Assembly (NCBI GenBank): GCA_965216055.1
Contig: OZ244134.1
Location: forward strand, 520,781-584,780
Length of the DNA stretch: 64,000 nucleotides
Source of the DNA: Salinisphaeraceae bacterium
Lineage (GTDB): Bacteria > Pseudomonadota > Gammaproteobacteria > Nevskiales > Salinisphaeraceae
Reading direction: 5' to 3'
The notes beneath the pieces were generated by a model. The model did no database searches. It saw only the letters and a list, made by a program, of their open reading frames with translations, and was not told the origin of the DNA. Position numbers and translations under genes: made by a program. This document shows, in pieces, positions 1 through 64,000 of this stretch (positions within the stretch are counted from its first letter, which is position 1; each line of letters begins with the position of its first letter).

Positions 1-872
1 CGGCAGAACTGCAGGTAATCGCGCACCGTGGACACCAGCCCGTGGCCGCCCCGCGCGGGCGGGTCAGCCGCCAGTTCCCGGCTGTCATCGGACCCGGCCA
101 GGCGCCGGATCCTGCCGGCCAGCGCATCGCCGAACCAGGCGGAGACGCTGACCTCCGGTTCCAGCACGTCGTGCGAGCCGTACATCGCGGCGAAGCGCTC
201 CCGCTTATCCGCCGGCACCCCGAAGCCGGTGTCGACCATGCCCAGCGGCTGGAACAGTTCATCGCGCAGGAAATCGCCGAAGGCCTGCCCGCTCATCACC
301 TCCACCAGCCGCGCGACCACATCTTGCGAAAAGCCGTAGCGCCAGCGGGTGCCCGGATGAAAGGCCAGCGGCTGGCGGGCGATGTCGTCGACGAATTCCG
401 CCAGCGGCTTGTCGCTGGCCACGCGCTGCTCGCGGTACCGTGCCTCCACCGGGCCGTTTTCGAGAAAATGATAGGTAATGCCCGAGGTGTGCGTCAGCAG
501 ATCGCGAATGGTCATCGGGCGGGCTGGCGGGACGGGCCCCTCGTCGCTGTGTACCAGGACGTCGGCGAAGGCCGGCAGAAACTTCGCGACCGGCTCGGCC
601 AGCTGAAAATGCCCGCGCTCGTAGAGCATCATCAGCGCCACGCAGGTCACCGGCTTGGTCATGGAATAGATGCGGAACAGCGCATCCTCGCGCATCGGCA
701 GACCTGCCTCGCGATCCAGATAACCGATGCACTGGGTGTCCACCACGTCGCCATGACGGGCCAGCAGGGTCACCGCGCCCGCCATGCCTTGCTCGTGCAC
801 GTGCTTTTCCAGCGCGGGGCGGATGCGGGCCAGACGCTGCGGGCAAAGGCCGAGGCGTTCGGAATCGGTCAT
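1..872 (-). CDS. Serine hydrolase, beta-lactamase/class C-like family (runs off the left edge, 3' end missing)
   Basis: Manual translation from ATG at 872: MTDSERLGLCPQRLARI...DALFRIYSMTKPVT, containing the SxxK motif. Absent from the ORF track because the stop lies outside the window. Confidence 0.85.
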   Translation of the reverse strand, partial: MTDSERLGLCPQRLARIRPALEKHVHEQGMAGAVTLLARHGDVVDTQCIGYLDREAGLPMREDALFRIYSMTKPVTCVALMMLYERGHFQLAEPVAKFLPAFADVLVHSDEGPVPPARPMTIRDLLTHTSGITYHFLENGPVEARYREQRVASDKPLAEFVDDIARQPLAFHPGTRWRYGFSQDVVARLVEVMSGQAFGDFLRDELFQPLGMVDTGFGVPADKRERFAAMYGSHDVLEPEVSVSAWFGDALAGRIRRLAGSDDSRELAADPPARGGHGLVSTVRDYLQFC

Positions 873-1001
873 GGGGCGGTTCCTTGTATGAATCAGCCTG
901 GATTGTAAGCCCCGGGGCTGTCCGTCGGCCGGCACTGGCGTATCCTGCGCGCCGGACTCACGCTCGCGGCCGCCCCCGGCCGGCCACGCCATGCCCCGCT
1001 C

Positions 1002-2876
1002 ATGCTGATCAAGCTTCGCGACATCCAGTTGCGCTACGGCACCACCGTCCTGCTCGACGGGGTGGAATTCCAGATCGCCGCCGGCGAGCGGGTGGCCTTC
1101 GTGGGCCGCAACGGCTCCGGCAAGTCCACCCTGATGCGCATCATCGACGGCGAGATCCAGGCCGACGACGGCCAGATCGAGGCCCGCAGCGACCTGCGCA
1201 TCGCGCGACTGGAACAGGAAGTACCCGCCGGCGTCGGCGGCAGCGTGTTCGAGGTGGTGGCCGGCGGGCTGGGTGACGTCGGCCGCCTGCTCGGCCGGTA
1301 TCACGAACTGATCCACCGCATGGGCCAGGGCGAGGATGTGGGCGACGCGCTCGGCGAGGCCCAGGCGAAGCTCGATGCCGCCGATGCCTGGACCATGGAC
1401 CAGCGGGTCGAAGCCACCCTCACGCGCCTGCGGCTGACCGGGGAGGTGGATTTCGCCACCCTGTCCGGCGGCGCCAAGCGCCGCGTGCTGCTGGCCCGGG
1501 CGCTGGTGCGCGATCCCGAACTGCTTCTGCTCGACGAGCCCACCAACCATCTGGATATCGAGGCCATCGACCAGCTCGAGCAGATGCTGCTGGACTGGCC
1601 CGGCGCGCTGCTGTTCATCACTCATGACCGCGCCTTCCTGCGGCGGCTGGCCACCCGCATCGTGGAACTCGACCGCGGCCGGCTGACCTCCTGGCCGGGC
1701 GACTACGACAAATACCTGGCCGGCAAGGCCAAGGCCCTGGAAGACGAGGCCAAGGCCAATGCGCTGTTCGACAAGCGCCTGGCTCAGGAAGAAGTCTGGA
1801 TCCGCCAGGGCATCAAGGCGCGGCGCACCCGCAACGAAGGCCGCGTGCGCGCGCTCAAGGCGATGCGCGAGGAACGCCGGGAGCGCCGCGAACGCACCGG
1901 CAGCGCGAGGATCGCCATGCAGGACCCCAGCCGTGCCGGCAAGCGGGTGCTGCTGGCGGAGGATCTGGCGTTCGCCCACGAGGGCAAGCCGATCATCCGC
2001 GACTTCTCCACCCTGATCCAGCGCGGCGACAAGGTCGGCATCGTCGGCCCCAACGGCAGCGGCAAGACCACCCTGATCCGCCTACTGCTCGGCGAGCTCG
2101 CCCCGCAGGCAGGTACGGTGACGCCCGGCACCAATCTGGAAATCGCGCATTTCGACCAGCACCGGGCCGCGCTGGACGACAACGCCACGGTGGCCGAGAA
2201 CATCGGCCAGGGCCGCAACGAGATCACCGTCAACGGCCAGCGCAAGCACGTGATGAGCTATCTCCAGGACTTCCTGTTCGCCCCGGACCGCGCCCGCTCG
2301 CCGGTGCGGGTGCTGTCCGGCGGCGAACGCAACCGCGCGCTGCTGGCCAAGCTGTTCACCCGTTCGGCCAACCTGCTGGTGATGGACGAGCCCACCAACG
2401 ATCTGGATATCGAAACCCTGGAACTGCTCGAGGAACTGCTGGTGCAGTTCACCGGCACCCTGCTGCTGGTCTCGCATGACCGGGCGTTTCTCGACAACGT
2501 CGTCACCAGCACCCTGGTATTCGAGGGCAACGGCCACGTCGGCGAGTATGTCGGCGGTTACAGCGACTGGCTGCGCCAGCGCCCGGCCCCGGCAACCACG
2601 CGGGCACCGGCGCGCAAGCCGACGGCTTCGACCAGGCCCGCGGCGCCGAAACCGGCGCTGTCCAGCCCGGAACGCAAGGAACTGCGCGACCTGCCCGCCC
2701 GTATCGAGAAACTCGAACAGCGCATCGACGAACTGCAGGCCCTGTTCGCCCGTCCCGATTACTACGACGGCGACCCGGCGGAAATCCGCGCGGCCGGCGA
2801 AAAGCTGGCCGCCGCCGAGCGCGACCTGGAATCCGCCCTGGCCCGCTGGGAGGAACTGGAGCAACGCGCCGGCTGA
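1002..2876 (+). CDS. uup: ABC-F family ATPase Uup
   Basis: Two ABC domains (GRNGSGKST, LSGG, LLLDEPTNHLD; GPNGSGKTT, LSGGE, MDEPTNDLD), linker QEEVWIRQGIKARRTRNEGRVRAL and a C-terminal coiled coil. Confidence 0.93.
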   Translation: MLIKLRDIQLRYGTTVLLDGVEFQIAAGERVAFVGRNGSGKSTLMRIIDGEIQADDGQIEARSDLRIARLEQEVPAGVGGSVFEVVAGGLGDVGRLLGRYHELIHRMGQGEDVGDALGEAQAKLDAADAWTMDQRVEATLTRLRLTGEVDFATLSGGAKRRVLLARALVRDPELLLLDEPTNHLDIEAIDQLEQMLLDWPGALLFITHDRAFLRRLATRIVELDRGRLTSWPGDYDKYLAGKAKALEDEAKANALFDKRLAQEEVWIRQGIKARRTRNEGRVRALKAMREERRERRERTGSARIAMQDPSRAGKRVLLAEDLAFAHEGKPIIRDFSTLIQRGDKVGIVGPNGSGKTTLIRLLLGELAPQAGTVTPGTNLEIAHFDQHRAALDDNATVAENIGQGRNEITVNGQRKHVMSYLQDFLFAPDRARSPVRVLSGGERNRALLAKLFTRSANLLVMDEPTNDLDIETLELLEELLVQFTGTLLLVSHDRAFLDNVVTSTLVFEGNGHVGEYVGGYSDWLRQRPAPATTRAPARKPTASTRPAAPKPALSSPERKELRDLPARIEKLEQRIDELQALFARPDYYDGDPAEIRAAGEKLAAAERDLESALARWEELEQRAG

Positions 2877-2960
2877 GGTGACTGGCACCGGCCACACAAT
2901 CGTTGCACCATGCCCGCCGGGGGACAACCGCGCCGGACCAACGATTACAGGGTCACGCAC

Positions 2961-3542
2961 ATGAACGAGCGCGACGATCTCACCGGGCTGCTCTCCCGCA
3001 TGCGGGACAACTTCGACGGTGACCACTTCACCATCCAGGAAATGATCGAGGCGATCGAGGATCGCGGCTTCGGACCGCTGCTGCTGGCCCCCGCCCTGTT
3101 CGTGATGCCGCCAATTGGTGTGATTCCCGGCGTACCCACCCTGATGGCGCTGGTCATCGTGCTGCTGGCCGGGCAACTCGCCCTGGGCAAGCGTCACCCC
3201 TGGCTGCCGCGTCGACTGCGCGAGATCACCATCGAGCGGGACAAGTTCGACCTGGCCTACGACAGGATCGTGCCGGTCACCCGGCGCATCGACCGCTTCC
3301 TGCATCCCCGGCTGCGATGGCTGACCCGGCCACCGGCACCGCGGCTGATTGCGGTCGCCTGCCTGCTGCTGGCGCTGTGCATGATTCCGCTGGAACTGGT
3401 GCCCTTCGCCGCGGTCGTCCCGGCCGCAGCCATCGCCCTGCTGGCGCTGGCCCTGTCGGTGCGGGACGGCTGGCTGATCCTGCTGGCCGCGGCCATCGTC
3501 GCCGCCGGATTCCTGACCGGCTTTGTGCTGAACGGCGCCTGA
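2961..3542 (+). CDS. exoD: ExoD-family membrane protein (exopolysaccharide synthesis)
   Basis: EDRGFGPLLLAPALF...PGV motif and hydrophobic helices. Start taken at MNERDD (2961). Confidence 0.8.
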   Translation: MNERDDLTGLLSRMRDNFDGDHFTIQEMIEAIEDRGFGPLLLAPALFVMPPIGVIPGVPTLMALVIVLLAGQLALGKRHPWLPRRLREITIERDKFDLAYDRIVPVTRRIDRFLHPRLRWLTRPPAPRLIAVACLLLALCMIPLELVPFAAVVPAAAIALLALALSVRDGWLILLAAAIVAAGFLTGFVLNGA

Positions 3543-3550
3543 TTCAACCC

Positions 3551-3572
3551 CCTCTCCCGCTGGCGGGAGAGG
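3551..3572. repeat. REP-like palindrome CCTCTCCCGC-TG-GCGGGAGAGG between convergent genes
   Basis: Perfect 10-bp inverted repeat seen directly. Resembles the widespread CCCTCTCCC...GGGAGAGGG extragenic palindrome class. Confidence 0.6.
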
Positions 3573-3595
3573 ACCGGGGAAAGGGTGGGAATGTT

Positions 3596-4774
3596 CTACA
3601 ACAATCGCCGCATCGCCAGCAGCCCGATCACCGGCCCCGGTATCAGCACCCACATCATGTAGTCCGGCTGCACCACGTGGCGCAGCAGTTCCACCAGCTG
3701 CAGGCTGACGATGGTGATGGCGAAACCCATCGAATTGACGAAGGTCAGCGCGGTGCCCACCGAGCGCCGCGGCGCACTGCCGGCCACCAGGGTGGAGAAC
3801 TGCGGCGAATCCCCGGAAACCGTCATCCCCCAGAACAGCAGGAACGCCAGAAACACCGGCGTGGGCGCCTGCAGCAGCCAGGGCGAGGCTACGCAGGCCG
3901 CGCCCGAACAGGCCAGTTGCACGAAGGCCACGCGGGCGCTGCCCAGCCGCCGCGAGAGCATCCCCCCGCCGATGCAGCCCACCGTCCCGGCGGCAATGGC
4001 GAAGAACGACCACAGCGATACACCGACGTCCGGTGCTCCGACCAGATCGATGTGCAGCGCCAGCAGTACCGGGAAGAAGGCCAGTACCGGGTACAGCTCC
4101 CACATGTGGCCGAAATAACCGAAGGCCGCGGCGCGCAGGTTGCGGTCGGAGAATGCGTCGGGGATGGCGCGCGGATCGAATGGCGACGGCCCCGGCAGAT
4201 GGGGCCCGGCCGGCACGAACAGATAAACCGCCAGCCCACCGGCCACTGCCAGCCCGGACACCGCCGCCATCACCCCGCGCCAGGGCAGGTCGCCGCCCAG
4301 GGCCTCGATCAGATGCGGAAACGCCGTGCCCAGCACCAGTGCCCCCACCAGATAGCCGAGGGCCCCGCCCAGCCCCTCCGCATACCAGGAGGCCGCGATC
4401 TTCATCCCCACCGGATAGATGCCGGCCAGGAAGAAGCCGGTGGCGAAGCGCAGCACCAGCAGCGGCCACAGGCCCTCCGGCACCACGAACACCCCGGCGT
4501 TGCAGGCAGCCCCGAGCAGCGCGCAGACCAGGAACACCGTGGACGGCGAAAAGCGGTCGGACAACGTCAGGAGCGCGAATACCAGCGTGCCGGCGACGAA
4601 GCCGAACTGCACGGCGGAGGTCACCAGACCCACCGCGTTGGCCGGCAGATCGAACACCACCTGCAGATCGGGCAGCACCGCGTTGGCGGCAAACCACAAC
4701 GAGGTGGCCGCGAACTGCGACAGGACGATTACCGGCAGGATCCAGGCCGGGCGCTGGCTGGCGGAGGCGGTCAT
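3596..4774 (-). CDS. MFS transporter
   Basis: About 12 hydrophobic segments and an MFS-like LSDRFSP loop, 392 aa. Confidence 0.85.
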   Translation of the reverse strand: MTASASQRPAWILPVIVLSQFAATSLWFAANAVLPDLQVVFDLPANAVGLVTSAVQFGFVAGTLVFALLTLSDRFSPSTVFLVCALLGAACNAGVFVVPEGLWPLLVLRFATGFFLAGIYPVGMKIAASWYAEGLGGALGYLVGALVLGTAFPHLIEALGGDLPWRGVMAAVSGLAVAGGLAVYLFVPAGPHLPGPSPFDPRAIPDAFSDRNLRAAAFGYFGHMWELYPVLAFFPVLLALHIDLVGAPDVGVSLWSFFAIAAGTVGCIGGGMLSRRLGSARVAFVQLACSGAACVASPWLLQAPTPVFLAFLLFWGMTVSGDSPQFSTLVAGSAPRRSVGTALTFVNSMGFAITIVSLQLVELLRHVVQPDYMMWVLIPGPVIGLLAMRRLL

Positions 4775-4792
4775 GCGGCGACTCTAGCAGGC

Positions 4793-5974
4793 CTACACGA
4801 CCTGGCCCGCGGCATGTCCCGAGGCCCAGGCCCACTGGAAGTTGTAGCCGCCCAGATGGCCGGTCACGTCCAGCACTTCGCCAATGAAGAACAGTCCCGG
4901 CACCCGCTTCGACTCGAAGCGGCTGGACGACACCTCGTCCACGTCCACCCCACCGAGTGTCACCTCCGCGGTGCGATATCCCTCGGTACCGGCGGGCAAG
5001 AATGGCCAGGCATGCAGGCGTGCGGCCGTCGCCCGGATATCCGCCGGCTGCAATTGCCGCAACGGTCGGTCGGGCAGCGCCAGTTCGACCAGTTGCTGAG
5101 CAAGCCGGCGGGGCAACACTTGTCCCAGCACGCTGCGCAGCCCGGCATCCGGACGCGCGGCACGGCGTTCGGTCAGCCAGGCCTCGGCGTCGCGGTCGGG
5201 CAGCAGGTCCACCGTGGCCGTATCGCCCGGCTGCCAGTAGGACGACAACTGCAGAATCGCCGGCCCGCTGATGCCGCGGTGGGTAAACAGCAGGCCGGCG
5301 TCGAAGCGATGGCCGCCGGCCTCGGTGGCGGCGGGTAACGCCACGCCGGCGAGATCGGCGTAGCGGTCGCGTTCCGGCGGTTCGAAGGTCAGCGGCACCA
5401 GCCCGGCCCGCGTGGGCTGCAGGCGATGACCGAATTGGCGGGCCAGCTCGTAGCCGAAACCGCTGGCGCCCATCTTCGGAATCGACAAACCGCCGGTGGC
5501 GACCACCAGGGATTCCGCCGTGAACGGCCCCAGCGCCGTGGGCACGCGGAATCCGCCATCCTCCAGCCGGGTGACCGAACCCACGTCGGCACGCACTTCG
5601 ATGCGCACCCCGGCCGACTCGCACTCTGCAAGCAGCATCGAAACGATCTGCTTGGCCGACTCGTCGCAGAACAGCTGGCCCAGTTCCTTTTCGTGCCAGG
5701 CGATGCTGTGGCGCTCGACCAGCGCAATGAAATCCCACTGGGTGTAGCGGGCCAGCGCCGACTTGCAGAAATGCGGGTTGGCGGAGAGGAAGTTCTCCGG
5801 CGTGACATCCAGGTTGGTGAAATTGCAGCGCCCGCCGCCGGACATCAGGATCTTCTTGCCGACCCGGTTGCTGCCCTCCAGTACCAGCACCCGGCGCCCG
5901 CGCCTGCCGGCCTCGATGGCACACATCAGCCCGGCGGCCCCGCCGCCGAGCACGATCACGTCCGGGTCCGTCAC
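4793..5974 (-). CDS. NAD(P)/FAD-dependent oxidoreductase, BaiN/YhiN (HI0933) family
   Basis: VIVLGGGAAGLMCA, GKKILMSGGGRCNFTN, AEVTLGGV and GHLGGYNFQWAWASG. Start taken at GTG 5974. Confidence 0.92.
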   Translation of the reverse strand: MTDPDVIVLGGGAAGLMCAIEAGRRGRRVLVLEGSNRVGKKILMSGGGRCNFTNLDVTPENFLSANPHFCKSALARYTQWDFIALVERHSIAWHEKELGQLFCDESAKQIVSMLLAECESAGVRIEVRADVGSVTRLEDGGFRVPTALGPFTAESLVVATGGLSIPKMGASGFGYELARQFGHRLQPTRAGLVPLTFEPPERDRYADLAGVALPAATEAGGHRFDAGLLFTHRGISGPAILQLSSYWQPGDTATVDLLPDRDAEAWLTERRAARPDAGLRSVLGQVLPRRLAQQLVELALPDRPLRQLQPADIRATAARLHAWPFLPAGTEGYRTAEVTLGGVDVDEVSSSRFESKRVPGLFFIGEVLDVTGHLGGYNFQWAWASGHAAGQVV

Positions 5975-5982
5975 TGGCCGGG

Positions 5983-7260
5983 CTAGGACTCCGCGGCGGC
6001 CTGCCGCAAACGCTCCAGCAGGGCGAAGGTGGCAAAGCCGTCCGGGATCAGACCGATCGACGCCTGGAACTGGCGCAGGGCGCCGCGGGTGTTGGGCCCC
6101 ATGATGCCGTCCGGCGTGCCGGCATCGAAGCCGGCATCGTTGAGCAGGCCCTGCATTTCCTCGATCTGATCGCGTGACATCGCCGCCAGCCCGCGCGGCC
6201 ACTCGGCGACCAGCGGACCGGCGCCGGCAATGCGATCGGCCAGCCGACCCACGGCCAGCGCATAGCTGGTGGCGTTGTTGTAGCGCAGGATGGTGCGAAA
6301 GTTCGGCCCCACCAGAAATGCGGGACCACGGGCACCGCCCGGGGTGATGATGGCGGCGTCATCAAGCCGGGGCAGCGAGCCGCCGGACGCCGGACGCACG
6401 CCGGCGGCGGCCCAGCCCGAGGCGGACCGCCGGGTGCGCCCGTCGGCGCTGGCGTAGTCGAAGCCTTCCGGCAGACGCACTTCCAGCCCCCAGGGATCGC
6501 CGGTATCCCAGCCGGCTTCGGCCAGGTAGTGAGCGGTGGAGGCCATCACGTCGGGGATGCTGCCCCAGATGTCGCGCTTGCCATCGCCGTCGCCGTCCAT
6601 CGCGTAGGCCTGGAAGCTGGTGGGGATGAACTGGGTATGACCCATGGCCCCCGCCCAGGACCCGCGCATGCGGTCGGCGCTGATGTCGCCGCTGTCAAGG
6701 ATCTCCAGCGCCGCAAACAACTGCTTGCGGGCGAAGTCGCGGCGGCGGCCGTCGTAGGCCAGGGTGGCCAGGGCATCCACCGTGCGGGTGTCGCCGAAAT
6801 TGCCGCCGTAGTTGCTTTCCAGCCCCCAGATGGCGACCAGAATTTCGGGCCGCAAACCGTAACGCGTGGCCGCCGCCTCGATGGCGTCACGATGCTCGGC
6901 CAGACGGTTGCGGCCGGTTTCCACCCGGGTATCCGACACCGCGGTATCCAGGTAATCCCATATCTGCCGGGTGAACTCCGGCTGGGACCGGTCCAGTTCA
7001 ATCACTCGCGGCAGGTACTCGGCGCCATCCAGCGCGGTGGTCAGGGTTGCGTCCGCAATGCCGCGGTCGAGCGCCTCGCGGCGGAAGCCGGCCAGCCAGT
7101 CCCGGAACGACTCGCGCGGCGGTTCCGCCGCTTGCGCAGCCGGTGCGGTGGCCCCGGCGGATGCATCCGAGCGGGCTGCCTCCGCGGGCGCATTCGACGA
7201 CGGCGTGGCCGCGCAGCCGGCGACCAGCAGGGCGGCGACGACAGTGCCGGGTTTTTTCAT
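5983..7260 (-). CDS. Lytic murein transglycosylase (MltB/Slt35-like lipoprotein) with C-terminal peptidoglycan-binding domain
   Basis: Lipobox VAGC, AIWGLESNYG, GSWAGAMGHTQFIPTS and PDGIMGPNTRGALRQFQ. Confidence 0.9.
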   Translation of the reverse strand: MKKPGTVVAALLVAGCAATPSSNAPAEAARSDASAGATAPAAQAAEPPRESFRDWLAGFRREALDRGIADATLTTALDGAEYLPRVIELDRSQPEFTRQIWDYLDTAVSDTRVETGRNRLAEHRDAIEAAATRYGLRPEILVAIWGLESNYGGNFGDTRTVDALATLAYDGRRRDFARKQLFAALEILDSGDISADRMRGSWAGAMGHTQFIPTSFQAYAMDGDGDGKRDIWGSIPDVMASTAHYLAEAGWDTGDPWGLEVRLPEGFDYASADGRTRRSASGWAAAGVRPASGGSLPRLDDAAIITPGGARGPAFLVGPNFRTILRYNNATSYALAVGRLADRIAGAGPLVAEWPRGLAAMSRDQIEEMQGLLNDAGFDAGTPDGIMGPNTRGALRQFQASIGLIPDGFATFALLERLRQAAAES

Positions 7261-7320
7261 GGGATGTGACTCGGGCTTTCGGTGATCCCGAATCCTACAA
7301 CGAAACGACCGGCCGACCGG

Positions 7321-8838
7321 TTACCGGAAGTGCCAGTTCAGGCCGATGGTGGCTTCCAGGAAATAGAACTCGCCCTGGATATCCTGATCCCGCGGGTCGA
7401 TCCCGAAATTGTCGCCGCCGGCGACGATCGACGCCACGCCACCCTCGATATGGCTTAACGGGTTCTTGCCCACCAGCCGGTTCACCGGGGAATAGGCCAG
7501 GGCCACGTCCAGGCCCCAGGATCGGCCGAAGCGCCAGCTCAGGCCGGCGGTGTAGTGATACTCGTTGACCGCGAACGCCAGCGTGCTGAGCAGAATGTCG
7601 GAACTGCGCACCGGTTGGGTGTTGTTGCTGAAGCCCAGGCGCCAGGTGGTGCTACCGCGCCGGTACTCGTAGCCGAACTTGTAGACGGTCACGTCGCGCC
7701 AGCCGAAGCCGGGGGCGTTGTCGCCGCCCAGACAGGTGTCGAAATCCACCGGCCCGCCCAGCAGCACCGGCCGCACGCAGCCGTTGACGAACCGGTTCGG
7801 CCGCAGCCGGTTGCCCAGGGCGGCGACGTTGCTGAAGTTGATGCGTTGGTAGTCGATCAGCAGGCGATGGCGCGGTGCCGGGGTCAGCGCGATGCCGACG
7901 TTGAAACTGGAGGGCACGTCGAACGCGCCATCGCGGGCGAACAGACCGCGGTACTTGTCGAATTCGGTGGCATGCGTGCGCGTCTGGTACGACGCCCCGA
8001 GCCGCACCCAGGCCGTGGGCTCGTAGGCAACGCCCACCCGCACGCCGAGACCGAACGAATAGTCCTTGCCGTTCTCGGTGACGCGGTCCGGATTCTGGGA
8101 AAACCGCGCGAAGGCCCCCAGCCCGGAGGCATCGAAGCGCTGCACCATGAACAGCGGCGCGACGCCGACCCGCAGCCGACCGAACCGTCGGGCGTAGGTG
8201 GTGGCCACGAATAGCTGGGTCAGGTTGACCAGCGTGGTGGACGAGCCGTTGCCGCACAGCCCCAACACGCCGGGCTGGCCGATGTTGCCGCCGCCACCGA
8301 AGATGCCCTCGCAGCGTTCGGCCACCGGCAGCAGATTGGTGGCGTCGCCCTGGGCGAAGCCGCCGCTGCCGCGGGTGAATTTCGGATTCAGGCCACCGTT
8401 GCCGTAGATGGCCACGCCCCAGGCGGCGTGCTCGTCGATGCGGCGGGCAAACGCGACGCCGGGAATCGGGAAATACTTGTTCGCACCCTGGTTACCGCCG
8501 AACCGGCGCCCCGCCTGGTCCGTCGGATTCATCTGGAACAGCCCGGCCCCGGTAACCGGCTCCAGGTCCGGCTCGTTGACGACGTTGAGCGTGCCGATGG
8601 GAACCAACAGGCTCAGGTCCAGATCGAGCCGGTCGTCGCTGTCCGCGAGCAGCGCGGGATTGATGGACCCGGCGAACGCGTCGTCCGCGCCGGCAGTCCC
8701 GGCGCCGGCCAGCGCCCGCTGCTGCGCGCTGTAGCCGTGCAGAAAATAGCCGTTGGCGGCATGCGCCGCACCGCCGGCCAGCACCAGCAATGCCAGCAGC
8801 CCCGCGACAAGACAGCGGCCCGGCGTCTGCCTGTCCAT
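7321..8838 (-). CDS. FadL/OmpP1/TodX-family outer-membrane transport protein
   Basis: Signal peptide, then ANGYFLHGYS...ALAGAG...INPALL N-terminal hatch motif, YGNGG, and a C-terminal aromatic beta-signal (LNWHFR). Confidence 0.85.
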   Translation of the reverse strand: MDRQTPGRCLVAGLLALLVLAGGAAHAANGYFLHGYSAQQRALAGAGTAGADDAFAGSINPALLADSDDRLDLDLSLLVPIGTLNVVNEPDLEPVTGAGLFQMNPTDQAGRRFGGNQGANKYFPIPGVAFARRIDEHAAWGVAIYGNGGLNPKFTRGSGGFAQGDATNLLPVAERCEGIFGGGGNIGQPGVLGLCGNGSSTTLVNLTQLFVATTYARRFGRLRVGVAPLFMVQRFDASGLGAFARFSQNPDRVTENGKDYSFGLGVRVGVAYEPTAWVRLGASYQTRTHATEFDKYRGLFARDGAFDVPSSFNVGIALTPAPRHRLLIDYQRINFSNVAALGNRLRPNRFVNGCVRPVLLGGPVDFDTCLGGDNAPGFGWRDVTVYKFGYEYRRGSTTWRLGFSNNTQPVRSSDILLSTLAFAVNEYHYTAGLSWRFGRSWGLDVALAYSPVNRLVGKNPLSHIEGGVASIVAGGDNFGIDPRDQDIQGEFYFLEATIGLNWHFR

Positions 8839-9011
8839 GGTTCCCCCTTGGCGCCGCGCAGCAGGCCGTACCGGCTGCCGACCTCATGATCCCTCGGTCG
8901 TCCCGGCTACCCTACCGGTGGAAAACACCGGGCGCGACCCGGATGCGCTGGCCGACCCGGCTTCCGCACCCGCATACTCGTACCCCTGTCTGTAAGCGAG
9001 GCCGGCCCGCC

Positions 9012-9584
9012 ATGCGAATCCTGCTGTCCGCCGTGCTGATGATCATCTGCACCATCGCCACTGCCGACGATAACGACGCGCTCGAACGCGAAGTCGAACA
9101 GGTCGTCGCCACGCTGCTCACGGAGTTCAAGACGGCGCTGACTACCGCGATGAAGGAAGACGGCCCGCCCGCCGCCGTGGGCGTGTGCCGCGACGTGGCG
9201 CCGGGCATTTATCGCGATATCGCGCTGGCCCGGGGCTGGCGCGTGACCCGCGTGGGTACACGCGTTCGCAATCCGCTGTTCGGCACCCCGGACGCCTGGG
9301 AGCAGGCGGGGCTGGCCGAATTCCGCCAGCGTCAGGCCGACGGCGAAACGCTGGAAAGCATGACGCGCAGCGAGACGGTGCGCGAACCCGGCGGCCGCTA
9401 CTACCGCCATCTGAGCGCACTGGGCACCCAACCCGTGTGCACGACCTGTCACGGCCCGCGCGACGAAATCGCCCCGGACATCCGCGCCATGCTGGACGAG
9501 CAGTATCCCCACGACCGCGCTGTTGGTTATGCGGCCGGCGATCTGCGGGGTGCGGTCAGCGTGAAGGTGCCGCTGGCGGATTGA
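9012..9584 (+). CDS. DUF3365/Tll0287-like periplasmic monoheme c-type cytochrome
   Basis: Signal peptide, RNP...PDAWE, CTTCHG heme-c motif and YPHDRAVGYAAGDLRGAVSV. Confidence 0.85.
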   Translation: MRILLSAVLMIICTIATADDNDALEREVEQVVATLLTEFKTALTTAMKEDGPPAAVGVCRDVAPGIYRDIALARGWRVTRVGTRVRNPLFGTPDAWEQAGLAEFRQRQADGETLESMTRSETVREPGGRYYRHLSALGTQPVCTTCHGPRDEIAPDIRAMLDEQYPHDRAVGYAAGDLRGAVSVKVPLAD

Positions 9585-9729
9585 GCCGGATTCATCGTCG
9601 GCGCAGAACCCTCAGCCATTCTTCCGCCCCGCCGAGACCGGCTTCGTATTAAACTATGCAACGCAGGCCGCCTTTCGTCGCGGCCATTCTCCGGGCGCCG
9701 ATCGCGCGCCCCGCCGCTACAGGCCCGTC

Positions 9730-11508
9730 ATGACTTCGCCCCCGAACAACCCCGATACCCCGGTCGCCTTCCGGGACCTTGGCCTGTCCGACGCCGTGAT
9801 GCGCGCGCTGGATTCGGTCGGCTATGAAACGCCCACGCCGATCCAGGCTGCCACCATCCCGCCGCTGCTGGCCGGCCAGGACATCCTGGGCCAGGCCCAG
9901 ACCGGTACCGGCAAGACCGCGGCCTTCGCGCTGCCGATCCTGTCGCGCCTGCCGGCCGGCGGCCGGGCACCGGGCGCGCTGGTGCTGGCGCCGACCCGGG
10001 AGCTGGCCATCCAGGTGGCCGAGGCCTTCCAGCGCTATGCCGCCGCCATTCCCGGCTTCCACGTGCTGCCGATCTACGGCGGTCAGAGCTACCAGCCGCA
10101 GCTGGCGGCCCTGAAACGCGGCGTGGACGTGGTGGTGGGCACCCCGGGCCGGGTGGTGGACCACATCAAGCGCGGCACCCTCAAGCTGGACAACCTGAGC
10201 TGGGCGGTGCTGGACGAAGCCGACGAAATGCTGCGCATGGGTTTCATCGACGACGTGGAATGGATTCTGGGCAAGACCCCGCCGCAGCGTCAGGTGGCCC
10301 TGTTCTCCGCCACCATGCCGCCGGCGATCCGGCGCATCGCCCGCACCCATCTCAAGGACGCGCAGGAAGTCACCATCGCGTCGAAAACCAGTACCGCCAC
10401 CAACATCCGGCAGCGCTACTGGATCGCGGTGGGGGCCAGCAAGCTGGAAGCCCTGACCCGGCTGCTGGATGCCGAACCCTTCGACGCCATGCTGGTGTTC
10501 GCCCGCACCAGGAAGGCCACGGATGATCTGGCCGAACGCCTGGCCGCCCGCGGCCACGCCTGTGCGGCCCTGAACGGCGACATCGCCCAGGCCCAGCGCG
10601 AGCGCACCGTCGCCCGGCTCAAGAACAAGCAGCTGGACATCATCGTGGCAACGGACGTGGCCGCCCGCGGGCTCGACGTGGACCGCATCAGCCACGTGAT
10701 CAACTTCGACATCCCGCACGACACCGAAGCCTACGTCCACCGCATCGGCCGCACCGGCCGGGCCGGACGCATGGGCGACGCGATCCTGTTCGTCACCCCG
10801 CGGGAAAAGCATCTGTTCAAGGCCATCGAACGCGCCACGCGTCAGCCCATCGAGCCGATGGACCTGCCCGGCGTCGAGGAAGTCAACGAACAGCGCAAAC
10901 AAAGATTTACCAGCCGCATCACCGACTCCCTGGCCGGCGGCGGGCTGGACAACTACCGCGCCCTGATCGAGGACTACCTCGCCAGCGAGAACGCCGACCC
11001 GATCGACGTGGCCGCGGCGCTGGCCCGCATGGCCCAGGGCAGCGAGCCGTTGTTCATCAAGCCCGGCAAGGTCGACCGGCCGAGTGAAGCACGCGCACCC
11101 TCACCGGCCGCCAGCCCCAGACCGAAAGCCCGCAAGGACGGCAAGCCCCGACCGGTGGCCGAAGGCGTGGAAGTCTTCCGCATCGAAGTGGGCCGCGAGC
11201 ACGGCGTGGAACCCCGCAACATCGTCGGCGCCATCGCCAGCGAAGCCGGGGTGGAGGCCCAGCACATCGGCCGCATCGACATCCGCGAAGATCACAGCCT
11301 GGTGGAACTGCCCCCCGGCATGCCGCGCGAGATCTTCCGCCATCTCAAGACGGTGTGGGTAGCCAACCGGCAGCTGGCCATCTCCCGCGCCGACAGCCCC
11401 GCCCTGCAACCCTCCGACAAGCCGAGGCGCAAGCCCAAGGCCGCGGCCGGCAAGCCCAGGAAGGCAAAAAAGGCGAAGAAGCCCAAGCCGCGCGGCCCGG
11501 CTGAATAG
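9730..11508 (+). CDS. deaD: DEAD-box RNA helicase DeaD/CsdA
   Basis: AQTGTGKT, PTRELA, LDEADEM, SAT, HRIGRTGRAG and a C-terminal DbpA-type RNA-binding domain. Confidence 0.93.
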   Translation: MTSPPNNPDTPVAFRDLGLSDAVMRALDSVGYETPTPIQAATIPPLLAGQDILGQAQTGTGKTAAFALPILSRLPAGGRAPGALVLAPTRELAIQVAEAFQRYAAAIPGFHVLPIYGGQSYQPQLAALKRGVDVVVGTPGRVVDHIKRGTLKLDNLSWAVLDEADEMLRMGFIDDVEWILGKTPPQRQVALFSATMPPAIRRIARTHLKDAQEVTIASKTSTATNIRQRYWIAVGASKLEALTRLLDAEPFDAMLVFARTRKATDDLAERLAARGHACAALNGDIAQAQRERTVARLKNKQLDIIVATDVAARGLDVDRISHVINFDIPHDTEAYVHRIGRTGRAGRMGDAILFVTPREKHLFKAIERATRQPIEPMDLPGVEEVNEQRKQRFTSRITDSLAGGGLDNYRALIEDYLASENADPIDVAAALARMAQGSEPLFIKPGKVDRPSEARAPSPAASPRPKARKDGKPRPVAEGVEVFRIEVGREHGVEPRNIVGAIASEAGVEAQHIGRIDIREDHSLVELPPGMPREIFRHLKTVWVANRQLAISRADSPALQPSDKPRRKPKAAAGKPRKAKKAKKPKPRGPAE

Positions 11509-11638
11509 CACGGCCGGGGCCATGATCACCAGGGCATGACGGCCGGCCTGGCCGGGTAGGGTCAATCGCCCGTCGCTGTGTCAGCATCCGGGATCATGGA
11601 CACCGCCGCCAGCCAGGCGGTACAACCCCGGAGCCCAC

Positions 11639-11920
11639 ATGGTCTACGCCCTGCTGCAACTCAACGTCACGGACGCCGACGCCCTGGCCGCCTACCGCGA
11701 AAAGGCGGCCGAAGCCCTCGCCCGCCACGGCGGCAAGGTGGAAGCCGCCGCCCCGCAACCCACCGTACTGGAGGGCGAACGGGCCGCACCCGACATTGCC
11801 GGCGTCCTGAGCTTCCCGGACCGCGACTCCGCCCTCGCCTGGATCGACGACCCGGACCTGCAGGAACTGCATGCGCTGCGGCGGAAAGGGGCAGAGAGCA
11901 GTATCGTCCTGGTGGGATAG
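11639..11920 (+). CDS. DUF1330 family protein
   Basis: 93 aa; AYREKAAEALARHGGK...LEG...LSFPDRDSALAWIDDPDLQ pattern. Confidence 0.8.
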   Translation: MVYALLQLNVTDADALAAYREKAAEALARHGGKVEAAAPQPTVLEGERAAPDIAGVLSFPDRDSALAWIDDPDLQELHALRRKGAESSIVLVG

Positions 11921-12361
11921 CCACCACCCATGCCGCAGGCAAAACAGACGCCTCGATAAGCCGGCAAGTAGCAAGGGATGGCGGCCGGATACGGACTCGG
12001 CAGTTCTGTGTGACGCTAAGCGGTCCGCGGAATCGACATTAGCCGTGTGCGCATTTAGCCGTGGGCAGGAGAGTCAAGCCCGGATAAATCACGAGGGACG
12101 CACATCCTCGTCCTGTTTGTGGCGTCACCACCAAATCTATGGTGAATCGCACTCTCCACGTTTACCGAAGGCAGAGGAAACCATGTCCGTGACGCCGACT
12201 CCCTGTCTGGCAGCGTGTCCGTGTGTTACCAATTGACCAACTGAAACGCGAAAGCCAATCCAATGCTGCGGCAGGTGATGGCAATTAGGGCATAGCCACG
12301 TGCCGAATTACGCGACCCCATGCAATCGGTGTTACCGGAGAACTGGCCGCGAGGCCTCCCT

Positions 12362-15220
12362 ATGCAGCTCCGCCGCCTATCACAGCTGAGCATCACCGCC
12401 GCCACGGCCGGCCTGGTCTTGCTTGCAGCGGGCAGTGTGTACCTGGTGGTGGCCTTTCAGGATCACGTAGCGGCAGTCGCGACCCTCAATCAGCTCCAAT
12501 TCGCGGTCGCCGAACTGGGCGTGAAGGTCGGCCAACTGGACGTAGATGCGCAGACAACGCTCAACGTTGCCGCTACCAGGAAGAATCTCGACCAGGCACG
12601 AGCGGCCCTGCGCAACATCGACCACCCGCTGACCGCCGCAGCCCGGCGGCACGCCGAGGAGATTGAGGCCGCACTGCCTGGCTTCATATCCGCTCCCGGT
12701 ACGGCCGAGGATCGTGCGACTATCGTGCGACGCCTCGACCATCTGCGCCGGCTGGAGTCCCGGTTGACCCTGGCCGAGTCCGCCATTCTCCAGGACCGGC
12801 ACCGGCTGCTCGACCACCTAATGATGGTCGCCGTCGCGATATTCGGCGGGTTTGCCCTGACCTTCGGCCTACTGTCGATCGCTGGCTTTCGTATTATTCA
12901 TCGGCGAATCCTGCGCCCGGTGCAGACACTGACCGACGCCGCCCGCGCGGTGGAACGGGGCGACCTGGAACATCCCGTCACGGATACCACCAACGACGAG
13001 TTCGCAGGCTTGGCCCGGGCATTCAATTCGATGCTGGAGCACCTGCGGCGCCGCGATCGGGAGGTCCACGATTACCAGCGCGAACTCACCCGTACCCTGA
13101 CCGAGCGCACGGCCGTGCTCGACGCCTTACCCGCCCATATCGCCCTGCTCGATAACGAAGGCGTCATCCAGGACGTCAACAATCGCTGGCGTCACTTTGC
13201 CCGGGCCAACAACTACACCGACTCCGAGTCCGGCGTGGGCCGCAACTACCTGACGATCTGCGAACAGGCCACCGGCGAGTGGTCCGACGAGGCAAAGGAG
13301 GTTGCAAGCGGCATCCGCGCCGTGCTCGCGGGCGACCGCAGCGAGTTCGTGCTGGAGTACCCCTGCCACTCACCGGACCTCAAGCGCTGGTTCCGCGTGA
13401 TGGCGACCCGGATCGAGCCGGTCGCGGATACAGGCGACGAGCCTGTAATGGCCGGCGCCGTGGTTGCTCATATCGATATCACCGAGCGCCGTCTCGCCGA
13501 GGAGCACGTACAAGAGCAGGCCTATTTGCTGCAAACCGCAGGCCGCCTGGCCGGCTTCGGCGGCTGGTCCACCAATCTCGCGACCGAGGAGGTGACCATG
13601 TCGGACGAGATTGCGGCCATCGTCGACCTGCCACCCGGGCCGAGCATCACCGTGGCCGAGGCGATCATGGACTTCTATGCCGAGGGCTCGCGCGAACGCC
13701 TCCGCGCCTGCTGGGAGGCCTGCGTCGCGCACGGCACCCCCTGGGACGAGGAACTGGAAATCATCACTGCCCACGGTCGCCGCATCTGGGTGCGCCTGAC
13801 CGGCGAAGCGGTGCGTGACGAGGCGGACCGGATTACCCACGTTCACGGCGCGCTGCAGGACATCACCGCCTACAAGCACATCGAGAGTGAGCTGCGTCGC
13901 CTGGCCTACGAGGATGCTCTCACTGGGCTGGCATCGCGGCTGGGCTTCCAGAGCCGGCTTAGTGGACTGCTTACAGATACCGCCAATGCTGGCGGCCATC
14001 TTGCGATCATTGACCTGAAAGGGTTGAACGACGTCAACCAGGCCTATGGATATGCTTTCGGCGACCAGCTTCTAGTCGCAGTCGCCCGCCGGCTGAAGGC
14101 AGCAACCCGAGAACCCGGACTCGTGGGCCGGGTCGGCGGCGACCAGTTCGCCCTGCTTGACTACCGGACCGCGTGCGCCGCGGCCTCGGCGCACAATCTG
14201 GTTGACTGGCTGGAAGGCCTGTTCCGGGATGCGTTCGAGATTGACGACACACAGCTGCGCATGCGGGCGACCTTCGGCGTCGCCGCACTGGAAGCGGCAG
14301 ATGTCGATGGCGAGGAGGTCATGCGCCGCGCGCACCTCGCCTTCCACACGGCGCGCGAGCGCGAGGACCGCCACTGGGAGGTGTACCAACCGACGTTGGA
14401 CGAGGCCGCGATCGAGCGCATCCGCCTGACGGAGGATCTGGACCTGGCTCTTTCCCGCAACCAGTTCGAGCTGCATTTCCAGCCCAAGGTCCGGTTACAG
14501 GACGGCCAGATAGTGTCTGCCGAGGCGCTAATTCGCTGGCGGCATCCCACGCACGGGCTGGTGCCCCCGGATCGCTTCATTCCACTGGCCGAGCGCTCGA
14601 GGGCGATCCTGCCGATAGGCGAGTGGGTAATCCGCGAGGCCTGCCTGCACCTACGCGAGTGGCAGCGCGAGGCGTTCGCGGCAGCTAATTTGGCGGTTAA
14701 CTTGTCCATGTTGCAGCTGACCGAATCCGACCTCGCGGAAACCGTCGCCCGTATCGTCCGCGAAACCGGAGTCGAGCCCGGCGGGCTATCGCTGGAGATC
14801 ACGGAGAGCCTGCTCGAGCGCGAGCCGGCCGCCGTTGGCGGGCAGCTCGCACGACTACACGACATTGGCGTGCGACTGTCCCTGGACGACTTCGGTACCG
14901 GCTACGCCTCCCTGGGCCATCTCAACCGCTATCCCTTCGACGAAATCAAGATCGACCGCGTGTTCATCGCCGACTGCGCCACACAACACTATAGCCGCGA
15001 GATCATCCGCATGATCATCCGGATCGGCAAGGTCCTAGAATGCGACGTGGTGGCCGAAGGTATCGAGACCTTGGCCCAAAGTGACCTGCTGCAGCAACTA
15101 GGCTGTAATGTGGGACAGGGCTATTACTACAGCCTTCCACTAAAGCCCGAGGACCTGCGCTGGCTGTTGGCTAGCCGCCTGCAGCTGCCAATTGCGATGA
15201 ACGGCTTCCCGACCCGCTGA
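12362..15220 (+). CDS. Membrane-anchored HAMP-PAS-PAS-GGDEF(degenerate)-EAL c-di-GMP signalling protein
   Basis: Two TM segments, HAMP (DEFAGLARAFNSM), two PAS-like segments, GGDQF, then AEALIRW, DDFGTGYASL, IKIDR, VAEGIET. Confidence 0.9.
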   Translation: MQLRRLSQLSITAATAGLVLLAAGSVYLVVAFQDHVAAVATLNQLQFAVAELGVKVGQLDVDAQTTLNVAATRKNLDQARAALRNIDHPLTAAARRHAEEIEAALPGFISAPGTAEDRATIVRRLDHLRRLESRLTLAESAILQDRHRLLDHLMMVAVAIFGGFALTFGLLSIAGFRIIHRRILRPVQTLTDAARAVERGDLEHPVTDTTNDEFAGLARAFNSMLEHLRRRDREVHDYQRELTRTLTERTAVLDALPAHIALLDNEGVIQDVNNRWRHFARANNYTDSESGVGRNYLTICEQATGEWSDEAKEVASGIRAVLAGDRSEFVLEYPCHSPDLKRWFRVMATRIEPVADTGDEPVMAGAVVAHIDITERRLAEEHVQEQAYLLQTAGRLAGFGGWSTNLATEEVTMSDEIAAIVDLPPGPSITVAEAIMDFYAEGSRERLRACWEACVAHGTPWDEELEIITAHGRRIWVRLTGEAVRDEADRITHVHGALQDITAYKHIESELRRLAYEDALTGLASRLGFQSRLSGLLTDTANAGGHLAIIDLKGLNDVNQAYGYAFGDQLLVAVARRLKAATREPGLVGRVGGDQFALLDYRTACAAASAHNLVDWLEGLFRDAFEIDDTQLRMRATFGVAALEAADVDGEEVMRRAHLAFHTAREREDRHWEVYQPTLDEAAIERIRLTEDLDLALSRNQFELHFQPKVRLQDGQIVSAEALIRWRHPTHGLVPPDRFIPLAERSRAILPIGEWVIREACLHLREWQREAFAAANLAVNLSMLQLTESDLAETVARIVRETGVEPGGLSLEITESLLEREPAAVGGQLARLHDIGVRLSLDDFGTGYASLGHLNRYPFDEIKIDRVFIADCATQHYSREIIRMIIRIGKVLECDVVAEGIETLAQSDLLQQLGCNVGQGYYYSLPLKPEDLRWLLASRLQLPIAMNGFPTR

Positions 15221-15517
15221 GCCGGCTTCCGGGGCAAACTCGAGGCTACGGGACTATATTTGAGCCGGGCAACGCCCGTTCAGTTCTCTCCTGGCAGCCC
15301 CATAGAAGTCGCTGCGGCGAATCAGGCAGGGCTTTGCCTTACCTAGGGCCACCAAAGCAGACCCCGCATGCCAGGAATCAGCCTGCAAACGACTTTGCCC
15401 TAAAAACATCGGACGCGCGGGAAGCAAAGCCCTGCTCCGATACACAAGTCTCGGCAGTAAGAAGCCTTAAATCGGCGCCAAAGCGCCCTTGGCCGATTAC
15501 TGACGACGCGGGATAAA

Positions 15518-15593
15518 TGGTGGCCGGGGGCGGAATCGAACCACCGACACTGCGATTTTCAGTCGCATGCTCTACCAACTGAGCTACCCGGCC
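15518..15593 (-). tRNA. tRNA-Phe (GAA)
   Basis: Reverse complement GGCCGGGTAGCTCAGTTGGTAGAGCATGCGACTGAAAATCGCAGTGTCGGTGGTTCGATTCCGCCCCCGGCCACCA: 76 nt, canonical D and T arms, anticodon GAA, encoded CCA. Confidence 0.97.
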
Positions 15594-15673
15594 AGGGTAT
15601 CCGGCGATGACCATCGCCGTTCGGAGCGCGGTATTAAACCGATCGGGCCCTGCCCCGTCAAGCAGACGGGCCG

Positions 15674-15964
15674 CTATTCGCTGTTGGCGCTGCCCTCTTC
15701 CGGCGGCACCCAGTGGGTCTCGGCGGTTTCGCCGCTGCCGAAGAAATACTCTTCCATCTGCTCGGTGAGGAATTCGCGCGCCTTGGGGTCGGCCAGGTGC
15801 AGGCCGTATTCGTTGATCAGGCGGGTCTGCTCCGTCAGCCACTGCTGCCAGGCCTGGGCGGAGACGTTGTCGTAGATGCGCTGACCGATGTCGCCGGGCA
15901 GCGGCGGGCGGGGCAGGCCCTCGGCTTCCTGGCCGAGCTTGACGCATTGCACGGTGCGGCTCAT
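15674..15964 (-). CDS. yggX: Oxidative-damage protection / Fe(II)-trafficking protein YggX
   Basis: MSRTVQCVKLGQEAEGL...GQRIYDNVSAQAWQQW...LINEYGL. Confidence 0.93.
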   Translation of the reverse strand: MSRTVQCVKLGQEAEGLPRPPLPGDIGQRIYDNVSAQAWQQWLTEQTRLINEYGLHLADPKAREFLTEQMEEYFFGSGETAETHWVPPEEGSANSE

Positions 15965-17064
15965 GTCGATTCGTCTCCCGGGAGTTGGCGGATGAGTCTG
16001 GCCAGGGGCGCCGGCAGCGCCGGTGGGCGCGTGCGCGAGTGCCAGGCCAGTTGCTGGTCGTCGTCCATGATACCGGCGCCGTCGCGTACTCGCAGGGCCA
16101 GCGGTGCGATCCGCAGCTGGAAGTGGGTGAAGCCGTGATCCACTTCGGACAGTGCCTCGGCGCCGCTCAGGGGTTCGACACCCAGGCGGCGGCGACAGTA
16201 GTCAACGGGTTCGGCATCGTCCGGCAGCTCCGGCAACGCCCACAGACCGCCCCAGATGCCGGCGGGCGGACGCCGATGCAGCAGCAACTGATCATCCGCG
16301 CGGCGCAGAACCAGCATGCGGGTACGGCGGATCGGCCGCTGGCGGCGCTTGCGCGGCGCGGGGATCTCGGCCTCGATCCCGGCGCGCCGGGCGGCGCACA
16401 GATCGGCTACCGGACAGCGGTCGCAGGCGGGCTGACCACGCCCGCAGACGGTGGCGCCCAGGTCCATGATGGCCTGGGTGTAGTCGGCCAGGCGTTCATG
16501 GGGGGTGTGGTGTTCGGCATGGTCCCACAGCCGCTTTTCCCAGGCGGATTCGCCCGGGGCGCCGCGTTCCGCGTGCAGCCGCGCGAGCACCCGCTTGGCG
16601 TTACCGTCGAGCATGGCGGCACGCCGGCCGAAGGCCTGGGCGGCGATGGCCCCCGCCGTGGAGCGCCCAATGCCGGGCAGTGCCTGCAGGGCGGCCGGAT
16701 CGTCGGGCAGTTCGCCACCGTGTTCCGCCACGATCTGCCGGGCGGCGGCATGCAGATTGCGCGCGCGGGCATAGTAGCCCAGCCCGGCCCAGTGCTGCAT
16801 CACAGCGTCGCTGTCGGCGGCTGCCAGGTCCGCCACGGTGGGGAATCGGGCCATGAAGGCCTGGAAATAGGGAATGACCGTGGCCACCTGCGTCTGCTGC
16901 AGCATGATCTCGGACACCCACACGCGATAGCCGCTGCGGGGGTTCTGCCAGGGAAGATCATGGCGGCCGTGGCGGTCAAACCAGGCCAGCAGCCGGCGGG
17001 CGAACTCCGTGGGCGGGGACGATTGCCCGTCCCCGCCCGCGCCGGCAGGTCGCGCCCGCGTCAC
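15961..17064 (-). CDS. mutY: A/G-specific adenine glycosylase MutY
   Basis: WVSEIMLQQTQV, WAGLGYYARARNL, LPGIGRSTAGAI and a 4Fe-4S Cys motif. Confidence 0.95.
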   Translation of the reverse strand: MTRARPAGAGGDGQSSPPTEFARRLLAWFDRHGRHDLPWQNPRSGYRVWVSEIMLQQTQVATVIPYFQAFMARFPTVADLAAADSDAVMQHWAGLGYYARARNLHAAARQIVAEHGGELPDDPAALQALPGIGRSTAGAIAAQAFGRRAAMLDGNAKRVLARLHAERGAPGESAWEKRLWDHAEHHTPHERLADYTQAIMDLGATVCGRGQPACDRCPVADLCAARRAGIEAEIPAPRKRRQRPIRRTRMLVLRRADDQLLLHRRPPAGIWGGLWALPELPDDAEPVDYCRRRLGVEPLSGAEALSEVDHGFTHFQLRIAPLALRVRDGAGIMDDDQQLAWHSRTRPPALPAPLARLIRQLPGDEST

Positions 17065-19319
17065 TGCGCGGCTTCGGCGTCCTCGGCCGGCTGCTCGTCG
17101 GCGGGCTGCTCCTCAGCCTTTTGCTCTTCGGCCTTCTTCTTGCCGCCCCCGAACAGACCGCCGAGCCCTTCCTGAAGCTCCTTCTGCAGCTTGTCGCCGA
17201 GCTTCTTCTTTTCTTCCTCGACTTCCTTGTTCACCTTCTCGCGCAGTTCGGCCTTTTCCTCTTCTAGTTCCTGCTTGAGCTCGGCCTTTTCCTGATCCAG
17301 TTTCTGGCGCGCGACGCCCTTGAGCGCACTTTGCACGTCAATGGAGTAGCTCGGCGAGAACAGGTTGCCGGATAACTTGATGGGAATGTCGAAGCCGGCT
17401 AACTCCTTGAGTACCTTGTTGTCGACGTCTTCGGCGACGTTGGCGATCACGGTGTAGTCCAGGTTGTTGGTGACCAGATTGAAACTGCCGTCGCCGCCGA
17501 GTCTGGCTACCGGGGTATTCAGGTTGAGATCACCGCCCTTGAGCAGACCGTCGGTCACCGAGAACGAGGCCGCGAAGCGCGAGAATGCGGTGGTGCCATC
17601 AGCTCCAGTTGCGCTGGCATCCCCGCCCAGAATCTTGTTGCGGGCCAGAGTCAGGATGCGGGACAGGTCGAACCCCGCGAACTGCCCGTTACGGAATTCA
17701 AACGCGATCGACCCGTCCAGCGAGCGCTTGATCTGCTCAAGCGTATTCCCGGTGGTGGTGAGATCGATATCCAGATTGGCCAGCGCGGCAATCTTTTCGT
17801 TGCCGATCAGGTCCTTGACCAGCGGCCCCAGTTGCAGGCCGTTGAGCTTGCCCTTAATGGCGTAGCTGGGCTGCTCGCTCGCGGCGTTGACGGTGCTCTG
17901 CATGCGCAGCGTGCCGTTGTAGAGGTTGGCCCCCAGCGGCTGGACTTCAAGCACGCCGTCGCGGGCGGTCACTGCCAGCTCGGCGTCCTGGATCTTGAGT
18001 TTGGAGACGGTCAGGTCGCCGGCCGTGATCTTGCCGTCCAGCCGCAGATTCTTTATCGGATCGAGCTCGATCCGGGTACTGACCGCCTCGGCCGGCTCTT
18101 CCGGTTCGGCAGCTCGCTCGTTATCACCCTCGGCAGCCGGCGGCAGATAGCGGTCCACATTCATCTTGTCCAGCGCCAGCTGGAAGCCGATATCGGGGTT
18201 GGCGAAGTCGGCCACGTTGGCGCCGCCCTTGAGGCTGCTGTCGTCGATCTCGATCAGCAACTGGTCGAGCGTGGCGCTGTTCAGCCCGGCTTCGAAATGC
18301 GTATCCAGCCCGGCGCTGGTCAGCACGCTGTCGTCGCTGGTGGCGGGCGGGTCCATGCCCAGATTCTTCATCACGGTGCGCGGATTGAATGACTGCACCG
18401 TTAGCTGCCCGGTGAAGGCCGGCTTGCCCATGATATCGCTGCCATTCACGTTGGCGGCCACGCTCAGGCCGGCGCCTTCCAGGGCGAGATCGCTGACCTT
18501 GAGGCGGCCGGTTGACAGGTCGGCTTCGCCGTTGCCGGTCAGGGACAGCGTCTGCTTGCCGCCCGGCACCGCGTTGCCCTCGGCCTCGACGTCCACCGCC
18601 AGGTCACTCAAGCGGTAGAACTGGTTTTCCACGTCCGGCAGCACGTCCGCGGACAGGCTGGTGCGGCTGTCGATGCCCAGTTCGTCGGAGGTGAAGCGAA
18701 AGCCCAGGTCCACCGGGAACGATTCACCCAGAACCACCGTGCCGGTGGAAAGGTTCACGTCCACCAGCTGGTAGGTCTTGTCGCCGTCGCGGAACGTCAC
18801 CGCGGCGTCCGACACTTCCACCGCGCCGATTTCCAGCGAATCGATGGCGAATCCGCCCTGTTCCTCCGGTGCCGGCTCGGGTGCCGGTTCTTCCTCGGTA
18901 TCCTCACTGGCGAAGGCCTCGACCAGATCATCCCAGTTGGTGGTGCCGTTGGCGTTGCGGGCCAGCCGCAGACGCAGGCCGTTGAGGCCGACCGTGCCCA
19001 CTTCGATGCGCTTGCTCAGCAGCGGCAGCAGTCGCACGCTGACTTCCGCCGTGCCGATTTCCGCAAAGGGTTCCTCGCCGAAGCCTTCGGCGTTGGCCAG
19101 CCGTGATTCGCCGATCTCCACCCCCAGCCAGGGAAACACCGACAGCGAGATATCCCCGCTCATGGAGAATTCGCGCCCGGTCTGCTCCTCGACCACCGCG
19201 GCGATCTGGTCGCGATAGTCGTTGGGGTCGATCAGCAGAGGCAGCGCAATGGCCGCCGCCACAATCAGCGCGACCAGCACACCGATCACGATAAGCACAA
19301 TTTTGATCACACGCTTCAT
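17061..19319 (-). CDS. asmA: AsmA family protein
   Basis: N-terminal anchor, DPNDYRDQI...GDISLSVFPWLG; conserved asmA-mutY-yggX gene order. Confidence 0.9.
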   Translation of the reverse strand: MKRVIKIVLIVIGVLVALIVAAAIALPLLIDPNDYRDQIAAVVEEQTGREFSMSGDISLSVFPWLGVEIGESRLANAEGFGEEPFAEIGTAEVSVRLLPLLSKRIEVGTVGLNGLRLRLARNANGTTNWDDLVEAFASEDTEEEPAPEPAPEEQGGFAIDSLEIGAVEVSDAAVTFRDGDKTYQLVDVNLSTGTVVLGESFPVDLGFRFTSDELGIDSRTSLSADVLPDVENQFYRLSDLAVDVEAEGNAVPGGKQTLSLTGNGEADLSTGRLKVSDLALEGAGLSVAANVNGSDIMGKPAFTGQLTVQSFNPRTVMKNLGMDPPATSDDSVLTSAGLDTHFEAGLNSATLDQLLIEIDDSSLKGGANVADFANPDIGFQLALDKMNVDRYLPPAAEGDNERAAEPEEPAEAVSTRIELDPIKNLRLDGKITAGDLTVSKLKIQDAELAVTARDGVLEVQPLGANLYNGTLRMQSTVNAASEQPSYAIKGKLNGLQLGPLVKDLIGNEKIAALANLDIDLTTTGNTLEQIKRSLDGSIAFEFRNGQFAGFDLSRILTLARNKILGGDASATGADGTTAFSRFAASFSVTDGLLKGGDLNLNTPVARLGGDGSFNLVTNNLDYTVIANVAEDVDNKVLKELAGFDIPIKLSGNLFSPSYSIDVQSALKGVARQKLDQEKAELKQELEEEKAELREKVNKEVEEEKKKLGDKLQKELQEGLGGLFGGGKKKAEEQKAEEQPADEQPAEDAEAAQ

Positions 19320-19481
19320 GAGAGTCCGTTTCCCTGGAACAAGCGACTGAACCGGTGCGAGCCACACCTGCGGCCAAGCCTGCCGCGTGGCCGGACTGTC
19401 CGCAAGCCGGGGAATGTTCACGCCGGCGCTGTTGAAGCGTTATTCTACGCGGCTGACTCGCTGCCGATGCCGGGCGACCCG

Positions 19482-19682
19482 ATGCAGATTCAGCTCAATG
19501 GTGAACCCAGGACCGTGGAAGACGATGCGGATCTGGATCGGCTGATCGCCGACCTGGGCCTGGACGGGCGCCGCCTGGCGGTGGAAGTCAACGGCGATAT
19601 CGTCACCCGGACCGCCCGCGCCGGTCATGCGCTGAAAGATGGTGACCGGATCGAGATCGTTCACGCTATTGGTGGTGGGTGA
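19482..19682 (+). CDS. thiS: Sulfur carrier protein ThiS
   Basis: MQIQLNGE...AVEVNGDIV...IEIVHAIGGG with C-terminal GG. Confidence 0.95.
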   Translation: MQIQLNGEPRTVEDDADLDRLIADLGLDGRRLAVEVNGDIVTRTARAGHALKDGDRIEIVHAIGGG

Positions 19683-19692
19683 GCCGGAAACA

Positions 19693-19777
19693 GCGCGAGC
19701 ACTGCTCGCGCCCGGCGAACGCCCGCCAGGATGGCGGGCCGGATGGCGTTAGAATCCAGGGCGAGGACAGGAAGTCC
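19693..19777 (+). repeat. Cluster of short hairpins with GGA-containing loops in the thiS-thiG spacer
   Basis: GCGCGAGC-act-GCTCGCGC, GCCCGCC-aggat-GGCGGGC, GCC-ggat-GGC and GGAC-aggaa-GTCC seen directly. Confidence 0.5.
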
Positions 19778-19867
19778 GAGCGTGCCAGCGTTCCATAAGG
19801 CAACAAACTCACTCTACCCGGTATTCGTGATGCCCGAGCTTGGTGCCAAGATTTACCCACAACACAC

Positions 19868-20689
19868 ATGACCGACATGTCCGAACCCGCCCTGCAACAC
19901 AATATCGGCACCGATCCGCTGATGATCGCCGGCCGCGCCTATCAGTCGCGGCTGCTGGTGGGTACCGGCAAGTATCGCGATCTGACCCAGACCGGCGAGG
20001 CCATCGCCGCCTCGGGCGCGGAGATCGTCACGGTGGCAATCCGGCGCACCAACATCGGCCAGAACCCGAACGAGCCCAACCTGCTGGACGTGATCTCGCC
20101 GGACCGCTACACCCTGCTGCCCAACACCGCCGGCTGTTTCACCGCGGATGACGCGGTGCGCACCTGTCGCCTGGCGCGCGAACTGCTCGACGGCCACAAG
20201 CTGGTGAAGCTGGAAGTGCTGGGCGACCCCACAACGCTGTACCCGGACATGGCCGCCACCTTCGACGCCGCCGAAACGCTGATCGCCGACGGCTTCGACG
20301 TGATGGTCTACTGCATCGACGACCCCATCGCCTGCCGCCGGCTGGAGGACATGGGCTGCGTGGCGGTGATGCCGCTGGCGGCACCCATCGGCTCCGGCCT
20401 GGGCATCCAGAACCGATACAACATCCTGACCATCGTGGAAAACGCGAGCGTGCCGATTCTGGTGGACGCAGGCGTGGGCACCGCCTCCGACGCGGCCATC
20501 GCCATGGAGCTGGGCTGCGACGGCGTGCTCATGAACACCGCGATCGCCGAGGCGAGGGATCCGGTACTCATGGCCAGCGCCATGCGTCACGCCATCATCG
20601 GCGGCCGCCAGGCGCTCAAGGCCGGGCGCATGCCGCGGCGGCGCAACGCCTCTGCATCATCGCCTTCGGACGGGCTGCTGGATGCCTGA
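19868..20689 (+). CDS. thiG: Thiazole synthase ThiG
   Basis: [35 protein letters not shown] and [10 protein letters not shown]. Confidence 0.96.
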
Positions 20690-20718
20690 CTCACCGGCGC
20701 GCATCTGATACACGAAAC

Positions 20719-21423
20719 TTGAAACCCGAAACCCGCAACGACGATCCGGCCACGCCGGATCGCCGCATCCGCAGCTTCGTCAAGCGTGAGGGCCGTCTCA
20801 CTCCGGGCCAGCAACGCAACCTCGAGGACCTGTGGCCCCGCTTCGGCCTCGACCCCGCCGACGGCGCCTTCGACTGGGCGGCCATTTTCGGCCGCGATGT
20901 CCCCCGCACCCTGGAAATCGGCTTCGGCGCCGGCGAGGTCCTGGCGACGCTGGCGGCGGCCCAACCGGACGAGGATTTCATCGGCATCGAGGTCTATCGC
21001 AGCGGCGTGGGCCGGCTGCTGGGCGAAGCCGCGCAGGGCCAGATGACCAATCTGCGGGCAATCTGCGCCGACGCCATCGAGGTCATCGATCACGCCATCC
21101 CCACGGCATCGCTGGATACCGTACTGCTCTACTTCCCCGACCCCTGGCCGAAGAAGCGCCACCACAAGCGGCGGCTGGTGCAGACCGCCTTCGCCGATCG
21201 CGTTCACCGCATCCTCAAACCCGGCGGCGTGTGGCGCCTGGCCACCGACTGGGCCAACTACGCCGAGTGGATGCGCGAGGTGCTCGACGTGCATCCGGGG
21301 TTCGAGAACATCGGCGACGACAACGGCTGCGTCAGCCAGCCGCCCCGCCCGGCCACCCGCTTCGAGCAGCGGGGCCTGCGGCGCGGTCACGCCGTGGTGG
21401 ACCTTGCCTATCGCCGCCGCTGA
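20719..21423 (+). CDS. trmB: tRNA (guanine-N7)-methyltransferase TrmB
   Basis: IRSFVKREGRLT, LEIGFGAGE, FPDPWPKKRHHKRRL and ATDWANYA. Confidence 0.95.
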   Translation: MKPETRNDDPATPDRRIRSFVKREGRLTPGQQRNLEDLWPRFGLDPADGAFDWAAIFGRDVPRTLEIGFGAGEVLATLAAAQPDEDFIGIEVYRSGVGRLLGEAAQGQMTNLRAICADAIEVIDHAIPTASLDTVLLYFPDPWPKKRHHKRRLVQTAFADRVHRILKPGGVWRLATDWANYAEWMREVLDVHPGFENIGDDNGCVSQPPRPATRFEQRGLRRGHAVVDLAYRRR

Positions 21424-21467
21424 CGCCACTGTAGGCGCCGATTTCACGCGCCACTAGGAGTTGTCTC

Positions 21468-22508
21468 ATGGAAATGCGCCGCCTCGGTCGCACCGATCTC
21501 GACGTCAGCCTGATCTGCCTGGGCACCATGACCTGGGGCGAGCAGAACACCGAGGCCGACGCCCACGAACAGCTTGATTACGCGCTGGAACGGGGCATCA
21601 ACTTCATCGACGCCGCCGAGATGTATCCGGTGCCGCCGAAGGCCGACACCGCCGGGCGCACCGAGCAGTACATCGGCACCTGGCTGGCCCGGCGCGGCAA
21701 ACGCGATGACGTGGTGCTGGCCAGCAAGGTCACCGGCCGCAGCGAGATGAGCTGGCTGCGCGACGGCGACAACCCAGCGCTGAGCCCGGCGCAGGTCCGC
21801 CGCGCGCTGGAAGCCAGCCTCAAGCGCCTACAGACGGATTATCTCGATCTGTATCAGGTGCACTGGCCGGATCGGCGCACCAACACCTTCGGCCGGCTGG
21901 GCTACGTCCACAAGCCGCTGCCCGACGAAGTCGCCATCGAGGACACCCTGGGTGAACTGGGCCGCATGGTGGACGAGGGCAAGATCCGGCACGTGGGCAT
22001 TTCCAACGAAACCCCCTGGGGCCTGATGCGCTACGTGGAGATCGCCGAGCGCACCGGCCTGCCGCGGGTGGTGTCGGTGCAGAATCCCTATTCCCTGCTC
22101 AACCGCACCTTCGAGATCGGCCTGGCGGAATGCGCCGAGCGCGAGGACGTGCGCCTGCTGGCCTATTCGCCGCTGGCCTTCGGCGTGCTTGCCGGCAAGT
22201 ATCTCGACGGCGCGCGCCCGGACGGGGCGCGGCTGACCCTGTTCGAGCGGTTTTCCCGCTATAGCAATCCGGCCGGCGAGGCCGCAACGGCCGAGTACGT
22301 GAAACTGGCGCGTGATCACGGGCTGGATCCCGCCCAGATGGCGCTGGCCTGGTGCAACTCGCGCAGCTTTCTGACCAGCACCATCATCGGCGCCACCAGC
22401 ATGGAGCAGCTTAGGACCGACATCGACAGCGCGGATCTGCAGCTGTCCGACGAGGTCTGCGCGGAAATCGAGACCATTCACACCCGTCACCCCAATCCCT
22501 GCCCCTGA
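21468..22508 (+). CDS. tas: NADP(H)-dependent aldo-keto reductase (Tas-like)
   Basis: ICLGTMTWGEQN, DAAEMYPVPP, DLYQVHWPDR, SNETPWG and AYSPLAFG. Confidence 0.9.
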   Translation: MEMRRLGRTDLDVSLICLGTMTWGEQNTEADAHEQLDYALERGINFIDAAEMYPVPPKADTAGRTEQYIGTWLARRGKRDDVVLASKVTGRSEMSWLRDGDNPALSPAQVRRALEASLKRLQTDYLDLYQVHWPDRRTNTFGRLGYVHKPLPDEVAIEDTLGELGRMVDEGKIRHVGISNETPWGLMRYVEIAERTGLPRVVSVQNPYSLLNRTFEIGLAECAEREDVRLLAYSPLAFGVLAGKYLDGARPDGARLTLFERFSRYSNPAGEAATAEYVKLARDHGLDPAQMALAWCNSRSFLTSTIIGATSMEQLRTDIDSADLQLSDEVCAEIETIHTRHPNPCP

Positions 22509-22639
22509 TCCGGGCACAACTTCCCGGCGGATCAGTCGCTTCCGGCGCCCTCGCCCGGACGGGGTTTGCAAGCGCGGCCGAGCGGCGTATAGGTAGACAT
22601 CGGGCACAGGCAACGTCACTCAAGACGAGGAGGTGCACG

Positions 22640-22939
22640 ATGCCCCGTCGGCTATACGAGATCGAGATCGGCGACTGGTACCACAGCCCGTGGACAAGCG
22701 CCCGCTTCGAGGTAGTGGCCATGGACGAGGCCAGCCGCGCGGTGGAAATCCAGTACGAGGACGGCACGGTCGAGGAAATCGACTACGAGAGCTGGCCACA
22801 GCTGGAAGCCGAGGATGCCGGGCCGCCCGACGACGTGACCGGCGCGCTGGACACCGAGCCCGAGGACGACGACCGGACGGGCCTGAACCTCGACGGGCTG
22901 GACGATCCGTTCGAAGAACTGGACTACCTGCTTCACTGA
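22640..22939 (+). CDS. Small acidic protein, DUF6763-like
   Basis: IGDWY...FEVVAMDE...VEIQYEDGTVEEID pattern; strong RBS GAGGAGG upstream. Confidence 0.7.
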   Translation: MPRRLYEIEIGDWYHSPWTSARFEVVAMDEASRAVEIQYEDGTVEEIDYESWPQLEAEDAGPPDDVTGALDTEPEDDDRTGLNLDGLDDPFEELDYLLH

Positions 22940-22947
22940 GCGATTTC

Positions 22948-24372
22948 TTACGCCCAGGCGTAGTGGGGGATGCCGGTATCGACGTGCCCGGGCTCGTCGC
23001 GATTACCGATACGATCGATGACGAATGCTCCGGACGCGGCCGGCACATCAGCCCGACCGTCATGCAGCGCCTCGTAACCTGCCCGATCAAGATCGACGGC
23101 CCCGTCCAGGGCGGCGCGGAAATTGATGCGTCCGGCCGCTGCCTGCCAACCCGACACCAACGTCAACGGCAACACCTCGGCGGCGTCGCCGCTGCCGTAA
23201 CCAATCGCGAGCCAACGCGGCCCGGGTGCCGCAGTCTGCTCCACCGCTTCTGACAGCCCCGCCGCCAACCAGGCCGGCAGGGAAGCCGTGTAAAGATTGC
23301 CGCAGGCCCGCATCGTGGTCCGACCGGGCCCCAGACGTCCCAGCACGACCTCGCGATAATCCTCGCGCCGGCGCCAGGCTCGTATCAGTGCCATGGTGGC
23401 AGGGTAACGCTCGGCATCCATCGGAATATCAGCATCGGGCCCGCCAATCTCCCGCCCGGGCGCCAGCTCGGCCGCGAGCCCTGGCAGGTCCACACCAGCC
23501 TCGTCGCAGAGCGCACGCAACGCCTGCGGGGCACCCGCCAGCCAGGCCTTCAGGCACAGCATGGCCCAGGCAGTCTCCGGCATGCGGGCGTAGGGTCGAT
23601 GCAGAAACACTGCGTCCCAGTCCGTCGCGCCCGCCGCGTCGGGTCGCGGCGGCATGTCATCAAAGGCCGTCGCAACCGTATCGAGATAGCAGGCGGTGGA
23701 GTAGCGGCCGTTGAATACCGGAAAATCTCGCGGTCGAACCTGGTCCGTAGGCTGGCCCGTAAACCGGGCGAATGGCTTGCGAAAGTCCGCGCCTCGATAC
23801 CGTGAAGCCCGGCCGGCCGCGCCCATGTCCACCGAGACCAGGCGGGGCTCGGCCTCTAGCAACATGGCCACGGCCCCGGCTCCCTGGGTGGCTTCGCCGC
23901 TGCTACCGCGCGCATACTCGGCGATATCGGCGCTGACCACGATTGCCTGTCGGCCCATGCCGTCAGTCGCCAGATAGCGCAACGCCTGCTTCACTCCATA
24001 TATACCGCCCAGACAGGCATGCTTGATCTCGGGCACCTCACAGTCCGTCGCCAGGGGCGCCCGGCCGCGCCGCTCGAGGTAGCCATCGAGCATCCCGCGG
24101 AGTATCACCGCACCTGCAGCATTATCGCTGGCTGACTCGGTGCCCAGCACCAGCATGCCTACGGCGCGCGGATCCACATCATAGGCCTCGATAAGCCGCA
24201 CCGCAGCAGTGGCTGCCAACGCGTAGACATCCTGTTCCGGGCCCGCCATGCGGAAGCTGTCGCCAATCACTCCCGCAATCTTTTCGGCAGACTGGCCGGT
24301 CCAGCGGGACCAGTCAGCAAGATTGACGCGATGTGGCGGGAGATAGACGGAAAATCCGCTGATACCCGGCAT
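22948..24372 (-). CDS. mvaS: Hydroxymethylglutaryl-CoA synthase
   Basis: Catalytic Glu (GTES), Cys (EIKHACLGG) and His (FLHRPY), plus EATQGAGAVA, GNLYTAS and YGSG. Confidence 0.88.
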   Translation of the reverse strand: MPGISGFSVYLPPHRVNLADWSRWTGQSAEKIAGVIGDSFRMAGPEQDVYALAATAAVRLIEAYDVDPRAVGMLVLGTESASDNAAGAVILRGMLDGYLERRGRAPLATDCEVPEIKHACLGGIYGVKQALRYLATDGMGRQAIVVSADIAEYARGSSGEATQGAGAVAMLLEAEPRLVSVDMGAAGRASRYRGADFRKPFARFTGQPTDQVRPRDFPVFNGRYSTACYLDTVATAFDDMPPRPDAAGATDWDAVFLHRPYARMPETAWAMLCLKAWLAGAPQALRALCDEAGVDLPGLAAELAPGREIGGPDADIPMDAERYPATMALIRAWRRREDYREVVLGRLGPGRTTMRACGNLYTASLPAWLAAGLSEAVEQTAAPGPRWLAIGYGSGDAAEVLPLTLVSGWQAAAGRINFRAALDGAVDLDRAGYEALHDGRADVPAASGAFVIDRIGNRDEPGHVDTGIPHYAWA

Positions 24373-24458
24373 GGGCCGGTGCCTTCGCTGAAGTGAATGG
24401 GTACGAAATATTACCAGTTGTGTCCGGAACTGACGTCACCTCGGCTACACTGCGCGGC

Positions 24459-25439
24459 ATGCAAGCTGCCGCCCGCGCCCACGCCAACATCGCGCTGATC
24501 AAGTACTGGGGCAAGCGCAACCATGCGCTCAATCTGCCGGCCACCGGGTCCATCTCGGTGACGCTGGATGCCCTGTATTCGGAAACCCGGGTCCGCTTCG
24601 ACCCGGCCCTGCGCGCCGACGCGATCACACTGGAAAGCGGCGGCGATGCCGAACGGGTCAGTCGTTTCCTCGACCTGGTCCGGGCGCTGGCGGGCATGGA
24701 TGTGCGCGCCGATGTGCGCTCCCGCAACAACTTCCCCACCGGGGCCGGGCTGGCGTCGTCGGCTTCCGGCTTCGCCGCGCTGGCGCTGGCCGCCTGTCGG
24801 GCGGCCGGTATCGAGGCCTCGCCGTCCGAACTGTCGGCGCTGGCACGCCAGGGCTCCGGCTCGGCGGCCCGGTCCCTGTACGGCGGTTTCGTGGAGATGC
24901 AGCGCGGTCGCGACGACCGGAGCGGCGCAGATGCCCACGCCGTGCCGTTGCTGGCCGCGTCCGAGTGGCCGCTGGCGGTGGTGGTGGCAATCATCGACAC
25001 CGGCAGCAAGGCGGTTGGTTCCACCGACGGCATGACGCGGACCGCCGCGACATCGCCCTTCCATGACGCCTGGGTAGCCGGCGCCGGCGCGGACCTGGCC
25101 GCCATGCGGACCGCAATCCGTGACCGGAACCTCGAACGCGTGGGCGAACTCACCGAACACAGCTGTCTGAAGATGCATGCCACCATGCTCGGCGCGCGAC
25201 CGGGGCTGATCTACTGGCAGCCGGCCACCCTGGCGGCTTGGCAGACACTGGCGGACTTGCGCGCCGACGGGCTGCCCGCCTACGGCACCATCGATGCCGG
25301 CCCGCAGGTCAAGGCCCTGTGCCGAATCTCGGACACCGAAACCGTGGCTGCCGCCCTGGGACAGGTACCCGGCGTGCGTGACGTGCGCATCAGCCGCCTC
25401 GGCCCGGACGCCGGCCTGATCTCGGACCCGTGGGCGTAA
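24459..25439 (+). CDS. mvaD: Diphosphomevalonate decarboxylase
   Basis: ANIALIKYWGK, GAGLASSASG, GSGSAARS and TIDAGPQVK. Confidence 0.93.
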   Translation: MQAAARAHANIALIKYWGKRNHALNLPATGSISVTLDALYSETRVRFDPALRADAITLESGGDAERVSRFLDLVRALAGMDVRADVRSRNNFPTGAGLASSASGFAALALAACRAAGIEASPSELSALARQGSGSAARSLYGGFVEMQRGRDDRSGADAHAVPLLAASEWPLAVVVAIIDTGSKAVGSTDGMTRTAATSPFHDAWVAGAGADLAAMRTAIRDRNLERVGELTEHSCLKMHATMLGARPGLIYWQPATLAAWQTLADLRADGLPAYGTIDAGPQVKALCRISDTETVAAALGQVPGVRDVRISRLGPDAGLISDPWA

Positions 25440-26452
25440 CCGCCACCGCCCCGGGCAAGCTGTTCCTGCTGGGCGAATACGCCGTGCTCCACGGCGCGCC
25501 GGCCCTGCTGGCCGCCATGGACGCCCGCTGCCGGGTTTGGCTGGAACCCGCCGATTCCTGGCGGCTGACGGCCCGACCGCTGGGTCTGGCCGATCTGGCG
25601 CTGGCCGATGACGGCGGCCCGCCGAAGAGCGCGACCGAGGATCTTCGGCGTGCGCTGGCGGTGTTCGACGCCGTGCGGCGCACGGTGACGCATGATCACG
25701 AGCTTCCGCCGCTTAGCGTCACCATCGACACCCGCGCCTTCTTCCGCGGTGATCACAAGCTGGGACTGGGCGCCAGCGCCGCCGTTGCGGTGACGCTGAC
25801 CGCCGCCATGCACCGCCTGCTGGGTTATCCCGAGGATCATGCCGCGATTGCCGATGCGGCCACCCGGGCGCACCGCATGGCCCAGGGCGGCGAAGGCAGC
25901 GGCGCCGATGTCGCCACGTCGGTGTACGGCGGCATTGTCGAGTTCGTGGCCGGACAACCGGTACGACCACGGGACTGGCCGCCCGGCCTGCACGCGCGGC
26001 CGGTGATAACCGGCGACGGCGCCGACACCCGCGAACTGGTGGCGGCGGTGCGTCACCTGGCAGTGATCGACCCTGCCGGCCACGACACGGCGATGTCGCG
26101 CCTGGCCGATATCGCCGACCGGGGACGGACGGCGACCGTGCGGTCGGATATCCCCGCGCTGCTCGACGCCTGCCGGGCCGGCCTGGACGCCCTGACCGCC
26201 CTCGGCACGGCCGCCGGGGCCGGGATCGTCACCGTGCGGCATCGGGCGCTGGCCGACGCCATGGCCGGCACCGGCGCGGTGTTCAAGACCACCGGGGCGG
26301 GCGGCGGCGACCTGGGCCTGATCCTGGCGCCCTCGCAGGCCGCGCTCGACGCGGCAACCCGCGCCGCGGAAAGCCTCGGTCATGGCTGTCCGGCACTGGA
26401 ATTCGGGGCAGGCGGGGTGGTTGCCACCGACGTGTCGGGAGCGGTCAGGTAA
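25430..26452 (+). CDS. GHMP kinase, probable phosphomevalonate kinase
   Basis: APGKLFLLGEYAVL, KLGLGASAA, GSGADVA and KTTGAGGGD; operon context. Confidence 0.8.
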   Translation: MGVTATAPGKLFLLGEYAVLHGAPALLAAMDARCRVWLEPADSWRLTARPLGLADLALADDGGPPKSATEDLRRALAVFDAVRRTVTHDHELPPLSVTIDTRAFFRGDHKLGLGASAAVAVTLTAAMHRLLGYPEDHAAIADAATRAHRMAQGGEGSGADVATSVYGGIVEFVAGQPVRPRDWPPGLHARPVITGDGADTRELVAAVRHLAVIDPAGHDTAMSRLADIADRGRTATVRSDIPALLDACRAGLDALTALGTAAGAGIVTVRHRALADAMAGTGAVFKTTGAGGGDLGLILAPSQAALDAATRAAESLGHGCPALEFGAGGVVATDVSGAVR

Positions 26453-26519
26453 AATACCGTTGAGCCGGCCAGCCGGCCGCAACGCCGCCTTCGGTGAAAT
26501 CCAACCACCGCACCCAGCG

Positions 26520-28793
26520 ATGAGCCGTTCCCGCATCCCCGAGTTCTACAAATTCTCCGTGGCCAACCGGCTGCGGGTGCTTTACGAGCGTGAGGTCCTC
26601 AGCGAGGCCGAGTACCACATGCTCATGGACGGCAAGCACCTGCTGGACGCCGCCAAGGCGGACCGGCTGGTGGAGAACGTGATCGGCGCGTTCTCGCTGC
26701 CCATGGGGCTGGGGCTGAATTTCCTGGTCAACGGCAAGGATTACCTGGTGCCGATGGTGGTGGAGGAACCCTCCATCATTGCCGCGGTATCGTCGGCGGC
26801 TAAGGTGATGCGCAGCGCCGGGGGCATCCGCGTGGACGCCGACGAGCCCATGCTGATCGGCCAGATCCAGGTCATGGATGTCGGCCATCCGGCCCGTGCG
26901 CGCCAGGCCCTGCTGGCCCGCAGCGAGGAGATCCTGAATCTGGCCAACAGCCTGCACCCCAAGATGGTCAGCCGCGGCGGCGGGGCCCGCGACGTGGAGA
27001 TTCACCTGCACAGCGCCCAGGGCGCGCGCGGCGACATGCTGGTGGTGCACCTGATCGTGGATACCCGCGACGCCATGGGCGCCAACCTGGTCAACACCAT
27101 GTGCGAGGGCGTAGCCCCGCTGGTGGAGAAGATCACCAACGGCAAGGTGTTCCTGCGCATCCTGTCCAACCTGACCGACCGGGCAATGGTACGGGCGCGG
27201 GTGGAAGTGCCGGTGGCGCAGCTCGGCAACGGTACGTTCTCCGGCGAGCAGGTGCGCGACGGCATCGCGCTGGCCACGGATTTCGCCGCCGCCGACCCTT
27301 ACCGGGCGGCCACCCACAACAAGGGCATCATGAACGGCATCGATGCCGTGGCCATCGCCACCGGCAACGACTGGCGGGCGATCGAGGCCGCCGCCCACGC
27401 CTACGCCGCCCGCGACGGGCACTACACCTCGCTGACCAAGTGGTACGCCAACGAGGCCGGCAATCTGGTGGGCGAGCTGGACCTGCCGCTGAAGGTGGGC
27501 ACGGTGGGCGGTCAGGTGCAGTCCAACCAGGCAGTGATGATCGCCCACCGGCTGCTGGGCGTGGACAGCGCGCGCGAGCTGGCCGGGGTGATGGCCGCGG
27601 TGGGCCTGGCCCAGAACTATGCCGCGCTGAGGGCGCTGTCCACCGACGGCATCCAGCGCGGTCACATGACCCTGCATGCCCGCAGCGTGGCGATCGCCGC
27701 CGGCGCGGAGGAAAGCCAGTTCGACGCGGTGGTGGAAGAGCTGATCGCCTCCGGAGACATCAAGGTCTGGAAGGCGCGGGAAATTCTCGACGGCATGGGC
27801 GAGACCACAACCGCCGGAGATGGCAGTCCGGCCACCGCCGCGTTCACCGCCGACAACGTGGAAGCCGGCGCCGGCTATGCCAAGATCATCCTGCTGGGCG
27901 AGCATTCCGTGGTCTACGGCAAGCACGCCATCGCCGCCCCCATCCCGCTGACCATCCGCGCCGATGTCCAGCGCCAGGAATCCGGCACCACCCTGTTCAT
28001 CCCGCGCTGGGGGGTGGAAACCGAACTGCACCCGCCGACCACCGCGGACAACGCCCTGCACAAGTCGATGGACCTGATCCTGCAGCGGCTGGGGGTGCGC
28101 GACGAACCCATGCGGGTGGAGGTCTATCCCCATGTGCCGCGGGCGGTCGGCCTGGGCGCCTCGGCTGCACTGGCGGTGGCGGTGATCCGCGGCGTAACCG
28201 AAGCCTTCGACATCGACCTGGACGACGCCCGGATCAACGAACTGGCCTACGAGTGCGAACAGATTGCCCATGGCACCCCCAGCGGCATCGACAACACCCT
28301 GGCCACCTACGGCCGGCCGATCCTGTTCCGCAAGGGCGAATTGCCCGGCAGCGCCCCTGCCATCCGCGAGGTGCACCCGGCCCGGCCGATCCCGGTGGTC
28401 ATCGGCCTGTCCGGCGTACGCACCCTGACCGCCCAGACCGTGGGCCGCGTGCGCGCCGCCTGGCAGGCGCACCCGGAACGCTACGAGCCGATCTTCGACC
28501 AGATCGACCAGCTGGCCCTGGCCGGTGTCGACGCGCTGGAACAGGGCGATATCGCCACGCTCGGCGAACTGATGAATATCGACCAGGGGCTGCTCAACGC
28601 CCTGCAGGTTTCCTGCTGGGAGGTGGAGGAACTGGTGCAGATCGCCCGCGAGAACGGCGCCCTGGGGGCCAAGCTCACCGGCGGCGGCGGCGGCGGCGCG
28701 GTGATTGCCGTGGCCGAGGCCGACCGCACCGAGGGCATCGCCATCGCCATGCGGCGGGCCGGCTATGACACCTTCATCACCGAGATCCGGTAG
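26520..28793 (+). CDS. Fusion of class II HMG-CoA reductase (N-terminal) and mevalonate kinase (C-terminal)
   Basis: HMGR motifs ENVIG, DAMGAN, THNKGIMNG, QRGHMTLH, then in the same frame MVK motifs KIILLGEHSVVYG, PRAVGLGASAA, HGTPSGID, KLTGGGGGG. Confidence 0.9.
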   Translation: MSRSRIPEFYKFSVANRLRVLYEREVLSEAEYHMLMDGKHLLDAAKADRLVENVIGAFSLPMGLGLNFLVNGKDYLVPMVVEEPSIIAAVSSAAKVMRSAGGIRVDADEPMLIGQIQVMDVGHPARARQALLARSEEILNLANSLHPKMVSRGGGARDVEIHLHSAQGARGDMLVVHLIVDTRDAMGANLVNTMCEGVAPLVEKITNGKVFLRILSNLTDRAMVRARVEVPVAQLGNGTFSGEQVRDGIALATDFAAADPYRAATHNKGIMNGIDAVAIATGNDWRAIEAAAHAYAARDGHYTSLTKWYANEAGNLVGELDLPLKVGTVGGQVQSNQAVMIAHRLLGVDSARELAGVMAAVGLAQNYAALRALSTDGIQRGHMTLHARSVAIAAGAEESQFDAVVEELIASGDIKVWKAREILDGMGETTTAGDGSPATAAFTADNVEAGAGYAKIILLGEHSVVYGKHAIAAPIPLTIRADVQRQESGTTLFIPRWGVETELHPPTTADNALHKSMDLILQRLGVRDEPMRVEVYPHVPRAVGLGASAALAVAVIRGVTEAFDIDLDDARINELAYECEQIAHGTPSGIDNTLATYGRPILFRKGELPGSAPAIREVHPARPIPVVIGLSGVRTLTAQTVGRVRAAWQAHPERYEPIFDQIDQLALAGVDALEQGDIATLGELMNIDQGLLNALQVSCWEVEELVQIARENGALGAKLTGGGGGGAVIAVAEADRTEGIAIAMRRAGYDTFITEIR

Positions 28794-28810
28794 CGGGCCT
28801 TGGCTTTCTT

Positions 28811-28965
28811 TAACCGCAAAGGGCGCAAAGGCAACGCAGTGTTTATTGTGCGTCGCAGCTGGGCAAGGGACACGACGATGCGTTTCGTGCTGCCGGCGTC
28901 CCCGGCCGAGATAATGCCGACCAGAACGAACACCTCTTCGCGGAACTTTGCGCCCTTTGCGGTTA
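28811..28965. repeat. 155-bp palindromic extragenic element with perfect 20-bp terminal inverted repeats
   Basis: TAACCGCAAAGGGCGCAAAG (28811-28830) and its exact reverse complement (28946-28965). Confidence 0.75.
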
Positions 28966-28986
28966 GCGCTTCGGTGAGCTGAGCCC

Positions 28987-29571
28987 ATGCAGACCACCAC
29001 GCCAGCCAACCACGCGGTTGTCTCCTTCGACGACGAGCCGCTGATCCGGGTCGACAGCCAGGACAATCTGCTCGGCTTCGAGTCCAAGGAGGCCTGCCAC
29101 GACGGCGACGGCCTGCTGCACCGGGCCTTCTCCATCTTCCTGTTCGACCGGTCGGGCCGGCTTCTGCTGCAGCAGCGCAGCGACCAGAAGCGCCTGTGGC
29201 CGGGCTACTGGGCCAACAGCTGCTGCAGCCACCCGCGCCGGGGCGAATCCGACGGCGAGGCCGCGGCGCGTCGCATCCGCGAGGAACTGGACGTGAGCCC
29301 GCCGCTGACGTTTCTCTACCGGTTCGAGTACCACGCCCGCTATGGCGAGCTGGGCTCGGAACACGAGCTGTGCTCGGTCTACGCCGCGGTGGACGACAAC
29401 CCGGTGCGGATCAATGTCAACGAGATCGCCGACATCCGGTGGATCGAACCGGATGTGCTGGACCTCGAACTGGCGAAGCATCCCGAGCGCTACGCGCCCT
29501 GGCTGAAGCTGGAGTGGCCGCGACTCCGGGAGCAACACTGGGACCGCGTCCTGACTGGACAGGCGCCATGA
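28987..29571 (+). CDS. idi: Isopentenyl-diphosphate delta-isomerase, type I (Nudix fold)
   Basis: LLHRAFSIFLF, WANSCCSHP and EHELC. Confidence 0.93.
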   Translation: MQTTTPANHAVVSFDDEPLIRVDSQDNLLGFESKEACHDGDGLLHRAFSIFLFDRSGRLLLQQRSDQKRLWPGYWANSCCSHPRRGESDGEAAARRIREELDVSPPLTFLYRFEYHARYGELGSEHELCSVYAAVDDNPVRINVNEIADIRWIEPDVLDLELAKHPERYAPWLKLEWPRLREQHWDRVLTGQAP

Positions 29572-29629
29572 ATGGCGCGCTACGCAAGATCAGTCAACCT
29601 ATGCGTCGTAGGGCCGCATTCATGCGGCC
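29562..29629. repeat. Pair of inverted GTAG-type REP sequences
   Basis: The reverse complement of 29562-29583 is GTAGCGCGCCATTCATGGCGCC; 29608-29629 is GTAGGGCCGCATTCATGCGGCC. Confidence 0.75.
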
Positions 29630-29721
29630 GGGTGGTGTGAACTGCGGGATCCGGAAAAGCCGGGAATTGATCGCGTCCGGCTTGCAGTCAGCAGGTAGGG
29701 CCGGCGCCGCGAATGATTCGT

Positions 29722-30504
29722 TCAGCCCGGCAGCCCGAGAATCCGCCTGGCAGTTTCACCAACCCGCCCGTTGCTCGCGAACACGCTGGTGGTCTCCAGC
29801 CCGATCGGGCCACCGTCGAGCTGGCTGATGTCACCGCCGGCTTCGCGCAGGATCACGGTCAGGGCGCCGATGTCGAGGATATTGAGGTCGGACTCGACAA
29901 TCAGGTCGATGCGACCGGCCGCCAGCAGATGGTAATGATAGAAGTCGCCGTAGCCCCGGTGCCGGTGGACGGCTCGCAGCAGCTCCCCCACGTTGGACCA
30001 GCGATCGGAACCGGCCAGTGTGCCGATGTTGCCCAGTGACAGGGTGGCCCGGTCCAGCCGGTCGATCTCGCTGACATTGATCGGCTCGCCATTGAGCGTG
30101 GCGCCCTCGCCGCGGGCGGCGGCTGCCATTTCGCCGCCGTTGAACATCGGCGCGTTGGACACCCCGACCACCAGTTCGCCGCGATGCATCAGCGCGATCT
30201 GGGTGGAAAAGAAGGGATAGCCGCGCACAAAACTCTTGGTGCCGTCGATGGGGTCGATCAGCCAGACGTATTCCGCATCGGCGGATTCGCGGCCCAGCTC
30301 CTCGCCGTAGAAACCATGGTCCGGGAAGGCCTCGGCCAGCACCGCCTTGATCGCCCGCTCGCTTTCCACGTCCGCCACGGTGACCGGGCTGTCGTCGGCC
30401 TTGTCCGACACCTCGAACTCGCCGTGATAGTAGTGGCGGATAACGTCCTCGGCGGCGCGCGCCGCGTCGACGGCCCGGGCCAGAAACTGCTGTGTCGAGG
30501 CCAA
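29722..30504 (-). CDS. Inositol monophosphatase / histidinol-phosphatase family protein
   Basis: DSPVTVAD, GEE, WLIDPIDGTKSF and LDIGA. Start taken at TTG 30504 behind RBS GGGAGG. Confidence 0.88.
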   Translation of the reverse strand: MASTQQFLARAVDAARAAEDVIRHYYHGEFEVSDKADDSPVTVADVESERAIKAVLAEAFPDHGFYGEELGRESADAEYVWLIDPIDGTKSFVRGYPFFSTQIALMHRGELVVGVSNAPMFNGGEMAAAARGEGATLNGEPINVSEIDRLDRATLSLGNIGTLAGSDRWSNVGELLRAVHRHRGYGDFYHYHLLAAGRIDLIVESDLNILDIGALTVILREAGGDISQLDGGPIGLETTSVFASNGRVGETARRILGLPG

Positions 30505-30530
30505 TGGTCCCTCCCGTGGTCGATTGAGTG

Positions 30531-31409
30531 TCAGGTGATCCAGCCGCCGATGGTAAACGCGGACAGCACCGCCAGCAGGATGATCAGACTGCGCGAGACG
30601 ATACCGATGGCCTGGCGCAGGCGTTCGTCGATATCCGGCGGCGGAGCCTGTTCCTCGTCGATCAGCAGCGCCCCGCAACCGATTGCGACCAGCCGTTGCC
30701 AGCCCTGCTCGACCCAGTTGTCACCGCCATTCGCATCGCGCTGCCGCCAGGCAGTCAAGGCCCCGTCGGTGCTGCCGGCAAGGCCGTAGAGCAGCATGGC
30801 CAGATGCTGCGGCACCCAGGCCAGAATGCCATGCAGGCGCAGTGCGGCGTCCTGTAGCGGTTCGCCGGCATCCATACGGCGGAAATGACCGGGCGAATCC
30901 GCGACCAGCCGGTAGGCTGCCGCGCCCAGCGGTCCGAGTATGAAAAACCACAGCAACACGCCGAACACCCGCTCGTGTCCCTGCAGGAAGATGGCGCGGA
31001 TCACCGTCCGCGGATCCGCATGTTCTCCGGCCTGTTCGGTGTCGCCCGCCAGGTCCGCCGCAATCGCATCGGCGGCTTCGCGACGGTCCTCCTGCAGGGC
31101 GGCGCGGTAGGCGCGAACTTCTTCCCACAAATCCCGCGGGCCCAGGGCAAATACCAGCACCAGCACCGAAAACAGCAAGCCCAGCAGGCTGAAAATGCCA
31201 CCCTCGAGCAGCGCCTGAACCGCCCCGATCAGCAGCAGCGGCGGCGCGATCAGCAGCAGGCCCCAGGCCGAGCGCCACAGCCCGTCGAACAGGGTCGACG
31301 CCTGGATCTGGCCCAGGTAGCGCCCATACCAGTCGTACTCGCGCCAGCGGCGCAGGTGGCTCAGCAGCCTTTCGGCGATCAGCGCGGCGAAGATCACGAT
31401 GAGGGTCAT
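30531..31409 (-). CDS. ampE: AmpE-like inner-membrane protein
   Basis: HERVFGVLLWFFILGPLGAAAYRL; directly downstream of ampD. Confidence 0.8.
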   Translation of the reverse strand: MTLIVIFAALIAERLLSHLRRWREYDWYGRYLGQIQASTLFDGLWRSAWGLLLIAPPLLLIGAVQALLEGGIFSLLGLLFSVLVLVFALGPRDLWEEVRAYRAALQEDRREAADAIAADLAGDTEQAGEHADPRTVIRAIFLQGHERVFGVLLWFFILGPLGAAAYRLVADSPGHFRRMDAGEPLQDAALRLHGILAWVPQHLAMLLYGLAGSTDGALTAWRQRDANGGDNWVEQGWQRLVAIGCGALLIDEEQAPPPDIDERLRQAIGIVSRSLIILLAVLSAFTIGGWIT

Positions 31410-31421
31410 GTCGGTCGCCTG

Positions 31422-31988
31422 TCAGTTGCCTTCGGGGTAGTCCAGCAGGGACCGGAAGCGCGGCCAGTCGAACGCCGGACCGGGGTCGGTCTTTCGCTGC
31501 GGTGCAATATCACTGTGGCCCACTATACGGTCCGTGGAGATTCCCGGAAAGCGGGCCATGAGCAGCCGCGCGGTGGCGGCTAGCCGCCGGTACTGGATCG
31601 CCTCGTAAGGGCAGTCGTCGGTACCTTCCAGTTCTATGCCCACGGCAAAATCATTGCAGCGGGTGCGGCCGCGAAAGGCCGATTCGCCCGCGTGCCAGGC
31701 CCGATCCTCGAAGCGCACGAACTGCTGCAGGGCGCCGTCGCGCCGGATCAGCAGATGGGCGGATACCCGCAGGCCCGCGACGACGGCGAAATAGGGATGG
31801 GCCTCCGGGTCGAGCCGGTTGCAGAACAGCGCCTCGATGGCGTCGCCACCAAACTCGCCCGGCGGCAGGCTGATGCCGTGCACCACGAGCAGGTCCACCG
31901 CCATGCCCGCGGGCCGGGCATCGAAATTGGGCGACGGGCAGCGGGTGGCTGCCGATAGCCAGCCATCGGTGATTTGCCAGTCGATCAT
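31422..31988 (-). CDS. ampD: 1,6-anhydro-N-acetylmuramyl-L-alanine amidase AmpD
   Basis: SPNFDARP, VHGISLPPGEFG, VSAHLLIRRDG, AWHAG, GIELEG and RKTDPG. Confidence 0.96.
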   Translation of the reverse strand: MIDWQITDGWLSAATRCPSPNFDARPAGMAVDLLVVHGISLPPGEFGGDAIEALFCNRLDPEAHPYFAVVAGLRVSAHLLIRRDGALQQFVRFEDRAWHAGESAFRGRTRCNDFAVGIELEGTDDCPYEAIQYRRLAATARLLMARFPGISTDRIVGHSDIAPQRKTDPGPAFDWPRFRSLLDYPEGN

Positions 31989-31995
31989 CGCCTAG

Positions 31996-32482
31996 GGCCT
32001 GTTGACGCTACCGAAATCGCCGCGACGCAGGCCATTTTTCCGCAAGACAAGGCGGAGCGAGTGCGGTGTAGTGGTACTACATAAGCGAGCGACACAGAAT
32101 TGTCCGGAACCATTCTGGACAGCCGGAGGCTGGCCCAAAGGGCAAAGCCCACGGACGGGCTTTGCAGCGCCGGATTGCGGAAAAATGGCCCGCGTCCCTT
32201 TCCGTTCGAGGCGAGGAGCAGGGTTCCCGGCGATAGCCGGGATGCGACCGCCGGCGGACGGAAGGAGCCCCGCGACAGCGAACTCGTTCGCCCCGCCGAG
32301 GGTCGCACCCCACCGCTGCGCGGCGGGGCCCCGCTCCGCCTCTCGGGGCAAGGGTTGCGCCCAAAATGCGCCGATGCGGCGTTGCTCGTCGTTCATTTGG
32401 TTCACCAAACTTCTCTCCTCGCGCCTTGCCTCGCCGCATTTTGGGACAGCAACGCGACGATCGGCGGTAGCGTTAACAGGCC
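31996..32482. mobile_element. 487-bp non-autonomous MITE with 18-bp TIRs and CTAG target duplication
   Basis: GGCCTGTTGACGCTACCG and CGGTAGCGTTAACAGGCC (17/18 inverted match), CTAG on both sides (31992-31995, 32483-32486), internal inverted repeats, no credible transposase ORF. Confidence 0.85.
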
Positions 32483-34399
32483 CTAGAAGTATGCCAGCAG
32501 GGTCAGACGGGCGCGGACCAGATCCTGCCGGGCCGTGTCCTCCGCGGTTACCCGGGCCCGCAGTCCGAGGCCGTCGGCCAGCGACCACTGCTGGGTCAGC
32601 GACGCCCAGTGCCGGTGGCCCGAATTACCGGCCACATGGTCGAGCACGCCGACTTCCGCGCGCAGCCGCCAGCCGTGGCGCAGCGTCGCCAGCACCCCGG
32701 CACTGGCGCCGGCGCCCAGGGCATAGTCGGCCGCGTAGCCATGGTTGCCATCCAGGCTGCCCAGGCCGAAGACGTAGCCGGTAACGCGATCGGCCAGCGA
32801 CCAGGCCAGGCCCGGCCCGCCTTCCATGAATGCCCCGAGATGGCCATCCGGATCGGCCGGCGCGCTGACCGGGCGCTGCCGCAGGCCAGCCGCAAGCTGC
32901 CAGGACCAGGGGTCGAACAGTGCATCGCGCGGACGCAGCGAAACAATATCCAGCAGCCCGAGACGGTCGATCTCGATCCGGTCGCGGCGGGTATCCAGCC
33001 GCAGGTCCAGCGACAGGAACGCCAGCTGGGTCCCCTCGCTGTAGCCGCCGGGCGGATCCAGCAGGTCGTGATAGGCCACCCGACCCTGCAGACCGAGCGA
33101 CCAGTCCCCGTCCTCATTGACCACCGATACGCCGGCCCGGCGGCTCGCGTGGCCGGCGTGTGGCGCCACGGCGGGCGTCGCAGGCTCGGCCCGCCCGCTG
33201 TCGGCCTGCACCCGGCTGCGGGCGAGCAGGATGGCCTGCAGGCGGGCATCACCCGCGCCGGGCGGCAGCCGCCCGACCTGAATCCGGTAGTAGACATGAT
33301 CGTGGGCCAGTTCCAGTACCCGCGCACGGACGGACGGCGAAAGTGCGGCGATGGCCGCGGCATCCGGGTCGCGTTCCCCGCGAGACACCGCCAGCGCCAG
33401 CCGCCGGTTCGCCCGGGTCATTTGTCCGGCGGCCACCTGCAGCCGGTGGCCTAGCGCCGGGCGGAACGACGGCCTGCCCAGCAGGCCGGGCACCGAATCC
33501 ACGGCACGGATGGTGTCGGCGGGGATGGCGTACCAGCCGAAGTCGCGGCTCAGATCGAGCGATGGCCGCACCGCCTCCAGCAGGGTCAGCAGTTGATAGG
33601 CGCAGTTGCGGTTGAGAAAGAAGTACTCGAATTTGGCGCCGCGCAGCTCCCAAAGATGCGCCACCAGGCGGCGACGCTCGGCAGCGGTCAGGTCGAGCGA
33701 ATACGACCAGATGTCGCGGTTCTCGATCCAGGCGTAGTCCCGCACCTTCTCGTAGTAGGGAAACACCCCGAACTGCCCCGTATAGCCGCCCGTCAGGCCG
33801 CGCCAGGCAAAGCCCAGACCGGCATCCTCGCCGGTAATGGCGGCGAAATTCACGGCATGGGCCAGCAATTCCCCGTCCCGCTCGACATCCAGGCGCAGCA
33901 GGGTGTGCCCGAACAGCGACGCCGCGCTGCCGGTATACGCGGTGGGGAACACCAGGCTCACACCATCCGGGTCGAGCCGCGCCTGCCAGCGCTGAAGCTC
34001 GGCGCAGGCCGAGGCATCCGGCGGTGGCAGATCGAGCTGCTCGACCAGCCATGCCGTGCGCGCGGGGAACAGGCAGTGCGCCGGACGATCACGACCGGAC
34101 AGGCGACCGCCACCCGCCAGCGCGCGGCGCAAGGCGTCGAGTTCGGCCGCGGGATCGGTGCGACCCTCGGACGTCAGGAAGAAATCGTCACTGACCACGG
34201 CGCTGACCGCCTCACCAAAGGCGGTCGGGCGATAGTGCAACAGTGCCCGCCAGCCGCGGGACTCGGCCAGATCGCCGGTGGCAACATTCTCTGCCGCCGG
34301 CACCGGTCCGGACAATGCGGTCAGCAGCAACGCCAGCGGGCCGGCCAGCAGACGGCCGCGCATCCGGGCGTCAGTCAAAGAAATGGCGCATCGCCACAC
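32483..34399 (-). CDS. DUF4105 (Lnb N-terminal, papain/NlpC-like) domain protein, paralog 2
   Basis: WRALLHY, SLFGHTLLRL, YAWIENRDIWSY and RNCAYQL; C-terminal beta-rich region ending in AYF. Confidence 0.85.
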   Translation of the reverse strand: MWRCAISLTDARMRGRLLAGPLALLLTALSGPVPAAENVATGDLAESRGWRALLHYRPTAFGEAVSAVVSDDFFLTSEGRTDPAAELDALRRALAGGGRLSGRDRPAHCLFPARTAWLVEQLDLPPPDASACAELQRWQARLDPDGVSLVFPTAYTGSAASLFGHTLLRLDVERDGELLAHAVNFAAITGEDAGLGFAWRGLTGGYTGQFGVFPYYEKVRDYAWIENRDIWSYSLDLTAAERRRLVAHLWELRGAKFEYFFLNRNCAYQLLTLLEAVRPSLDLSRDFGWYAIPADTIRAVDSVPGLLGRPSFRPALGHRLQVAAGQMTRANRRLALAVSRGERDPDAAAIAALSPSVRARVLELAHDHVYYRIQVGRLPPGAGDARLQAILLARSRVQADSGRAEPATPAVAPHAGHASRRAGVSVVNEDGDWSLGLQGRVAYHDLLDPPGGYSEGTQLAFLSLDLRLDTRRDRIEIDRLGLLDIVSLRPRDALFDPWSWQLAAGLRQRPVSAPADPDGHLGAFMEGGPGLAWSLADRVTGYVFGLGSLDGNHGYAADYALGAGASAGVLATLRHGWRLRAEVGVLDHVAGNSGHRHWASLTQQWSLADGLGLRARVTAEDTARQDLVRARLTLLAYF

Positions 34400-36224
34400 G
34401 GCAACCCACCTCGTCGCCGCCGGACCAGTCGCGATAGTCGCAGCCCAGCCGGATGGCGTCCTGGGCCGTGACCGGCAGGTTCAGCGTGAGTTCGCTGCGA
34501 TGGCGTGCGAACCCGGCCTGGTACCACCGGCTGTTCTGCATCAGCCCCAGCTGCCAGCCGGGGCGCTGGTAGAGCGCGCCGAATTCGGGCCCGGCACCCA
34601 GCCGCACGGCGGGTTCGGCCCCGGACACCTGCTCGGCCCGGGCGGTGGCCAGCCCGTAGACCAGCCAGTTGCCCAACCGCCAGGTGGCGCCGGGCCCGCC
34701 CTGCAGGAACAGCGCCTGCCGCCGGTCGTTGGTGTCCCCGTCCGCGTCGGCGCGTACCCGCTCGAGCCCCCCGTGCACGAACCAGGACGTGGGCTTGACG
34801 AAGGCCCCGCGCGGGGCCAGCGAGCGGATATTGACCAGGTCCAGGCTTTCCAGCACCAGGCCCTCGGCCTCGTCCAGGCGCAGATTGATATCCAGCCCCT
34901 CGATGCCCGCACCACGCAGGAAGCCGGTCACCGGGTCGAGCACGTCGTGATAGGTCAGCCGGTAACCCGCTTCGACGAAATCGCTGCCGCCGCGCGAGCC
35001 CAGCCCGAATTGCGCCAGTTCGGTGCCGTGGCCGGTCTCCGGGGCCGCGGGTTCCGGCGGCTCGGGCGCCGGCGGTGCGGCATTGCGCTGTACCACCCGC
35101 AACAGGGCCAGGCTGTGGCGGGCCACGTCGTCGGTGCGGGCCTGATCGCGCGATTCCAGCCGCAGCGCCTGGTAGGCCACCCGGGCGATACGGTGACGGC
35201 GATCCGGCGGATGGCTCTGAAAGGCCGGCGTCTCGGCGGCGGCCGGATCGTCGACCAGCTGCCGGGCCAGCGCCAGTTCCGGGTTGCTCAGGCTGGCGGC
35301 GGCGAATTCCAGCTCGTTGGCCTTGGACGGCCGGTAGCGGCGTTCGGTGACCAGACCGGCGCGGTAGAGCGTCCGCACGGTGTTGACCGGCAGTTCGGCG
35401 AACCGGAAATCCTCGATCAGCGGCGCCCGCGGCCGGGCCACCTTGATCAGCTCCAGCAGGCGGAAGGAGCAGTTCTCGTCGAAGAAGAAATAGTCGAAAT
35501 TGATGTTGCGCAGTTCCCACAGATGCCGCACCAGCCAGTCCAGCTCGTCGGCGTCGAGATTCAGCGCGTATTCCCAGATGTCCCGGTTTTCCAGATGGGC
35601 ATAGTCGCGAATCTTCTCCACGTAGGCGGTGAGCGAGAAATGGCCCGGATAGCCGCCGCCCAGCCCGCGCCAGATATAGAACAGCGAGTTCTCGTTCGGG
35701 TTCACCCGCGCGCCGAAATTGATCGCGCGTGACAGCCAGGTGGAGTCGGGGTCGGGTTCCGGGTCCAGCCGCAGCAGCGTATGCCCGAACATGGAGGACG
35801 GGCTGTTCAGATAGGCGGCGGGAAATGCCAGCACCAGCTGGCCGGTGGGCATCTTCTCGCGCCACTCGGGGTATTCCTCGCAGTGGTCGAATACGCCGTC
35901 GCGCGGCCAGTCGAGGCGTTCGGCGAGGAAGCGGTAGCGGGCCGGAAAGCGGCAGATGGTAGCGGCATCGGGCTGGCTCAGGGCGGCGTGGCTGGCTACC
36001 AGTTCCGCTCGTGGGTCGCGCTTGCCGGATGCGGCCAGGAAGAAATCCGGATCGTCGACATAGCTGGCGCCCACGTCCCGCAGGGTGGCGCCGGGATTCA
36101 GGTGCACCAGCGCCTGCCAGCGGTCCGACGCCGCCCAGGCCGTGAAATCGGCATCGGTCGGGGCCGCCGCATGCGCGATGGCAGCCGCGGCGGACAGGCA
36201 GAGAATCAGGGCGGCGCGAATCAA
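34371..36224 (-). CDS. DUF4105 (Lnb N-terminal, papain/NlpC-like) domain protein, paralog 1
   Basis: SSMFGHTLLRL, YAHLENRDIWEY and ENCSFRL; C-terminal beta-rich region. Confidence 0.85.
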   Translation of the reverse strand: MIRAALILCLSAAAAIAHAAAPTDADFTAWAASDRWQALVHLNPGATLRDVGASYVDDPDFFLAASGKRDPRAELVASHAALSQPDAATICRFPARYRFLAERLDWPRDGVFDHCEEYPEWREKMPTGQLVLAFPAAYLNSPSSMFGHTLLRLDPEPDPDSTWLSRAINFGARVNPNENSLFYIWRGLGGGYPGHFSLTAYVEKIRDYAHLENRDIWEYALNLDADELDWLVRHLWELRNINFDYFFFDENCSFRLLELIKVARPRAPLIEDFRFAELPVNTVRTLYRAGLVTERRYRPSKANELEFAAASLSNPELALARQLVDDPAAAETPAFQSHPPDRRHRIARVAYQALRLESRDQARTDDVARHSLALLRVVQRNAAPPAPEPPEPAAPETGHGTELAQFGLGSRGGSDFVEAGYRLTYHDVLDPVTGFLRGAGIEGLDINLRLDEAEGLVLESLDLVNIRSLAPRGAFVKPTSWFVHGGLERVRADADGDTNDRRQALFLQGGPGATWRLGNWLVYGLATARAEQVSGAEPAVRLGAGPEFGALYQRPGWQLGLMQNSRWYQAGFARHRSELTLNLPVTAQDAIRLGCDYRDWSGGDEVGCRVAMRHFFD

Positions 36225-36332
36225 ACCGTGGGGTCAAGTCCGGGCCGCGAGGCGGCAGATGGTGCGCCCGCAGGCGCGAAGCTCAGAAGGGTGCCCCGCC
36301 ACCCGGGCGGGGCACCTCGAATGACGTCTCGA

Positions 36333-36815
36333 TCAGGACACGTAGCCCGACAGACGCGCGTCGGTGCGCATGACATCGACGATGTTGGCCATCACGTCGC
36401 GCGCGGTGACATCCTCGGCCGGGAACACGGCGGTGAAGTTGTCGTGCATCACGGCATTGAAGTGGTCGCGGTCGGCGACGTCGATGCCCATGGACACCGA
36501 CAGCGCGGTCAGGGCTTCGCCCTGGCCGGTGGCCATGTCCTGCGCCACTTCCTCGAGCACGCCGTTCTGGGACAGCAGGCTTTCGCCGCCGTAGGTCAGC
36601 GCCCCGTTGGTGCTACAGCCGTTGGTACCACTGGTCATGCCGAAGGTGGCATTACCCGAGGTGCCATTGACGATGGTCGCCAGAAGGTGAACGGGCAGGC
36701 CACTCTTGCCTTCGAAGACCAGGTTGCCCCAGCCACAACCCGGGCCGCCCGGCGCCACCGCACTCGCGGCCATGCTCGAGCCCAGCAGCGCGCTTGCCAG
36801 CAGAATCTTTTTCAT
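36333..36815 (-). CDS. DUF3015 family secreted protein
   Basis: Signal peptide, GPGCGWG, TFGMTSGTNGC and QDMATGQGEALTAL. Confidence 0.85.
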   Translation of the reverse strand: MKKILLASALLGSSMAASAVAPGGPGCGWGNLVFEGKSGLPVHLLATIVNGTSGNATFGMTSGTNGCSTNGALTYGGESLLSQNGVLEEVAQDMATGQGEALTALSVSMGIDVADRDHFNAVMHDNFTAVFPAEDVTARDVMANIVDVMRTDARLSGYVS

Positions 36816-36912
36816 CGTGAATCTCCCAGAATCCGGTTTGGATTAGCTTGTTGTTCCACTTCCGGCCCGAACGGGCCGGAGACCCACTATAGGGCAGCGA
36901 GCGGATAACGCA

Positions 36913-38748
36913 CTACCCCTTGTCGGGGGACACGCCCGGCCGGATCCGCGCCAGCCAGATGCAAAGCCCCAGCATGATCACCAGCCCGGGCCAGGGCCCC
37001 AGCGACACACCGGCAAGGGCGAGCACATCCCGGTCGCCGCTGACCACGATGGGCACCGCCAGGCCGATGCCCATCAGCGCCTCACCCGTGATCAGGCCGG
37101 CCGCGGCCAGCAGCCCGGCCCCGCTGACCGGCCGCTGCCCCGCCAGCAGCGCCATCAGACCGCCCAGGGCGATGGGCACGGACAGCGACAGCGGCAGGTA
37201 GATGCCCACCGCCACGGCCAGTACCGGCAGACGGAATTCCGCACCGGCGCGGCGCAGCATCTCGTCCGCAACGATCAGTGCCACCGCCACCAGCGCCCCA
37301 AGGCCCACCATCGGCCAGGGCAGATCCCCGCCGAACACGCCGCCGGCGACCGCAGCCATCAGGCTGGCCTGGGGGGCGGGGAGCGGATCGGGGTGCGCCT
37401 CGGTCGGGACTCCGATGCCGTAGGCGTTGAGCAGCAACGACAGCACCGGCGCCAGCACGCACACGCTGCTGACCACGCCCAGCATCTGCGCCAATTGCTG
37501 CTGCCAGGGGGCCGCGCCCAGGATTGCGCCCGCCTTGAGGTCCTGCATGTTGTCGCCGCCGATGGCCGCGGCGCAGCACACCACCGCCCCCACCAGGATG
37601 GCGGCCACCGGCCCCAGGGTGGCGTCGCCGAACAGCACCAGCAGAAGCAGCGCGGTGATCAGGATGGTGGCGATGGTCACGCCCGATACCGGGTTGTTGG
37701 ACGAGCCCACCAGCCCGGCCATGTACGCCGCCACCGCCGAGAACAGCCCCGCGGCCACCAGCATCATGGCGGTCAGCGGCACCGCGGCCACCGCGGAATC
37801 CAGCAGGCCCGCGTAGAACACGAACATGGGCACGATCAGCACCAGCCCCAGCCCGCCGAGCAGCCAGCGCGGAAGGTCACCTTCGCCGCCTACCACGCTC
37901 GTCCCGCCGATGCGCTGCATCCCGGCGAACAGCGAGCTCCGCATGGACCACAGCGCCCACAGGCCGCCGACCAGCATCGCGCCGACGCCCATGTAGCGAA
38001 TCTGCTCGCTCCACAGCGACCAGGCGGCGTCGAGCGGCGTATCCGCCGGCGGCAGACCGTGCACCAGCGCGTACAGCGGCACCACCACGCCCCAGGCGAA
38101 CAGGCCGCCCGCGAATACCAGGACCGCGATGTTGAAGCCCACGATGTAGCCCACCGCCAGCAGTGCCGGCGACAGGTTGGCCCCGACATAGAACACGGTC
38201 TGCCCCACCTGGGTCGCCAGCTCGCCAGTGGCCTGCCACAGCCGCAGCCCGCTTTCCGCGAGCTTGGTGGCCCCGCCAACCGCCACGCCAATCAGAAGCA
38301 TGCCCATGCCGGTGCCGGCCTGACCGTGGCCGGCCCGTAATACCTCGGCGGTGGCGCGGCCCTCGGGAAAGGGCAGGTCCATGCCGTGAATCAGCGCGTG
38401 GCGCAGCGGCACCGTGATCAGCACGCCCAGCAGACCGCCGATGCCGGCAATGAATACCACCCACCAGTAGGGGAAGCTGTCCCAGTAACCCAGCAGCACC
38501 AGCGCCGGCAACGTGAAGATCACCCCGGCAGCAATCGACTCCCCGGCGCTGGCCGCCGTCTGGACGATGTTGTTTTCCAGGATGCTGCCGCGGGCCAGCG
38601 CCCGCAGAATCGCCATCGACACGACTGCCGCGGGGATCGAGGCCGACACCGTAAGACCGGCAAAAAGGGCCAGATAGGCATTCGCCCCCGCCAGGATCAT
38701 GGCGAGGATGATGCCGAGAAGAGCGGCGCGCAGGGTTAGCTGGGACAT
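36913..38748 (-). CDS. OPT family oligopeptide transporter
   Basis: QLTLRA...GLTVSASIPAAV, ENNIVQTAASAGES, FPEGRATAEVL and DNMQDLKAG. Confidence 0.93.
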   Translation of the reverse strand: MSQLTLRAALLGIILAMILAGANAYLALFAGLTVSASIPAAVVSMAILRALARGSILENNIVQTAASAGESIAAGVIFTLPALVLLGYWDSFPYWWVVFIAGIGGLLGVLITVPLRHALIHGMDLPFPEGRATAEVLRAGHGQAGTGMGMLLIGVAVGGATKLAESGLRLWQATGELATQVGQTVFYVGANLSPALLAVGYIVGFNIAVLVFAGGLFAWGVVVPLYALVHGLPPADTPLDAAWSLWSEQIRYMGVGAMLVGGLWALWSMRSSLFAGMQRIGGTSVVGGEGDLPRWLLGGLGLVLIVPMFVFYAGLLDSAVAAVPLTAMMLVAAGLFSAVAAYMAGLVGSSNNPVSGVTIATILITALLLLVLFGDATLGPVAAILVGAVVCCAAAIGGDNMQDLKAGAILGAAPWQQQLAQMLGVVSSVCVLAPVLSLLLNAYGIGVPTEAHPDPLPAPQASLMAAVAGGVFGGDLPWPMVGLGALVAVALIVADEMLRRAGAEFRLPVLAVAVGIYLPLSLSVPIALGGLMALLAGQRPVSGAGLLAAAGLITGEALMGIGLAVPIVVSGDRDVLALAGVSLGPWPGLVIMLGLCIWLARIRPGVSPDKG

Positions 38749-38885
38749 GACGAAAAAGGTCGGCAATCCGGTGTTGGCAGTCTACCGCGTCATGCGTCGC
38801 CCGGAACGCTTGCGGCCGCGGGCGGTCCACAGCAGCGGTAGTCGCCTGATAAGCTCCGGGCGATCCGCGATCGAGGAGACAGACC

Positions 38886-41723
38886 ATGCCCAGCCGCCAC
38901 GCCGGCTCGCACGCCGCCTATGCCCTGTTGATCGGCCTTGCCACCGCCGGCTGCCAGCCAGCCGAACAGGCCCAGGCCGCCGAAACCCCGACCCCCGAGC
39001 CGGCTCAGACCGCCGAGGACGCCGCAGGCGATGCGGGTGGCGGCGGGGACATCCCCGATGTGGATATCGAGTTCACCCGCTTCACCCTCGATAACGGGCT
39101 GGACGTAGTGGTGCACGAGGATCACAAGACGCCGATCGTGTCCGTCAACATCTGGTACCACGTTGGCTCCAAGGACGAGGGGCCGACCCAGACCGGCTTC
39201 GCCCATCTGTTCGAGCACCTGATGTTCCAGGGCAGCGAGAACTGGGATGGCGAGTACTTCGAGCCCTTCGAACGGGCCGGTGCCACCTCGATGAATGGCA
39301 CCACCAATACCGACCGCACCAACTACTTCGCCAACGTGCCAGTACCGGCACTGGACATGGCCCTGTGGATGGAATCCGACCGCATGGGGCATTTCCTGGG
39401 CGCGGTGGACCAGGCCCGCCTGGACGAACAGCGCGGCGTGGTGATCAACGAAAAGAAGCAGCGGGCCAGCCAGCCCTACGGTGAGGTCTGGGAAAAGCTG
39501 CCGCCCAACACCTATCCCGAGGGCCACCCCTATTCCTGGTCCACCATCGGGTCGATCGAAGATCTGAATGCCGCCTCGCTGGAAGACGTCAAGGCCTGGT
39601 TCAAGCGCTATTACGGCCCTTCCAACGCCACGCTGGTAATCGCCGGCGACATCGACCCCGATACGGTGCGTGACAAGGTCGAGCACTACTTCGGCAGCAT
39701 CCCGGCCGGACCACCGCTGGAGCATCAGAAGACGTGGGTCGCGCCGATGACCGGCGAACACCGCCAGGTGATGCAGGACCGCGTACCCCAGGCCCGCATC
39801 TACAAGACCTGGAACGTGCCGGCCGACGGCACCCCGGACGAAACGCGGCTGCAGATCGTCGCCGACCTGCTGGCCGGCGCCAAGACCAGCCGGCTGTACA
39901 AGCGGCTGGTATACGACGAGCAGATCGCCACCGACGTGTCAGCCGACTTGTGGAGCAAGGAAATCGGCTCGCAGTTCATCATCACCGCCACCGCGCGACC
40001 GGGCGTGCCGCTTGCCAAGGTGGAGGCTGCGCTGGACGAGGAACTGGCCCGCTTCCTCGAGGAAGGCGTCAGCGCCGAGGAACTCGACCGCAGCCGCACC
40101 AGCCTGGCCGCCTCGTTCCTGCGCGGGGCCGAGCGCATTGGCGGGTTCGGCGGCAAAGCCGACATCCTGGCCCGGGGCGTGGTGTACCACGACGATCCCG
40201 GGCATTTCCGCCAGTATCTCGATATTCTGCGCAATGCCCAGCCGGACGCCGTGCAAGCCACCGCCGAGCGCTGGCTGTCCGACGGCGTCTATGTTCTGTC
40301 CGTGCTGCCCTTTGGCGGCCACAGTCAGACCGACAGCGAGGTCGACCGCTCGCAGCTGCCGGACATCGGCGCGGCGCCGGACCTCACCCTGCCCGACCTG
40401 CAGCATGCCGAACTGGATAACGGCCTGAAGATCTGGCTGGCCGAACGTGACGCCGCCCCGGTGGTGCAGATGCGCATGATGCTGGACGCCGGCTACGCCG
40501 CCGATCCCAGCGGCGCGCCGGGTACTGCCAGTCTGGCCCTGGGCATGCTCGACGAGGGCACGGAAACACGCGACGGCCTGGAAATCAGCGCCGAACTCGA
40601 CCGCCTGGGTGCTACCCTTTCGACCAGCTCCTCGCTGGACGCGTCCAGCATCAGCATGTCGGCGATCAGCAGCCAGCTGGATGCCTCGATGGATCTGTAC
40701 GCCGACGTGATCCGCCGGCCGTCGTTCCCGGAAGATCAGTTCCAGCGGTTGTCGAAACAGCGCCTGGCCGGTATCGCCCAGGAGAAATCCAATCCCACCA
40801 GCCTGGCCCTGCGCACCATCGGCCCGTTGCTCTACGGTGATGAACACGCCTACGGCGTGCCCCTGACCGGCAGCGGCACCACCGAAGCAATCCGCGATCT
40901 GACGGTCGCCGACATGCAGGCCTTCCACCGGCGCTGGGTGCGCCCGGACAACGCCACCCTGATCGTGGTGGGCGACACCGACATGGCCACCCTCAAGCCG
41001 CTGCTGGAGAAGGCTTTCGGCGACTGGCAGGCGGGCGACGACGCGCCGCCGCTCAAGAATCTGCCCGATCAGCCGATGCCGGAACAACAGCGCATCTACC
41101 TGATCGACAAGCCCGGCAGCAGCCAGGCCACCGTCATTGCCGGCAGTCTGGCACCGCCCAAGTCGCATCCGCAGGACATCGCCATGAACACCGTCAACGC
41201 CATCCTGGGCGGCATGTTCAACTCGCGCATCAATCTCAATCTGCGCGAGGAAAAGAACTGGTCCTACGGCGCCCGCAGTCTGTTGATGGACGCCCGCGCC
41301 CAGCAGCCGTTCTTCACCTACGCCTCGGTGCAGATCGACAAGACCGCACCGGCGATGAAGGAAATGCGAAGCGAGATCGCCGGCATCCTCGGCGACGAAC
41401 CACCAACCAGGGAAGAACTGACCGCGGCCCAGGCCAATCTCACCCGCACGCTGCCGGGCGAGAATGAAACCAGCAGCGAGCTCGCCGGCACGTTCGCGAA
41501 CCTGGCCGTGTTCGGGCTGCCCGAGGATTACTACGAGACCTATGTCACCCGGGTGCAGGCGCTGGACATCCCGGCCCTCAACGAGGCCGCCGACACGCTG
41601 CTCGACCCCAACCACCTGACCTGGGTGATCGTCGGGGACCTCGACAAGATCGAACAACCGATACGGGATCTCGAATGGGCCGAGGTGGAAGTCCTGCCGA
41701 TGGACGATGTCGCGGCGCCCTGA
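38886..41723 (+). CDS. M16-family zinc metallopeptidase (lipoprotein)
   Basis: Lipobox TAGC, inverted zinc motif HLFEH and the two-module M16 architecture. Confidence 0.92.
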   Translation: MPSRHAGSHAAYALLIGLATAGCQPAEQAQAAETPTPEPAQTAEDAAGDAGGGGDIPDVDIEFTRFTLDNGLDVVVHEDHKTPIVSVNIWYHVGSKDEGPTQTGFAHLFEHLMFQGSENWDGEYFEPFERAGATSMNGTTNTDRTNYFANVPVPALDMALWMESDRMGHFLGAVDQARLDEQRGVVINEKKQRASQPYGEVWEKLPPNTYPEGHPYSWSTIGSIEDLNAASLEDVKAWFKRYYGPSNATLVIAGDIDPDTVRDKVEHYFGSIPAGPPLEHQKTWVAPMTGEHRQVMQDRVPQARIYKTWNVPADGTPDETRLQIVADLLAGAKTSRLYKRLVYDEQIATDVSADLWSKEIGSQFIITATARPGVPLAKVEAALDEELARFLEEGVSAEELDRSRTSLAASFLRGAERIGGFGGKADILARGVVYHDDPGHFRQYLDILRNAQPDAVQATAERWLSDGVYVLSVLPFGGHSQTDSEVDRSQLPDIGAAPDLTLPDLQHAELDNGLKIWLAERDAAPVVQMRMMLDAGYAADPSGAPGTASLALGMLDEGTETRDGLEISAELDRLGATLSTSSSLDASSISMSAISSQLDASMDLYADVIRRPSFPEDQFQRLSKQRLAGIAQEKSNPTSLALRTIGPLLYGDEHAYGVPLTGSGTTEAIRDLTVADMQAFHRRWVRPDNATLIVVGDTDMATLKPLLEKAFGDWQAGDDAPPLKNLPDQPMPEQQRIYLIDKPGSSQATVIAGSLAPPKSHPQDIAMNTVNAILGGMFNSRINLNLREEKNWSYGARSLLMDARAQQPFFTYASVQIDKTAPAMKEMRSEIAGILGDEPPTREELTAAQANLTRTLPGENETSSELAGTFANLAVFGLPEDYYETYVTRVQALDIPALNEAADTLLDPNHLTWVIVGDLDKIEQPIRDLEWAEVEVLPMDDVAAP

Positions 41724-42750
41724 CCGGCGCGCAGCCGTCGCCGCGGCGCTGGCGCTGATAGCCGCCAGCGCCACGGCGGACGTCTCGCGCGAGGAAATAT
41801 TCGTGCTCAACGCCGACGGCGAGAGCTATACGGTGTACAAGACCCTGCGCTCGGACCTGCCCGGCCGGGCCCTGTTCCTGGCTGAAGGCGAGAGCGTGGA
41901 CGACTACGTCTACATCCACCCCGCCGATTTCCGGCAGGAAACCACGGATGACGGCACCCGGCTGGTGTTCGACAGCGGCGACTATGCCCTGATGCGCGCC
42001 GACCGTTTCCGCGACTGGCAGCTCAGCGACAATCCCGACGGCAGCACCACATTCCACAGCTGGGACGGCCGCGAGCTGGATAACGGCCACTACGGCAAGT
42101 GGAACAGTCCCGATCCCTTCGCGCACTTCTCGTACGTGTGGATCCTGCCCGAGAACATCGAGGTGCTGGACGCCCAGAGCAATCGCGACGGCAACTGGCG
42201 ACAGAAAGGGCGCACGCTGGCCTGGCGAGGCGAACAGGTCAATGACCTGACCTTTCGTATCCGCTTTCAGCGGCGGGCGCCGAAAACCCCCACGTTCCGC
42301 ACCGTGGCAGGCGACGCCGGGCTACCCGATGCCGAACGCATCACGCTCGACTCCGCGGTGCTGTTCGACTCCGGCCGGCACCGGCTGACCAGCGCCGGCG
42401 AGCAACTCCTGGTCGAGCTTGCCGATCGGCTCAGAGCCCGCGGCCCGACCCGGGTGATCGTGGCCGGCCATACCGACAACCAGCCGCTCAAGCCCTACCT
42501 GCGCGAGCGCTATCCCAGCAACTGGGAGCTGTCCGCCGCGCGCGCCACTGGCGTGGTCCGCTTCCTGGCCCAACAGGGCGTGGATGCCGGGGTGCTCGAG
42601 GCCCGTGCGTTCGGGGCCGAACAACCCGTAGCCGACAATGACACCGCCGATGGACGCGCCCGCAACCGGCGCATCGAAATCACCATCGCCGGGGCAACGA
42701 CTTCCGATCAGGCTGGCCCGGCGGCCACCGGCGACGACGAACGCCGGTAA
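41707..42750 (+). CDS. Secreted protein with unrecognised N-terminal domain and C-terminal OmpA/MotB-like peptidoglycan-binding domain
   Basis: VLFDSG, VAGHTDN, YPSNWELSAARA and GRARNRRIEI; signal-like N-terminus. Confidence 0.8.
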   Translation: MSRRPDRRAAVAAALALIAASATADVSREEIFVLNADGESYTVYKTLRSDLPGRALFLAEGESVDDYVYIHPADFRQETTDDGTRLVFDSGDYALMRADRFRDWQLSDNPDGSTTFHSWDGRELDNGHYGKWNSPDPFAHFSYVWILPENIEVLDAQSNRDGNWRQKGRTLAWRGEQVNDLTFRIRFQRRAPKTPTFRTVAGDAGLPDAERITLDSAVLFDSGRHRLTSAGEQLLVELADRLRARGPTRVIVAGHTDNQPLKPYLRERYPSNWELSAARATGVVRFLAQQGVDAGVLEARAFGAEQPVADNDTADGRARNRRIEITIAGATTSDQAGPAATGDDERR

Positions 42751-42772
42751 CTGCCGGTCAGCCGACGCCGCG

Positions 42773-44395
42773 CTATGCCCGGGCGGCCGCTTTGGCGCTC
42801 TTTTCCTCGAAGCGCAGCAACTGCAGCTCGTGATTGAGCCCCTTGAGCAGCGCCACGCACATCAGCAGCAGAACCAGCGTGAACGGCAGGCCGGTGGTGA
42901 CAGCGGCCGCCTGCAGCGCGGACAGCGCCTCGGCCCCGCCGACCACCAGCAGCGCCGCGGCAATCATGCCCTCGGCAATACACCAGAACGCCCGCTGGGG
43001 CACCGGCGCCTCGGTCTTGCCGCCGGCGGTGATGGTGTCGATCACCAGTGAGCCGGAGTCCGACGAGGTAATGAAGAACACCAGCACCAGCGTAATGGCC
43101 AGGAACGACGTGACGCCGGCCAGGGGCAGGTTCTCGAGCATGTGGAACAGAGACAGCGACGAGTCGGTGATGCCGTTGGCCAACGACCCCACGCCGTTGA
43201 CGGCCTGATCAAGCCCGTTGCCGCCGAACGCGCTCATCCAGACGGCGGTGACCACCATCGGCACGATCAGCACGGCGGTAAGGAATTCGCGCACTGTGCG
43301 CCCGCGCGACACCCGGGCGATGAACATGCCCACGAACGGCGACCAGGAAATCCACCAGGCCCAGTAGAAGATGGTCCACGAGTGGTAGAAGGTATCGTCC
43401 TCGCGCCCGATCGGGTTGCTCAGCGGCAGCAGATACTCGGCATAACCGGCCGCGGTGGTGCCCAGACTGGCGAAAAAGCCCGTTACCGACCCGGTCACGA
43501 TGACGAACAGCAGCAACAGCCCGGCCAGCATGATGTTGAGATTGCTCAGCAATTTCACGCCGCCGTCGATGCCCCGCACCACCGAAACCAGCGCCACCGC
43601 GGTGACGCCGGCGATGATCAGGATTTCCACCATCAGGCTGTCGGCGATGCCGAACAGGAACTGCATGCCGCCCGCGGCCTGCTGGGCACCGAACCCCAGC
43701 GACGTGGCCAGGCCGAAGATGGTCGCCACCACCGCCAGGGTATCGATCACGTTACCCAGCGTGCCCCAGACGCGATCACCGAACAGCGGATAGAACACCG
43801 AGCGAATCGCCAGCGGCAGTCCCTTGTTATAGGCAAAAAAGGCCAGCGACAGCGCCACCACGCCGTAGATCGCCCACGGATGCAACGCCCAGTGATACAT
43901 CACCGCGCCCATGGCGGCGGTGCGGGCGGCATCGGTCCCGCCGGCGACATTCAGCGGCGAACCCGCCCATTCGGTGAAGTAACCGACCGGTTCGGCCACC
44001 GACCAGAACATCAGCCCGATACCCATGCCGGCCGCGAACAGCATCGCGAACCAGGACATGCGGGAGAACTCCGGCTCGGCATCCTGGCCACCCAGGCGGA
44101 TACGGCCGAACGGAAGCACGATCAGGGCCAGACAGAACAGCACGAAAAGGTTGCCGGCGCTCAGGAAGAGCCAGTCGAAGGTGTTGATCACCCAGTCGCG
44201 CGCGCTGGTCAGACTGGTCTTGGAAACGTTGGGGAACAGCATGGACCCGATCACAAAGACCGCGATCAGGATGGCGCTCCAGAGGAAGACCGGATTGTGC
44301 AGATCCAGCCCGAACGGGTGGATGTTGTCCTCACCGACCTCGTAATCGGTGTCGTAGCGTTCCTCAAGTTCGGCGATTTCAGCGTCCTGGCTCAT
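42773..44395 (-). CDS. BCCT family (betaine/carnitine/choline) transporter
   Basis: WFAMLFAAGMGIGLMFW, WTIFYWAWWISWSPFVGMFIARVSRGRT and FFITSSDSG. Confidence 0.95.
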   Translation of the reverse strand: MSQDAEIAELEERYDTDYEVGEDNIHPFGLDLHNPVFLWSAILIAVFVIGSMLFPNVSKTSLTSARDWVINTFDWLFLSAGNLFVLFCLALIVLPFGRIRLGGQDAEPEFSRMSWFAMLFAAGMGIGLMFWSVAEPVGYFTEWAGSPLNVAGGTDAARTAAMGAVMYHWALHPWAIYGVVALSLAFFAYNKGLPLAIRSVFYPLFGDRVWGTLGNVIDTLAVVATIFGLATSLGFGAQQAAGGMQFLFGIADSLMVEILIIAGVTAVALVSVVRGIDGGVKLLSNLNIMLAGLLLLFVIVTGSVTGFFASLGTTAAGYAEYLLPLSNPIGREDDTFYHSWTIFYWAWWISWSPFVGMFIARVSRGRTVREFLTAVLIVPMVVTAVWMSAFGGNGLDQAVNGVGSLANGITDSSLSLFHMLENLPLAGVTSFLAITLVLVFFITSSDSGSLVIDTITAGGKTEAPVPQRAFWCIAEGMIAAALLVVGGAEALSALQAAAVTTGLPFTLVLLLMCVALLKGLNHELQLLRFEEKSAKAAARA

Positions 44396-44538
44396 GACTC
44401 CCCATCTCCCGATGTTCCCGTGAAACAGCGGAAGACCCTAGCACAGCCTCGGGAAAGCGAGTCGCAAGCAGGCGCGGCGGCCGACCGGCAGATCAGACGC
44501 CGGACAGTGGTCGGCCAGGAAAGGCCGGGGAAGCGACG

Positions 44539-44868
44539 TCAGCGCAGGGCGGCGGGGCCGCCGAATTCACCGAGCGGACGCAGGAACGTGTACTTTGCGG
44601 GCGCGCCGACCAGTTGCCCGGCGGCCTCGTCGGTATTCCGCCCCAGGGCGGAAAACGGCAGCGATAGGACAAACAGCCCCGTGCCGGCCACCGTCGCCAC
44701 CAGGCTCAGCGGCCGGATAACCAGCACATCCACGCCCATGGCCGCAGCGGACGGCGCATGCCCCGCATTCAGATCGGCCGCGTGGGCCGGCTGGAATCCG
44801 ATCACCGCAACCGCCAGCAGCACCGTGGCCAGTGCCGCCCTGATTCGCGTGAATGTCGACTGGTACAT
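44539..44868 (-). CDS. Conserved small secreted/membrane hypothetical protein
   Basis: Signal-like segment followed by DVLVIRPL...SLPFSALG...PAKYTFLRPLG. Confidence 0.7.
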   Translation of the reverse strand: MYQSTFTRIRAALATVLLAVAVIGFQPAHAADLNAGHAPSAAAMGVDVLVIRPLSLVATVAGTGLFVLSLPFSALGRNTDEAAGQLVGAPAKYTFLRPLGEFGGPAALR

Positions 44869-44955
44869 GAACTTGTCCGGAGCGGGGCGTATCGCCGAAC
44901 ATTAGGCAGCCGCCCGGCCACTGTCAATCATGACCGTCACCTCCTCCGCCATCGC

Positions 44956-45276
44956 ATGAGCCAGCACCAGATCTACACCGCCTCCGACCCCGCCAATGCC
45001 CACATCGTGCGCGACTATCTCGCCGGGCACGGCATCAAGGCCCACATCCGCGGCCAGTTCCTGTGGGGTGGCATGGGTGAATTGCCTGCCAACGCCTACC
45101 CGACCCTGTGGGTGAACGACCCGGACCAGGTCGACCCGGCACGGGCACTGATTCGGCGCTTCGAGGCCGACGACACCGCCACTCGCCAGGCCTGGCGCTG
45201 CCGCAGTTGCGGTGAGGAGCTGGCCGGGCAGTTCGATGCCTGCTGGCGATGCGGGCGGGGGCGGCCGGGTGATTAG
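44956..45276 (+). CDS. DUF2007-like protein with C-terminal zinc ribbon
   Basis: IYTASDPANAHIVRDYLAGHGI and WRCRSCGE...FDACWRCG. Confidence 0.8.
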   Translation: MSQHQIYTASDPANAHIVRDYLAGHGIKAHIRGQFLWGGMGELPANAYPTLWVNDPDQVDPARALIRRFEADDTATRQAWRCRSCGEELAGQFDACWRCGRGRPGD

Positions 45277-45312
45277 TCGATGGCCCGATACATCACGAGG
45301 TGAAATCAGGCT

Positions 45313-45334
45313 GTAGGGCGCCATTCATGGCGCC
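45313..45334 (+). repeat. GTAG-type REP sequence
   Basis: GTAGGGCGCCATTCATGGCGCC, 21/22 identical to the reverse complement of 29562-29583. Confidence 0.75.
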
Positions 45335-45419
45335 TGCTCAATTGGGCTTTAGGCCGGCATAAGCAAAGTGTTGCCTGCAATTCGGCATAACGGTGACCCC
45401 GAGAAAGAATAAGATTCCG

Positions 45420-45620
45420 TCCCGCTAAAGCGGGCCGGTTGTCTTTCTTGTGCGACATGAAAGTCACCAAAGAAACGCTTCCGGCGGGCGAGTCCTGCCT
45501 CGAACGGGGTTCGAGGCAGGATGCCTTGTGCGCTTCGGCCGGCGAGGGGGTTTTCGACGGTACTTCCATGTACCGACGAAAACCGCGCGCCTGTCCTGGG
45601 CGCGCCCCTGACGGGCCGGG
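45420..45620. repeat. Structured extragenic repeat element with nested hairpins
   Basis: 13-bp perfect stem at 45493-45521; GGTTTTCG-a-CGGTAC-ttccat-GTACCG-a-CGAAAACC at 45549-45584; GCGCGCC...GGCGCGC at 45585-45605. Confidence 0.55.
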
Positions 45621-45721
45621 AACCTCGTCGCCCTTCAGGGCGAAATTCTTCGAATACATATCCGGCAACAAGAATCTGCGCAAACCACTATCTCACCCAG
45701 AACAAGTGCGACCATATCTCC

Positions 45722-46195
45722 ATGCACATAGCCCTCTACCAACCCGAAATCCCGCCCAACACCGGCAATGTCATCCGCCTCTGCGCCAATCTCGGCGCTA
45801 CCCTGCACCTGATCGAACCACTCGGGTTCGAACTGGATGACGCCCGCCTGCGCCGGGCCGGCCTGGACTATCGGGAGCTTGCGTGCCTGCAGACCTGGCC
45901 GGATCTGGACAGTCTTCGCCTCGCCCTGCCCGGCAACCGGCTGCTGGCCTGCTCCACCCGCGGCCGGCAGCGCTACGATCAGGTTCGGTATGGGCCGGAG
46001 GATCTCCTCCTGTTCGGGCCCGAAACCCGGGGGCTGCCGGATACGCTGCTGTCGACCCTGCCACCGGCGCAGGTGCTGCGCATTCCGATGCGGCCCGGCA
46101 ATCGCAGTCTGAATCTGTCGAACGCGGTGTCGGTGATCGCCTTCGAGGCCTGGCGGCAGGCCGATTTCGACGGTGCGGGTCTGACCCCGGATTGA
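45722..46195 (+). CDS. trmL: tRNA (cytidine(34)-2'-O)-methyltransferase TrmL
   Basis: IALYQPEIPPNTGN, LRRAGLDY, FGPETRGL and RSLNLSNAV. Confidence 0.95.
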   Translation: MHIALYQPEIPPNTGNVIRLCANLGATLHLIEPLGFELDDARLRRAGLDYRELACLQTWPDLDSLRLALPGNRLLACSTRGRQRYDQVRYGPEDLLLFGPETRGLPDTLLSTLPPAQVLRIPMRPGNRSLNLSNAVSVIAFEAWRQADFDGAGLTPD

Positions 46196-46213
46196 TTGCA
46201 TTATCATCCTTCC

Positions 46214-46849
46214 ATGAGCGCAACACCGCAGACAAGTATCCGGGTATTGCTGGTCGACGACCACGCAGTGGTGCGGGCCGGCTACGGCCGGTTGCTCAAG
46301 AGCGCGCCGGACATCCTGGTCGCCGGCGAGACCGATACCGGCGAATCGGCCTACCAGCTGGTCAGTCAGAGCCACTTCGACGTGGTGGTGATGGACCTGT
46401 CGCTGCCGGGCATGAGCGGCATCGAGGCCTGTTCGCGCATCCGCAAGCGCCGCCCCGACAGCCGGGTGCTGGTGTTTTCGGTGCACGAGGAAGAGATCTT
46501 CGTGAAGCGGGCACTACAGGCCGGGGCGGATGGTTACCTCACCAAACGCGCAGTGGCCGAGGTGCTGGTGGACGCGGTGCGCGAGGTTGCGGCCGGCCGG
46601 CGCTATCTCGACCCCAACCTCGCCATGGCCGGCGCAGGCGTCGATCCGCTGGCCTGCCTGTCGCGGCGGGAGTTCGAGATATTCCGGCTGCTGGCCGAGG
46701 GCCATGCGGTGCCGGACATCGCCAACGCCCTGTTTCTGAGCCCGAAGACCGTGTCCAACCACGCCAGCCGCATCCGCACCAAACTGGATGCTGCCTCGGC
46801 GGCGGATCTGACCCGGCTGGCGATCCGCCGCGGCGTGATCGCCGCCTGA
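46214..46849 (+). CDS. NarL/LuxR-family response regulator (MxcE/PedR2/ExaE-like)
   Basis: LVDDH, VMDLSLPG, YLTK and LSRREFEIFRLLAEG...LSPKTVSNH. Confidence 0.9.
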   Translation: MSATPQTSIRVLLVDDHAVVRAGYGRLLKSAPDILVAGETDTGESAYQLVSQSHFDVVVMDLSLPGMSGIEACSRIRKRRPDSRVLVFSVHEEEIFVKRALQAGADGYLTKRAVAEVLVDAVREVAAGRRYLDPNLAMAGAGVDPLACLSRREFEIFRLLAEGHAVPDIANALFLSPKTVSNHASRIRTKLDAASAADLTRLAIRRGVIAA

Positions 46850-46852
46850 CCG

Positions 46853-48217
46853 GTGGCTGCCGGCCGCCACGGACCGCGCCGATCACCCCGGCTGGGTCTG
46901 CGGGCACGGTTGATGCTGTTCATCACCCTGCTGCTGGCAATGATCCTGCTGGCCGCCACGGCCCTGGTGATCCAGAACGCGCGCATCGCCGTCAGCGAGG
47001 AAACCGAAGCCACCGTGTCGCTGGCGGCGGCCCTGCTGGGCCGCACCCTGCCCCGGCATACCAACAGCAATGATCTGCTGCGCCAGTTCACGCCCGGGGA
47101 TCAGCTGCGCCACCTGTGTCTGCGGCTGATCCTGCCGCGCACCCCGGCCCCGACCTGCGCCGATACCATCCCGCCCGGCACACCGGCCTGGTTCGCCGCA
47201 CTGACCCGCCCGGAACAGGCCGGCGAAACCGTGCTCGATATCGAGGGCCAGCCCGGGCGCATCCTGATTCATGCCGACCCGGCCGACGAGATCGCCGAAG
47301 CCTGGCGGGATGTGCGCGGCCTGCTGGCGCTGATCCTGTTGTTCTACGCGGTTTCGCTGGCCGCGGTGTTCCGGTCGCTGGGCCACATCACCCGGCCGGT
47401 ACACAGCATCAGCGCCGCGCTGGCCGGGGTCGAACACGGCGAGTTCGAGCGCCGCCTGCCGGCCTTCGACATGCCGGAGTTCGACCGTCTCGCCGCCCGT
47501 TTCAACCTGATGGTGGCCACGCTGGAACGCACGCGCGACGAGAACCAGCGGCTGCACCGCCACTCCCTGCGCATCCAGGAAACCGAGCGCCAGCGCCTGG
47601 CCCGCGAGCTGCATGACGAACTCGGCCAGAGCCTGACCGCCATCCGCGCGGATGTGGGCGGCATTCTCGCCCGCGAGGACAGCCTCCCGGCCGATGTGGC
47701 GGAATCGGCCCGGGCGATCAGCGAGGTAGCCGGCCGCATCTATGATCAGGCCCGCAGCATGATGCGCCGGTTGCGCCCGCCCGGGCTCGACGAACTGGGT
47801 CTGGCGCCAGCGCTGGAGGAAACCGTGGCCGGCTGGCAGCGACAGAATCCGGATGTCGCGTATCACCTCACGCCGGCCAGCGACCTGTCCGCCCTGGATC
47901 CGGAGATCGCCATCCACGTATTCCGCATCGTGCAGGAGGCCCTGACCAATGCCCACCGGCACGCCTCACCCCGAACCATTCGTATCCGGCTGGCGGGCGA
48001 GGAAGACCAGGTAACCGCCACCATCGAGGACGACGGTAACGGCTTCGACCCGGCGCGCATGTCCACCGGGGTGGGCATTTCCGGCATGCGCGAGCGTGCC
48101 CAGCTGCTGGGCGGGCAGGTGCAGATCACCAGCCGCCCGGGGCGCGGTACCCGGGTTCACGCCAGCCTGCCACGGACCCCGCCGAAAAATCGGGAAGTAT
48201 TCCCATTGAGCGATTAG
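46853..48217 (+). CDS. Sensor histidine kinase with MoxY/LapD-like periplasmic region, HAMP, HisKA_3 and HATPase (MxcQ/PedS2-like)
   Basis: LRARL + TM + ARIAVSEETEATV N-terminus, second TM, HAMP, LARELHDELGQSLTAI, QEALTNAHRHA, DDGNGF and GVGISGMRER. Confidence 0.85.
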   Translation: MAAGRHGPRRSPRLGLRARLMLFITLLLAMILLAATALVIQNARIAVSEETEATVSLAAALLGRTLPRHTNSNDLLRQFTPGDQLRHLCLRLILPRTPAPTCADTIPPGTPAWFAALTRPEQAGETVLDIEGQPGRILIHADPADEIAEAWRDVRGLLALILLFYAVSLAAVFRSLGHITRPVHSISAALAGVEHGEFERRLPAFDMPEFDRLAARFNLMVATLERTRDENQRLHRHSLRIQETERQRLARELHDELGQSLTAIRADVGGILAREDSLPADVAESARAISEVAGRIYDQARSMMRRLRPPGLDELGLAPALEETVAGWQRQNPDVAYHLTPASDLSALDPEIAIHVFRIVQEALTNAHRHASPRTIRIRLAGEEDQVTATIEDDGNGFDPARMSTGVGISGMRERAQLLGGQVQITSRPGRGTRVHASLPRTPPKNREVFPLSD

Positions 48218-48253
48218 CGGCCCCGATCGAGTATGACGTTTCACGCCATACTC
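48192..48253. promoter_or_regulatory. Candidate operator palindromes upstream of the TonB-dependent receptor
   Basis: GGGAA-gta-TTCCC (48192-48204) and GAGTATGACGT-ttc-ACGCCATACTC (48229-48253, one mismatch). Confidence 0.35.
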
Positions 48254-48279
48254 ATAAATCATGAAGGGGAGACATCGGG

Positions 48280-50649
48280 ATGCCAAACGCCACACGGAGG
48301 CTGGCACTCGCATCGGCAATGATTGCCGTGAGTGTCGGGGCGCAAGCGCAGAACGACGAGCAACGCCTGGAACCGGTCGACGTCATCAGCACCACGCCGT
48401 TCGAGGGCAGCGAAGTCGACGCCAACCGTTACCCGGCCAACGTGCAGTCCAGCACAGCCGAGGACATCGAACGCACCGACCCGGTCAACATGGTCGAGTT
48501 CCTGAACACCGAACTGGGCAGCGTCCACATCAATGACGCCGTGAACAACCCGTTCCAGCCCGACCTCAAGTACCGGGGCTACGTCGCCTCGCCACTGCTG
48601 GGTCTGCCCCAGGGCATTTCCGTCTACCAGGATGGCGTTCGCGTGAACGAACCCTTCGGCGACACCGTCAATTTCGATCTGATTCCCCAGGCGGCGATCG
48701 CCGACATCGACCTGCTGCCCGGCTCCAATCCGCTGTTCGGGCTGAATACCCTGGGCGGGGCACTCAACATCAAGACCAAGACCGGCTTTTCCCACCCGGG
48801 TCTGCAGGCCGAGGCCTACGGCGGCGACTTCGGGCGCTACGGCGGTCACGTCTCGCTCGGCGGCAACAGTGGCGACCTGGGCTGGCTGTTCCTCGTCCAG
48901 GGCATGGAAGAGGACGGCTGGCGTGACTTCTCCAGTTCGGAAGTCCTGCAGCTGTTCTCCAAGTTCAGCCACATAGGCGCGAACGGGGAGACCCATTTTT
49001 CGGTAACCGCCGCGGACAACACGCTGCGCGGTAACGGCGCGGTACCCCGGCGGCTGGCCGAGGAACGCGGCCGCGACCAGATATTCACCTTCCCGGACGA
49101 AACGTCACCAGAAATGGTAATGCTCAACCTGCGCGGCGTGCGCGACCTCGGCGAGCGGTTATCGCTGGCCTGGGGCGGCTATTATCGGAAAAGCGACGTC
49201 GACACGTTCAACGGCGACGGCAGCGAATTCGAGGAATGCTCCGAATTTTTCGGCCCGAACGACCCCAACGCCGACAATCTCTGCGAAGAACCGGAGGAAC
49301 CCGGCGAGATGGCCGAAGTGGTCGAGCAGCCCAATGGCGATCCGATCCCCGCCAATGACACCACCGAGGGGGGCACCCAGAACACGTCCAGCACCGAACA
49401 GGATGGCTGGGGCGTCAACCTGCAATTGCAGTCGCCGGGCCTGATCAGCGGTGAACTGACTACCGGCCTGACCTACGACGCCGGTGACAGCGACTTCGCT
49501 TCGCAGCAGGAAGTTGCCCGGCTGACCGCCCAGCGCGGCACCGTGGGCAGCGGTTTCTTCGTGGGCGAGTCCTTCACCCGGGTCAACGTGGACAACAGCA
49601 ATATCGGCGCCTTCTTCCTGCACCGCGCCCCGCTGACGCCGGACCTCGAATGGACCCTGGGCGGACGCTTCAACCGCACCGAGATCACGCTCAACGACCA
49701 GACGCCGGCGTTTGCCACCGAACCCGGCAACAGCCTGGACGGCGACCATCATTTCTCCCGCCTGAACATGACCACCGGGCTGGCCTGGGAAATGTCGCGC
49801 CAGCTGACCTTCTTCGGCAGCGTGGGTCAGTCCTCGCGGGCACCCTCTCCGCTGGAGCTGACCTGCGCCAATCCCGATGCCCCGTGCCGGCTGCCCAACG
49901 GATTCGTGGATGATCCCCCGCTGGCGCAGGTGGTGGCCACCACCATCGAGGTCGGCGCCCGCGGCGGCACCCGCAACCTGGCCTGGCGTACCGCGGCATT
50001 CCACGCCGTCAACGAGGACGACATCATCTTCATCTCGGCCGGCAACCGCTTCGAGGGCTTCTTCGACAACGTCGGTGACACCCGCCGGCAGGGCGTGGAA
50101 CTGGGCATGGAATGGCGGGTGATGCCCACAGTGCGGCTGAGTGCGGACTACACCTACCTCAACGCGGAATTCCGCGACAGCTTCCGCGTGAACTCGCCCA
50201 ACCACCCCAACCGCGAACCCGATCCGGCGAATCCGGGCGAGACCCGCGCCGCCGACAGTGCCCAGCAGGTCAATTCGGGCGACCGGCTGCCGCTGGTGCC
50301 CGAGCATATCTTCAAGCTGGGTGCCGACTGGGAGGCAAGCGATCTCGTGCGTCTCGGCGTCGACGTGATCGGCAACAGCGACCAGATCTTCCGCGGCGAC
50401 GAATCCAATACCGACAGCGAAACCATCGACGGCTTCGCCATCGTCAACCTGCGCGGGGAGATTTCGGTGACCAGCGCGGTGTCCCTGTTCGCCCGGGTGA
50501 ACAACGTGTTCGACACCGACTACGAGACCTTCGGGGTTTACGGCGAATCGGACGAGGTCCTGGCCGGGCCGCAGTTCGAGGACGCGTTCCGCTTCATCGG
50601 TCCCGGTGCGCCGCGCGGCATCTGGGGCGGTATCCGGGTGGCGTTGTAA
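48280..50649 (+). CDS. TonB-dependent receptor, LutH-like subfamily (candidate lanthanide/lanthanophore uptake)
   Basis: Signal peptide, plug motif NNPFQPDLKYRGYVASPLLGLPQGISVYQDGVRVNEPFGDTVNFDLIP...GSNPLFGLNTLGGA, and C-terminal PGAPRGIWGGIRVAL. Confidence 0.9.
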   Translation: MPNATRRLALASAMIAVSVGAQAQNDEQRLEPVDVISTTPFEGSEVDANRYPANVQSSTAEDIERTDPVNMVEFLNTELGSVHINDAVNNPFQPDLKYRGYVASPLLGLPQGISVYQDGVRVNEPFGDTVNFDLIPQAAIADIDLLPGSNPLFGLNTLGGALNIKTKTGFSHPGLQAEAYGGDFGRYGGHVSLGGNSGDLGWLFLVQGMEEDGWRDFSSSEVLQLFSKFSHIGANGETHFSVTAADNTLRGNGAVPRRLAEERGRDQIFTFPDETSPEMVMLNLRGVRDLGERLSLAWGGYYRKSDVDTFNGDGSEFEECSEFFGPNDPNADNLCEEPEEPGEMAEVVEQPNGDPIPANDTTEGGTQNTSSTEQDGWGVNLQLQSPGLISGELTTGLTYDAGDSDFASQQEVARLTAQRGTVGSGFFVGESFTRVNVDNSNIGAFFLHRAPLTPDLEWTLGGRFNRTEITLNDQTPAFATEPGNSLDGDHHFSRLNMTTGLAWEMSRQLTFFGSVGQSSRAPSPLELTCANPDAPCRLPNGFVDDPPLAQVVATTIEVGARGGTRNLAWRTAAFHAVNEDDIIFISAGNRFEGFFDNVGDTRRQGVELGMEWRVMPTVRLSADYTYLNAEFRDSFRVNSPNHPNREPDPANPGETRAADSAQQVNSGDRLPLVPEHIFKLGADWEASDLVRLGVDVIGNSDQIFRGDESNTDSETIDGFAIVNLRGEISVTSAVSLFARVNNVFDTDYETFGVYGESDEVLAGPQFEDAFRFIGPGAPRGIWGGIRVAL

Positions 50650-50735
50650 TCACGTTTGGTATCTACATGTCCTGTATAGAAGCGCCCGGGCTCCGGTCCG
50701 GGCGCCCGTTAACTCACCACGACAGGGATCGACCG

Positions 50736-51278
50736 ATGCGCAAGGCATTCACGACGACCGGCCTGTTGGCACTGTCACTGACAGCACCGGCGGCGATCGC
50801 CGGACACGGCAATCACGGCAGGGTTTCGCTGGAGGATTGCCTGACCGCCGCCAGCGCCGTCAAACAGGGCGACTTCATCAAGGCGGAGTATCTCAACGTC
50901 ACCACGGGCGGCGACCCCACCTACGAGATCGAGGTACGCGATGATCAGGGCACCGAGTGGGAGCTGATGTGCAGCGCCCGCACCGGTGATATCTACGAGC
51001 TGGAAACCGAGGCCGATGGCGCCGACGATCCGGCGTTTGCCGACGCGGCCAAGATCAGCGAGAAAGAGGCCCGCAAGATCGCCACCGATCGCTTTCCCGG
51101 CACCATCGAGGAAGTGGAGTACGAGATCGAGGCCAGTGGCGATCCCAGTTACGAAATCGACGTGGTCGACGAAGGCGGCACCGAGTTCAAACTGGAAGTC
51201 GATGCGGTCAGCGGCGATATCATCGAGGTGTCCGTGGAACACTGGGAGATCGGCGAGGAGCCGGCCGAAAAGCCCTGA
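50736..51278 (+). CDS. Periplasmic, very acidic double-PepSY protein (lanpepsy/LanP-like)
   Basis: 22-aa signal peptide, two PepSY repeats and about 42 D/E in 158 mature residues; start ATG at 50736. Confidence 0.85.
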   Translation: MRKAFTTTGLLALSLTAPAAIAGHGNHGRVSLEDCLTAASAVKQGDFIKAEYLNVTTGGDPTYEIEVRDDQGTEWELMCSARTGDIYELETEADGADDPAFADAAKISEKEARKIATDRFPGTIEEVEYEIEASGDPSYEIDVVDEGGTEFKLEVDAVSGDIIEVSVEHWEIGEEPAEKP

Positions 51279-51301
51279 CCCATCCCGTTACGTCGATGAC
51301 G

Positions 51302-51329
51302 AAAAGAACCCCGCTCCGGCGGGGTTTTT
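51302..51329. terminator. Rho-independent (probably bidirectional) terminator
   Basis: AAAAG-AACCCCGC-tccg-GCGGGGTT-TTT between the convergent PepSY gene and plsB. Confidence 0.85.
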
Positions 51330-51340
51330 CATGTCCGGCG

Positions 51341-53803
51341 CTATTCGGCCGGCGACTGACTGGTCAGGTGCAGGATGGTCTGGCGGATATCCGGTCCCAG
51401 TAGCTGCAGGGCGTGTTCGGCCAGTACCCGCATGTGCGGGTCGATGCGCAGGGAGCCACCGTTACCGGTGAGCAGTCCGTCGCGCTGCAGGGTCTGCAGA
51501 TGGTTGCGGAACAGCCGCAGATCGAAGAACTCGGGACTGTTACGGCCGGTAAGAATGGCCATGCGTTCGGCCATGAGCTGGCACTGGCGCTCGAATGCGC
51601 CGCGCTCGATATGACCGCTGTCGAGACTGTTGGCCAGCAGCACTGCGGTCATGCCGTAACGCTCCAGGGTTTCGCGCATGATGCGCGCCAGACTGATCAG
51701 GGCCGCGAATTCGCGGGTGCCGACTGCCGGGCGCCGCAGGTCGGCGGTGTGCTCATCCCTGGCCAGCAGTCCCACGGTGAGCATGCCGTCCAGCGCCGCA
51801 TCCAGCGCCGGCGCCACGCCGTCCGCCGGCCAGCGCAGGAACAGTTCCGAGGCCAGCAGCGGATAGAGCGCCTCGGCGTCGCGCAACACCCCGGCCCGCG
51901 AGCAGGTCTCCGAATGGGCAAAGAAATTGGCCAGTAACGACGGCAGCGCAAACAGGTGCATCACGTTGTTGCGGGTATAGGTCAGCAGCACCGCGTCGCG
52001 ATCGGCCAGCGTGAGCACATCGCCCCAGGCATGGGGGTGACGCTGCAGCCGCACCAGCGGCTCGGCCTCGGCCAGCAGTGCCGTACCGTCACCCGACGGC
52101 AGGCGGACATCCGGGCTGTAGGGACAGGCCCGCGCCAGCGCCAGCAGCGCTTCCACGCCATGGATGAGTTCGTGCTCGGCCACGGCCTTCTGCGGGCTGC
52201 CCAGCAGGATCAGCGATACCAGCCCGGCCGCGTTGAGCGACGCCGTTGCATTGATGCGCACCATCACCGTTTCGGCCACGTCGTCGACGAAACCGGTCAG
52301 CCAGTCGGGGCGCGAGGGCCCGGGCACCGCCGGCAGCTGGTCGCGCCAGCCGGGCCGGTGGCGGTCGGCCCACTGATCCAGGCGCAGCGGTTCGCCGAAC
52401 GAGATATGCGCCCGTCCGTACTTGCGGGACAGCACCTTGCGGCTGCTGCGCAACAGCCCGCGCACGGACTCCCCCTTCTTGGGGCGGGTGCCGCTGAGCT
52501 CCTCGAAGTAACTGTTGACCTCCATCACCCGGTCGTAGCCGATGTAGACCGGCACCAGCGCCACCGGACGCTCCGGATGATGCAGCAGCCCGCCGGCCAC
52601 CATCGCCAGCATGCCGGTCTTGGGCGGCAGCAGCCGGCCGGTGCGGCTGCGCCCGCCCTCGGGGTAGAATTTCATCGGCTGCCCCCGGCCGATGAGCACG
52701 TCCACGTAACTGCGGAAAACCGCGGTGTAGAGCTTGTCCCCCCGGAAACTGCGCCGGAGATAGAACGCTCCGCAGCGTCGCAACAGCCCGCCGACCGGCC
52801 AGAAGTCCAGATTGATGCCGGCGGCAATCTGCGGCAGGGCGAACCCCTCCTGGTAGAGGATGTAGGACACCAGCAGGTAATCCATGTGGCTGCGGTGCGA
52901 GGGCAGATACACCAGCGAGGCATCGTGGGCGGTATCGCGCAGCCGTTGCAGATGGGCCACTTCGACGCCGTCGTAGATGCGATGCCACAACCAGGACAGC
53001 ACCCGCAACATGAAGCCGATGGCGATGTTGGAGTAGTCGGCGGCGATCTCGTCGGCGCAGGATCGTGCCCGGGCCCGGATCGCGGCGACGCTGACGTTCT
53101 CGGCCCGGGCGGTCCGCTCGATCACCGCCCGCACTTCCGGGTCGGCCAGCACGGAATTGATCACCTGGCCGCGATGCGACAGCGCGGGCCCCAGCGTGGC
53201 CGCGCGCTGACGCCGGAAATGCACCCGCAGTACCCGGGAGAGCTTGCGTACCGCCACCTCGGGTGCCACGTCCCGGCCGGCGAATGCGCGGTAATCCAGC
53301 GGCTGCCCGAAGTGCAGCAACGTATTGCGGCCCTGCGCCAGGATGATCAGCAGTTTGCGCAGCCGTCCGGGGCGTTCCGTATCCGCGAACAGGATGCGAA
53401 ACAGCGACGTCTCCTTGACCGGGTTCTGACCCCAGAAAATGGATACCGGCACGATCTGCACGCCGGATGCCGGGGCCTCCATACCCTGCTGGATCATCCG
53501 CTGCCAGACCGCCCGGCCGCGCCCCGCGGCTTCGGGCAGGGCCAGCACCACCGCCCGGTCGTCCGCGGGTAGCCGGTGGCGGACCGGATGCGGCCGCGGC
53601 AGGCCATGGGCGGCCACCGCCATTTCCAGCGCCAGCCAGTCGCTCACGCCGGTGCCGGCCAGCACGTAACAGATGCGCCGCTGATCATCCAGGGCCAGCT
53701 CCTTCAGATCGGTCGGCGTCACGCGGGGGCGGACCCACGCCCGCAACGGCCAGCGCACCAGACCCACGAACAGCAGCAGCACACGGCTGAGAAACGCACG
53801 CAT
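51341..53803 (-). CDS. plsB: Glycerol-3-phosphate 1-O-acyltransferase PlsB
   Basis: PSHRSHMDYLL, AAGINL, FYPEGGRSRTG and VPVYIGYDRVME; start MRAFLS at 53803. Confidence 0.95.
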   Translation of the reverse strand: MRAFLSRVLLLFVGLVRWPLRAWVRPRVTPTDLKELALDDQRRICYVLAGTGVSDWLALEMAVAAHGLPRPHPVRHRLPADDRAVVLALPEAAGRGRAVWQRMIQQGMEAPASGVQIVPVSIFWGQNPVKETSLFRILFADTERPGRLRKLLIILAQGRNTLLHFGQPLDYRAFAGRDVAPEVAVRKLSRVLRVHFRRQRAATLGPALSHRGQVINSVLADPEVRAVIERTARAENVSVAAIRARARSCADEIAADYSNIAIGFMLRVLSWLWHRIYDGVEVAHLQRLRDTAHDASLVYLPSHRSHMDYLLVSYILYQEGFALPQIAAGINLDFWPVGGLLRRCGAFYLRRSFRGDKLYTAVFRSYVDVLIGRGQPMKFYPEGGRSRTGRLLPPKTGMLAMVAGGLLHHPERPVALVPVYIGYDRVMEVNSYFEELSGTRPKKGESVRGLLRSSRKVLSRKYGRAHISFGEPLRLDQWADRHRPGWRDQLPAVPGPSRPDWLTGFVDDVAETVMVRINATASLNAAGLVSLILLGSPQKAVAEHELIHGVEALLALARACPYSPDVRLPSGDGTALLAEAEPLVRLQRHPHAWGDVLTLADRDAVLLTYTRNNVMHLFALPSLLANFFAHSETCSRAGVLRDAEALYPLLASELFLRWPADGVAPALDAALDGMLTVGLLARDEHTADLRRPAVGTREFAALISLARIMRETLERYGMTAVLLANSLDSGHIERGAFERQCQLMAERMAILTGRNSPEFFDLRLFRNHLQTLQRDGLLTGNGGSLRIDPHMRVLAEHALQLLGPDIRQTILHLTSQSPAE

Positions 53804-53805
53804 GA

Positions 53806-54516
53806 CTAGCGCTCCGGCTGGCGCACGAGCAGCCGCACCAGGCGGCGGACACCCACGCCAATCGCCCGGGCAAAGCGGGCGGGCCAGCCGCGATGCTCGG
53901 CGCGACGGCACTCCTCGGCGGTAGCCAGTTCCGGCGCCCAGCGCAGCTTCAGCTTGGCCAGAGCATTGCGATCGGCCTCGCAGAAGGCGCGAAAGATGGC
54001 GTTCCACGGCCGGTTCCATGGTCGGCCGCGATGCACCCGGGCCACGAAATCCACCAGGCAGGGCTGGCCATCGGCACGCAGCAGGATGTTCCCCGAACCA
54101 CGCAGATCGCCGTGCGCTACCCCCCGCGCATGCACCTCCGCCAGTAGCCTTTCCAACCGCTCGTGCGCCGCGGGAGTGGGTTGTGACCGTGACCACTTGG
54201 GCGCCGGCAGGTATTCGATCAGAATGCCGCGCCCATCGACCCGCCGGTACACCCGCGGAATCCCCTCGACCCCGGCCAGCCGCTGCAACGCACTGGCCTC
54301 CCGATAGACGAACAGCGGCGCGAACCATCGCATCAGCCAGGCACTATCGGCGTAGTCCTTGAACACCGCCTCGGCCTCGCCGGTGCCCACCCGGGTCACG
54401 CTGGGCTGGGTGCCGCCGCCAGCGCGGAAGCGCTCTCGCGCATGGGCCTGCAGCTGTTCACGATTGAACGCGACGAGCCGGTCGAAATCCGATGCCGCGC
54501 GGTCGCTGCCCGCCAC
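53806..54516 (-). CDS. Protein-kinase-like (RIO/Kdo-kinase-like) phosphotransferase
   Basis: VFKDY (Lys), REASAL (alphaC Glu), HGDLRGSGNIL catalytic loop and VDF. Confidence 0.75.
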   Translation of the reverse strand: MAGSDRAASDFDRLVAFNREQLQAHARERFRAGGGTQPSVTRVGTGEAEAVFKDYADSAWLMRWFAPLFVYREASALQRLAGVEGIPRVYRRVDGRGILIEYLPAPKWSRSQPTPAAHERLERLLAEVHARGVAHGDLRGSGNILLRADGQPCLVDFVARVHRGRPWNRPWNAIFRAFCEADRNALAKLKLRWAPELATAEECRRAEHRGWPARFARAIGVGVRRLVRLLVRQPER

Positions 54517-54521
54517 CGGAT

Positions 54522-55226
54522 TCAGTTGCCCGGAACCTCGCGCGGCGGCTCACCGTCCGCCACCTTGGCTTCCCGATTCTGCAGATAGGCGGTACGCACG
54601 AAGGCGTAGGGATCGAACGCATTGCGTACGGTCTGGTCGAAGCCCAGCAGGCTGGCGCGCAGATCCAGCAGATACAGCACCTGCAGTGTCAGCTGGGTGG
54701 CGGTCTCGTCGACGTGATTGGTGGGGTCGAGAAACCAGTCGACCGCGTTGCCGGACAGATCACGCCCGGTACTCGGTCCGAGTAACGGCAGCATCAGGTA
54801 GGCGCCCTGCCCCACACCCCAGACGCCCAGGGTCTGACCGAAATCCTCGTCGCGCTCGGGCAGCCCCAGGTCCGTGGCCACATCGAACAGCCCGCCGATA
54901 CCCATGGTGCTGTTGATCAGGAAACGGGCACCGCCCGACAGCGCGTGATGCACCTTGCCCTGGAAGCCTTCATTGGCGGCGGTAACCGGCACCTTGAGAT
55001 TGCCCAGCGCATTGCCGATGCCGCGGCGTACCGGTCGCGGGGTGACGTCCCGATAGGTTCGGGCCACGGGGCTCAGGGCGTAGTAGTCGAGCGTGTCGTT
55101 AAAGGCATAGACCTGCCGGTTGACCGGCTCCAACGGATCCCAGGGATCCTCGGGCGGCGAATGGACGCAACCGGCAGCCAGGCCCGCGGCCAGCATCAGA
55201 AGTACGCATCGTGTCCGGGCAGTCAT
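54522..55226 (-). CDS. mlaA: MlaA/VacJ lipoprotein
   Basis: Lipobox AAGC, DPWDPLEPVNR, EDFGQTLGVWGV and LPLLGPSTGRD. Confidence 0.95.
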   Translation of the reverse strand: MTARTRCVLLMLAAGLAAGCVHSPPEDPWDPLEPVNRQVYAFNDTLDYYALSPVARTYRDVTPRPVRRGIGNALGNLKVPVTAANEGFQGKVHHALSGGARFLINSTMGIGGLFDVATDLGLPERDEDFGQTLGVWGVGQGAYLMLPLLGPSTGRDLSGNAVDWFLDPTNHVDETATQLTLQVLYLLDLRASLLGFDQTVRNAFDPYAFVRTAYLQNREAKVADGEPPREVPGN

Positions 55227-55271
55227 AAGAATCTCTCGTTATGGCATCGGCGCCACCAGCCAGCGCTGCGC

Positions 55272-56300
55272 CTATCTGTTACCGCGGTAGAAGGTGAAAA
55301 GCTCGTCGAAGTCGCGAGCGGGCACGAAGTCGAACGTACGCGCGAACCGGCTGCCGTCGAGCACCACCGCATACTTGAAGAAATCAGTGAGATACGCCGG
55401 GAATGAGAACCGGCCCAGCAGGCCCGCCAGGGTGCGCGGCAGTACCGGCGGCAGCGAGGGCAGGAACAGCCGGCGGCAACCCGCCAGTTCCAGCGCATCC
55501 TGATAGGCAACGTAATCATCGGGAGCCACGTTGTACACACCCGGCCGATTGCCCTTGAGGGCAGCGACCACCGCGTCGGCCAGGTCCTCCACGTGGATGA
55601 ACTGCATCAGCGGCGAGAACCCGCTCAGGCAGGGCGCCACGGACTGGGCCAGCAGCCGGCTGATGGCGTTGGACACGCCCGGCCCGGCCACGTTGCAGGG
55701 CCGTAGCAGCGTCATGTGCAGCTCCGGGTGCTTGTAGAGATAGATGTTGGCGAGGTTCTCCAGCTCCACCGCGTCGATCAGCTCGCGATGCAGGTTGGCC
55801 GCCTGCAGCGGGAAATCCTCGTCGATCAGCGACGGATTGTTCGGCTCGGCCCCGTACACATGGTAAGTCGACAGCACCGTCACCTGCTCCACCCCGTACT
55901 TGAGCGCGAAGCGGAACAGTCGCTCGGTGCCCACCACGTTGGCGGAAAAACGCCGGCCGGCGTTGAGCTGACTCGACTGGATACGCCCCAGATGCAGGAT
56001 GGCGTCGAACTGGTGTTCGCGGAACACGTCCTCGAAGGTGCGCTTGTTGAAGTCGACCTCGTAGTCCACCGACTCCGGGTGCATGGCGTGCAGGCCGCGG
56101 AAATCCACCCCGATCACGTCGTAGTCTCCGCGCAGGCGGTCCATCACCTGCTTGGCCAGGGCACCCGCCGCGCCGGTGACCATCACCTTGCCGCGCCGGC
56201 CCGCGGCCGGAGCCGGCCGGCTGGCGGCGGCCGGCTGGCGCCGGGCCGGAGCCTTGCGCCGGGCCCGGGTACGGGTCGCTTTCTGCTTGTTGTCTGCCAT
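55272..56300 (-). CDS. Extended/atypical SDR (NAD-dependent epimerase/dehydratase family)
   Basis: VMVTGAAGALA, ILHLG, NVVGT, VYG and MQFIHVEDLA; no clear YxxxK. Confidence 0.85.
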   Translation of the reverse strand: MADNKQKATRTRARRKAPARRQPAAASRPAPAAGRRGKVMVTGAAGALAKQVMDRLRGDYDVIGVDFRGLHAMHPESVDYEVDFNKRTFEDVFREHQFDAILHLGRIQSSQLNAGRRFSANVVGTERLFRFALKYGVEQVTVLSTYHVYGAEPNNPSLIDEDFPLQAANLHRELIDAVELENLANIYLYKHPELHMTLLRPCNVAGPGVSNAISRLLAQSVAPCLSGFSPLMQFIHVEDLADAVVAALKGNRPGVYNVAPDDYVAYQDALELAGCRRLFLPSLPPVLPRTLAGLLGRFSFPAYLTDFFKYAVVLDGSRFARTFDFVPARDFDELFTFYRGNR

Positions 56301-56305
56301 GACGG

Positions 56306-57124
56306 TTACCGCTGCTGACGGCGGGCGGCCAGCCCCTGCTCGAGCAGATCGCGGATGGCATCCTTGACCTGTTCGACCCGGCGTTCGACCTCGCCCTCGT
56401 TGCGGGCATCGTTGGGGAATTCCATCGGCGCCCCGAAACTCAGCGTGATCTTGGCCGGCAGCGGCAGAAGTGGCGCCAGCGGAAAATAAGGCACGTTGAG
56501 CATCTTCGCCAGGGGCTTGATGTTGGTCAGCGACGGCATGGTCTCCTCGGCCCCGACCACTGCCACCGGCACGATCGGCGTCTGGTGTTCCATCGCCAGG
56601 TGCATGAAACCGTGACCGAAACGCTGCAGTTGGTAACGCAGCCGGTAGGGCTTGCCCGAACCGCGGATGCCCTCGGGAAACACGATGATGGCCTCCTCGC
56701 GTTCCAGCATCTTGGCGCAGTTGATGGGGTCGCCGACCACGCCGCCGAGCTGATTGATCAGGTTGCCGAGAAACGGCACCGTCGGAAACCAGCGCTCGAC
56801 CATGGTTCGCGGCAGCCGGGCCCCGTGTTCGTTGGTGGCGATGGCGTAGGCCATCATCACTCCGTCCAGGGGTAGCTGTCCGCTGTGATTGCCGATCAGC
56901 AGGAGACGGCCGTCGGCGGGGATGTTTTCCAGCCCGCGCGCCTCGACCCGGAAGTAATCCTCGTAGAGCCAGCGGATGGCCGAAAAGGCGATCTTCGCGG
57001 TATCCAGGTTCAGGCCCCAGGGGTCGTAGCCGCAGGAGCCCACGTTCTGGCGCGGCAGCGCGTCGATCATGGCGTCGATCTCCGGCGACACCGCGCGCGG
57101 CTTGAGATAGTTGCGGAATCGCAT
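56306..57124 (-). CDS. Lysophospholipid acyltransferase family protein (PlsC-like)
   Basis: GYDPWG, IGNHSGQLPLDG (HxxxxD-type), FPEG and IVPVAVVGAEE. Confidence 0.88.
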   Translation of the reverse strand: MRFRNYLKPRAVSPEIDAMIDALPRQNVGSCGYDPWGLNLDTAKIAFSAIRWLYEDYFRVEARGLENIPADGRLLLIGNHSGQLPLDGVMMAYAIATNEHGARLPRTMVERWFPTVPFLGNLINQLGGVVGDPINCAKMLEREEAIIVFPEGIRGSGKPYRLRYQLQRFGHGFMHLAMEHQTPIVPVAVVGAEETMPSLTNIKPLAKMLNVPYFPLAPLLPLPAKITLSFGAPMEFPNDARNEGEVERRVEQVKDAIRDLLEQGLAARRQQR

Positions 57125-57215
57125 CCGGGTTTCGTCCCCTGCTACTGATCACCCGGCCCGGCCGGGCGCAACTGCTATGATCGCCAACCGATCTGGCACT
57201 CGAGCTTAGCACGGC

Positions 57216-58031
57216 ATGGCGCAGCCCCCGGAATCCCAGACGGTCCGACGACTGGCCGTCGACATGATCCACCCGGGCACCTTCCAGGCCCGCCGCCGCT
57301 TCTCGGAAACGGCGTTAGCGGAACTGGCCCACTCCATTGGCGAATCCGGCGTGGTGCAGCCGGTGGTGGTGCGCACGCGCGGCGACGACAGCTACGAACT
57401 GCTGGCCGGCGAGCGCCGCTGGCGGGCCGCGCAACTGGCCGGCCTGCACGACCTCCCGGCGGTGGTGCGCGACGACCTCACCGATGCCGAAGCCGCCATC
57501 CTGGGGCTGATCGAGAACCTGCAGCGCGAGTCGCTGGGGCCGATGGAAACCGCCCGAGGTCTGGAGAGCCTGTGCCGGGAACACGGCCTCACCCATGACG
57601 GCGCGGCCGACCGCATCGGCAAGTCCCGCGCCTACGTCACCAACTATCTACGCCTGCTCAAGCTGGAAACCAGCGTTCAGACAGCCATCGACGACGGCGA
57701 ACTGACGTTGGGTCACGCCAAGATCCTGGCCGGCATCCCCCCGGCGGAACAGCCGGTGTTCGCCCGCCATGCGGTCCGCCGGCGGCTGTCGGTACGGGCA
57801 CTGGAAACCGCTTGGCGCCGCTCGCAGGCCCGCGACGACCAGCAGGTGGCCGGGGATGCCGGGGCCAGCCGCGAGATGGCCGAGCTGGAGCGGGCCCTGT
57901 CCGAGCATCTGGGCAACGCCGTGCACATCCGCTACGACCCCGACCGCCGCAAGGGCGAGGTGCGGGTGACGTTTCACGATCTGGATGAATTCGACGGCCT
58001 GCTGCAGCGCTGGGGGTTCAGCAAGAACTGA
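57216..58031 (+). CDS. ParB/Spo0J-family CTPase DNA-binding protein (no adjacent parA)
   Basis: QARRRF, GVVQPVVVR, AGERRWRAAQLAG, IENLQRESL and HTH GKSRAYVTNYLRLL, GHA. Confidence 0.9.
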   Translation: MAQPPESQTVRRLAVDMIHPGTFQARRRFSETALAELAHSIGESGVVQPVVVRTRGDDSYELLAGERRWRAAQLAGLHDLPAVVRDDLTDAEAAILGLIENLQRESLGPMETARGLESLCREHGLTHDGAADRIGKSRAYVTNYLRLLKLETSVQTAIDDGELTLGHAKILAGIPPAEQPVFARHAVRRRLSVRALETAWRRSQARDDQQVAGDAGASREMAELERALSEHLGNAVHIRYDPDRRKGEVRVTFHDLDEFDGLLQRWGFSKN

Positions 58032-58143
58032 CCCGGACACCGTAAGCACTCATTCACAGTACAGATTACCGTAGGTCATTTTTTGACGCTATTATCATCC
58101 ATCCATAAGGCATTGCTTATGATCTGCAGTGGCATAAAAATAG

Positions 58144-59514
58144 ATGCGCAAAGCCAAGTATTATTCCGTTACAGTCAAGCTCCCTTCTGGAAAGCATGCG
58201 GCTGTGTTTGGCCACCTCGGCGAGCCCTGTCCCACGCTGACAGAATTCGCCCGAATCAGTCAGCGCCACGTCACTCTAAGCTCCAGCAAGGTCTATCTCG
58301 CACACCTTCTCCGCTTCGCTAACTGGCTAGTAGAGTCAGAGAACCTCGACGTCGGCGCCTTAAGACCCTTACCAAAACAGCGTCTTCGACAATTAGTTGA
58401 AAATTTCTTGCGGGAAAGCTTTAGCTGCCGCATCCGGGATGGCCTTGGTGGCCGCAAGCTCGTGGTTTCGAGGGCATCCAACCAATCTGGCGTATCCACC
58501 GCTCTCGCCGCATTAAAACTGTTTTTCCGCTTGGGCTATAAGCAGGCGTGGGTTAGGTCAGACAACCCCCTCGGCCTAGTCACCATCGGGAACGATCAAA
58601 AAACAGCGATCTCCGACTACGAATGCATCCCTTCTTCAAAGGGAAGCATGCCCCAAAAGAGTGGCGTGGTGCCGCCACCGGTGAAACGACACACACTCAC
58701 TGCCTCGTACTTGGTAGTTCAGGGCAAAGACTGGGTTCCGCAGATACTCGATGATGATGACTTTCCGTCTCGGATTTACTCTGCGGGCGAATCCTATGGG
58801 TGGAACTTGCGGGACCGACTGGTTACCCGTTTGCTGTTCGAAAGCGGCGCCCGAGTATCGGAAATTTGCTCACTCACGATAAGTGACTGGTCAATATCCG
58901 AATATCGGACTGAAGCCAGTTGCAAGAACAAAGGCTCTGGCAATGTTCGGGATAAGTGGATCCGCTTTAGCCATCAGACAGAGCGACTAATGACTAAATA
59001 CATAAAGCAGGAACGCGCCTCGCTCTGCAATCAGGATGGCAGCCACCACTATAAGTTTTTAAAAACACTACCCTCTGAAGTTGCAAGAACAACACCGATA
59101 TTTATAACTCGGCAAAAATCCGGATTAACGGCGGATACATATCGATCAACAACATGGTATCCCCTATGCCGCCATGCCGGCATCAAAGCACGAGTGCATC
59201 AAATCCGACATTGGTACGTTACTCGAGCAATCAATTTAATCTATCGAAGCAAGCTGAGCGAAACCGAAAGAGAAAGAAGGATTCAGCATTTAATTAGCTA
59301 TATGGGCTGGCGTTCCGGCAAGAAAACCATGGAAGCGTATGAGCATTTTTTCAATGCAAGAGAGCATCATGAGTTGCAGGATGAATTGCATCGTGTGTTG
59401 AACGCCGTCCACTCAAGACCTGTTGAAGCACAAATTGGGAAGCCATCAAATACGACTGCGGGACTTCATTCCGACACTGAATGGGATTATCTAATGAAGC
59501 TAGCGGGTGAATAG
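58144..59514 (+). CDS. Tyrosine recombinase, TnpA-like
   Basis: FESGARVSEICSL, HQIRHWYVT and YMGWRS...MEAY. Confidence 0.88.
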   Translation: MRKAKYYSVTVKLPSGKHAAVFGHLGEPCPTLTEFARISQRHVTLSSSKVYLAHLLRFANWLVESENLDVGALRPLPKQRLRQLVENFLRESFSCRIRDGLGGRKLVVSRASNQSGVSTALAALKLFFRLGYKQAWVRSDNPLGLVTIGNDQKTAISDYECIPSSKGSMPQKSGVVPPPVKRHTLTASYLVVQGKDWVPQILDDDDFPSRIYSAGESYGWNLRDRLVTRLLFESGARVSEICSLTISDWSISEYRTEASCKNKGSGNVRDKWIRFSHQTERLMTKYIKQERASLCNQDGSHHYKFLKTLPSEVARTTPIFITRQKSGLTADTYRSTTWYPLCRHAGIKARVHQIRHWYVTRAINLIYRSKLSETERERRIQHLISYMGWRSGKKTMEAYEHFFNAREHHELQDELHRVLNAVHSRPVEAQIGKPSNTTAGLHSDTEWDYLMKLAGE

Positions 59515-61699
59515 ACCCATGACAACACCCTTCACCCTTAGCGCGAAAAGAAATAATTACGACCTTGCCGACATGAACGGGCTATCTCCTTATATCTTTG
59601 AAGCGCCACAAACCGCTTTCGATTTAAGTCGCAGTAAGAAGTTACCGGGCCTTCACGCGAAGTCGATCACTTACTTGATCAAGCACATCAACGAGCAGCC
59701 CTGGGCGGACGCCTTGACGCTATGGGCACTGATTGTTTCCGCTCAGAACGTAGCACCCAGTAGTACCTACTCCACCCTTGGGCTGCTCAGCAAGCGTTTC
59801 CGGCTTTTTTTTGGTCACTCCCGATACTTGCCGCGACGGCTGACGTCTATGACAGATTTTCAGCCGGACGAGGTGCTTCCCGCATACGCGAGCGGATTGA
59901 TCGGGCGGGACTCCGCCCGAACACGAACCGACTTTCTTTGGCGTTATCAAGCCGCCGCAACGAAAATGCACCGCTGGCATCAAGCTTTACCCTTCCACCT
60001 GAAACCCAATTACAGGCCGCTTTTACTACCTCTCGCCAACCTAACCTCTACCAAAATTTATTTAACTCAAAATAATCTAGACGCACATACAAGGCAGAAG
60101 CGCCGAGAGCACGTCGACGTTGTAATGCCTACATACTCAGAATTGAGGGCAGCAGCGTACCAGCGAACCAATGAGTTACAGCGCCTGCTGGGCATCTATC
60201 GCGACAACATTCATCTAGCAGAGAAATCTTTTTATAATTTCCCACCTTCTGTCGCATACGAAGAGCATGGCCGAACTATTCAATTACGCTTTTGGACGTG
60301 GCCGGCTTTCGTAATAAGACATAGCAATAAGTTCTCGGAAAAGATTCTTGATTTAGCTTGGGCGGCAGCTGCGGACAACGAATATGGGCAGCCGTTCGTC
60401 GAGGTATTACGTGACGAAGATCAGGCCGAGCCACCATTCTGGTTTTACGAACTCGCCGAAGCGGGATTGATCGGAGCTTCCAGAAACCCCAATTCAAATG
60501 CGGCCCGCAACCTTCTAAGAGATTGGGGCTATCCGGAGACGGCATTCACCACCACTCATAAGGGCCTCCTTTGCTTGAACAAGCCGACGCTACCCCAAGG
60601 AATAGCTGCCTCACGGCTAGCCAAGGCTGCCGACGGAGTATTGCTTGACCCGGAGAGTATGTATTTGAGCGCGCTCTTTGGGTTGTTAGCGCTAAATGTT
60701 GTCACGACCACAGGCGCGCGAATGTCGGAAGTTTTACAGGTAGCATTGGATCGAGACAGTCTTGTTCGGCTCAACTTTCGGGCGCCTACTGGCAAAAAAG
60801 GCACTACGAAAAAAGAGCGGTACATTCTACGTGTAACGCCCAAAGGCGCTAAGTCAGACGAGAAAGCCGATTACTTCATAGGGGACGATACAAAAAAATT
60901 GCTATACCGCGTTGCGAGAGCTTTAGCAGAAAATTATGAACTCCCAGCAGGGCAACCGTTGCCCGTAGTCCCTTTCTCAACATATTCCAGTCGATTTTCA
61001 GATTTTCTTCCAAGGCGCTATGTTTTCCAGCTACACGGCAGGCACTTGTCGCCGAGCACACTTCAATCTTGCTTGCGATTTATAACTCATGGATGCAGCG
61101 GCCGAGCCGTAGACGGCAGCGCAGTCAACATAACCGCCCACCTGCTTCGCCACGTTTTCGCGACTCATGCTGTACAGGTAGCTAAAATGCCTGTAGATGT
61201 CGTCGCGGAGCTACTCCACCAAAAAAATGTGGATGTGACCAAGTACTATTCAGGGCCCACGCGCTCGATGGTCGCGCAATCTGCCGACGAGTACTTGTCC
61301 AGTGTCGCCCTTGATCTGGATGTCGAAGAGAAGCTAACTCGCTCACCCGCTGAGCTTCAGGAATTGTATCAAGAAGCCCAGGGTAAAGCAGGCACCCTCA
61401 GCGAGGTCATCGGGGGAGTCTGTGTGAGCCACGGCTACTGCCAAACAAAGTTCGAGTGCATTGGTTGCGCAGGCAAAGTCCCCGACCCCACGAAGCGCTC
61501 GCAAGTCATTAGAAAACTGGACTGGGCAAAGGGTGAGGTCGGCTATGCTACCAACGAAGGCCTATTGCCGGAGGCAGCACGGATGCGACGCCTAGTAGAA
61601 GACTGCAAGCTAGAATTACGAGAGATGGATCTGATGGAGGAATGCGAATCGGATGAGAAAAATGAGCAACCTTCCATTAGCATCGATTATCGAACATGA
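59507..61699 (+). CDS. Large tyrosine recombinase, TnpB(Tn554)-like
   Basis: TTGARMSEV, AHLLRHVFAT, LLHQKNVDVTKYY and a C-terminal C..H..C...F.CIGC motif. Confidence 0.88.
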   Translation: MNRPMTTPFTLSAKRNNYDLADMNGLSPYIFEAPQTAFDLSRSKKLPGLHAKSITYLIKHINEQPWADALTLWALIVSAQNVAPSSTYSTLGLLSKRFRLFFGHSRYLPRRLTSMTDFQPDEVLPAYASGLIGRDSARTRTDFLWRYQAAATKMHRWHQALPFHLKPNYRPLLLPLANLTSTKIYLTQNNLDAHTRQKRREHVDVVMPTYSELRAAAYQRTNELQRLLGIYRDNIHLAEKSFYNFPPSVAYEEHGRTIQLRFWTWPAFVIRHSNKFSEKILDLAWAAAADNEYGQPFVEVLRDEDQAEPPFWFYELAEAGLIGASRNPNSNAARNLLRDWGYPETAFTTTHKGLLCLNKPTLPQGIAASRLAKAADGVLLDPESMYLSALFGLLALNVVTTTGARMSEVLQVALDRDSLVRLNFRAPTGKKGTTKKERYILRVTPKGAKSDEKADYFIGDDTKKLLYRVARALAENYELPAGQPLPVVPFSTYSSRFSDFLPRRYVFQLHGRHLSPSTLQSCLRFITHGCSGRAVDGSAVNITAHLLRHVFATHAVQVAKMPVDVVAELLHQKNVDVTKYYSGPTRSMVAQSADEYLSSVALDLDVEEKLTRSPAELQELYQEAQGKAGTLSEVIGGVCVSHGYCQTKFECIGCAGKVPDPTKRSQVIRKLDWAKGEVGYATNEGLLPEAARMRRLVEDCKLELREMDLMEECESDEKNEQPSISIDYRT

Positions 61700-62169
61700 A
61701 AGCCAGCAATACACAACAAAAGCCCTGGCTCACACCGATTTACCAGGCAAAGCGCGAGCGGACGGTTAGATTGGTCCGGCTCGCCATAGAGGAATTACAA
61801 AAGAAAAAACAACGCGTCACCCTGGCTGCGATCTGCTCGACATCAAAACATTTAGACAGTGAGCATAAAGGGATTAGTCAGTCAGCGATCATTACCAATG
61901 AAGATGCGCGACGTCTATTCGATCAAGCGAAGCACATTGGCCGCGTAAACAATCGTCGAGCGCGTAAAAGTGTATCTCGATCGAATCTGGCTCGCTTAGC
62001 AGTTGGACGAGATACCCCTGCCGCAAGGAGGCGGCTATTACGTCTGACGAAGAATGAGCTTGTGGATCGTTTAACGTTTATCGAATTAGAATATGCCGAT
62101 TTACATGATCGCTACGCTCGACTAAGCCTAGGCTTGGTTGGAGAGCCAACACTTAGCGAAGACGGGTAG
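61696..62169 (+). CDS. Small basic protein, TnpC-like
   Basis: YQAKRERTVRLVRLAIEEL...VTLAAI with a C-terminal coiled coil; ATGA overlap with the second recombinase. Confidence 0.65.
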   Translation: MKASNTQQKPWLTPIYQAKRERTVRLVRLAIEELQKKKQRVTLAAICSTSKHLDSEHKGISQSAIITNEDARRLFDQAKHIGRVNNRRARKSVSRSNLARLAVGRDTPAARRRLLRLTKNELVDRLTFIELEYADLHDRYARLSLGLVGEPTLSEDG

Positions 62170-62339
62170 ATAACGCCCTCCACAGGATCGGGGGACAAAT
62201 TATGGGACAGGCTGTGGATAAATCCCGTCAGGCACAGCCGAGACGCCCCTCCGAGCCTAATTGGTCAGAAAATACACAGCATACTCCTGCCGTTCCTTGT
62301 GGATACGGAAGCCCGCAAGTGCAATCTGCTTATTTGTGA

Positions 62340-62357
62340 ACGCAAATGGATTTGCGT
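62340..62357. promoter_or_regulatory. 18-bp palindrome, candidate operator for the metal-efflux genes
   Basis: ACGCAAAT-GG-ATTTGCGT, 14 bp before the CzcI-like ORF. Confidence 0.35.
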
Positions 62358-62371
62358 AGTCTACCTTCGCA

Positions 62372-62710
62372 ATGACTAGGGCCGTACGCCACTCTCGAAG
62401 CTATTTAAACGCTGTTCACTGGCTGGCAGCGTTCATGCTTGGCGTAAGCGCAATTGCTTGGGCTTGGCATGTGGACATACCGATTGCCACCGATGAAGCC
62501 GCGCAGGTTGCCAACGGCCATGCGCACGAAGATAACGGTGACGTGGTGGATCGCTGCGACCATTGCTGTCACGCCGGGGCCCATCTGGTGGCCTTGGCCC
62601 CCTCATTATTTGACGCCGATTTCGAGTCGACGACAGATCATCGTAGAACGAGCAATCCGGCGCTGACTACGCTCCAGACCGACCCGCCCTTCATACCTCC
62701 CATAGCCTGA
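62372..62710 (+). CDS. Small His/Cys-rich CzcI-like protein
   Basis: Hydrophobic N-terminus, GHAHED and CDHCCHAGAH; upstream of a TolC/CzcC-like gene. Confidence 0.6.
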   Translation: MTRAVRHSRSYLNAVHWLAAFMLGVSAIAWAWHVDIPIATDEAAQVANGHAHEDNGDVVDRCDHCCHAGAHLVALAPSLFDADFESTTDHRRTSNPALTTLQTDPPFIPPIA

Positions 62711-62773
62711 GTCCCTTCGCGTCAATCGCGCGGGCTGATGCCTGCGCGCCTTTCCAAGCGATGAGGACTCGCA

Positions 62774-64000
62774 ATGCGATTTTTCCTGTTGATCGGCGTG
62801 GCCGGACTCTGTCTGCCAGCCGGCGGCCATGCGGCTGAACGCGAACAACTGCCGCAGCCGTTAACCTTGAATCAGGCCCTGTCCTGGGCCGGCCAATACA
62901 ACCCCACTTTGCGCGGTGCTCGCATCGAGCTTCGTCGCAGCGAGGGCGTGCTCGAGCACGCCGACGTGGCGGTGCCTTCCAATCCGCAACTGCAACTTGG
63001 CACAGCCGAGCGCGAAGGGCCCAGCGGCGCCACGTCGACGGACATCGATATCCGCCTATCCCAGACTTTCTGGATTGCAGGCCAGGGCGGTTTACGCGAG
63101 GACGCTGCGAAATCCCGCCTGTCGGGCGCGCAGTCGCGGCTGGATTTTCTCGGCAGCGCGACGTTCGCGCGGGTGCGCGCGGCTTTTTTACAGGCCTTGG
63201 TGGCCGAACGGGCGGTGGCTACCGCCGAGGACGTGCTGCAGGTCAACCGCGATCTGGAAAACTACGCTAAGCGTCGCCTGGAGGCCGGCAAGGCCACACG
63301 GCTGGAAGCCAACACCGCCCGCATCGGGCTGGGCCGCAGCCAAGCCCTGCTCGCGCAGGCCGAGAACCGACAGGCCCAGGCACGTCTGCAGTTGGCTGAG
63401 TTGCTCGCCGTCGACCCCGCAAAGTCGATTTCCCTGCAGGGCCGGCTAAACCCGGCGCCTCTAGAGCTGCCGAGTCAGGCGCAATTGCTGCAACGCGCGA
63501 TTGCCAGACGTGGCGATCTGGCCGCTGCGGCAAGGGAAGTCAGCGCCTCGCAGGAGGAACTCAAGCTCGCGCATCGTCAGATCGTGCCCAACCTCACGGT
63601 GTTCGGCTTTTACGGTGAGGAGGAGACGAACGAGATAACCGGCGGCGGTGTGTCCTTCGAGCTGCCGCTACTGCACCGCTTTGGCGGCGAGCGCAAGCAG
63701 GCCCAGGCGGAGCTGGACGCCGCGCGTCTGGAGCGCGACGTCCTTCAACTGACCGTACGCAGCCAGGTGCTTTCCGCCGTAGCCGACTACGAGGCCGCGC
63801 GCCAGCGGGTCGCTGCACTGTCCGACGAAGTGGTCGATGCCGCCCGGCAGAACTTCGAACTGACTCAGCGTGCCTTCGAAGCCGGCGAACTCGGCGCCCC
63901 GGCCCTGACCGCCGCGCAGGACACACTGATCAACACCCGCCGCGACTATCTCGATGCACTGGAAGCGTTGGTTAACGCCGGCACCGATCTGGAACGTGCC
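62774..64000 (+). CDS. TolC-family outer-membrane efflux protein, CzcC/CusC-like (runs off the right edge)
   Basis: Manual translation MRFFLLIGVAGLCLPAGGHAAEREQLPQPLTLNQALSWAGQYNPTL...SNPQL...IRLSQTFWIAGQGGLR..., and later FEAGELG. Absent from the ORF track because there is no stop in the window. Confidence 0.88.
   Translation, partial: MRFFLLIGVAGLCLPAGGHAAEREQLPQPLTLNQALSWAGQYNPTLRGARIELRRSEGVLEHADVAVPSNPQLQLGTAEREGPSGATSTDIDIRLSQTFWIAGQGGLREDAAKSRLSGAQSRLDFLGSATFARVRAAFLQALVAERAVATAEDVLQVNRDLENYAKRRLEAGKATRLEANTARIGLGRSQALLAQAENRQAQARLQLAELLAVDPAKSISLQGRLNPAPLELPSQAQLLQRAIARRGDLAAAAREVSASQEELKLAHRQIVPNLTVFGFYGEEETNEITGGGVSFELPLLHRFGGERKQAQAELDAARLERDVLQLTVRSQVLSAVADYEAARQRVAALSDEVVDAARQNFELTQRAFEAGELGAPALTAAQDTLINTRRDYLDALEALVNAGTDLERA

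What the first reader, a model, noticed from the sequence alone, without database searches (positions are those of the whole stretch)
26520..28793. HMG-CoA reductase-mevalonate kinase fusion
Seen: one uninterrupted 757-aa ORF joins a class II HMGR to a full GHMP mevalonate kinase through a short linker (GMGETTTAGDGSPATAAFTADNVE). Known: the classic bacterial fusion is thiolase-HMGR (Enterococcus MvaE), while HMGR and MVK are usually separate. Inference: fusing consecutive steps could channel mevalonate and pull a normally reversible class II enzyme toward biosynthesis. Potentially useful for isoprenoid engineering.
Basis: partly seen in the sequence, partly recalled or inferred. Interest (0 to 1): 0.55.

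Follow-up and report, generated by a model that had tools for sequence, protein, structure and literature searches.

The report
Natural HMG-CoA reductase–mevalonate kinase fusion
One gene in this marine Salinisphaeraceae bacterium encodes two consecutive mevalonate-pathway enzymes as a single protein, and it is the cell's only copy of either; the fusion is genuine, but it is common in many bacteria, labelled in databases by its first half only, and apparently unstudied.

Summary
Window 26520-28793 (+) is one open 757-codon gene made of three parts:
- a complete class II HMG-CoA reductase (HMGR), residues 1 to about 427;
- a poorly conserved, disordered linker, about 428-449;
- a complete mevalonate kinase (MVK), about 450-757.

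All catalytic residues of both halves are invariant in 121 fused homologues.

The gene lies in a conserved cassette: MVD, a PMK-like kinase, HMGR-MVK, then IDI1, with HMG-CoA synthase divergent. The genome is one 3.11-Mb contig, 99.9% complete. It has no other HMGR or MVK and no Dxr, IspG or IspH, so the fusion must work biosynthetically.

The cofactor helix (HPKMVSR) is of the NADPH type, like S. pneumoniae (YPSIVKR). It is not of the NADH type of P. mevalonii (DQLLNSL). The database name "degradative" is therefore misleading.

The fusion is neither an artefact nor rare:
- all 28 Salinisphaeraceae genomes searched carry it;
- 65 of the 80 best species-level loci carry it, from Gammaproteobacteria, Calditrichota, Acidobacteriota, Actinomycetota and others.

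Close relatives have the same two genes adjacent and overlapping by a few bases, which shows how the fusion arises.

Channelling of mevalonate is untested. I found no paper on this fusion. This scan has already noted it about 74 times in at least 71 other genomes. Modest interest.

The parts
26520..28793 (+). HMGR-MVK fusion gene, 757 codons plus stop
   Evidence: open frame; both domains above curated cut-offs; homologues of 750-770 aa with the same three Pfam domains.
26520..27800 (+). Class II HMG-CoA reductase domain, residues 1 to about 427, including the C-terminal three-helix flap that carries the catalytic His382
   Evidence: E 1e-126 to D. acidovorans HMGR (6dio) and 7.5e-125 to P. 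mevalonii HMGR (1qax), aligned end to end. E83, K268, N272, D284 and H382 invariant in 121 of 121 homologues.
26955..26975 (+). Cofactor helix motif, residues 146-152 (HPKMVSR), NADPH type
   Evidence: aligned with YPSIVKR of S. pneumoniae (5wpj) against DQLLNSL, DKVLIGL and DKVLVGL of the three NADH enzymes 1qax, 6dio and 6p7k. The motif rule comes from PMC13488460. H146 in 120 of 121, M149 and R152 in 121 of 121.
27801..27866 (+). Inter-domain linker, residues about 428-449
   Evidence: column conservation collapses here, and the anchored segment varies from 23 to 61 residues among homologues; pLDDT below 50 for residues 428-447.
27867..28790 (+). Mevalonate kinase domain (GHMP superfamily), residues about 450-757
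   Evidence: TIGR00549 at 243 bits against a cut-off of 163; best PDB matches are all mevalonate kinases (L. major 2hfs at 5.5e-40; 8teb, 6mde, 4hac at about 1e-37). K455, E461, H462, S548, E580, D591, K718 and T720 invariant in 121 of 121; T593 in 120 of 121.
25430..26452 (+). Upstream GHMP kinase, probable phosphomevalonate kinase (assigned by elimination); overlaps the MVD gene by 10 nt
   Evidence: GHMP_kinases_N; below the cut-offs of both the MVK and PMK models; best PDB match is Listeria Lin0012 (3k17).
24393..25439 (+). Diphosphomevalonate decarboxylase (MVD)
   Evidence: TIGR01240 at 275 bits against a cut-off of 171. MVD-like_N and MDD_C.
28987..29571 (+). Type 1 isopentenyl-diphosphate isomerase (Nudix fold)
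   Evidence: NF002995 at 158 bits (cut-off 127) and TIGR02150 at 148 bits (cut-off 106).
22948..24372 (-). Divergently transcribed HMG-CoA synthase (divergent, 474 aa)
   Evidence: HMG_CoA_synt_N and HMG_CoA_synt_C; below the NCBIfam equivalog cut-offs.

Best explanation
This is a genuine bifunctional biosynthetic enzyme. The N-terminal class II HMG-CoA reductase reduces HMG-CoA to mevalonate, most likely with NADPH. The C-terminal mevalonate kinase phosphorylates that mevalonate to mevalonate 5-phosphate. A disordered linker of about 20 residues hangs the kinase from the end of the reductase's mobile C-terminal flap. The protein is the organism's only HMGR and only MVK, and the organism has no MEP pathway, so both halves are needed to make IPP. 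The gene belongs to a conserved cassette (MVD, PMK, HMGR-MVK, IDI1). It arose by read-through of an adjacent, overlapping hmgr/mvk gene pair. Shown: the architecture, intact catalytic residues, sole-copy status, absence of the MEP pathway, the NADPH-type motif and wide conservation. Inferred: both activities, the cofactor preference, and the idea that the main benefit of fusion is fixed 1:1 co-expression and co-localisation rather than true substrate channelling.
For: - Domains are above curated cut-offs and align end to end with solved HMGRs and MVKs.
- Catalytic residues of both halves are invariant in 121 fused homologues of 60-98% identity, while the linker is not conserved in length or sequence.
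- The AlphaFold2 model has mean pLDDT 81 and pTM 0.52; both domains are confident and the linker 428-447 is below 50.
- Own genome (one contig, 99.92% complete): one HMGR and one MVK above cut-off, both in this gene. Dxr, IspH and IspG are not found, while the controls ring in 9 of 14 reference genomes. Nine thiolases are found elsewhere.
- IspH is absent and the fusion present in all 28 genomes of the family.
- The cofactor helix HPKMVSR aligns with the NADPH enzyme of S. pneumoniae and not with the three NADH enzymes (motif rule in PMC13488460).
- The cassette order MVD-PMK-HMGR-MVK-IDI1 recurs in about 40 loci.
- Split relatives have hmgr and mvk adjacent and overlapping: L089 by 4 nt in the same cassette, and Oceanobacillus, Virgibacillus, Myxococcus and Corallococcus.
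Against: - No activity of either half has been measured for any member of this fused family, as far as the held literature shows.
- The cofactor motif has K at position 3 where the published NADPH motif has S. Among homologues that position is N, K or Q, so dual or atypical specificity is possible.
- The PMK assignment of the neighbouring kinase is by elimination only.
- Post-translational cleavage at the linker cannot be excluded from sequence.
Confidence: 0.85

Rival explanations
1. The fusion exists to channel mevalonate. Tethering MVK to the HMGR flap, or building higher-order assemblies from two homo-oligomeric domains, hands mevalonate directly to the kinase and raises flux.
For: The two domains catalyse consecutive steps. 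The tether is short and starts right after the flap helix that carries catalytic His382. The architecture has been kept across a whole family and several phyla. Further fusion to IDI1 (P0124, P0125) and reverse-order MVK-HMGR fusions also occur. From general knowledge, both parent enzymes are homo-oligomers.
Against: The model predicts no inter-domain interface (pTM 0.52, disordered linker). Linker length and sequence are free to vary. Close relatives do well with split, merely overlapping genes. From general knowledge, proximity alone rarely channels a small diffusible metabolite. There are no kinetic data.
Confidence: 0.25
2. The HMGR half is a degradative (mevalonate-oxidising, NAD-dependent) enzyme, as its database name says.
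For: The best NCBIfam model is TIGR00532, 'HMG-CoA reductase, degradative'. The closest solved structures are the NADH enzymes of D. acidovorans and P. mevalonii.
Against: The cofactor helix lacks the Asp and Leu of the NADH motif and carries the His and Arg of the NADPH motif. The domain is fused to a biosynthetic kinase and sits among MVD, PMK, IDI and HMGS genes. The genome has no MEP pathway and no other HMGR.
Confidence: 0.03
3. One domain is a catalytically dead remnant or a regulatory module.
For: None specific. It is a generic possibility for fused enzymes.
Against: All catalytic and motif residues of both domains are invariant in 121 homologues. No other HMGR or MVK is present in a 99.9% complete genome that depends on the mevalonate pathway.
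Confidence: 0.03
4. The single ORF is a sequencing or assembly artefact that merges two adjacent genes.
For: Related bacteria do have adjacent, overlapping hmgr and mvk genes that a single indel would merge.
Against: The same uninterrupted ORF is found in 27 other genomes of the family (frameshifted in one further low-quality genome), in 65 further species-level loci, and in more than 120 protein clusters from independent projects. The assembly is a closed single contig.
Confidence: 0.01

Closest known systems
MvaE of Enterococcus faecalis (acetoacetyl-CoA thiolase fused to class II HMGR; PDB 7m1z and 7m3h for the HMGR part)
   Same: It is a natural bifunctional mevalonate-pathway protein that contains a class II, NADPH-type HMGR. 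The HMGR halves are homologous (E 9e-89).
   Different: In MvaE the partner is a thiolase and sits at the N-terminus, and the two steps are not consecutive (HMG-CoA synthase acts between them). Here the partner is mevalonate kinase at the C-terminus and the steps are consecutive. No thiolase domain is present.
Stand-alone class II HMGRs with solved structures: P. mevalonii (1qax), D. acidovorans (6dio), B. cenocepacia (6p7k), S. pneumoniae (5wpj)
   Same: They align over the full length including the flap domain, with identical catalytic Glu, Lys, Asp and His. The cofactor helix resembles that of S. pneumoniae.
   Different: Overall the domain is closest in sequence to the NADH enzymes, yet it carries the NADPH-type cofactor helix. 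It continues past the flap into a linker and a second enzyme.
Stand-alone mevalonate kinases (Leishmania major 2hfs; 8teb, 6mde, 4hac; S. aureus 2x7i)
   Same: The domain is a full-length GHMP kinase with motifs I-III and the catalytic Lys and Asp conserved.
   Different: It has no free N-terminus and is tethered to HMGR. Motif II reads GLGASAA, as in L. major, rather than GLGSSAA.
Uncharacterised HMGR-MVK fusion proteins in public databases (Salinisphaera spp., Nevskia, Rhodanobacteraceae, Woeseiaceae, Cryobacterium, Nakamurella, Calditrichaceae), named only 'hydroxymethylglutaryl-CoA reductase, degradative'
   Same: Same architecture, same cassette, 45-98% identity. The window's gene is a plain member of this family.
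   Different: Nothing structural. This copy is from a closed genome in which the absence of the MEP pathway could be shown.

Membership tests
Class II HMG-CoA reductase (PF00368; TIGR00532) | Profile score above the curated cut-off over the full length | tested here: met
   PF00368 at 361 bits (cut-off 27) and TIGR00532 at 426 bits (cut-off 260).
Class II HMG-CoA reductase (PF00368; TIGR00532) | Catalytic Glu83, Lys267, Asp283 and His381 (P. mevalonii numbering) and the ENVIG, DAMGAN and GTVGG motifs | tested here: met
   E83, K268, D284 and H382 align with 1qax and are invariant in 121 of 121 homologues. The three motifs are visible in the translation.
Class II HMG-CoA reductase (PF00368; TIGR00532) | C-terminal three-helix flap domain carrying the catalytic His | tested here: met
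   The alignment to 6dio and 1qax runs to residues 422-425. The model has helices 380-393, 398-411 and 416-428.
'Degradative' NADH-dependent HMGR (P. mevalonii MvaA type) | Cofactor helix motif Dx(V/L)xxxL | tested here: not met
   The window has HPKMVSR. 1qax, 6dio and 6p7k have DQLLNSL, DKVLIGL and DKVLVGL. The motif rule is from PMC13488460.
NADPH-type class II HMGR | Cofactor helix motif (H/Y)xSxxxR | tested here: inconclusive
   H at position 1, M at position 4 and R at position 7 match, and the helix aligns with YPSIVKR of 5wpj. Position 3 is K, not S. Kinetics are needed.
Mevalonate kinase (TIGR00549; GHMP superfamily) | Equivalog score above the cut-off, and best structural relatives are mevalonate kinases rather than PMK or galactokinase | tested here: met
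   243 bits against a cut-off of 163. The eleven best PDB matches are all mevalonate kinases.
Mevalonate kinase (TIGR00549; GHMP superfamily) | GHMP motifs I-III with the catalytic Lys (motif I) and Asp (SGxDN) | tested here: met
   K455, GEH at 460-462, GLGASAA at 544-550, D591 and KLTGGGGGG at 718-726. All key residues are invariant.
MvaE-type thiolase-HMGR fusion | N-terminal acetoacetyl-CoA thiolase domain | tested here: not met
   No thiolase domain is in the protein. Thiolases are encoded elsewhere in the genome.
HMGR-MVK fusion family (database architecture PF00368 + PF00288 + PF08544) | Both domains in one uninterrupted ORF in the order HMGR then MVK, within the cassette MVD-PMK-HMGR/MVK-IDI1 | tested here: met
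   for the ORF. for the neighbours. for the same arrangement in 65 other loci.
HMGR-MVK fusion family (database architecture PF00368 + PF00288 + PF08544) | Both enzyme activities present in one polypeptide | not testable with these tools
   This needs expression and assay. No published assay was found in the held literature.

The most novel reading that the evidence does not exclude
Both fused domains are homo-oligomeric enzymes. The fusion could therefore assemble into higher-order clusters that really do channel mevalonate. In that reading, the MVD-PMK-HMGR/MVK-IDI1 cassette is a horizontally mobile, self-sufficient isoprenoid module whose efficiency let it displace the MEP pathway in whole lineages such as the Salinisphaeraceae, and spread among Gammaproteobacteria, Actinomycetota, Calditrichota and Acidobacteriota.
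Probability: 0.15. Interest if true: 0.55.

Novelty: new variant of a known kind. Interest (0 to 1): 0.3.

Why it matters
Natural fusions of consecutive pathway enzymes are ready-made parts for isoprenoid engineering and natural test cases for substrate channelling. This one joins the flux-controlling reductase to the next enzyme. It comes in hundreds of variants with different linkers, and it has close split relatives (4-nt overlapping genes in the same cassette) that give a clean comparison. It also exposes an annotation error: hundreds of proteins named 'degradative HMG-CoA reductase' are two-enzyme biosynthetic proteins with an NADPH-type cofactor helix, so automated pathway reconstructions can miss the mevalonate kinase step. 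In this family the fusion is the only route to isoprenoid precursors. Interest is limited, because both enzymes are well understood, the architecture is common in databases, and no new chemistry is implied.

Tried and rejected
- **Assembly or frameshift artefact:** rejected (closed genome, 28 of 28 family genomes, 65 other loci).
- **The longer 803-aa start at 26382:** rejected, because the extension has no counterpart in homologues.
- **Real genes on the antisense or alternative frames:** no Pfam match.
- **Taking tblastn full-length matches at face value:** this would have listed Myxococcus, Corallococcus, Archangium, Oceanobacillus, Virgibacillus and Paucisalibacillus as carrying the fusion. 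An ORF-level check showed two adjacent genes there, so they were removed from the count.
- **Swapped kinase roles (fused GHMP domain as PMK, neighbour as MVK):** rejected on equivalog scores and PDB matches.
- **Promoter and terminator scan of 22500-30000:** gave nothing above the shuffled expectation.
- **Literature searches for a described HMGR-MVK fusion:** found none, including a 2026 review of bacterial isoprenoid pathways, Hoshino and Gaucher 2018, and a 2026 HMGR diversity paper. Lombard and Moreira 2011 and Miller and Kung 2018 were not held, so the negative is limited to the held library.
- **Placing P. mevalonii HMGR on the tree:** not possible, because PDB sequences cannot be fetched as ids.
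- **Fold search of the model:** judged redundant, given E values of 1e-126 and 1e-40 to solved structures.
Full report
**Observation**

The + strand frame ending at 28793 is open from 26382. The ATG at 26520 gives a 757-residue protein whose N-terminus matches those of homologues and of P. mevalonii HMGR. Pfam finds HMG-CoA_red (14-387, E 8e-108), GHMP_kinases_N (515-597) and GHMP_kinases_C (671-748). NCBIfam finds the class II HMGR equivalog TIGR00532 (426 bits, cut-off 260) and the mevalonate kinase equivalog TIGR00549 (243 bits, cut-off 163). The antisense 896-aa ORF and an alternative-frame 555-aa ORF have no family match and are what a 68-70% GC sequence produces by chance.

**Anatomy**

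The HMGR half aligns end to end, including the C-terminal flap, with solved class II HMGRs: D. acidovorans 6dio at E 1e-126 and P. mevalonii 1qax at 7.5e-125. The MVK half matches only mevalonate kinases at the top of the PDB list: L. major 2hfs at 5.5e-40, and 8teb, 6mde and 4hac at about 1e-37.

I aligned 121 fused homologues of 60-98% identity.
- The HMGR catalytic residues E83, K268, N272, D284 and H382 are invariant.
- The MVK residues K455, E461, H462, S548, E580, D591, K718 and T720 are invariant; T593 is kept in 120 of 121.
- Conservation collapses between residues about 426 and 450. The anchored linker segment varies from 23 to 61 residues with no conserved sequence.

An AlphaFold2 model built on 63 homologues has mean pLDDT 81 and pTM only 0.52. 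Both enzymes are confident, and residues 428-447 are below pLDDT 50. The picture is two rigid domains on a disordered tether with no predicted interface.

**Context and necessity**

The gene sits in a mevalonate cluster:

| Coordinates | Strand | Gene |
|---|---|---|
| 22948-24372 | - | HMG-CoA synthase |
| 24393-25439 | + | MVD |
| 25430-26452 | + | GHMP kinase, probably PMK |
| 26520-28793 | + | HMGR-MVK fusion |
| 28987-29571 | + | type 1 IPP isomerase |

The window's genome is a single 3.11-Mb contig, 99.92% complete.
- It has one HMGR and one above-cut-off MVK, both in this gene.
- It has no Dxr, IspH or IspG, while the same searches ring in 9 of 14 control genomes.
- It has nine thiolases elsewhere.

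The mevalonate pathway is therefore the only route to IPP, and this protein supplies two of its steps. That is strong indirect evidence that both halves are active and that the reductase works in the biosynthetic direction. Across the family (Salinisphaeraceae by the names), 28 of 28 genomes in 7 genera have the fused gene (one low-quality genome has it frameshifted) and 0 of 28 have IspH.

**Cofactor**

A 2026 paper (PMC13488460), citing Miller and Kung 2018, gives the class II cofactor-helix rule: Dx(V/L)xxxL in NADH enzymes and (H/Y)xSxxxR in NADPH enzymes. The table shows the direct alignment.

| Enzyme | Cofactor type | Helix motif |
|---|---|---|
| Window protein | predicted NADPH | HPKMVSR |
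| S. pneumoniae (5wpj) | NADPH | YPSIVKR |
| P. mevalonii (1qax) | NADH | DQLLNSL |
| D. acidovorans (6dio) | NADH | DKVLIGL |
| B. cenocepacia (6p7k) | NADH | DKVLVGL |

H146 (120 of 121), M149 and R152 (both 121 of 121) are conserved in the fused homologues, and position 3 is N, K or Q. The enzyme is thus predicted to prefer NADPH, or at least to accept it, although overall it is closest in sequence to NADH enzymes. The database label 'degradative' comes from the name of the profile, not from the biology.

**Distribution and origin**

- The 120 best clusters at 90% identity all carry the three Pfam domains. They come from Salinisphaera species, Nevskia, Sinobacteraceae, Wenzhouxiangellaceae, Calditrichaeota, Parafrigoribacterium and others, and are named only as HMG-CoA reductase.
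- In an even sample of 400 gammaproteobacterial genomes, 43 have a class II HMGR. Eleven of these are full-length fusions, including a distant lineage at 35-36% identity.
- Of the 150 nearest 50%-identity representatives, 23 are HMGR-MVK and 3 are the reverse order, MVK-HMGR. Others are HMGR fused to polyprenyl synthase, terpene synthase, a squalene-hopene-cyclase-like domain, squalene/phytoene synthase, or type 2 IDI. Two are HMGR-MVK-Nudix triple fusions.
- A scan of species-representative genomes returned at least 596 related stretches. I checked the best 80 at ORF level. Sixty-five are true single-ORF fusions: Salinisphaera, Rhodanobacteraceae, Dokdonella, Nevskia, Woeseiaceae, Pseudomonadales MAGs, Calditrichaceae, Acidobacteria, Balneolaceae, Nakamurella, Cryobacterium.
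- The Myxococcaceae and Bacillaceae hits are adjacent, often overlapping, separate hmgr and mvk genes.
- The order MVD-PMK-HMGR/MVK-IDI1 recurs in about 40 loci.
- One close relative (L089) has exactly this cassette with hmgr and mvk split and overlapping by 4 nt. A small indel at such a junction is enough to create or undo the fusion.
- On a FastTree of HMGR domains, the window's protein lies in a well-supported group of 18 representatives, 15 of them fused. At least five changes of state are forced overall. This suggests one main origin plus a few independent events or fissions, but the tree is quick and unrooted.
- Actinobacterial Cryobacterium copies (62-65% identity) are closer to the window's protein than gammaproteobacterial Woeseiaceae copies (45-50%). 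That points to transfer of the cassette between phyla.

**Mechanism**

- Shown: the architecture, intact active sites, sole-copy status and a flexible tether.
- Inferred: sequential catalysis of HMG-CoA to mevalonate to mevalonate 5-phosphate on one polypeptide, with NADPH.
- Why fused: I consider it most likely that the fusion simply hard-wires the 1:1 co-expression and co-localisation that the overlapping gene pair already approximates. Kinetic channelling is possible but unsupported. No interface is predicted, the linker is unconstrained, and split relatives persist.

**Comparison with the known**

The closest described system is MvaE of Enterococcus, a thiolase fused to class II HMGR. The window's protein differs in partner, in domain order, and in joining consecutive steps. 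I found no paper describing an HMGR-MVK fusion in the held library, and two key papers were not held. The architecture is, however, plainly visible in public protein databases. This scan has already reported it about 74 times in at least 71 other genomes, with the same conclusions.

**Verdict**

The fusion is real, functional by strong inference, under-annotated, widespread and biochemically unstudied. It is a new variant of a known kind, of modest interest.

Noticed in passing
Proteins P0154, P0158, P0139, P0146, P0168, P0185: Class II HMGR is a fusion hub. Representatives exist with HMGR fused to polyprenyl synthase, a terpene synthase, a squalene-hopene-cyclase-like domain, squalene/phytoene synthase plus an epimerase, polyprenyl synthase plus SQS, and (at the N-terminus) an FMN-dependent type 2 IDI-like domain.
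   Followed up: partly
Proteins P0124 (952 aa) and P0125 (928 aa); probably loci L027, L037 and L074: These are triple fusions HMGR-MVK-Nudix (IDI1), that is, read-through into the next gene of the same cassette.
   Followed up: partly
Proteins P0177 (704 aa) and P0183 (731 aa): These are reverse-order MVK-HMGR fusions with an NADH-type (Asp-first) cofactor helix, so the same two enzymes were joined independently.
   Followed up: partly
Proteins P0214 (757 aa), P0251 (749 aa) and their clade: This is a clade of class II HMGRs with a cofactor helix of the form CxxMxxR and a C-terminal extension of about 350 residues. The extension has no Pfam match and no similarity to MVK. The partner domain is unknown.
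   Followed up: partly
L089:1-9299 (NCBI assembly GCA_000381645.1): The same cassette occurs with hmgr and mvk split (4-nt overlap). It is embedded among hopanoid-type genes: SQS_PSY, PNP_UDP_1, an epimerase, and a radical SAM protein with DUF3463.
   Followed up: no
Whole family: genomes G000-G027: IspH was not found in any of the 28 Salinisphaeraceae genomes, 24 of them high quality. The whole family appears to rely on the mevalonate pathway, which is unusual for Gammaproteobacteria.
   Followed up: partly
window 22948-24372 (-) and 25430-26452 (+): The HMG-CoA synthase (474 aa) and the presumed phosphomevalonate kinase both score well below all NCBIfam equivalog cut-offs. They are divergent versions whose assignments rest on context.
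   Followed up: partly
G207 and G367: A distant gammaproteobacterial lineage has 719-721-aa open frames that match residues 6-731 at only 35-36% identity. This may be a separate, older or independent HMGR-MVK fusion.
   Followed up: no
G027:C12:184867-187164: The family's one low-quality genome (86% complete, 7% contamination) has the fused gene broken into four pieces with a TGA inside. This may be sequencing error or a pseudogene.
   Followed up: no

What the first reader, a model, noticed from the sequence alone, without database searches (positions are those of the whole stretch)
46214..51278. Self-contained candidate lanthanide sensing and capture cassette (two-component system + LutH-like receptor + lanpepsy) with no adjacent dehydrogenase
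Seen: four co-oriented genes ending at a strong terminator (51302-51329): a LuxR-type regulator, a HAMP/HisKA_3 kinase, a TonB-dependent receptor and an acidic double-PepSY protein. Known: MxcQE of Methylorubrum and PedS2/PedR2 of Pseudomonas putida are a kinase/LuxR pair of this architecture that run the lanthanide switch. LutH and LanA are TonB receptors linked to lanthanide uptake or response, and LanP (lanpepsy) of Methylobacillus flagellatus is a roughly 19-kDa periplasmic two-PepSY lanthanide binder. The receptor plug motif (NPFQPD...ASPLLG.PQG..VYQ.GVR.NE.FGDTVN.DLIP) is the one I recall from LutH-type receptors. Inference: sensor, regulator, outer-membrane importer and periplasmic chelator form one module, sitting between trmL and plsB. 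No xoxF/exaF/pedH, pqq or lut ABC genes lie in the window. This could be an undescribed minimal rare-earth sensing/scavenging unit in a probable non-methylotroph.
Basis: partly seen in the sequence, partly recalled or inferred. Interest (0 to 1): 0.82.

Follow-up and report, generated by a model that had tools for sequence, protein, structure and literature searches.

The report
Lanthanide sensing and uptake operon
A marine Salinisphaeraceae bacterium carries a four-gene operon whose regulator, sensor kinase, outer-membrane receptor and periplasmic metal-binding protein are each true homologues of proteins that handle rare-earth metals in methane- and methanol-eating bacteria, which points to a compact rare-earth sensing and uptake unit outside the methylotrophs.

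Summary
The four co-oriented genes and the terminator are real. Each protein passed a test that could have refuted the lanthanide (Ln) reading.

- **PepSY protein:** it matches the lanpepsy crystal structures (E 8e-37) and keeps all bridging Ln ligands.
- **Receptor:** 33% identical over its full length to the LutH orthologue (380 bits; an unrelated TonB receptor scores 65).
- **Kinase:** a full-length homologue of MxaY/MoxY, the methanotroph Ln-switch kinase. It is not the PedS2 type.
- **Regulator:** a co-orthologue of MxaB.

Synteny supports the link. MxaY/MxaB-type pairs sit beside lanP-like genes in 11 of 38 loci. LutH-family receptors sit beside such pairs in alpha-, beta- and gamma-proteobacteria. 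Ln-type (D-x-D) PQQ dehydrogenases lie next to the cassette in relatives.

A conserved palindrome, GGGAR-WWW-TTCCC, lies about 80 bp upstream of the receptor gene. It recurs before receptor, Ln-dehydrogenase and mxaF genes elsewhere, so it is a likely operator.

The window has no dehydrogenase, but its chromosome encodes pqqC. lanP is an indel, absent from a close relative.

Function is inferred, not shown. I rate this a new variant of a known kind.

The parts
46214..46849 (+). Response regulator (REC + LuxR/GerE HTH). It is a co-orthologue of the methanotroph MxaB and of the regulator encoded downstream of mxaY.
   Evidence: Pfam Response_reg 100.8 bits and GerE 59.1 bits. It is 41-44% identical to both methanotroph paralogues, which are 47% identical to each other, and 50-52% identical to the regulators of the Arenicellales and Thiodiazotropha cassettes. 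It starts 18 bp after the trmL stop codon.
46853..48217 (+). Sensor histidine kinase of the MxaY/MoxY family: TM1, a LapD/MoxY-type periplasmic domain, TM2, HAMP, HisKA_3 and HATPase_c. The start may instead be the ATG at 46913.
   Evidence: Pfam. The full-length alignment with kinases next to lanP-like genes includes the sensor motifs RHL, PxWF and A(D/N)PxDEIxExW. One of those kinases is ESS73613.1, 'MoxY' of Methyloglobulus morosus, cited as 51% identical to M. buryatense MxaY. LapD_MoxY_N is found in 10 of 11 family members; the window's own score is 22 bits against a cutoff of 25.
48190..48208 (+). Conserved operator-like element TCGGGAAGTATTCCCATTG, with the palindrome GGGAA-GTA-TTCCC at 48192-48204. 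It lies 76 bp upstream of the receptor start codon and inside the last codons of the kinase ORF.
   Evidence: It is invariant in the window, L001, L144-L147, S. aquimarina and the Arenicellales locus, once per locus, and absent from the other 222 loci. A relaxed palindrome lies upstream of the LutH-family receptor in 16 of 16 loci with an adjacent HK/RR of this family, and in 0 of 8 others.
48280..50649 (+). TonB-dependent receptor of the LutH family. It has a signal peptide, a TonB box, a plug, a 22-strand barrel, an acidic Cys-bridged loop at residues 304-363, and a second Cys pair at C529/C536.
   Evidence: Pfam Plug + TonB_dep_Rec_b-barrel. No NCBIfam equivalog is reached: PqqU scores 90 against a cutoff of 1200, and the siderophore subfamily 121 against 223. 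It is 33% identical over 832 aligned positions to the LutH orthologue beside lanM (E 5e-124, 380 bits). An unrelated receptor scores 65 bits and family members 344-646 bits.
50682..50705 (+). GC-rich hairpin (GCGCCCGG-N8-CCGGGCGC) without a T-run, in the 86-bp spacer between the receptor gene and lanP.
   Evidence: Read directly from the sequence. It lies inside the segment that is missing from the relative that lacks lanP. Its function was not tested.
50736..51278 (+). Lanpepsy (LanP) homologue: a secreted, very acidic double-PepSY protein.
   Evidence: It matches PDB 9VY3 and seven sister entries at E 8e-37 over residues 24-175. Those entries are M. flagellatus lanpepsy, apo and with La, Nd, Sm, Gd, Tb, Ho or Yb bound. 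Bridging ligands D54(E), E68, E106, E108, E118 and E132, plus E104, are D/E in 38 of 38 homologues including the window. The AlphaFold model has pLDDT 87.7 and an alpha+4beta / alpha+4beta layout.
51307..51331 (+). Intrinsic terminator hairpin with a T-run that ends the operon. It is bidirectional with the convergent plsB.
   Evidence: Terminator scan. It is part of the lanP-containing indel relative to L144.

Best explanation
This is a lanthanide acquisition-and-sensing operon that works entirely across the outer membrane and in the periplasm.

1. The LutH-family TonB-dependent receptor brings lanthanide, free or chelated, into the periplasm.
2. The secreted lanpepsy homologue keeps the full acidic channel that holds five stacked Ln3+ ions in the crystal structure. 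It binds the metal there as a buffer or chaperone.
3. The MxaY-family kinase reads periplasmic lanthanide status through its LapD/MoxY-type sensor domain. It may do so directly or through a periplasmic partner.
4. The kinase sets the phosphorylation state of the MxaB-family LuxR-type regulator.
5. The regulator binds the GGGAA-N3-TTCCC palindrome about 80 bp upstream of the receptor gene and controls receptor-lanP transcription. It probably also acts in trans on PQQ-dependent alcohol dehydrogenase genes elsewhere on the 3.1-Mb chromosome, which also carries pqq genes.

**Shown here:** gene order, homology of all four proteins, ligand conservation, conserved synteny, and the conserved palindrome with its distribution.

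**Inferred:** the metal specificity of this receptor and binder, what the kinase senses, that the palindrome is the regulator's site, and the sign of regulation.
For: **LanP homology and ligands**
- E 8e-37 to PDB 9VY3.
- those entries are lanpepsy with bound lanthanides, and the bridging ligands are named.
- all bridging ligands and about 17 acidic positions are conserved in 38 of 38 homologues.
- LanP binds 3-4 Ln3+ selectively over Ca, Fe and Zn.

**Receptor**
- 33% identity, 380 bits, to the LutH orthologue beside lanM.
- an unrelated receptor scores 65 bits.
- LutH is needed for La uptake and for the lanthanide switch.

**Kinase and regulator**
- full-length homology to MoxY/MxaY-type kinases.
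- MxaY controls the lanthanide switch.
- the regulator is a co-orthologue of MxaB and of the regulator downstream of mxaY.

**Synteny**
- of 38 LanP-like loci, 11 have the kinase, 15 the regulator, 8 the receptor and 13 a PQQ dehydrogenase.
- 12 of the 23 loci with a kinase and regulator of this family carry a LutH-family receptor next door, against 0 of about 55 loci with unrelated HisKA_3 kinases.
- the cassette lies next to pqqBCDE in S. aquimarina, and next to exbBD in Thiodiazotropha.
- neighbouring dehydrogenases carry the Ln-type WD[YF]DG motif.

**Operator**.

**Genome context**
- PqqC and the window's LanP are recorded on a contig of the same length, 3,111,834 bp.
- pqqBCDE is in the sister MAG and in the runs that hold the window.
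- a Salinisphaera MAG with Ln-type PQQ dehydrogenases has been published.
- there is no Fur box.
Against: - No experiment exists for this organism or for any of these four proteins.
- Deleting lanP in M. flagellatus gave no growth or switch phenotype. lanP is also absent from a close relative with an otherwise identical locus. The binder is therefore dispensable.
- The receptor is only 33% identical to LutH and lies in a sister clade; alphaproteobacterial receptors are 40% identical. LutH's true substrate is itself undefined.
- The window's kinase scores just under the Pfam LapD_MoxY_N cutoff.
- The residue aligned with the conserved Glu at position 147 of the methanotroph kinases is Arg here. 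Whether that position is the E147 of M. buryatense MxaY, where E147G is constitutive, is unverified, because that sequence was not retrieved.
- No PQQ dehydrogenase was found in the window or within 10 kb of pqq in the sister genomes. A lanthanide enzyme in this genome is therefore not shown.
- The sign of regulation cannot be predicted. lutH is repressed by La in M. extorquens, while the receptor and LanP are induced by La in M. flagellatus.
- There is only an 18-bp gap between trmL and the regulator gene, so the promoter of the regulatory genes is unidentified.
Confidence: 0.7

Rival explanations
1. The cassette is a homeostasis or detoxification circuit rather than a nutritional scavenger. 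The kinase detects excess trivalent metal in the periplasm. The regulator then shuts the receptor and raises the binder, which sequesters the metal. The proteins are the same as in the main explanation but the physiological purpose differs.
For: LanP has micromolar affinity and many sites, which suits a buffer. Deleting lanP gives no growth phenotype. M. flagellatus grows more slowly with La and induces an efflux system. lutH is repressed by La. The window cassette has no inner-membrane importer.
Against: An energy-consuming importer co-transcribed with the buffer is hard to reconcile with pure detoxification. Relatives place the cassette beside pqq genes and Ln-type dehydrogenases, which implies use of the metal.
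Confidence: 0.13
2. The cassette handles a different metal or chelate, such as ferric siderophore, Ca2+, Al3+ or an actinide. The resemblance to lanthanide proteins would then reflect only shared ancestry of generic parts: a NarL-type two-component system, a TonB receptor and a PepSY metal binder such as UipA.
For: Sources annotate receptor homologues as iron receptors. The best NCBIfam match is the generic siderophore subfamily, though below its cutoff. PepSY proteins bind uranyl and Fe3+ in UipA. Methylolanthanin-type uptake also responds to iron. Metal specificity cannot be read from sequence.
Against: There is no Fur box, and no siderophore biosynthesis or ABC import genes nearby. LanP showed no binding of Fe2+, Fe3+ or Zn2+, and its ligand set is fully conserved here. 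The partners are consistently PQQ or Ln-type dehydrogenases and MxaY-type kinases.
Confidence: 0.12
3. The receptor imports PQQ, or a PQQ-metal complex, rather than lanthanide, because its nearest solved relatives are YncD and PqqU.
For: The only PDB sequence matches are YncD and the PQQ transporter (E about 1e-16, plug region only). The S. aquimarina cassette lies beside pqq genes.
Against: The PqqU equivalog scores 90 bits against a cutoff of 1200, and the LutH orthologue gives the same weak PqqU signal. The lineage makes its own PQQ. The match to LutH is six times stronger.
Confidence: 0.03

Closest known systems
Lanpepsy (LanP, Mfla_0908) of Methylobacillus flagellatus; PDB 9VY3-9VYA
   Same: It is a secreted protein of about 17-19 kDa with two PepSY domains. 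It is about 50% identical over the whole mature protein. All bridging Ln ligands, most channel carboxylates and the Cys pair are conserved. Both have a very low pI.
   Different: The host is a marine chemoorganotrophic Salinisphaeraceae bacterium, not a methylotroph. Hemmann et al. found close homologues only in methylotrophs. Here the gene is the last gene of an operon with a receptor and a two-component system. Some non-bridging acidic positions differ (E35, E37, E46, E56, E111). Binding has not been measured.
LutH (MexAM1_META1p1785) and the lut cluster of Methylorubrum extorquens
   Same: Both are TonB-dependent receptors of one discrete family, aligning over their full length with shared plug and barrel motifs including a Cys pair. 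LutH is needed for lanthanide entry into the periplasm.
   Different: Identity is 33%, in a sister clade. The window has no lutABCEFG ABC transporter and no lanmodulin next to the receptor. Instead it has a two-component system and LanP. The Methylorubrum lutH has no adjacent regulator and lacks the palindrome.
MxaY/MoxY kinase and MxaB regulator of Methylotuvimicrobium buryatense and other Methylococcales
   Same: The domain order is the same, including the LapD/MoxY periplasmic sensor, and the alignment is full-length (30-40% identity). A LuxR-type regulator is encoded beside the kinase. In methanotrophs these genes lie next to lanP-like genes.
   Different: In methanotrophs the pair sits by the Ca-type mxaF operon and governs the MxaF/XoxF switch. 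Here it sits by an uptake receptor. The residue aligned with position 147 of the methanotroph kinases is Arg. Gene order is RR-HK rather than HK-RR.
PedS2/PedR2 of Pseudomonas putida KT2440
   Same: It is a membrane kinase with HAMP and HisKA_3 plus a LuxR-type regulator that responds to lanthanides in a non-methylotroph.
   Different: The PedS2 periplasmic region is reported to differ from the LapD/MoxY domain, and PedS2 is only 25% identical to MxaY. P. putida has no LutH homologue. The ped system sits beside dehydrogenase genes.
UipA of Microbacterium (uranium/iron-binding double-PepSY protein)
   Same: It is an acidic two-PepSY metal binder.
   Different: UipA is membrane-anchored, forms a domain-swapped dimer with a concave sheet rather than a barrel, and binds uranyl and Fe3+. 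It is not a significant sequence match here; the only PDB sequence hit was lanpepsy.

Membership tests
Lanpepsy (LanP) | Small secreted protein made of two PepSY domains | tested here: met
   Pfam PepSY with two stretches, 81 bits. The signal peptide MRKAFTTTGLLALSLTAPAAIA was read from the sequence. The mature form is 158 aa and 17.2 kDa.
Lanpepsy (LanP) | Close full-length similarity to Mfla_0908 (Hemmann criterion: at least 85% coverage and E no higher than 1e-20) | tested here: met
   E 8e-37, with residues 24-175 aligned to 4-153 of the 153-residue crystallised chain. The chain was identified as lanpepsy.
Lanpepsy (LanP) | Carboxylate ligands of the stacked Ln sites (bridging D54, E68, E106, E108, E118, E132; also E104) | tested here: met
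   All are D/E in the window protein and in 38 of 38 homologues. The full list of 19 ligands was in a figure that is not held, so only the named ones were checked.
Lanpepsy (LanP) | Eight-stranded pseudo-symmetric beta-barrel with an acidic lumen | tested here: inconclusive
   The AlphaFold model is confident (pLDDT above 96 in the fold) with alpha+4beta twice. The fold library did not return the 9VY entries, so no superposition was obtained.
Lanpepsy (LanP) | Binds several Ln3+ ions selectively over Ca2+, and is induced by La | not testable with these tools
   This needs purified protein (dye competition, ICP-MS, ITC) and cultures.
LutH-type lanthanide TonB-dependent receptor | TonB-dependent receptor with full-length similarity to LutH well above that to other receptors | tested here: met
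   33% identity over 832 positions, 380 bits. An unrelated receptor scores 65 bits. The PDB best matches YncD/PqqU score 64 bits.
LutH-type lanthanide TonB-dependent receptor | Orthology to LutH (same clade in a phylogeny, or reciprocal best match) | tested here: inconclusive
   Alphaproteobacterial receptors linked to the same HK/RR family are closer to LutH (37-42%, 478-559 bits) than the window's receptor is.
LutH-type lanthanide TonB-dependent receptor | Embedded in a lut cluster (ABC transporter lutAEF, periplasmic lutBG, lanmodulin) | tested here: not met
   None of these is in the window. The Methylorubrum locus shows them.
LutH-type lanthanide TonB-dependent receptor | Required for lanthanide entry | not testable with these tools
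   This needs a knockout and ICP-MS.
MxaY/MoxY sensor kinase | LapD/MoxY periplasmic domain followed by HAMP, HisKA_3 and HATPase_c | tested here: met
   The window scores 22 bits against a cutoff of 25 for LapD_MoxY_N on its own, but 10 of 11 aligned family members match (best E 7.5e-11). The sensor region aligns in register with conserved motifs.
MxaY/MoxY sensor kinase | Homology to a named MxaY | tested here: met
   It is 33% identical over about 412 residues to ESS73613.1, MoxY of M. morosus, which is cited as 51% identical to the characterised MxaY. The M. buryatense sequence itself was not retrieved.
MxaY/MoxY sensor kinase | Conserved Glu corresponding to E147 of M. buryatense MxaY | tested here: inconclusive
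   Methanotroph homologues have W146-E147, while the window has W-R (L003 has W-K, L038 has W-S). The numbering of the M. buryatense protein is assumed, not verified.
PedS2/PedR2 and MxcQ/MxcE | Homologous periplasmic sensor domain, not merely the HAMP/HisKA_3/LuxR architecture | not tested
   No PedS2 or MxcQ sequence was available. [quoted passage not shown] The shared architecture is common to the whole NarL class.

The most novel reading that the evidence does not exclude
The novel reading has two linked parts.

1. LanP is not just a buffer but the periplasmic co-sensor of MxaY-type kinases. Their LapD-like sensor domain belongs to a family that in LapD works by binding a periplasmic protein. 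That domain would read Ln-loaded against empty LanP.
2. The GGGAR-WWW-TTCCC palindrome is the operator of the MxaB-family regulators. It would define a lanthanide regulon shared by alpha-, beta- and gamma-proteobacteria, covering lutH-type receptors, lanP, Ln-type PQQ dehydrogenases and mxaF.

This would also explain why the regulator encoded next to mxaY in M. buryatense is dispensable for the dehydrogenase switch: its targets would be the uptake and binding genes.
Probability: 0.3. Interest if true: 0.82.

Novelty: new variant of a known kind. Interest (0 to 1): 0.68.

Why it matters
Three open questions in lanthanide biology would become directly testable.

- **What lanpepsy is for.** Its deletion has no phenotype in M. 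flagellatus. Here it is wired to an uptake receptor and a lanthanide-type sensor, and across methanotrophs it sits next to mxaY.
- **How lutH-type receptors are regulated, and what MxaY/MxaB-type regulators bind.** The conserved palindrome gives a concrete site and a predicted regulon.
- **How far lanthanide use extends beyond methylotrophs in the sea.** The host belongs to a cultured marine genus group (Spectribacter/Salinisphaera) with PQQ genes.

The natural lanP-plus and lanP-minus relatives are a ready-made comparison. Practically, the family offers new LanP variants from halophiles for rare-earth separation, and a compact sensor-promoter pair for lanthanide biosensors.

Tried and rejected
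- **Fold search.** A PDB fold search with the LanP model returned only weak two-PepSY matches (TM no higher than 0.36). It did not return the 9VY entries that the sequence search found, so the library evidently lacks them. No structural superposition was possible.
- **Depth comparison.** Window and pqq contigs were at depths 7/14, 8/12 and 7/7 in three runs. The runs are communities, so co-occurrence is not proof.
- **Kinase genome scan.** It saturated on catalytic-core patterns. It did not retrieve the M. buryatense mxaY locus, so E147 and the lanP-mxaY adjacency in that model strain remain unchecked.
- **Dehydrogenase search.** No PQQ dehydrogenase was found in the window or within 10 kb of pqqC in the sister MAG and two Spectribacter genomes.
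- **RNA evidence.** It was too thin to show co-transcription. Only part of the receptor gene of a related strain was covered.
- **Rejected readings.** A Fur box and PqqU membership were both rejected.
- **Literature.** I found no description of lanP-mxaY linkage, of this cassette or of an MxaB-type operator. The searchable library excludes many subscription papers, including the LanA paper, so LanA was not compared.
- **First operator pattern.** It had the wrong spacer length and found nothing. It was corrected.


Full report
**Observation.** The window (66% G+C) holds four co-oriented genes on the + strand.

- A REC+GerE response regulator, 46214-46849.
- A HAMP+HisKA_3+HATPase kinase, 46853-48217.
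- A Plug+barrel TonB-dependent receptor, 48280-50649.
- A 180-residue double-PepSY protein, 50736-51278.

A hairpin with a T-run at 51307-51331 follows. The cassette starts 18 bp after the stop codon of trmL and is convergent with plsB. The mature PepSY protein is 17.2 kDa, pI 4.05, with 42 acidic residues. No PQQ dehydrogenase, pqq gene or lut-type ABC transporter lies in the 64 kb.

**The PepSY protein is a lanpepsy homologue.** Its only match among solved structures is a set of eight entries, 9VY3-9VYA (E 8e-37, about 50% identity over the whole mature protein). A preprint identifies these as M. flagellatus lanpepsy, apo and with seven different lanthanides. Five densely stacked sites sit in an acidic beta-barrel, bridged by D54, E68, E106, E108, E118 and E132.

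I aligned 38 homologues from reference genomes. All six bridging positions and E104 are D/E in every sequence, the window's included. About 17 acidic positions and a Cys pair are invariant or nearly so. An AlphaFold model built from 40 homologues is confident (pLDDT above 96 in the fold) and has the alpha+4beta / alpha+4beta layout.

The family is small. Only 70 clusters at 50% identity reach E no higher than 1e-30, out of 1.84 billion representatives. None of the 120 listed homologues is annotated as lanpepsy.

**The receptor belongs to the LutH family.** I retrieved lanmodulin loci using a recalled lanmodulin sequence, which was confirmed at 98% identity in Methylorubrum. From those loci I took the receptor immediately upstream of lanM, which is the position of lutH.

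The window's receptor aligns with it over 832 positions at 33% identity (E 5e-124, 380 bits). For calibration, an unrelated TonB receptor from one of the same loci scores 65 bits. The nearest solved structures (YncD, PqqU) score 64 bits. Other family members score 344-646 bits. No curated NCBIfam equivalog is reached, and the LutH orthologue gives the same weak profile pattern. Orthology in the strict sense is not established: alphaproteobacterial receptors are closer to LutH.

**The two-component system is MxaY/MxaB-type.** Kinases encoded next to lanP-like genes in Methylobacter, Methylomonas, Methylomarinum, Methyloprofundus and Methyloglobulus align with the window's kinase over their full length. 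The alignment includes the periplasmic domain, with invariant RHL, PxWF and A(D/N)PxDEIxExW motifs.

The Methyloglobulus morosus member is ESS73613.1, annotated as 'methanol utilization control sensor protein MoxY'. Chu et al. cite that protein as 51% identical to MxaY of M. buryatense, the kinase that controls the lanthanide switch. Pfam finds LapD_MoxY_N in 10 of 11 family members; the window's own score is 22 bits against a cutoff of 25.

The regulator is equally similar (41-44%) to the two methanotroph paralogues: the one downstream of mxaY and the one in the mxaB position.

**Synteny.** Of the 38 LanP-like loci, 11 have the kinase, 15 the regulator, 8 a LutH-family receptor and 13 a PQQ methanol/ethanol-family dehydrogenase within the fetched flanks. 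Twenty-three have at least one of these.

- **Full four-gene set.** It occurs in the window, a Salinisphaeraceae MAG (95-96% identity), S. aquimarina, an Arenicellales MAG and one further gammaproteobacterial MAG.
- **Non-methanotroph loci.** The neighbouring dehydrogenase has the lanthanide-type WD[YF]DG motif.
- **Methanotroph loci.** The neighbour is the Ca-type MxaF (WDYAG), with the layout lanP, mxaY, regulator, mxaD-like, beta-propeller, mxaB, mxaF.
- **Scan with the kinase family.** Twelve of the 23 loci with a kinase and regulator of this family have a LutH-family receptor next door. These are from Bradyrhizobium, Xanthobacteraceae, Burkholderiaceae, Paraburkholderia, Caballeronia and gammaproteobacteria. 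None of about 55 loci with unrelated HisKA_3 kinases does.
- **Other contexts.** In Ca. Thiodiazotropha the receptor follows a MoxY-type kinase and regulator and precedes exbB/exbD. In S. aquimarina the cassette abuts pqqB/C/D/E, an aldehyde dehydrogenase and a sigma-54 activator.

**A conserved operator-like site.** The element TCGGGA(A/G)NNNTTCCCATTG, with the palindrome at 48192-48204, lies 76 bp upstream of the receptor start codon. It is invariant in seven loci from the window's clade, S. aquimarina and Arenicellales, whose proteins are only 50-57% identical to the window's. It occurs nowhere else among 229 loci.

A relaxed GGGA-N4-5-TCCC palindrome lies within 300 bp upstream of the receptor in 16 of 16 loci where the receptor neighbours this HK/RR family. 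It is absent in 0 of 8 other cases, including the Methylorubrum lutH. The strict form occurs at 0.063 per kb in those loci against 0.0048 per kb elsewhere. Fourteen of the 16 'elsewhere' hits are again in LanP, MxaY or LutH loci. Only two hits fall in about 2 Mb of unrelated loci.

Additional copies have these positions:

- before Ln-type dehydrogenase genes (L075, L080, L038);
- flanking the regulator in a Bradyrhizobium locus, between a LutH-family receptor on one side and a quinohaemoprotein dehydrogenase followed by lanM on the other (L053);
- in the mxaB-mxaF divergent region (L028);
- before mxaD-like genes and before mxaB-like regulators.

I infer that this is the binding site of the MxaB-family regulators. 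I found no published operator for them.

**Organism and genome context.** The nearest genomes are a Salinisphaeraceae MAG and the cultured marine genus Spectribacter, which are aerobic chemoorganotrophs of about 3.3 Mb and 65.6% G+C with no reported methylotrophy.

The window's own LanP protein is recorded on a 3,111,834-bp contig. The sister MAG and both Spectribacter species carry pqqB-C-D and pqqE beside an aldehyde dehydrogenase and a sigma-54 activator. Runs that contain the window also contain that pqq locus.

The lineage therefore makes PQQ. I could not locate its quinoprotein dehydrogenase(s). A published survey reports a Salinisphaera MAG with Ln-type PQQ dehydrogenases and a putative lanthanophore cluster.

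**Natural variation.** A relative whose receptor is 87% identical has the same neighbourhood, from the OPT transporter to parB, including trmL-RR-HK-receptor-plsB. It has no lanP: about 150 bp of unrelated sequence replace window positions ~50650-51340. lanP with its terminator is therefore a recent gain or loss.

**Mechanism.** The receptor imports lanthanide into the periplasm, LanP binds it there, and the MxaY-type kinase reports periplasmic status to the regulator. The regulator acts at the palindrome to control receptor-lanP transcription, and probably dehydrogenase genes in trans.

The absence of an inner-membrane importer fits a periplasm-only circuit that serves periplasmic enzymes. 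The sign of regulation is open. lutH is repressed by La in M. extorquens, whereas the receptor and LanP are induced by La in M. flagellatus. Rival readings are homeostasis or detoxification, another metal, and PQQ uptake. They are weighed in their own sections. There is no Fur box.

**Novelty.** Each part has a known relative. What appears undescribed in the searchable literature is the following:

- their union in one operon;
- its presence in non-methylotrophic marine gammaproteobacteria;
- the recurrent lanP-mxaY linkage in methanotrophs;
- the linkage between LutH-family receptors and MxaY/MxaB-type systems in three proteobacterial classes;
- the shared palindrome.

I classify the finding as a new variant of a known kind. 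All functional statements are inferences from homology, conserved ligands, synteny and motif distribution.

Noticed in passing
window 48190-48208; also L001, L003, L061, L144-L147 and relaxed forms in L053, L063-L096: A conserved palindrome, GGGAR-WWW-TTCCC, lies upstream of LutH-family receptor genes and recurs before Ln-type PQQ dehydrogenase, mxaF, mxaD-like and mxaB-like genes in alpha-, beta- and gamma-proteobacteria. It is a candidate operator of MxaB-family regulators.
   Followed up: yes
window ~50650-51340 versus L144:12371-12519: The lanP-like gene plus its terminator is an indel. A relative with an 87%-identical receptor and an identical neighbourhood has about 150 bp of unrelated, locally repetitive sequence (GCCCCGGCATGCCCCGGCATGCC) in its place.
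   Followed up: yes
L018, L025, L027, L028, L032, L034 (Methylococcales loci): In methanotrophs lanP sits beside mxaY, followed by a regulator, an MxaD-like (Polyketide_cyc2) gene, a YNCE-type beta-propeller gene, then mxaB divergent from the Ca-type mxaF. I found no mention of this lanP-mxaY linkage in the lanpepsy or MxaY papers I read.
   Followed up: partly
window 48176-48217: The kinase ORF of the window's clade carries a C-terminal extension (…PKNREVFPLSD) that reads through the conserved palindrome. Kinases of other clades stop earlier, leaving the element intergenic. The last codons may be constrained by the DNA site rather than by the protein.
   Followed up: no
window 46193-46216: Only 18 bp separate the trmL stop codon from the regulator's ATG, and the same holds in L144. 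The regulatory genes must be co-transcribed with trmL or use a promoter inside it.
   Followed up: no
L061 (S. aquimarina) versus L150-L152 and the window: In S. aquimarina the cassette abuts an aldehyde dehydrogenase, a sigma-54 activator (MimR_N/GAF) and pqqBCDE. In the window's lineage that same block lies elsewhere, and the cassette sits between trmL and plsB. The cassette has therefore moved as a unit.
   Followed up: partly
L053:3614-10396 (Bradyrhizobium mercantei): The layout is LutH-family receptor (-), palindrome, LuxR-type regulator (+), palindrome, quinohaemoprotein PQQ dehydrogenase with a cytochrome c domain (+), then lanmodulin. This is a compact lanthanide locus in a rhizobium that carries the same motif.
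   Followed up: partly
window 48280-50649, protein residues 304-363: The receptor has a very acidic loop (19 D/E in 60 residues) bracketed by Cys320 and Cys335. The LutH orthologue has an acidic, two-Cys segment at the same place. It could be an extracellular metal-contact loop.
   Followed up: no
window 49679-50413: Contigs from two RNA-seq runs of another organism's transcriptome (X25, X27) cover part of the receptor gene at 95-97% identity and low depth. A related strain's receptor may be transcribed in a host-associated setting. DNA carry-over cannot be excluded.
   Followed up: partly
window 26382-28793: A single 803-residue ORF fuses HMG-CoA reductase with a GHMP (mevalonate-type) kinase. 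This suggests a mevalonate-pathway gene fusion in a gammaproteobacterium.
   Followed up: no
window 32483-36224: Two tandem paralogues with Lnb_N, DUF7843 and DUF7840 domains (637 and 616 aa) lie next to an OPT-family transporter and an M16 peptidase.
   Followed up: no
window 58144-61699; compare L144:19350-20720 and L145:10566-12229: Two tyrosine-recombinase genes follow parB, which looks like the edge of an integrated element. One relative has a single integrase there. Another instead has HvfC and MbnB/TglH/ChrH-family genes.
   Followed up: partly

What the first reader, a model, noticed from the sequence alone, without database searches (positions are those of the whole stretch)
50736..51278. 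Lanpepsy-like protein with about 27% acidic residues and a Cys pair
Seen: after the signal peptide come two aligned repeats (VSLEDCLTAA...GDPTYEIEVRDDQGTEWELMCSARTGDIYELE and ISEKEARKIA...GDPSYEIDVVDEGGTEFKLEVDAVSGDIIEVS). There are about 42 D/E in 158 residues, and two Cys in the first repeat (possible disulfide). Size and layout fit what I recall of LanP. Inference: a carboxylate-rich Ln3+ binder, possibly a halophile-adapted variant useful for rare-earth recovery. A hairpin at 50682-50705 between receptor and this gene may uncouple their expression levels.
Basis: partly seen in the sequence, partly recalled or inferred. Interest (0 to 1): 0.62.

Follow-up and report, generated by a model that had tools for sequence, protein, structure and literature searches.

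The report
Lanpepsy lanthanide-binding protein orthologue
This gene encodes a small secreted, very acidic protein that is a clear relative of lanpepsy, a known rare-earth-binding protein. It closes a four-gene sensor, importer and binder cluster in a marine Salinisphaeraceae bacterium that also has rare-earth-dependent alcohol dehydrogenases.

Summary
The 180-aa ORF has a signal peptide and two PepSY repeats. It has 42 Asp/Glu in 158 mature residues and two Cys.

The lanpepsy (LanP) reading is strongly supported.
- The only solved-structure match is the M. flagellatus LanP crystal chain (47-48% identity over the whole mature chain, E 8e-37).
- All nine lanthanum ligands named for that structure are acidic here, and both Cys are conserved.
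- The two extra ligands of LanP's mid-lanthanide site 1' are lost (Thr57, Met78).

The acidity is a family trait, not a halophile effect. Relatives have 22-28% D/E; the genome's median protein has 12%.

The genome encodes an XoxF-like and a PedH-like dehydrogenase, both with the lanthanide Asp signature. In the family, all 8 LanP-bearing genomes have such dehydrogenases, against 6 of 20 without LanP.

The regulator, MoxY-like kinase, TonB receptor and lanP order recurs in eight Salinisphaeraceae/Arenicellales loci.

The hairpin is real (-23.8 kcal/mol) but has no U-tract. Six Salinisphaera-type loci have a full terminator at the same spot.

Metal binding was not measured. Verdict: a new member of a known kind, of moderate interest.

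The parts
50736..51278 (+). lanP orthologue: 180-aa precursor (19.4 kDa), mature 158 aa (17.2 kDa), pI about 4.05
   Evidence: Translation. Pfam PepSY x2. Only PDB hit is the LanP chain 9vy3_A, E 8e-37. BLASTP gives 47% identity, E 4e-38.
50736..50801 (+). Sec-type signal peptide (MRK, hydrophobic core, AIA|G), followed by a short His/Gly-rich tail GHGNHG
   Evidence: Read from the sequence. Low pLDDT for residues 1-28 in the AlphaFold model. No signal-peptide predictor was run.
50823..51020 (+). PepSY repeat 1 (residues 30-95): helix 32-42 and four strands. Holds C35 and C79, the acidic positions E51, E64, E66, E76, E88, E90, E92, and R68 in place of LanP E46
   Evidence: Secondary structure. 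Invariant columns. Mapping onto LanP.
51051..51251 (+). PepSY repeat 2 (residues 106-172): helix 109-119 and four strands. Holds E126, E128, E130, E132, E140, D142, E150, K152, E154, D156, E164, E168
   Evidence: Pfam best stretch 106-165. Model. Ligand mapping.
50682..50705 (+). G+C-rich hairpin between the receptor stop (50649) and the lanP start; no U-tract follows it
   Evidence: -23.8 kcal/mol, z = -4.6. Not called a terminator. Not a dispersed repeat: one other 8-bp-stem match in the genome. Six Salinisphaera-type loci have a hairpin plus a T-run of 5-8 here.
51305..51330 (.). Two-way intrinsic terminator between lanP and the convergent plsB-like gene; marks the end of the cassette
   Evidence: Terminator scan finds it on both strands.
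48280..50649 (+). TonB-dependent receptor (789 aa) just upstream, with a Cys-bracketed, very acidic loop FNGDGSEFEEC...CEEPEEP
   Evidence: Pfam Plug plus barrel. Homologous receptors within 6 kb of lanP in 14 of 80 related loci. Loop conserved in 11 lanP-linked receptors and absent from the genome's second receptor.
46853..48217 (+). Sensor histidine kinase (HAMP, HisKA_3, HATPase) with a divergent LapD/MoxY-type periplasmic domain and the motif ADPADEIAEAW
   Evidence: Pfam (LapD_MoxY_N 22 bits against a cut-off of 25). Colinear with kinases next to lanP in Methylococcales, which score 39-56 bits.
46196..46849 (+). NarL/LuxR-type response regulator, first gene of the cassette
   Evidence: Pfam Response_reg plus GerE. 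Conserved order in 8 loci.

Best explanation
The ORF encodes a periplasmic lanpepsy (LanP) orthologue. After Sec export, two PepSY domains pack as a pseudo-dimer into an eight-stranded barrel. The lumen is lined with conserved Glu/Asp, which chelate several closely stacked Ln3+ ions through bridging carboxylates, as in the M. flagellatus LanP crystal structures. Here the sixth site, which holds middle lanthanides, is probably missing. lanP is the last gene of a cassette of regulator, MoxY-like kinase, TonB receptor and lanP. It most likely captures and buffers lanthanide brought across the outer membrane by that receptor, for the XoxF-like and PedH-like dehydrogenases encoded elsewhere in the genome. 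Shown here: homology, ligand conservation, gene order and co-occurrence. Inferred: metal binding, stoichiometry, selectivity and the physiological hand-off.
For: Sequence and ligands:
- The only PDB match is 9vy3_A (E 8e-37, 48% identity over 150 aa). The 9VY3-9VYA entries are apo and Ln-bound M. flagellatus lanpepsy.
- BLASTP gives 47% identity and E 4e-38 over the whole chain. This passes the >=85% coverage, E<=1e-20 criterion of Hemmann et al..
- All nine named La ligands (D54, E66, E68, E104, E106, E108, E118, E132, E142) are acidic in the query, and K130 is kept.
- Eighteen acidic columns and C79 are invariant in 24 relatives.
- The AlphaFold model has mean pLDDT 87, with 2 helices and 8 strands.

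Acidity:
- Relatives have 22-28% D/E, against a proteome median of 12%.

Genome and co-occurrence:
- The genome has an XoxF-like enzyme (best PDB match 6oc5, 956 bits) and a PedH-like enzyme (6zcv, 836 bits), both with WDYDG.
- All 11 other LanP-bearing genomes tested have a WD[YF]DG dehydrogenase.
- Within the family, 8 of 8 LanP-positive genomes have a PQQ alcohol dehydrogenase, against 6 of 20 LanP-negative ones (Fisher p = 0.001).

Gene order:
- The cassette is conserved in 8 loci.
- Across 80 related loci, lanP lies within 6 kb of a MoxY-type kinase in 21 and of a homologous receptor in 14. It lies within the 8-kb flanks of a PQQ dehydrogenase in 11; 7 of these carry the Ln signature, 6 within about 1 kb of lanP and one (L011) 3.2 kb away.
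Against: - No binding, expression or knockout data exist for this protein. The RNA runs carrying the species label gave no coverage.
- Even for M. flagellatus LanP the physiological role is unknown and its deletion has no growth phenotype.
- Only 9 of LanP's 19 La ligands are named in accessible text, so full ligand conservation is unproven.
- LanP E46, E56, D58 and E35 are R68, M78, S80 and T57 here, so stoichiometry or selectivity may differ.
- Foldseek could not confirm the fold against LanP because its library lacks the 9VY entries.
- No dehydrogenase lies near the cassette in this genome.
- The co-occurrence statistic ignores shared ancestry.
Confidence: 0.82

Rival explanations
1. LanP acts mainly in signalling. 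It is the periplasmic ligand-presenting partner of the adjacent MoxY/MxaY-type histidine kinase, so the cassette senses lanthanide through LanP rather than only storing it. This can coexist with the buffer role.
For: lanP lies within 6 kb of a kinase with a homologous LapD/MoxY-type sensor domain in 21 of 80 loci across Salinisphaeraceae, Arenicellales and Methylococcales. The sensor domain carries a conserved acidic motif (A/N)(D/N)PxDEIxExW at residues about 137-164, depending on the start codon chosen. This is the region where the constitutive MxaY E147G mutation lies.
Against: Adjacency is not universal: 13 of 54 loci with full flanks. Small PepSY genes often sit beside two-component systems in general (my own knowledge). 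Identity of these kinases with M. buryatense MxaY was not shown; sources name them only LapD/MoxY-domain or UhpB-like. No interaction data exist.
Confidence: 0.18
2. It is a general or different-metal binder (Ca2+, Fe3+, uranyl or other hard cations), like the PepSY protein UipA, and its link to lanthanide biology is incidental.
For: PepSY domains bind uranyl and Fe3+ in UipA. Carboxylate-rich sites are not inherently lanthanide-specific. A paralogue in this genome heads a heavy-metal-type RND efflux operon.
Against: No UipA chain appears in the PDB search even at E<=1; only LanP does. The bridging carboxylates that stack Ln ions are conserved. LanP itself prefers Ln over Ca. Co-occurrence and adjacency with Ln-type dehydrogenases are tight.
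Confidence: 0.07
3. It is an ordinary PepSY protein (protease-inhibitor or unknown envelope role) whose acidity reflects a halophilic proteome.
For: Sources annotate relatives only as 'PepSY domain-containing protein' or 'YkoI'. The host family is salt-loving (my own knowledge).
Against: The proteome is not acidic: median D+E 12.1% and K+R 10.6%. At 23% D/E over its full length the protein would rank fourth among about 2,300 ORFs. Non-halophile relatives are equally acidic. No peptidase gene is adjacent.
Confidence: 0.02

Closest known systems
Lanpepsy / LanP (Mfla_0908 of Methylobacillus flagellatus; PDB 9VY3-9VYA)
   Same: Signal peptide, 19-kDa precursor, two PepSY domains and 47-48% identity over the whole mature chain. 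All nine named La ligands, K130 and both Cys are conserved. The host has XoxF and no lanmodulin-like protein was noticed.
   Different: The host is a Salinisphaeraceae bacterium, not a Methylophilaceae or Methylococcaceae methylotroph. The site-1' ligands E35 and E56 are replaced by T57 and M78. LanP E46 is R68, nearly invariant in this gammaproteobacterial clade, and K33 is L53. Net charge is more negative (about -30 against -17). The gene sits behind a TonB receptor and a two-component system, a linkage not mentioned in the LanP papers read here.
UipA (Microbacterium uranium/iron-binding PepSY protein, PDB 7ATH)
   Same: Acidic PepSY domains that bind hard metal cations outside the cytoplasm.
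   Different: UipA is anchored by a transmembrane helix and forms a domain-swapped dimer with a concave sheet. It gives no sequence hit at E<=1.
Lanmodulin (LanM) of Methylorubrum extorquens
   Same: The likely job: a small periplasmic protein with several Ln sites, selective over Ca, encoded near a TonB receptor.
   Different: Unrelated fold (EF hands) with dispersed sites 12-30 A apart, against stacked sites about 4.3 A apart in LanP.

Membership tests
Lanpepsy (LanP) | Small (about 19 kDa) exported protein with a Sec signal peptide and no membrane anchor | tested here: met
   Precursor 19.4 kDa. The N-terminus has MRK, a hydrophobic core and AIA|G. Judged by eye; no predictor was run.
Lanpepsy (LanP) | Two PepSY domains (PF03413) | tested here: met
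   Two stretches, 81 bits against a cut-off of 24. Internal repeat z = 15.
Lanpepsy (LanP) | Close homology to Mfla_0908 (>=85% coverage, E<=1e-20, the criterion of Hemmann et al.) | tested here: met
   47% identity, E 4e-38, all 150 chain residues aligned. phmmer E 8e-37. Criterion.
Lanpepsy (LanP) | Carboxylate ligands of the five stacked La(III) sites | tested here: met
   Nine of nine named ligands are acidic and K130 is kept. The other 10 of the 19 ligands are not named in accessible text. Twenty-four of LanP's 34 acidic positions are acidic here.
Lanpepsy (LanP) | Extra site 1' for middle lanthanides (ligands E35 and E56) | tested here: not met
   T57 and M78 occupy these positions. This is a feature of the M. 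flagellatus protein, not of the family definition.
Lanpepsy (LanP) | Pseudo-twofold eight-stranded barrel with an acidic lumen | tested here: inconclusive
   The model has 8 strands and 2 helices at pLDDT >90 in the core.
Lanpepsy (LanP) | Binds several Ln3+ with selectivity over Ca2+ | not testable with these tools
   Needs purified protein.
Lanpepsy (LanP) | Induced by lanthanide | not testable with these tools
   RNA runs carrying the species label gave no coverage of the region.
Lanpepsy (LanP) | Host encodes a lanthanide-type PQQ alcohol dehydrogenase | tested here: met
   An XoxF-like and a PedH-like enzyme with WDYDG. Family-level co-occurrence is 8/8 against 6/20.
UipA-type PepSY metal binder | Single-pass membrane anchor and sequence similarity to UipA | tested here: not met
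   No hydrophobic segment beyond the signal peptide. No UipA hit at E<=1.

The most novel reading that the evidence does not exclude
LanP is the periplasmic co-sensor of MoxY/MxaY-type kinases. In this reading the cassette of regulator, kinase, acidic-loop TonB receptor and LanP is a portable sense, import and hold module. It lets non-methylotrophic marine bacteria detect and acquire picomolar lanthanides. That would give a concrete answer to how lanthanides are sensed.
Probability: 0.15. Interest if true: 0.7.

Novelty: new member of a known kind. Interest (0 to 1): 0.38.

Why it matters
Lanpepsy is one of very few natural lanthanide-binding scaffolds. Its stacked-ion barrel has recently been used to separate neighbouring rare earths. 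This orthologue is a natural variant from a salt-tolerant marine lineage. It keeps the bridging ligands but lacks the mid-lanthanide extra site and carries a higher negative charge. It is therefore a cheap test of which residues set stoichiometry and selectivity.

For biology, LanP was previously described mainly in methylotrophs and methanotrophs. Here it is tied to a TonB receptor and a MoxY-like sensor kinase in a family not known for methylotrophy. LanP also tracks lanthanide-type dehydrogenases within that family. This gives LanP, whose role is still unknown, a testable place between import, sensing and enzyme loading.

Tried and rejected
- Foldseek of the AlphaFold model against the PDB gave only weak two-PepSY matches (YpmB, DUF2874; TM 0.35). 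Its library stops before the 9VY entries, so this says nothing about LanP.
- NCBIfam has no model for the protein.
- RNA evidence failed. No RNA run holds the gene, and four runs carrying the species label gave zero coverage even over plsB.
- Rfam found nothing significant in 44000-52500.
- The hairpin is not a dispersed REP-like element; the genome has one other 8-bp-stem match.
- The halophilic-proteome explanation is rejected.
- I tried to decide whether the receptor is LanA-like or LutH-like. No reference sequences were reachable, and the nearest structures (YncD/PqqU) match only the plug. The paper by Groom et al. is not held.
- I tried to show that the kinases next to lanP are MxaY. Sources name them only LapD/MoxY-domain or UhpB-like kinases.
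- The LanP2-RND arrangement was not found in the 80 related loci, apart from one weak case.

Full report
**Observation.** The ORF at 50736-51278 (+) gives a 180-aa protein.
- It starts with a Sec-type leader (MRK, hydrophobic core, AIA|G).
- The 158-residue mature part has 42 Asp/Glu (26.6%), 12 Lys/Arg, pI about 4.05 and exactly two Cys, C35 and C79.
- The precursor is 19.4 kDa and the mature form 17.2 kDa.
- Pfam calls two PepSY domains, 81 bits against a cut-off of 24.
- The 388-aa ORF at 50112-51278 is an open-frame artefact overlapping the receptor gene. Relatives begin at the ATG at 50736.

**Identity.**
- A search of all PDB sequences returns a single hit, 9vy3_A and its seven sister entries (E 8e-37, 48% identity over residues 24-175).
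- A 2025 preprint identifies 9VY3-9VYA as apo and La, Nd, Sm, Gd, Tb, Ho and Yb complexes of M. flagellatus lanpepsy.
- BLASTP gives 47% identity and E 4e-38 over the whole chain. This meets the criterion Hemmann et al. used for functional homologues.
- The residue numbers in the preprint match the chain numbering. The text and supplement name D54, E66, E68, E104, E106, E108, E118, E132 and E142 as La ligands, six of them bridging ions only about 4.3 A apart, with K130 as stabiliser.
- In the query these are E76, E88, E90, E126, E128, E130, E140, E154, E164 and K152. All are conserved.
- Both Cys align with the two Cys of LanP. C79 is invariant and C35 is present in at least 90% of 24 relatives. 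A disulfide is plausible but was not measured.
- Eighteen acidic columns are invariant across the 24 relatives.
- The AlphaFold model (mean pLDDT 87, core above 95) has one helix plus four strands in each repeat, as in LanP.

**Differences from LanP.**
- E35 and E56 bind the additional Sm-to-Ho ion at site 1' in LanP. Here they are T57 and M78.
- LanP E46 is R68, nearly invariant in this gammaproteobacterial clade. D58 is S80 and K33 is L53.
- I therefore predict the five-site core without the sixth mid-lanthanide site. This is inference only.

**Acidity.**
- A rough gene set for the 3.11-Mb genome has median D+E 12.1%, K+R 10.6%, and a 99th percentile for D+E of 19%. The proteome is not acid-shifted.
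- LanP relatives range from 22 to 28% D/E. One from Methylomicrobium agile reaches 28%.
- The acidity is a family property. Only the low Lys/Arg count (net about -30 against -17 for LanP) might reflect the saline habitat.

**Host and lanthanide use.**
- The closest locus (95% identity) is a Salinisphaeraceae MAG. The next are Salinisphaera species.
- The genome has three PQQ alcohol dehydrogenases above the TIGR03075 cut-off.
- One is closest to XoxF (6oc5, 956 bits) and one to PedH (6zcv, 836 bits). Both carry WDYDG.
- The extra Asp is the accepted lanthanide-coordination signature (established knowledge). The third enzyme has WDFSG.
- The xoxF gene is followed by a cytochrome c gene.
- All 11 other LanP-bearing genomes tested hold a WD[YF]DG enzyme.
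- Among 28 species genomes of the family, LanP occurs in 8, in 2 of 7 genera. All 8 have a PQQ alcohol dehydrogenase, against 6 of 20 without LanP. Fisher p = 0.001, not corrected for shared ancestry.

**Gene context.**
- lanP ends a co-oriented set: NarL/LuxR regulator (46196-46849), HAMP/HisKA_3 kinase (46853-48217), TonB-dependent receptor (48280-50649) and lanP. The set is closed by a two-way terminator at 51305-51330.
- It lies between a TrmL-like gene and a plsB-like gene; both were named by eye only.
- The same order occurs in eight loci of Salinisphaeraceae and an Arenicellales MAG.
- In Methylococcales, lanP instead sits beside a kinase and regulator pair. That kinase is colinear with the window's, and its periplasmic part scores 39-56 bits on LapD_MoxY_N. 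The window's kinase scores 22 bits, just under the cut-off.
- All these kinases share (A/N)(D/N)PxDEIxExW at residues about 137-164, depending on the start codon chosen. This is the region of the constitutive MxaY E147G mutation. Orthology to MxaY was not proven.
- Of 80 related loci, 21 have such a kinase and 14 a homologous receptor within 6 kb of lanP.
- Eleven loci have a PQQ dehydrogenase within the 8-kb flanks. Seven of these are the lanthanide type, six within about 1 kb of lanP (for example Crenothrix and Halieaceae) and one (L011) 3.2 kb away.
- None of the LanP papers read here mentions these linkages.

**Hairpin.**
- The stem-loop at 50682-50705 is strong (-23.8 kcal/mol) but has no U-tract and is not a repeated element.
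- The 95%-identical MAG keeps it, with G.U changed to G-C.
- Six Salinisphaera-type loci carry unrelated hairpins followed by a T-run of 5-8 T, that is, full terminators, at the same place.
- A transcriptional break or attenuator between the receptor gene and lanP is therefore a conserved theme. Its effect here is untested.

**Family size.** An exhaustive search of 1.84 billion cluster representatives finds 805 proteins at E<=1e-3, 161 at 1e-10 and 16 at 1e-30. Of 185,579 species genomes, 137 encode a relative. The family is small and mostly gammaproteobacterial in the GTDB sense.

**Mechanism and verdict.** The most likely function is periplasmic capture and buffering of Ln3+ imported by the adjacent receptor, for the XoxF- and PedH-type enzymes. 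A possible second role is presenting lanthanide to the MoxY-like kinase. This is a new member of a known family, with a predicted site difference and a context that had not been remarked on. It is moderately interesting and its biochemistry is unverified.

Noticed in passing
L115 (G000:C1:2495001-2502600); lanP2 at C1:2501195-2501713 (-): A second LanP paralogue (50% identical to this one, 41% to M. flagellatus LanP; E64 is V and D156 is H). It heads an operon with an outer-membrane efflux protein, a probable fusion protein and a 1029-aa RND pump. This echoes the La-induced CusA-type RND system of M. flagellatus. The arrangement was not seen in the 80 related loci.
   Followed up: partly
L116 (G000:C1:1554001-1559500): A second module: a LuxR-type regulator (divergent), a HisKA_3 kinase with the motif ATPDDEVAEVW (33% identical to the window's kinase, including the sensor part) and a 752-aa TonB receptor. 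It has no lanP and lacks the acidic receptor loop.
   Followed up: partly
window 49207-49365 (receptor residues 310-362): Receptors linked to lanP share a Cys-bracketed, extremely acidic loop, FNGDG(S/T)(E/D)FE(E/D)C...CEE. In two marine MAGs it expands to runs of 10-20 Asp/Glu. It could be a surface lanthanide-capture loop.
   Followed up: partly
window 47273-47305 (kinase residues 141-151): The motif ADPADEIAEAW ends the periplasmic sensor domain. It is conserved in all 21 lanP-linked kinases examined, from Salinisphaeraceae to Methylococcales. It falls where the constitutive MxaY E147G mutation was mapped.
   Followed up: partly
window 50802-50819 (residues 23-28, GHGNHG): The mature N-terminus is a short His/Gly-rich tail. 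Similar tails (GHDHH, GHGSHGGHDHS, DHGGHNYS) recur in several relatives but not in M. flagellatus LanP. It may be an extra metal handle.
   Followed up: no
G000:C1:1696000-1713000: The xoxF cluster holds xoxF, a cytochrome c, a periplasmic binding protein, MoxR-like and vWA proteins. About 8 kb away lies a PepSY-TM membrane protein next to another TonB receptor.
   Followed up: partly
L103, L104, L107 (Salinisphaera shabanensis, Methylohalomonas lacus, S. orenii): Two Salinisphaera genomes (S. shabanensis L103, S. orenii L107) also carry an MxaF-type (WDYAG, Ca-type) methanol dehydrogenase, which hints at overlooked methylotrophy in the genus; the third hit, L104, is from the known methylotroph Methylohalomonas lacus.
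   Followed up: no
L037, L049, L023, L033, L034, L053: In Crenothrix, Methylococcales, Halieaceae and marine Pseudomonadota loci, lanP lies 0.1-1 kb downstream of a lanthanide-type PQQ dehydrogenase.
   Followed up: partly
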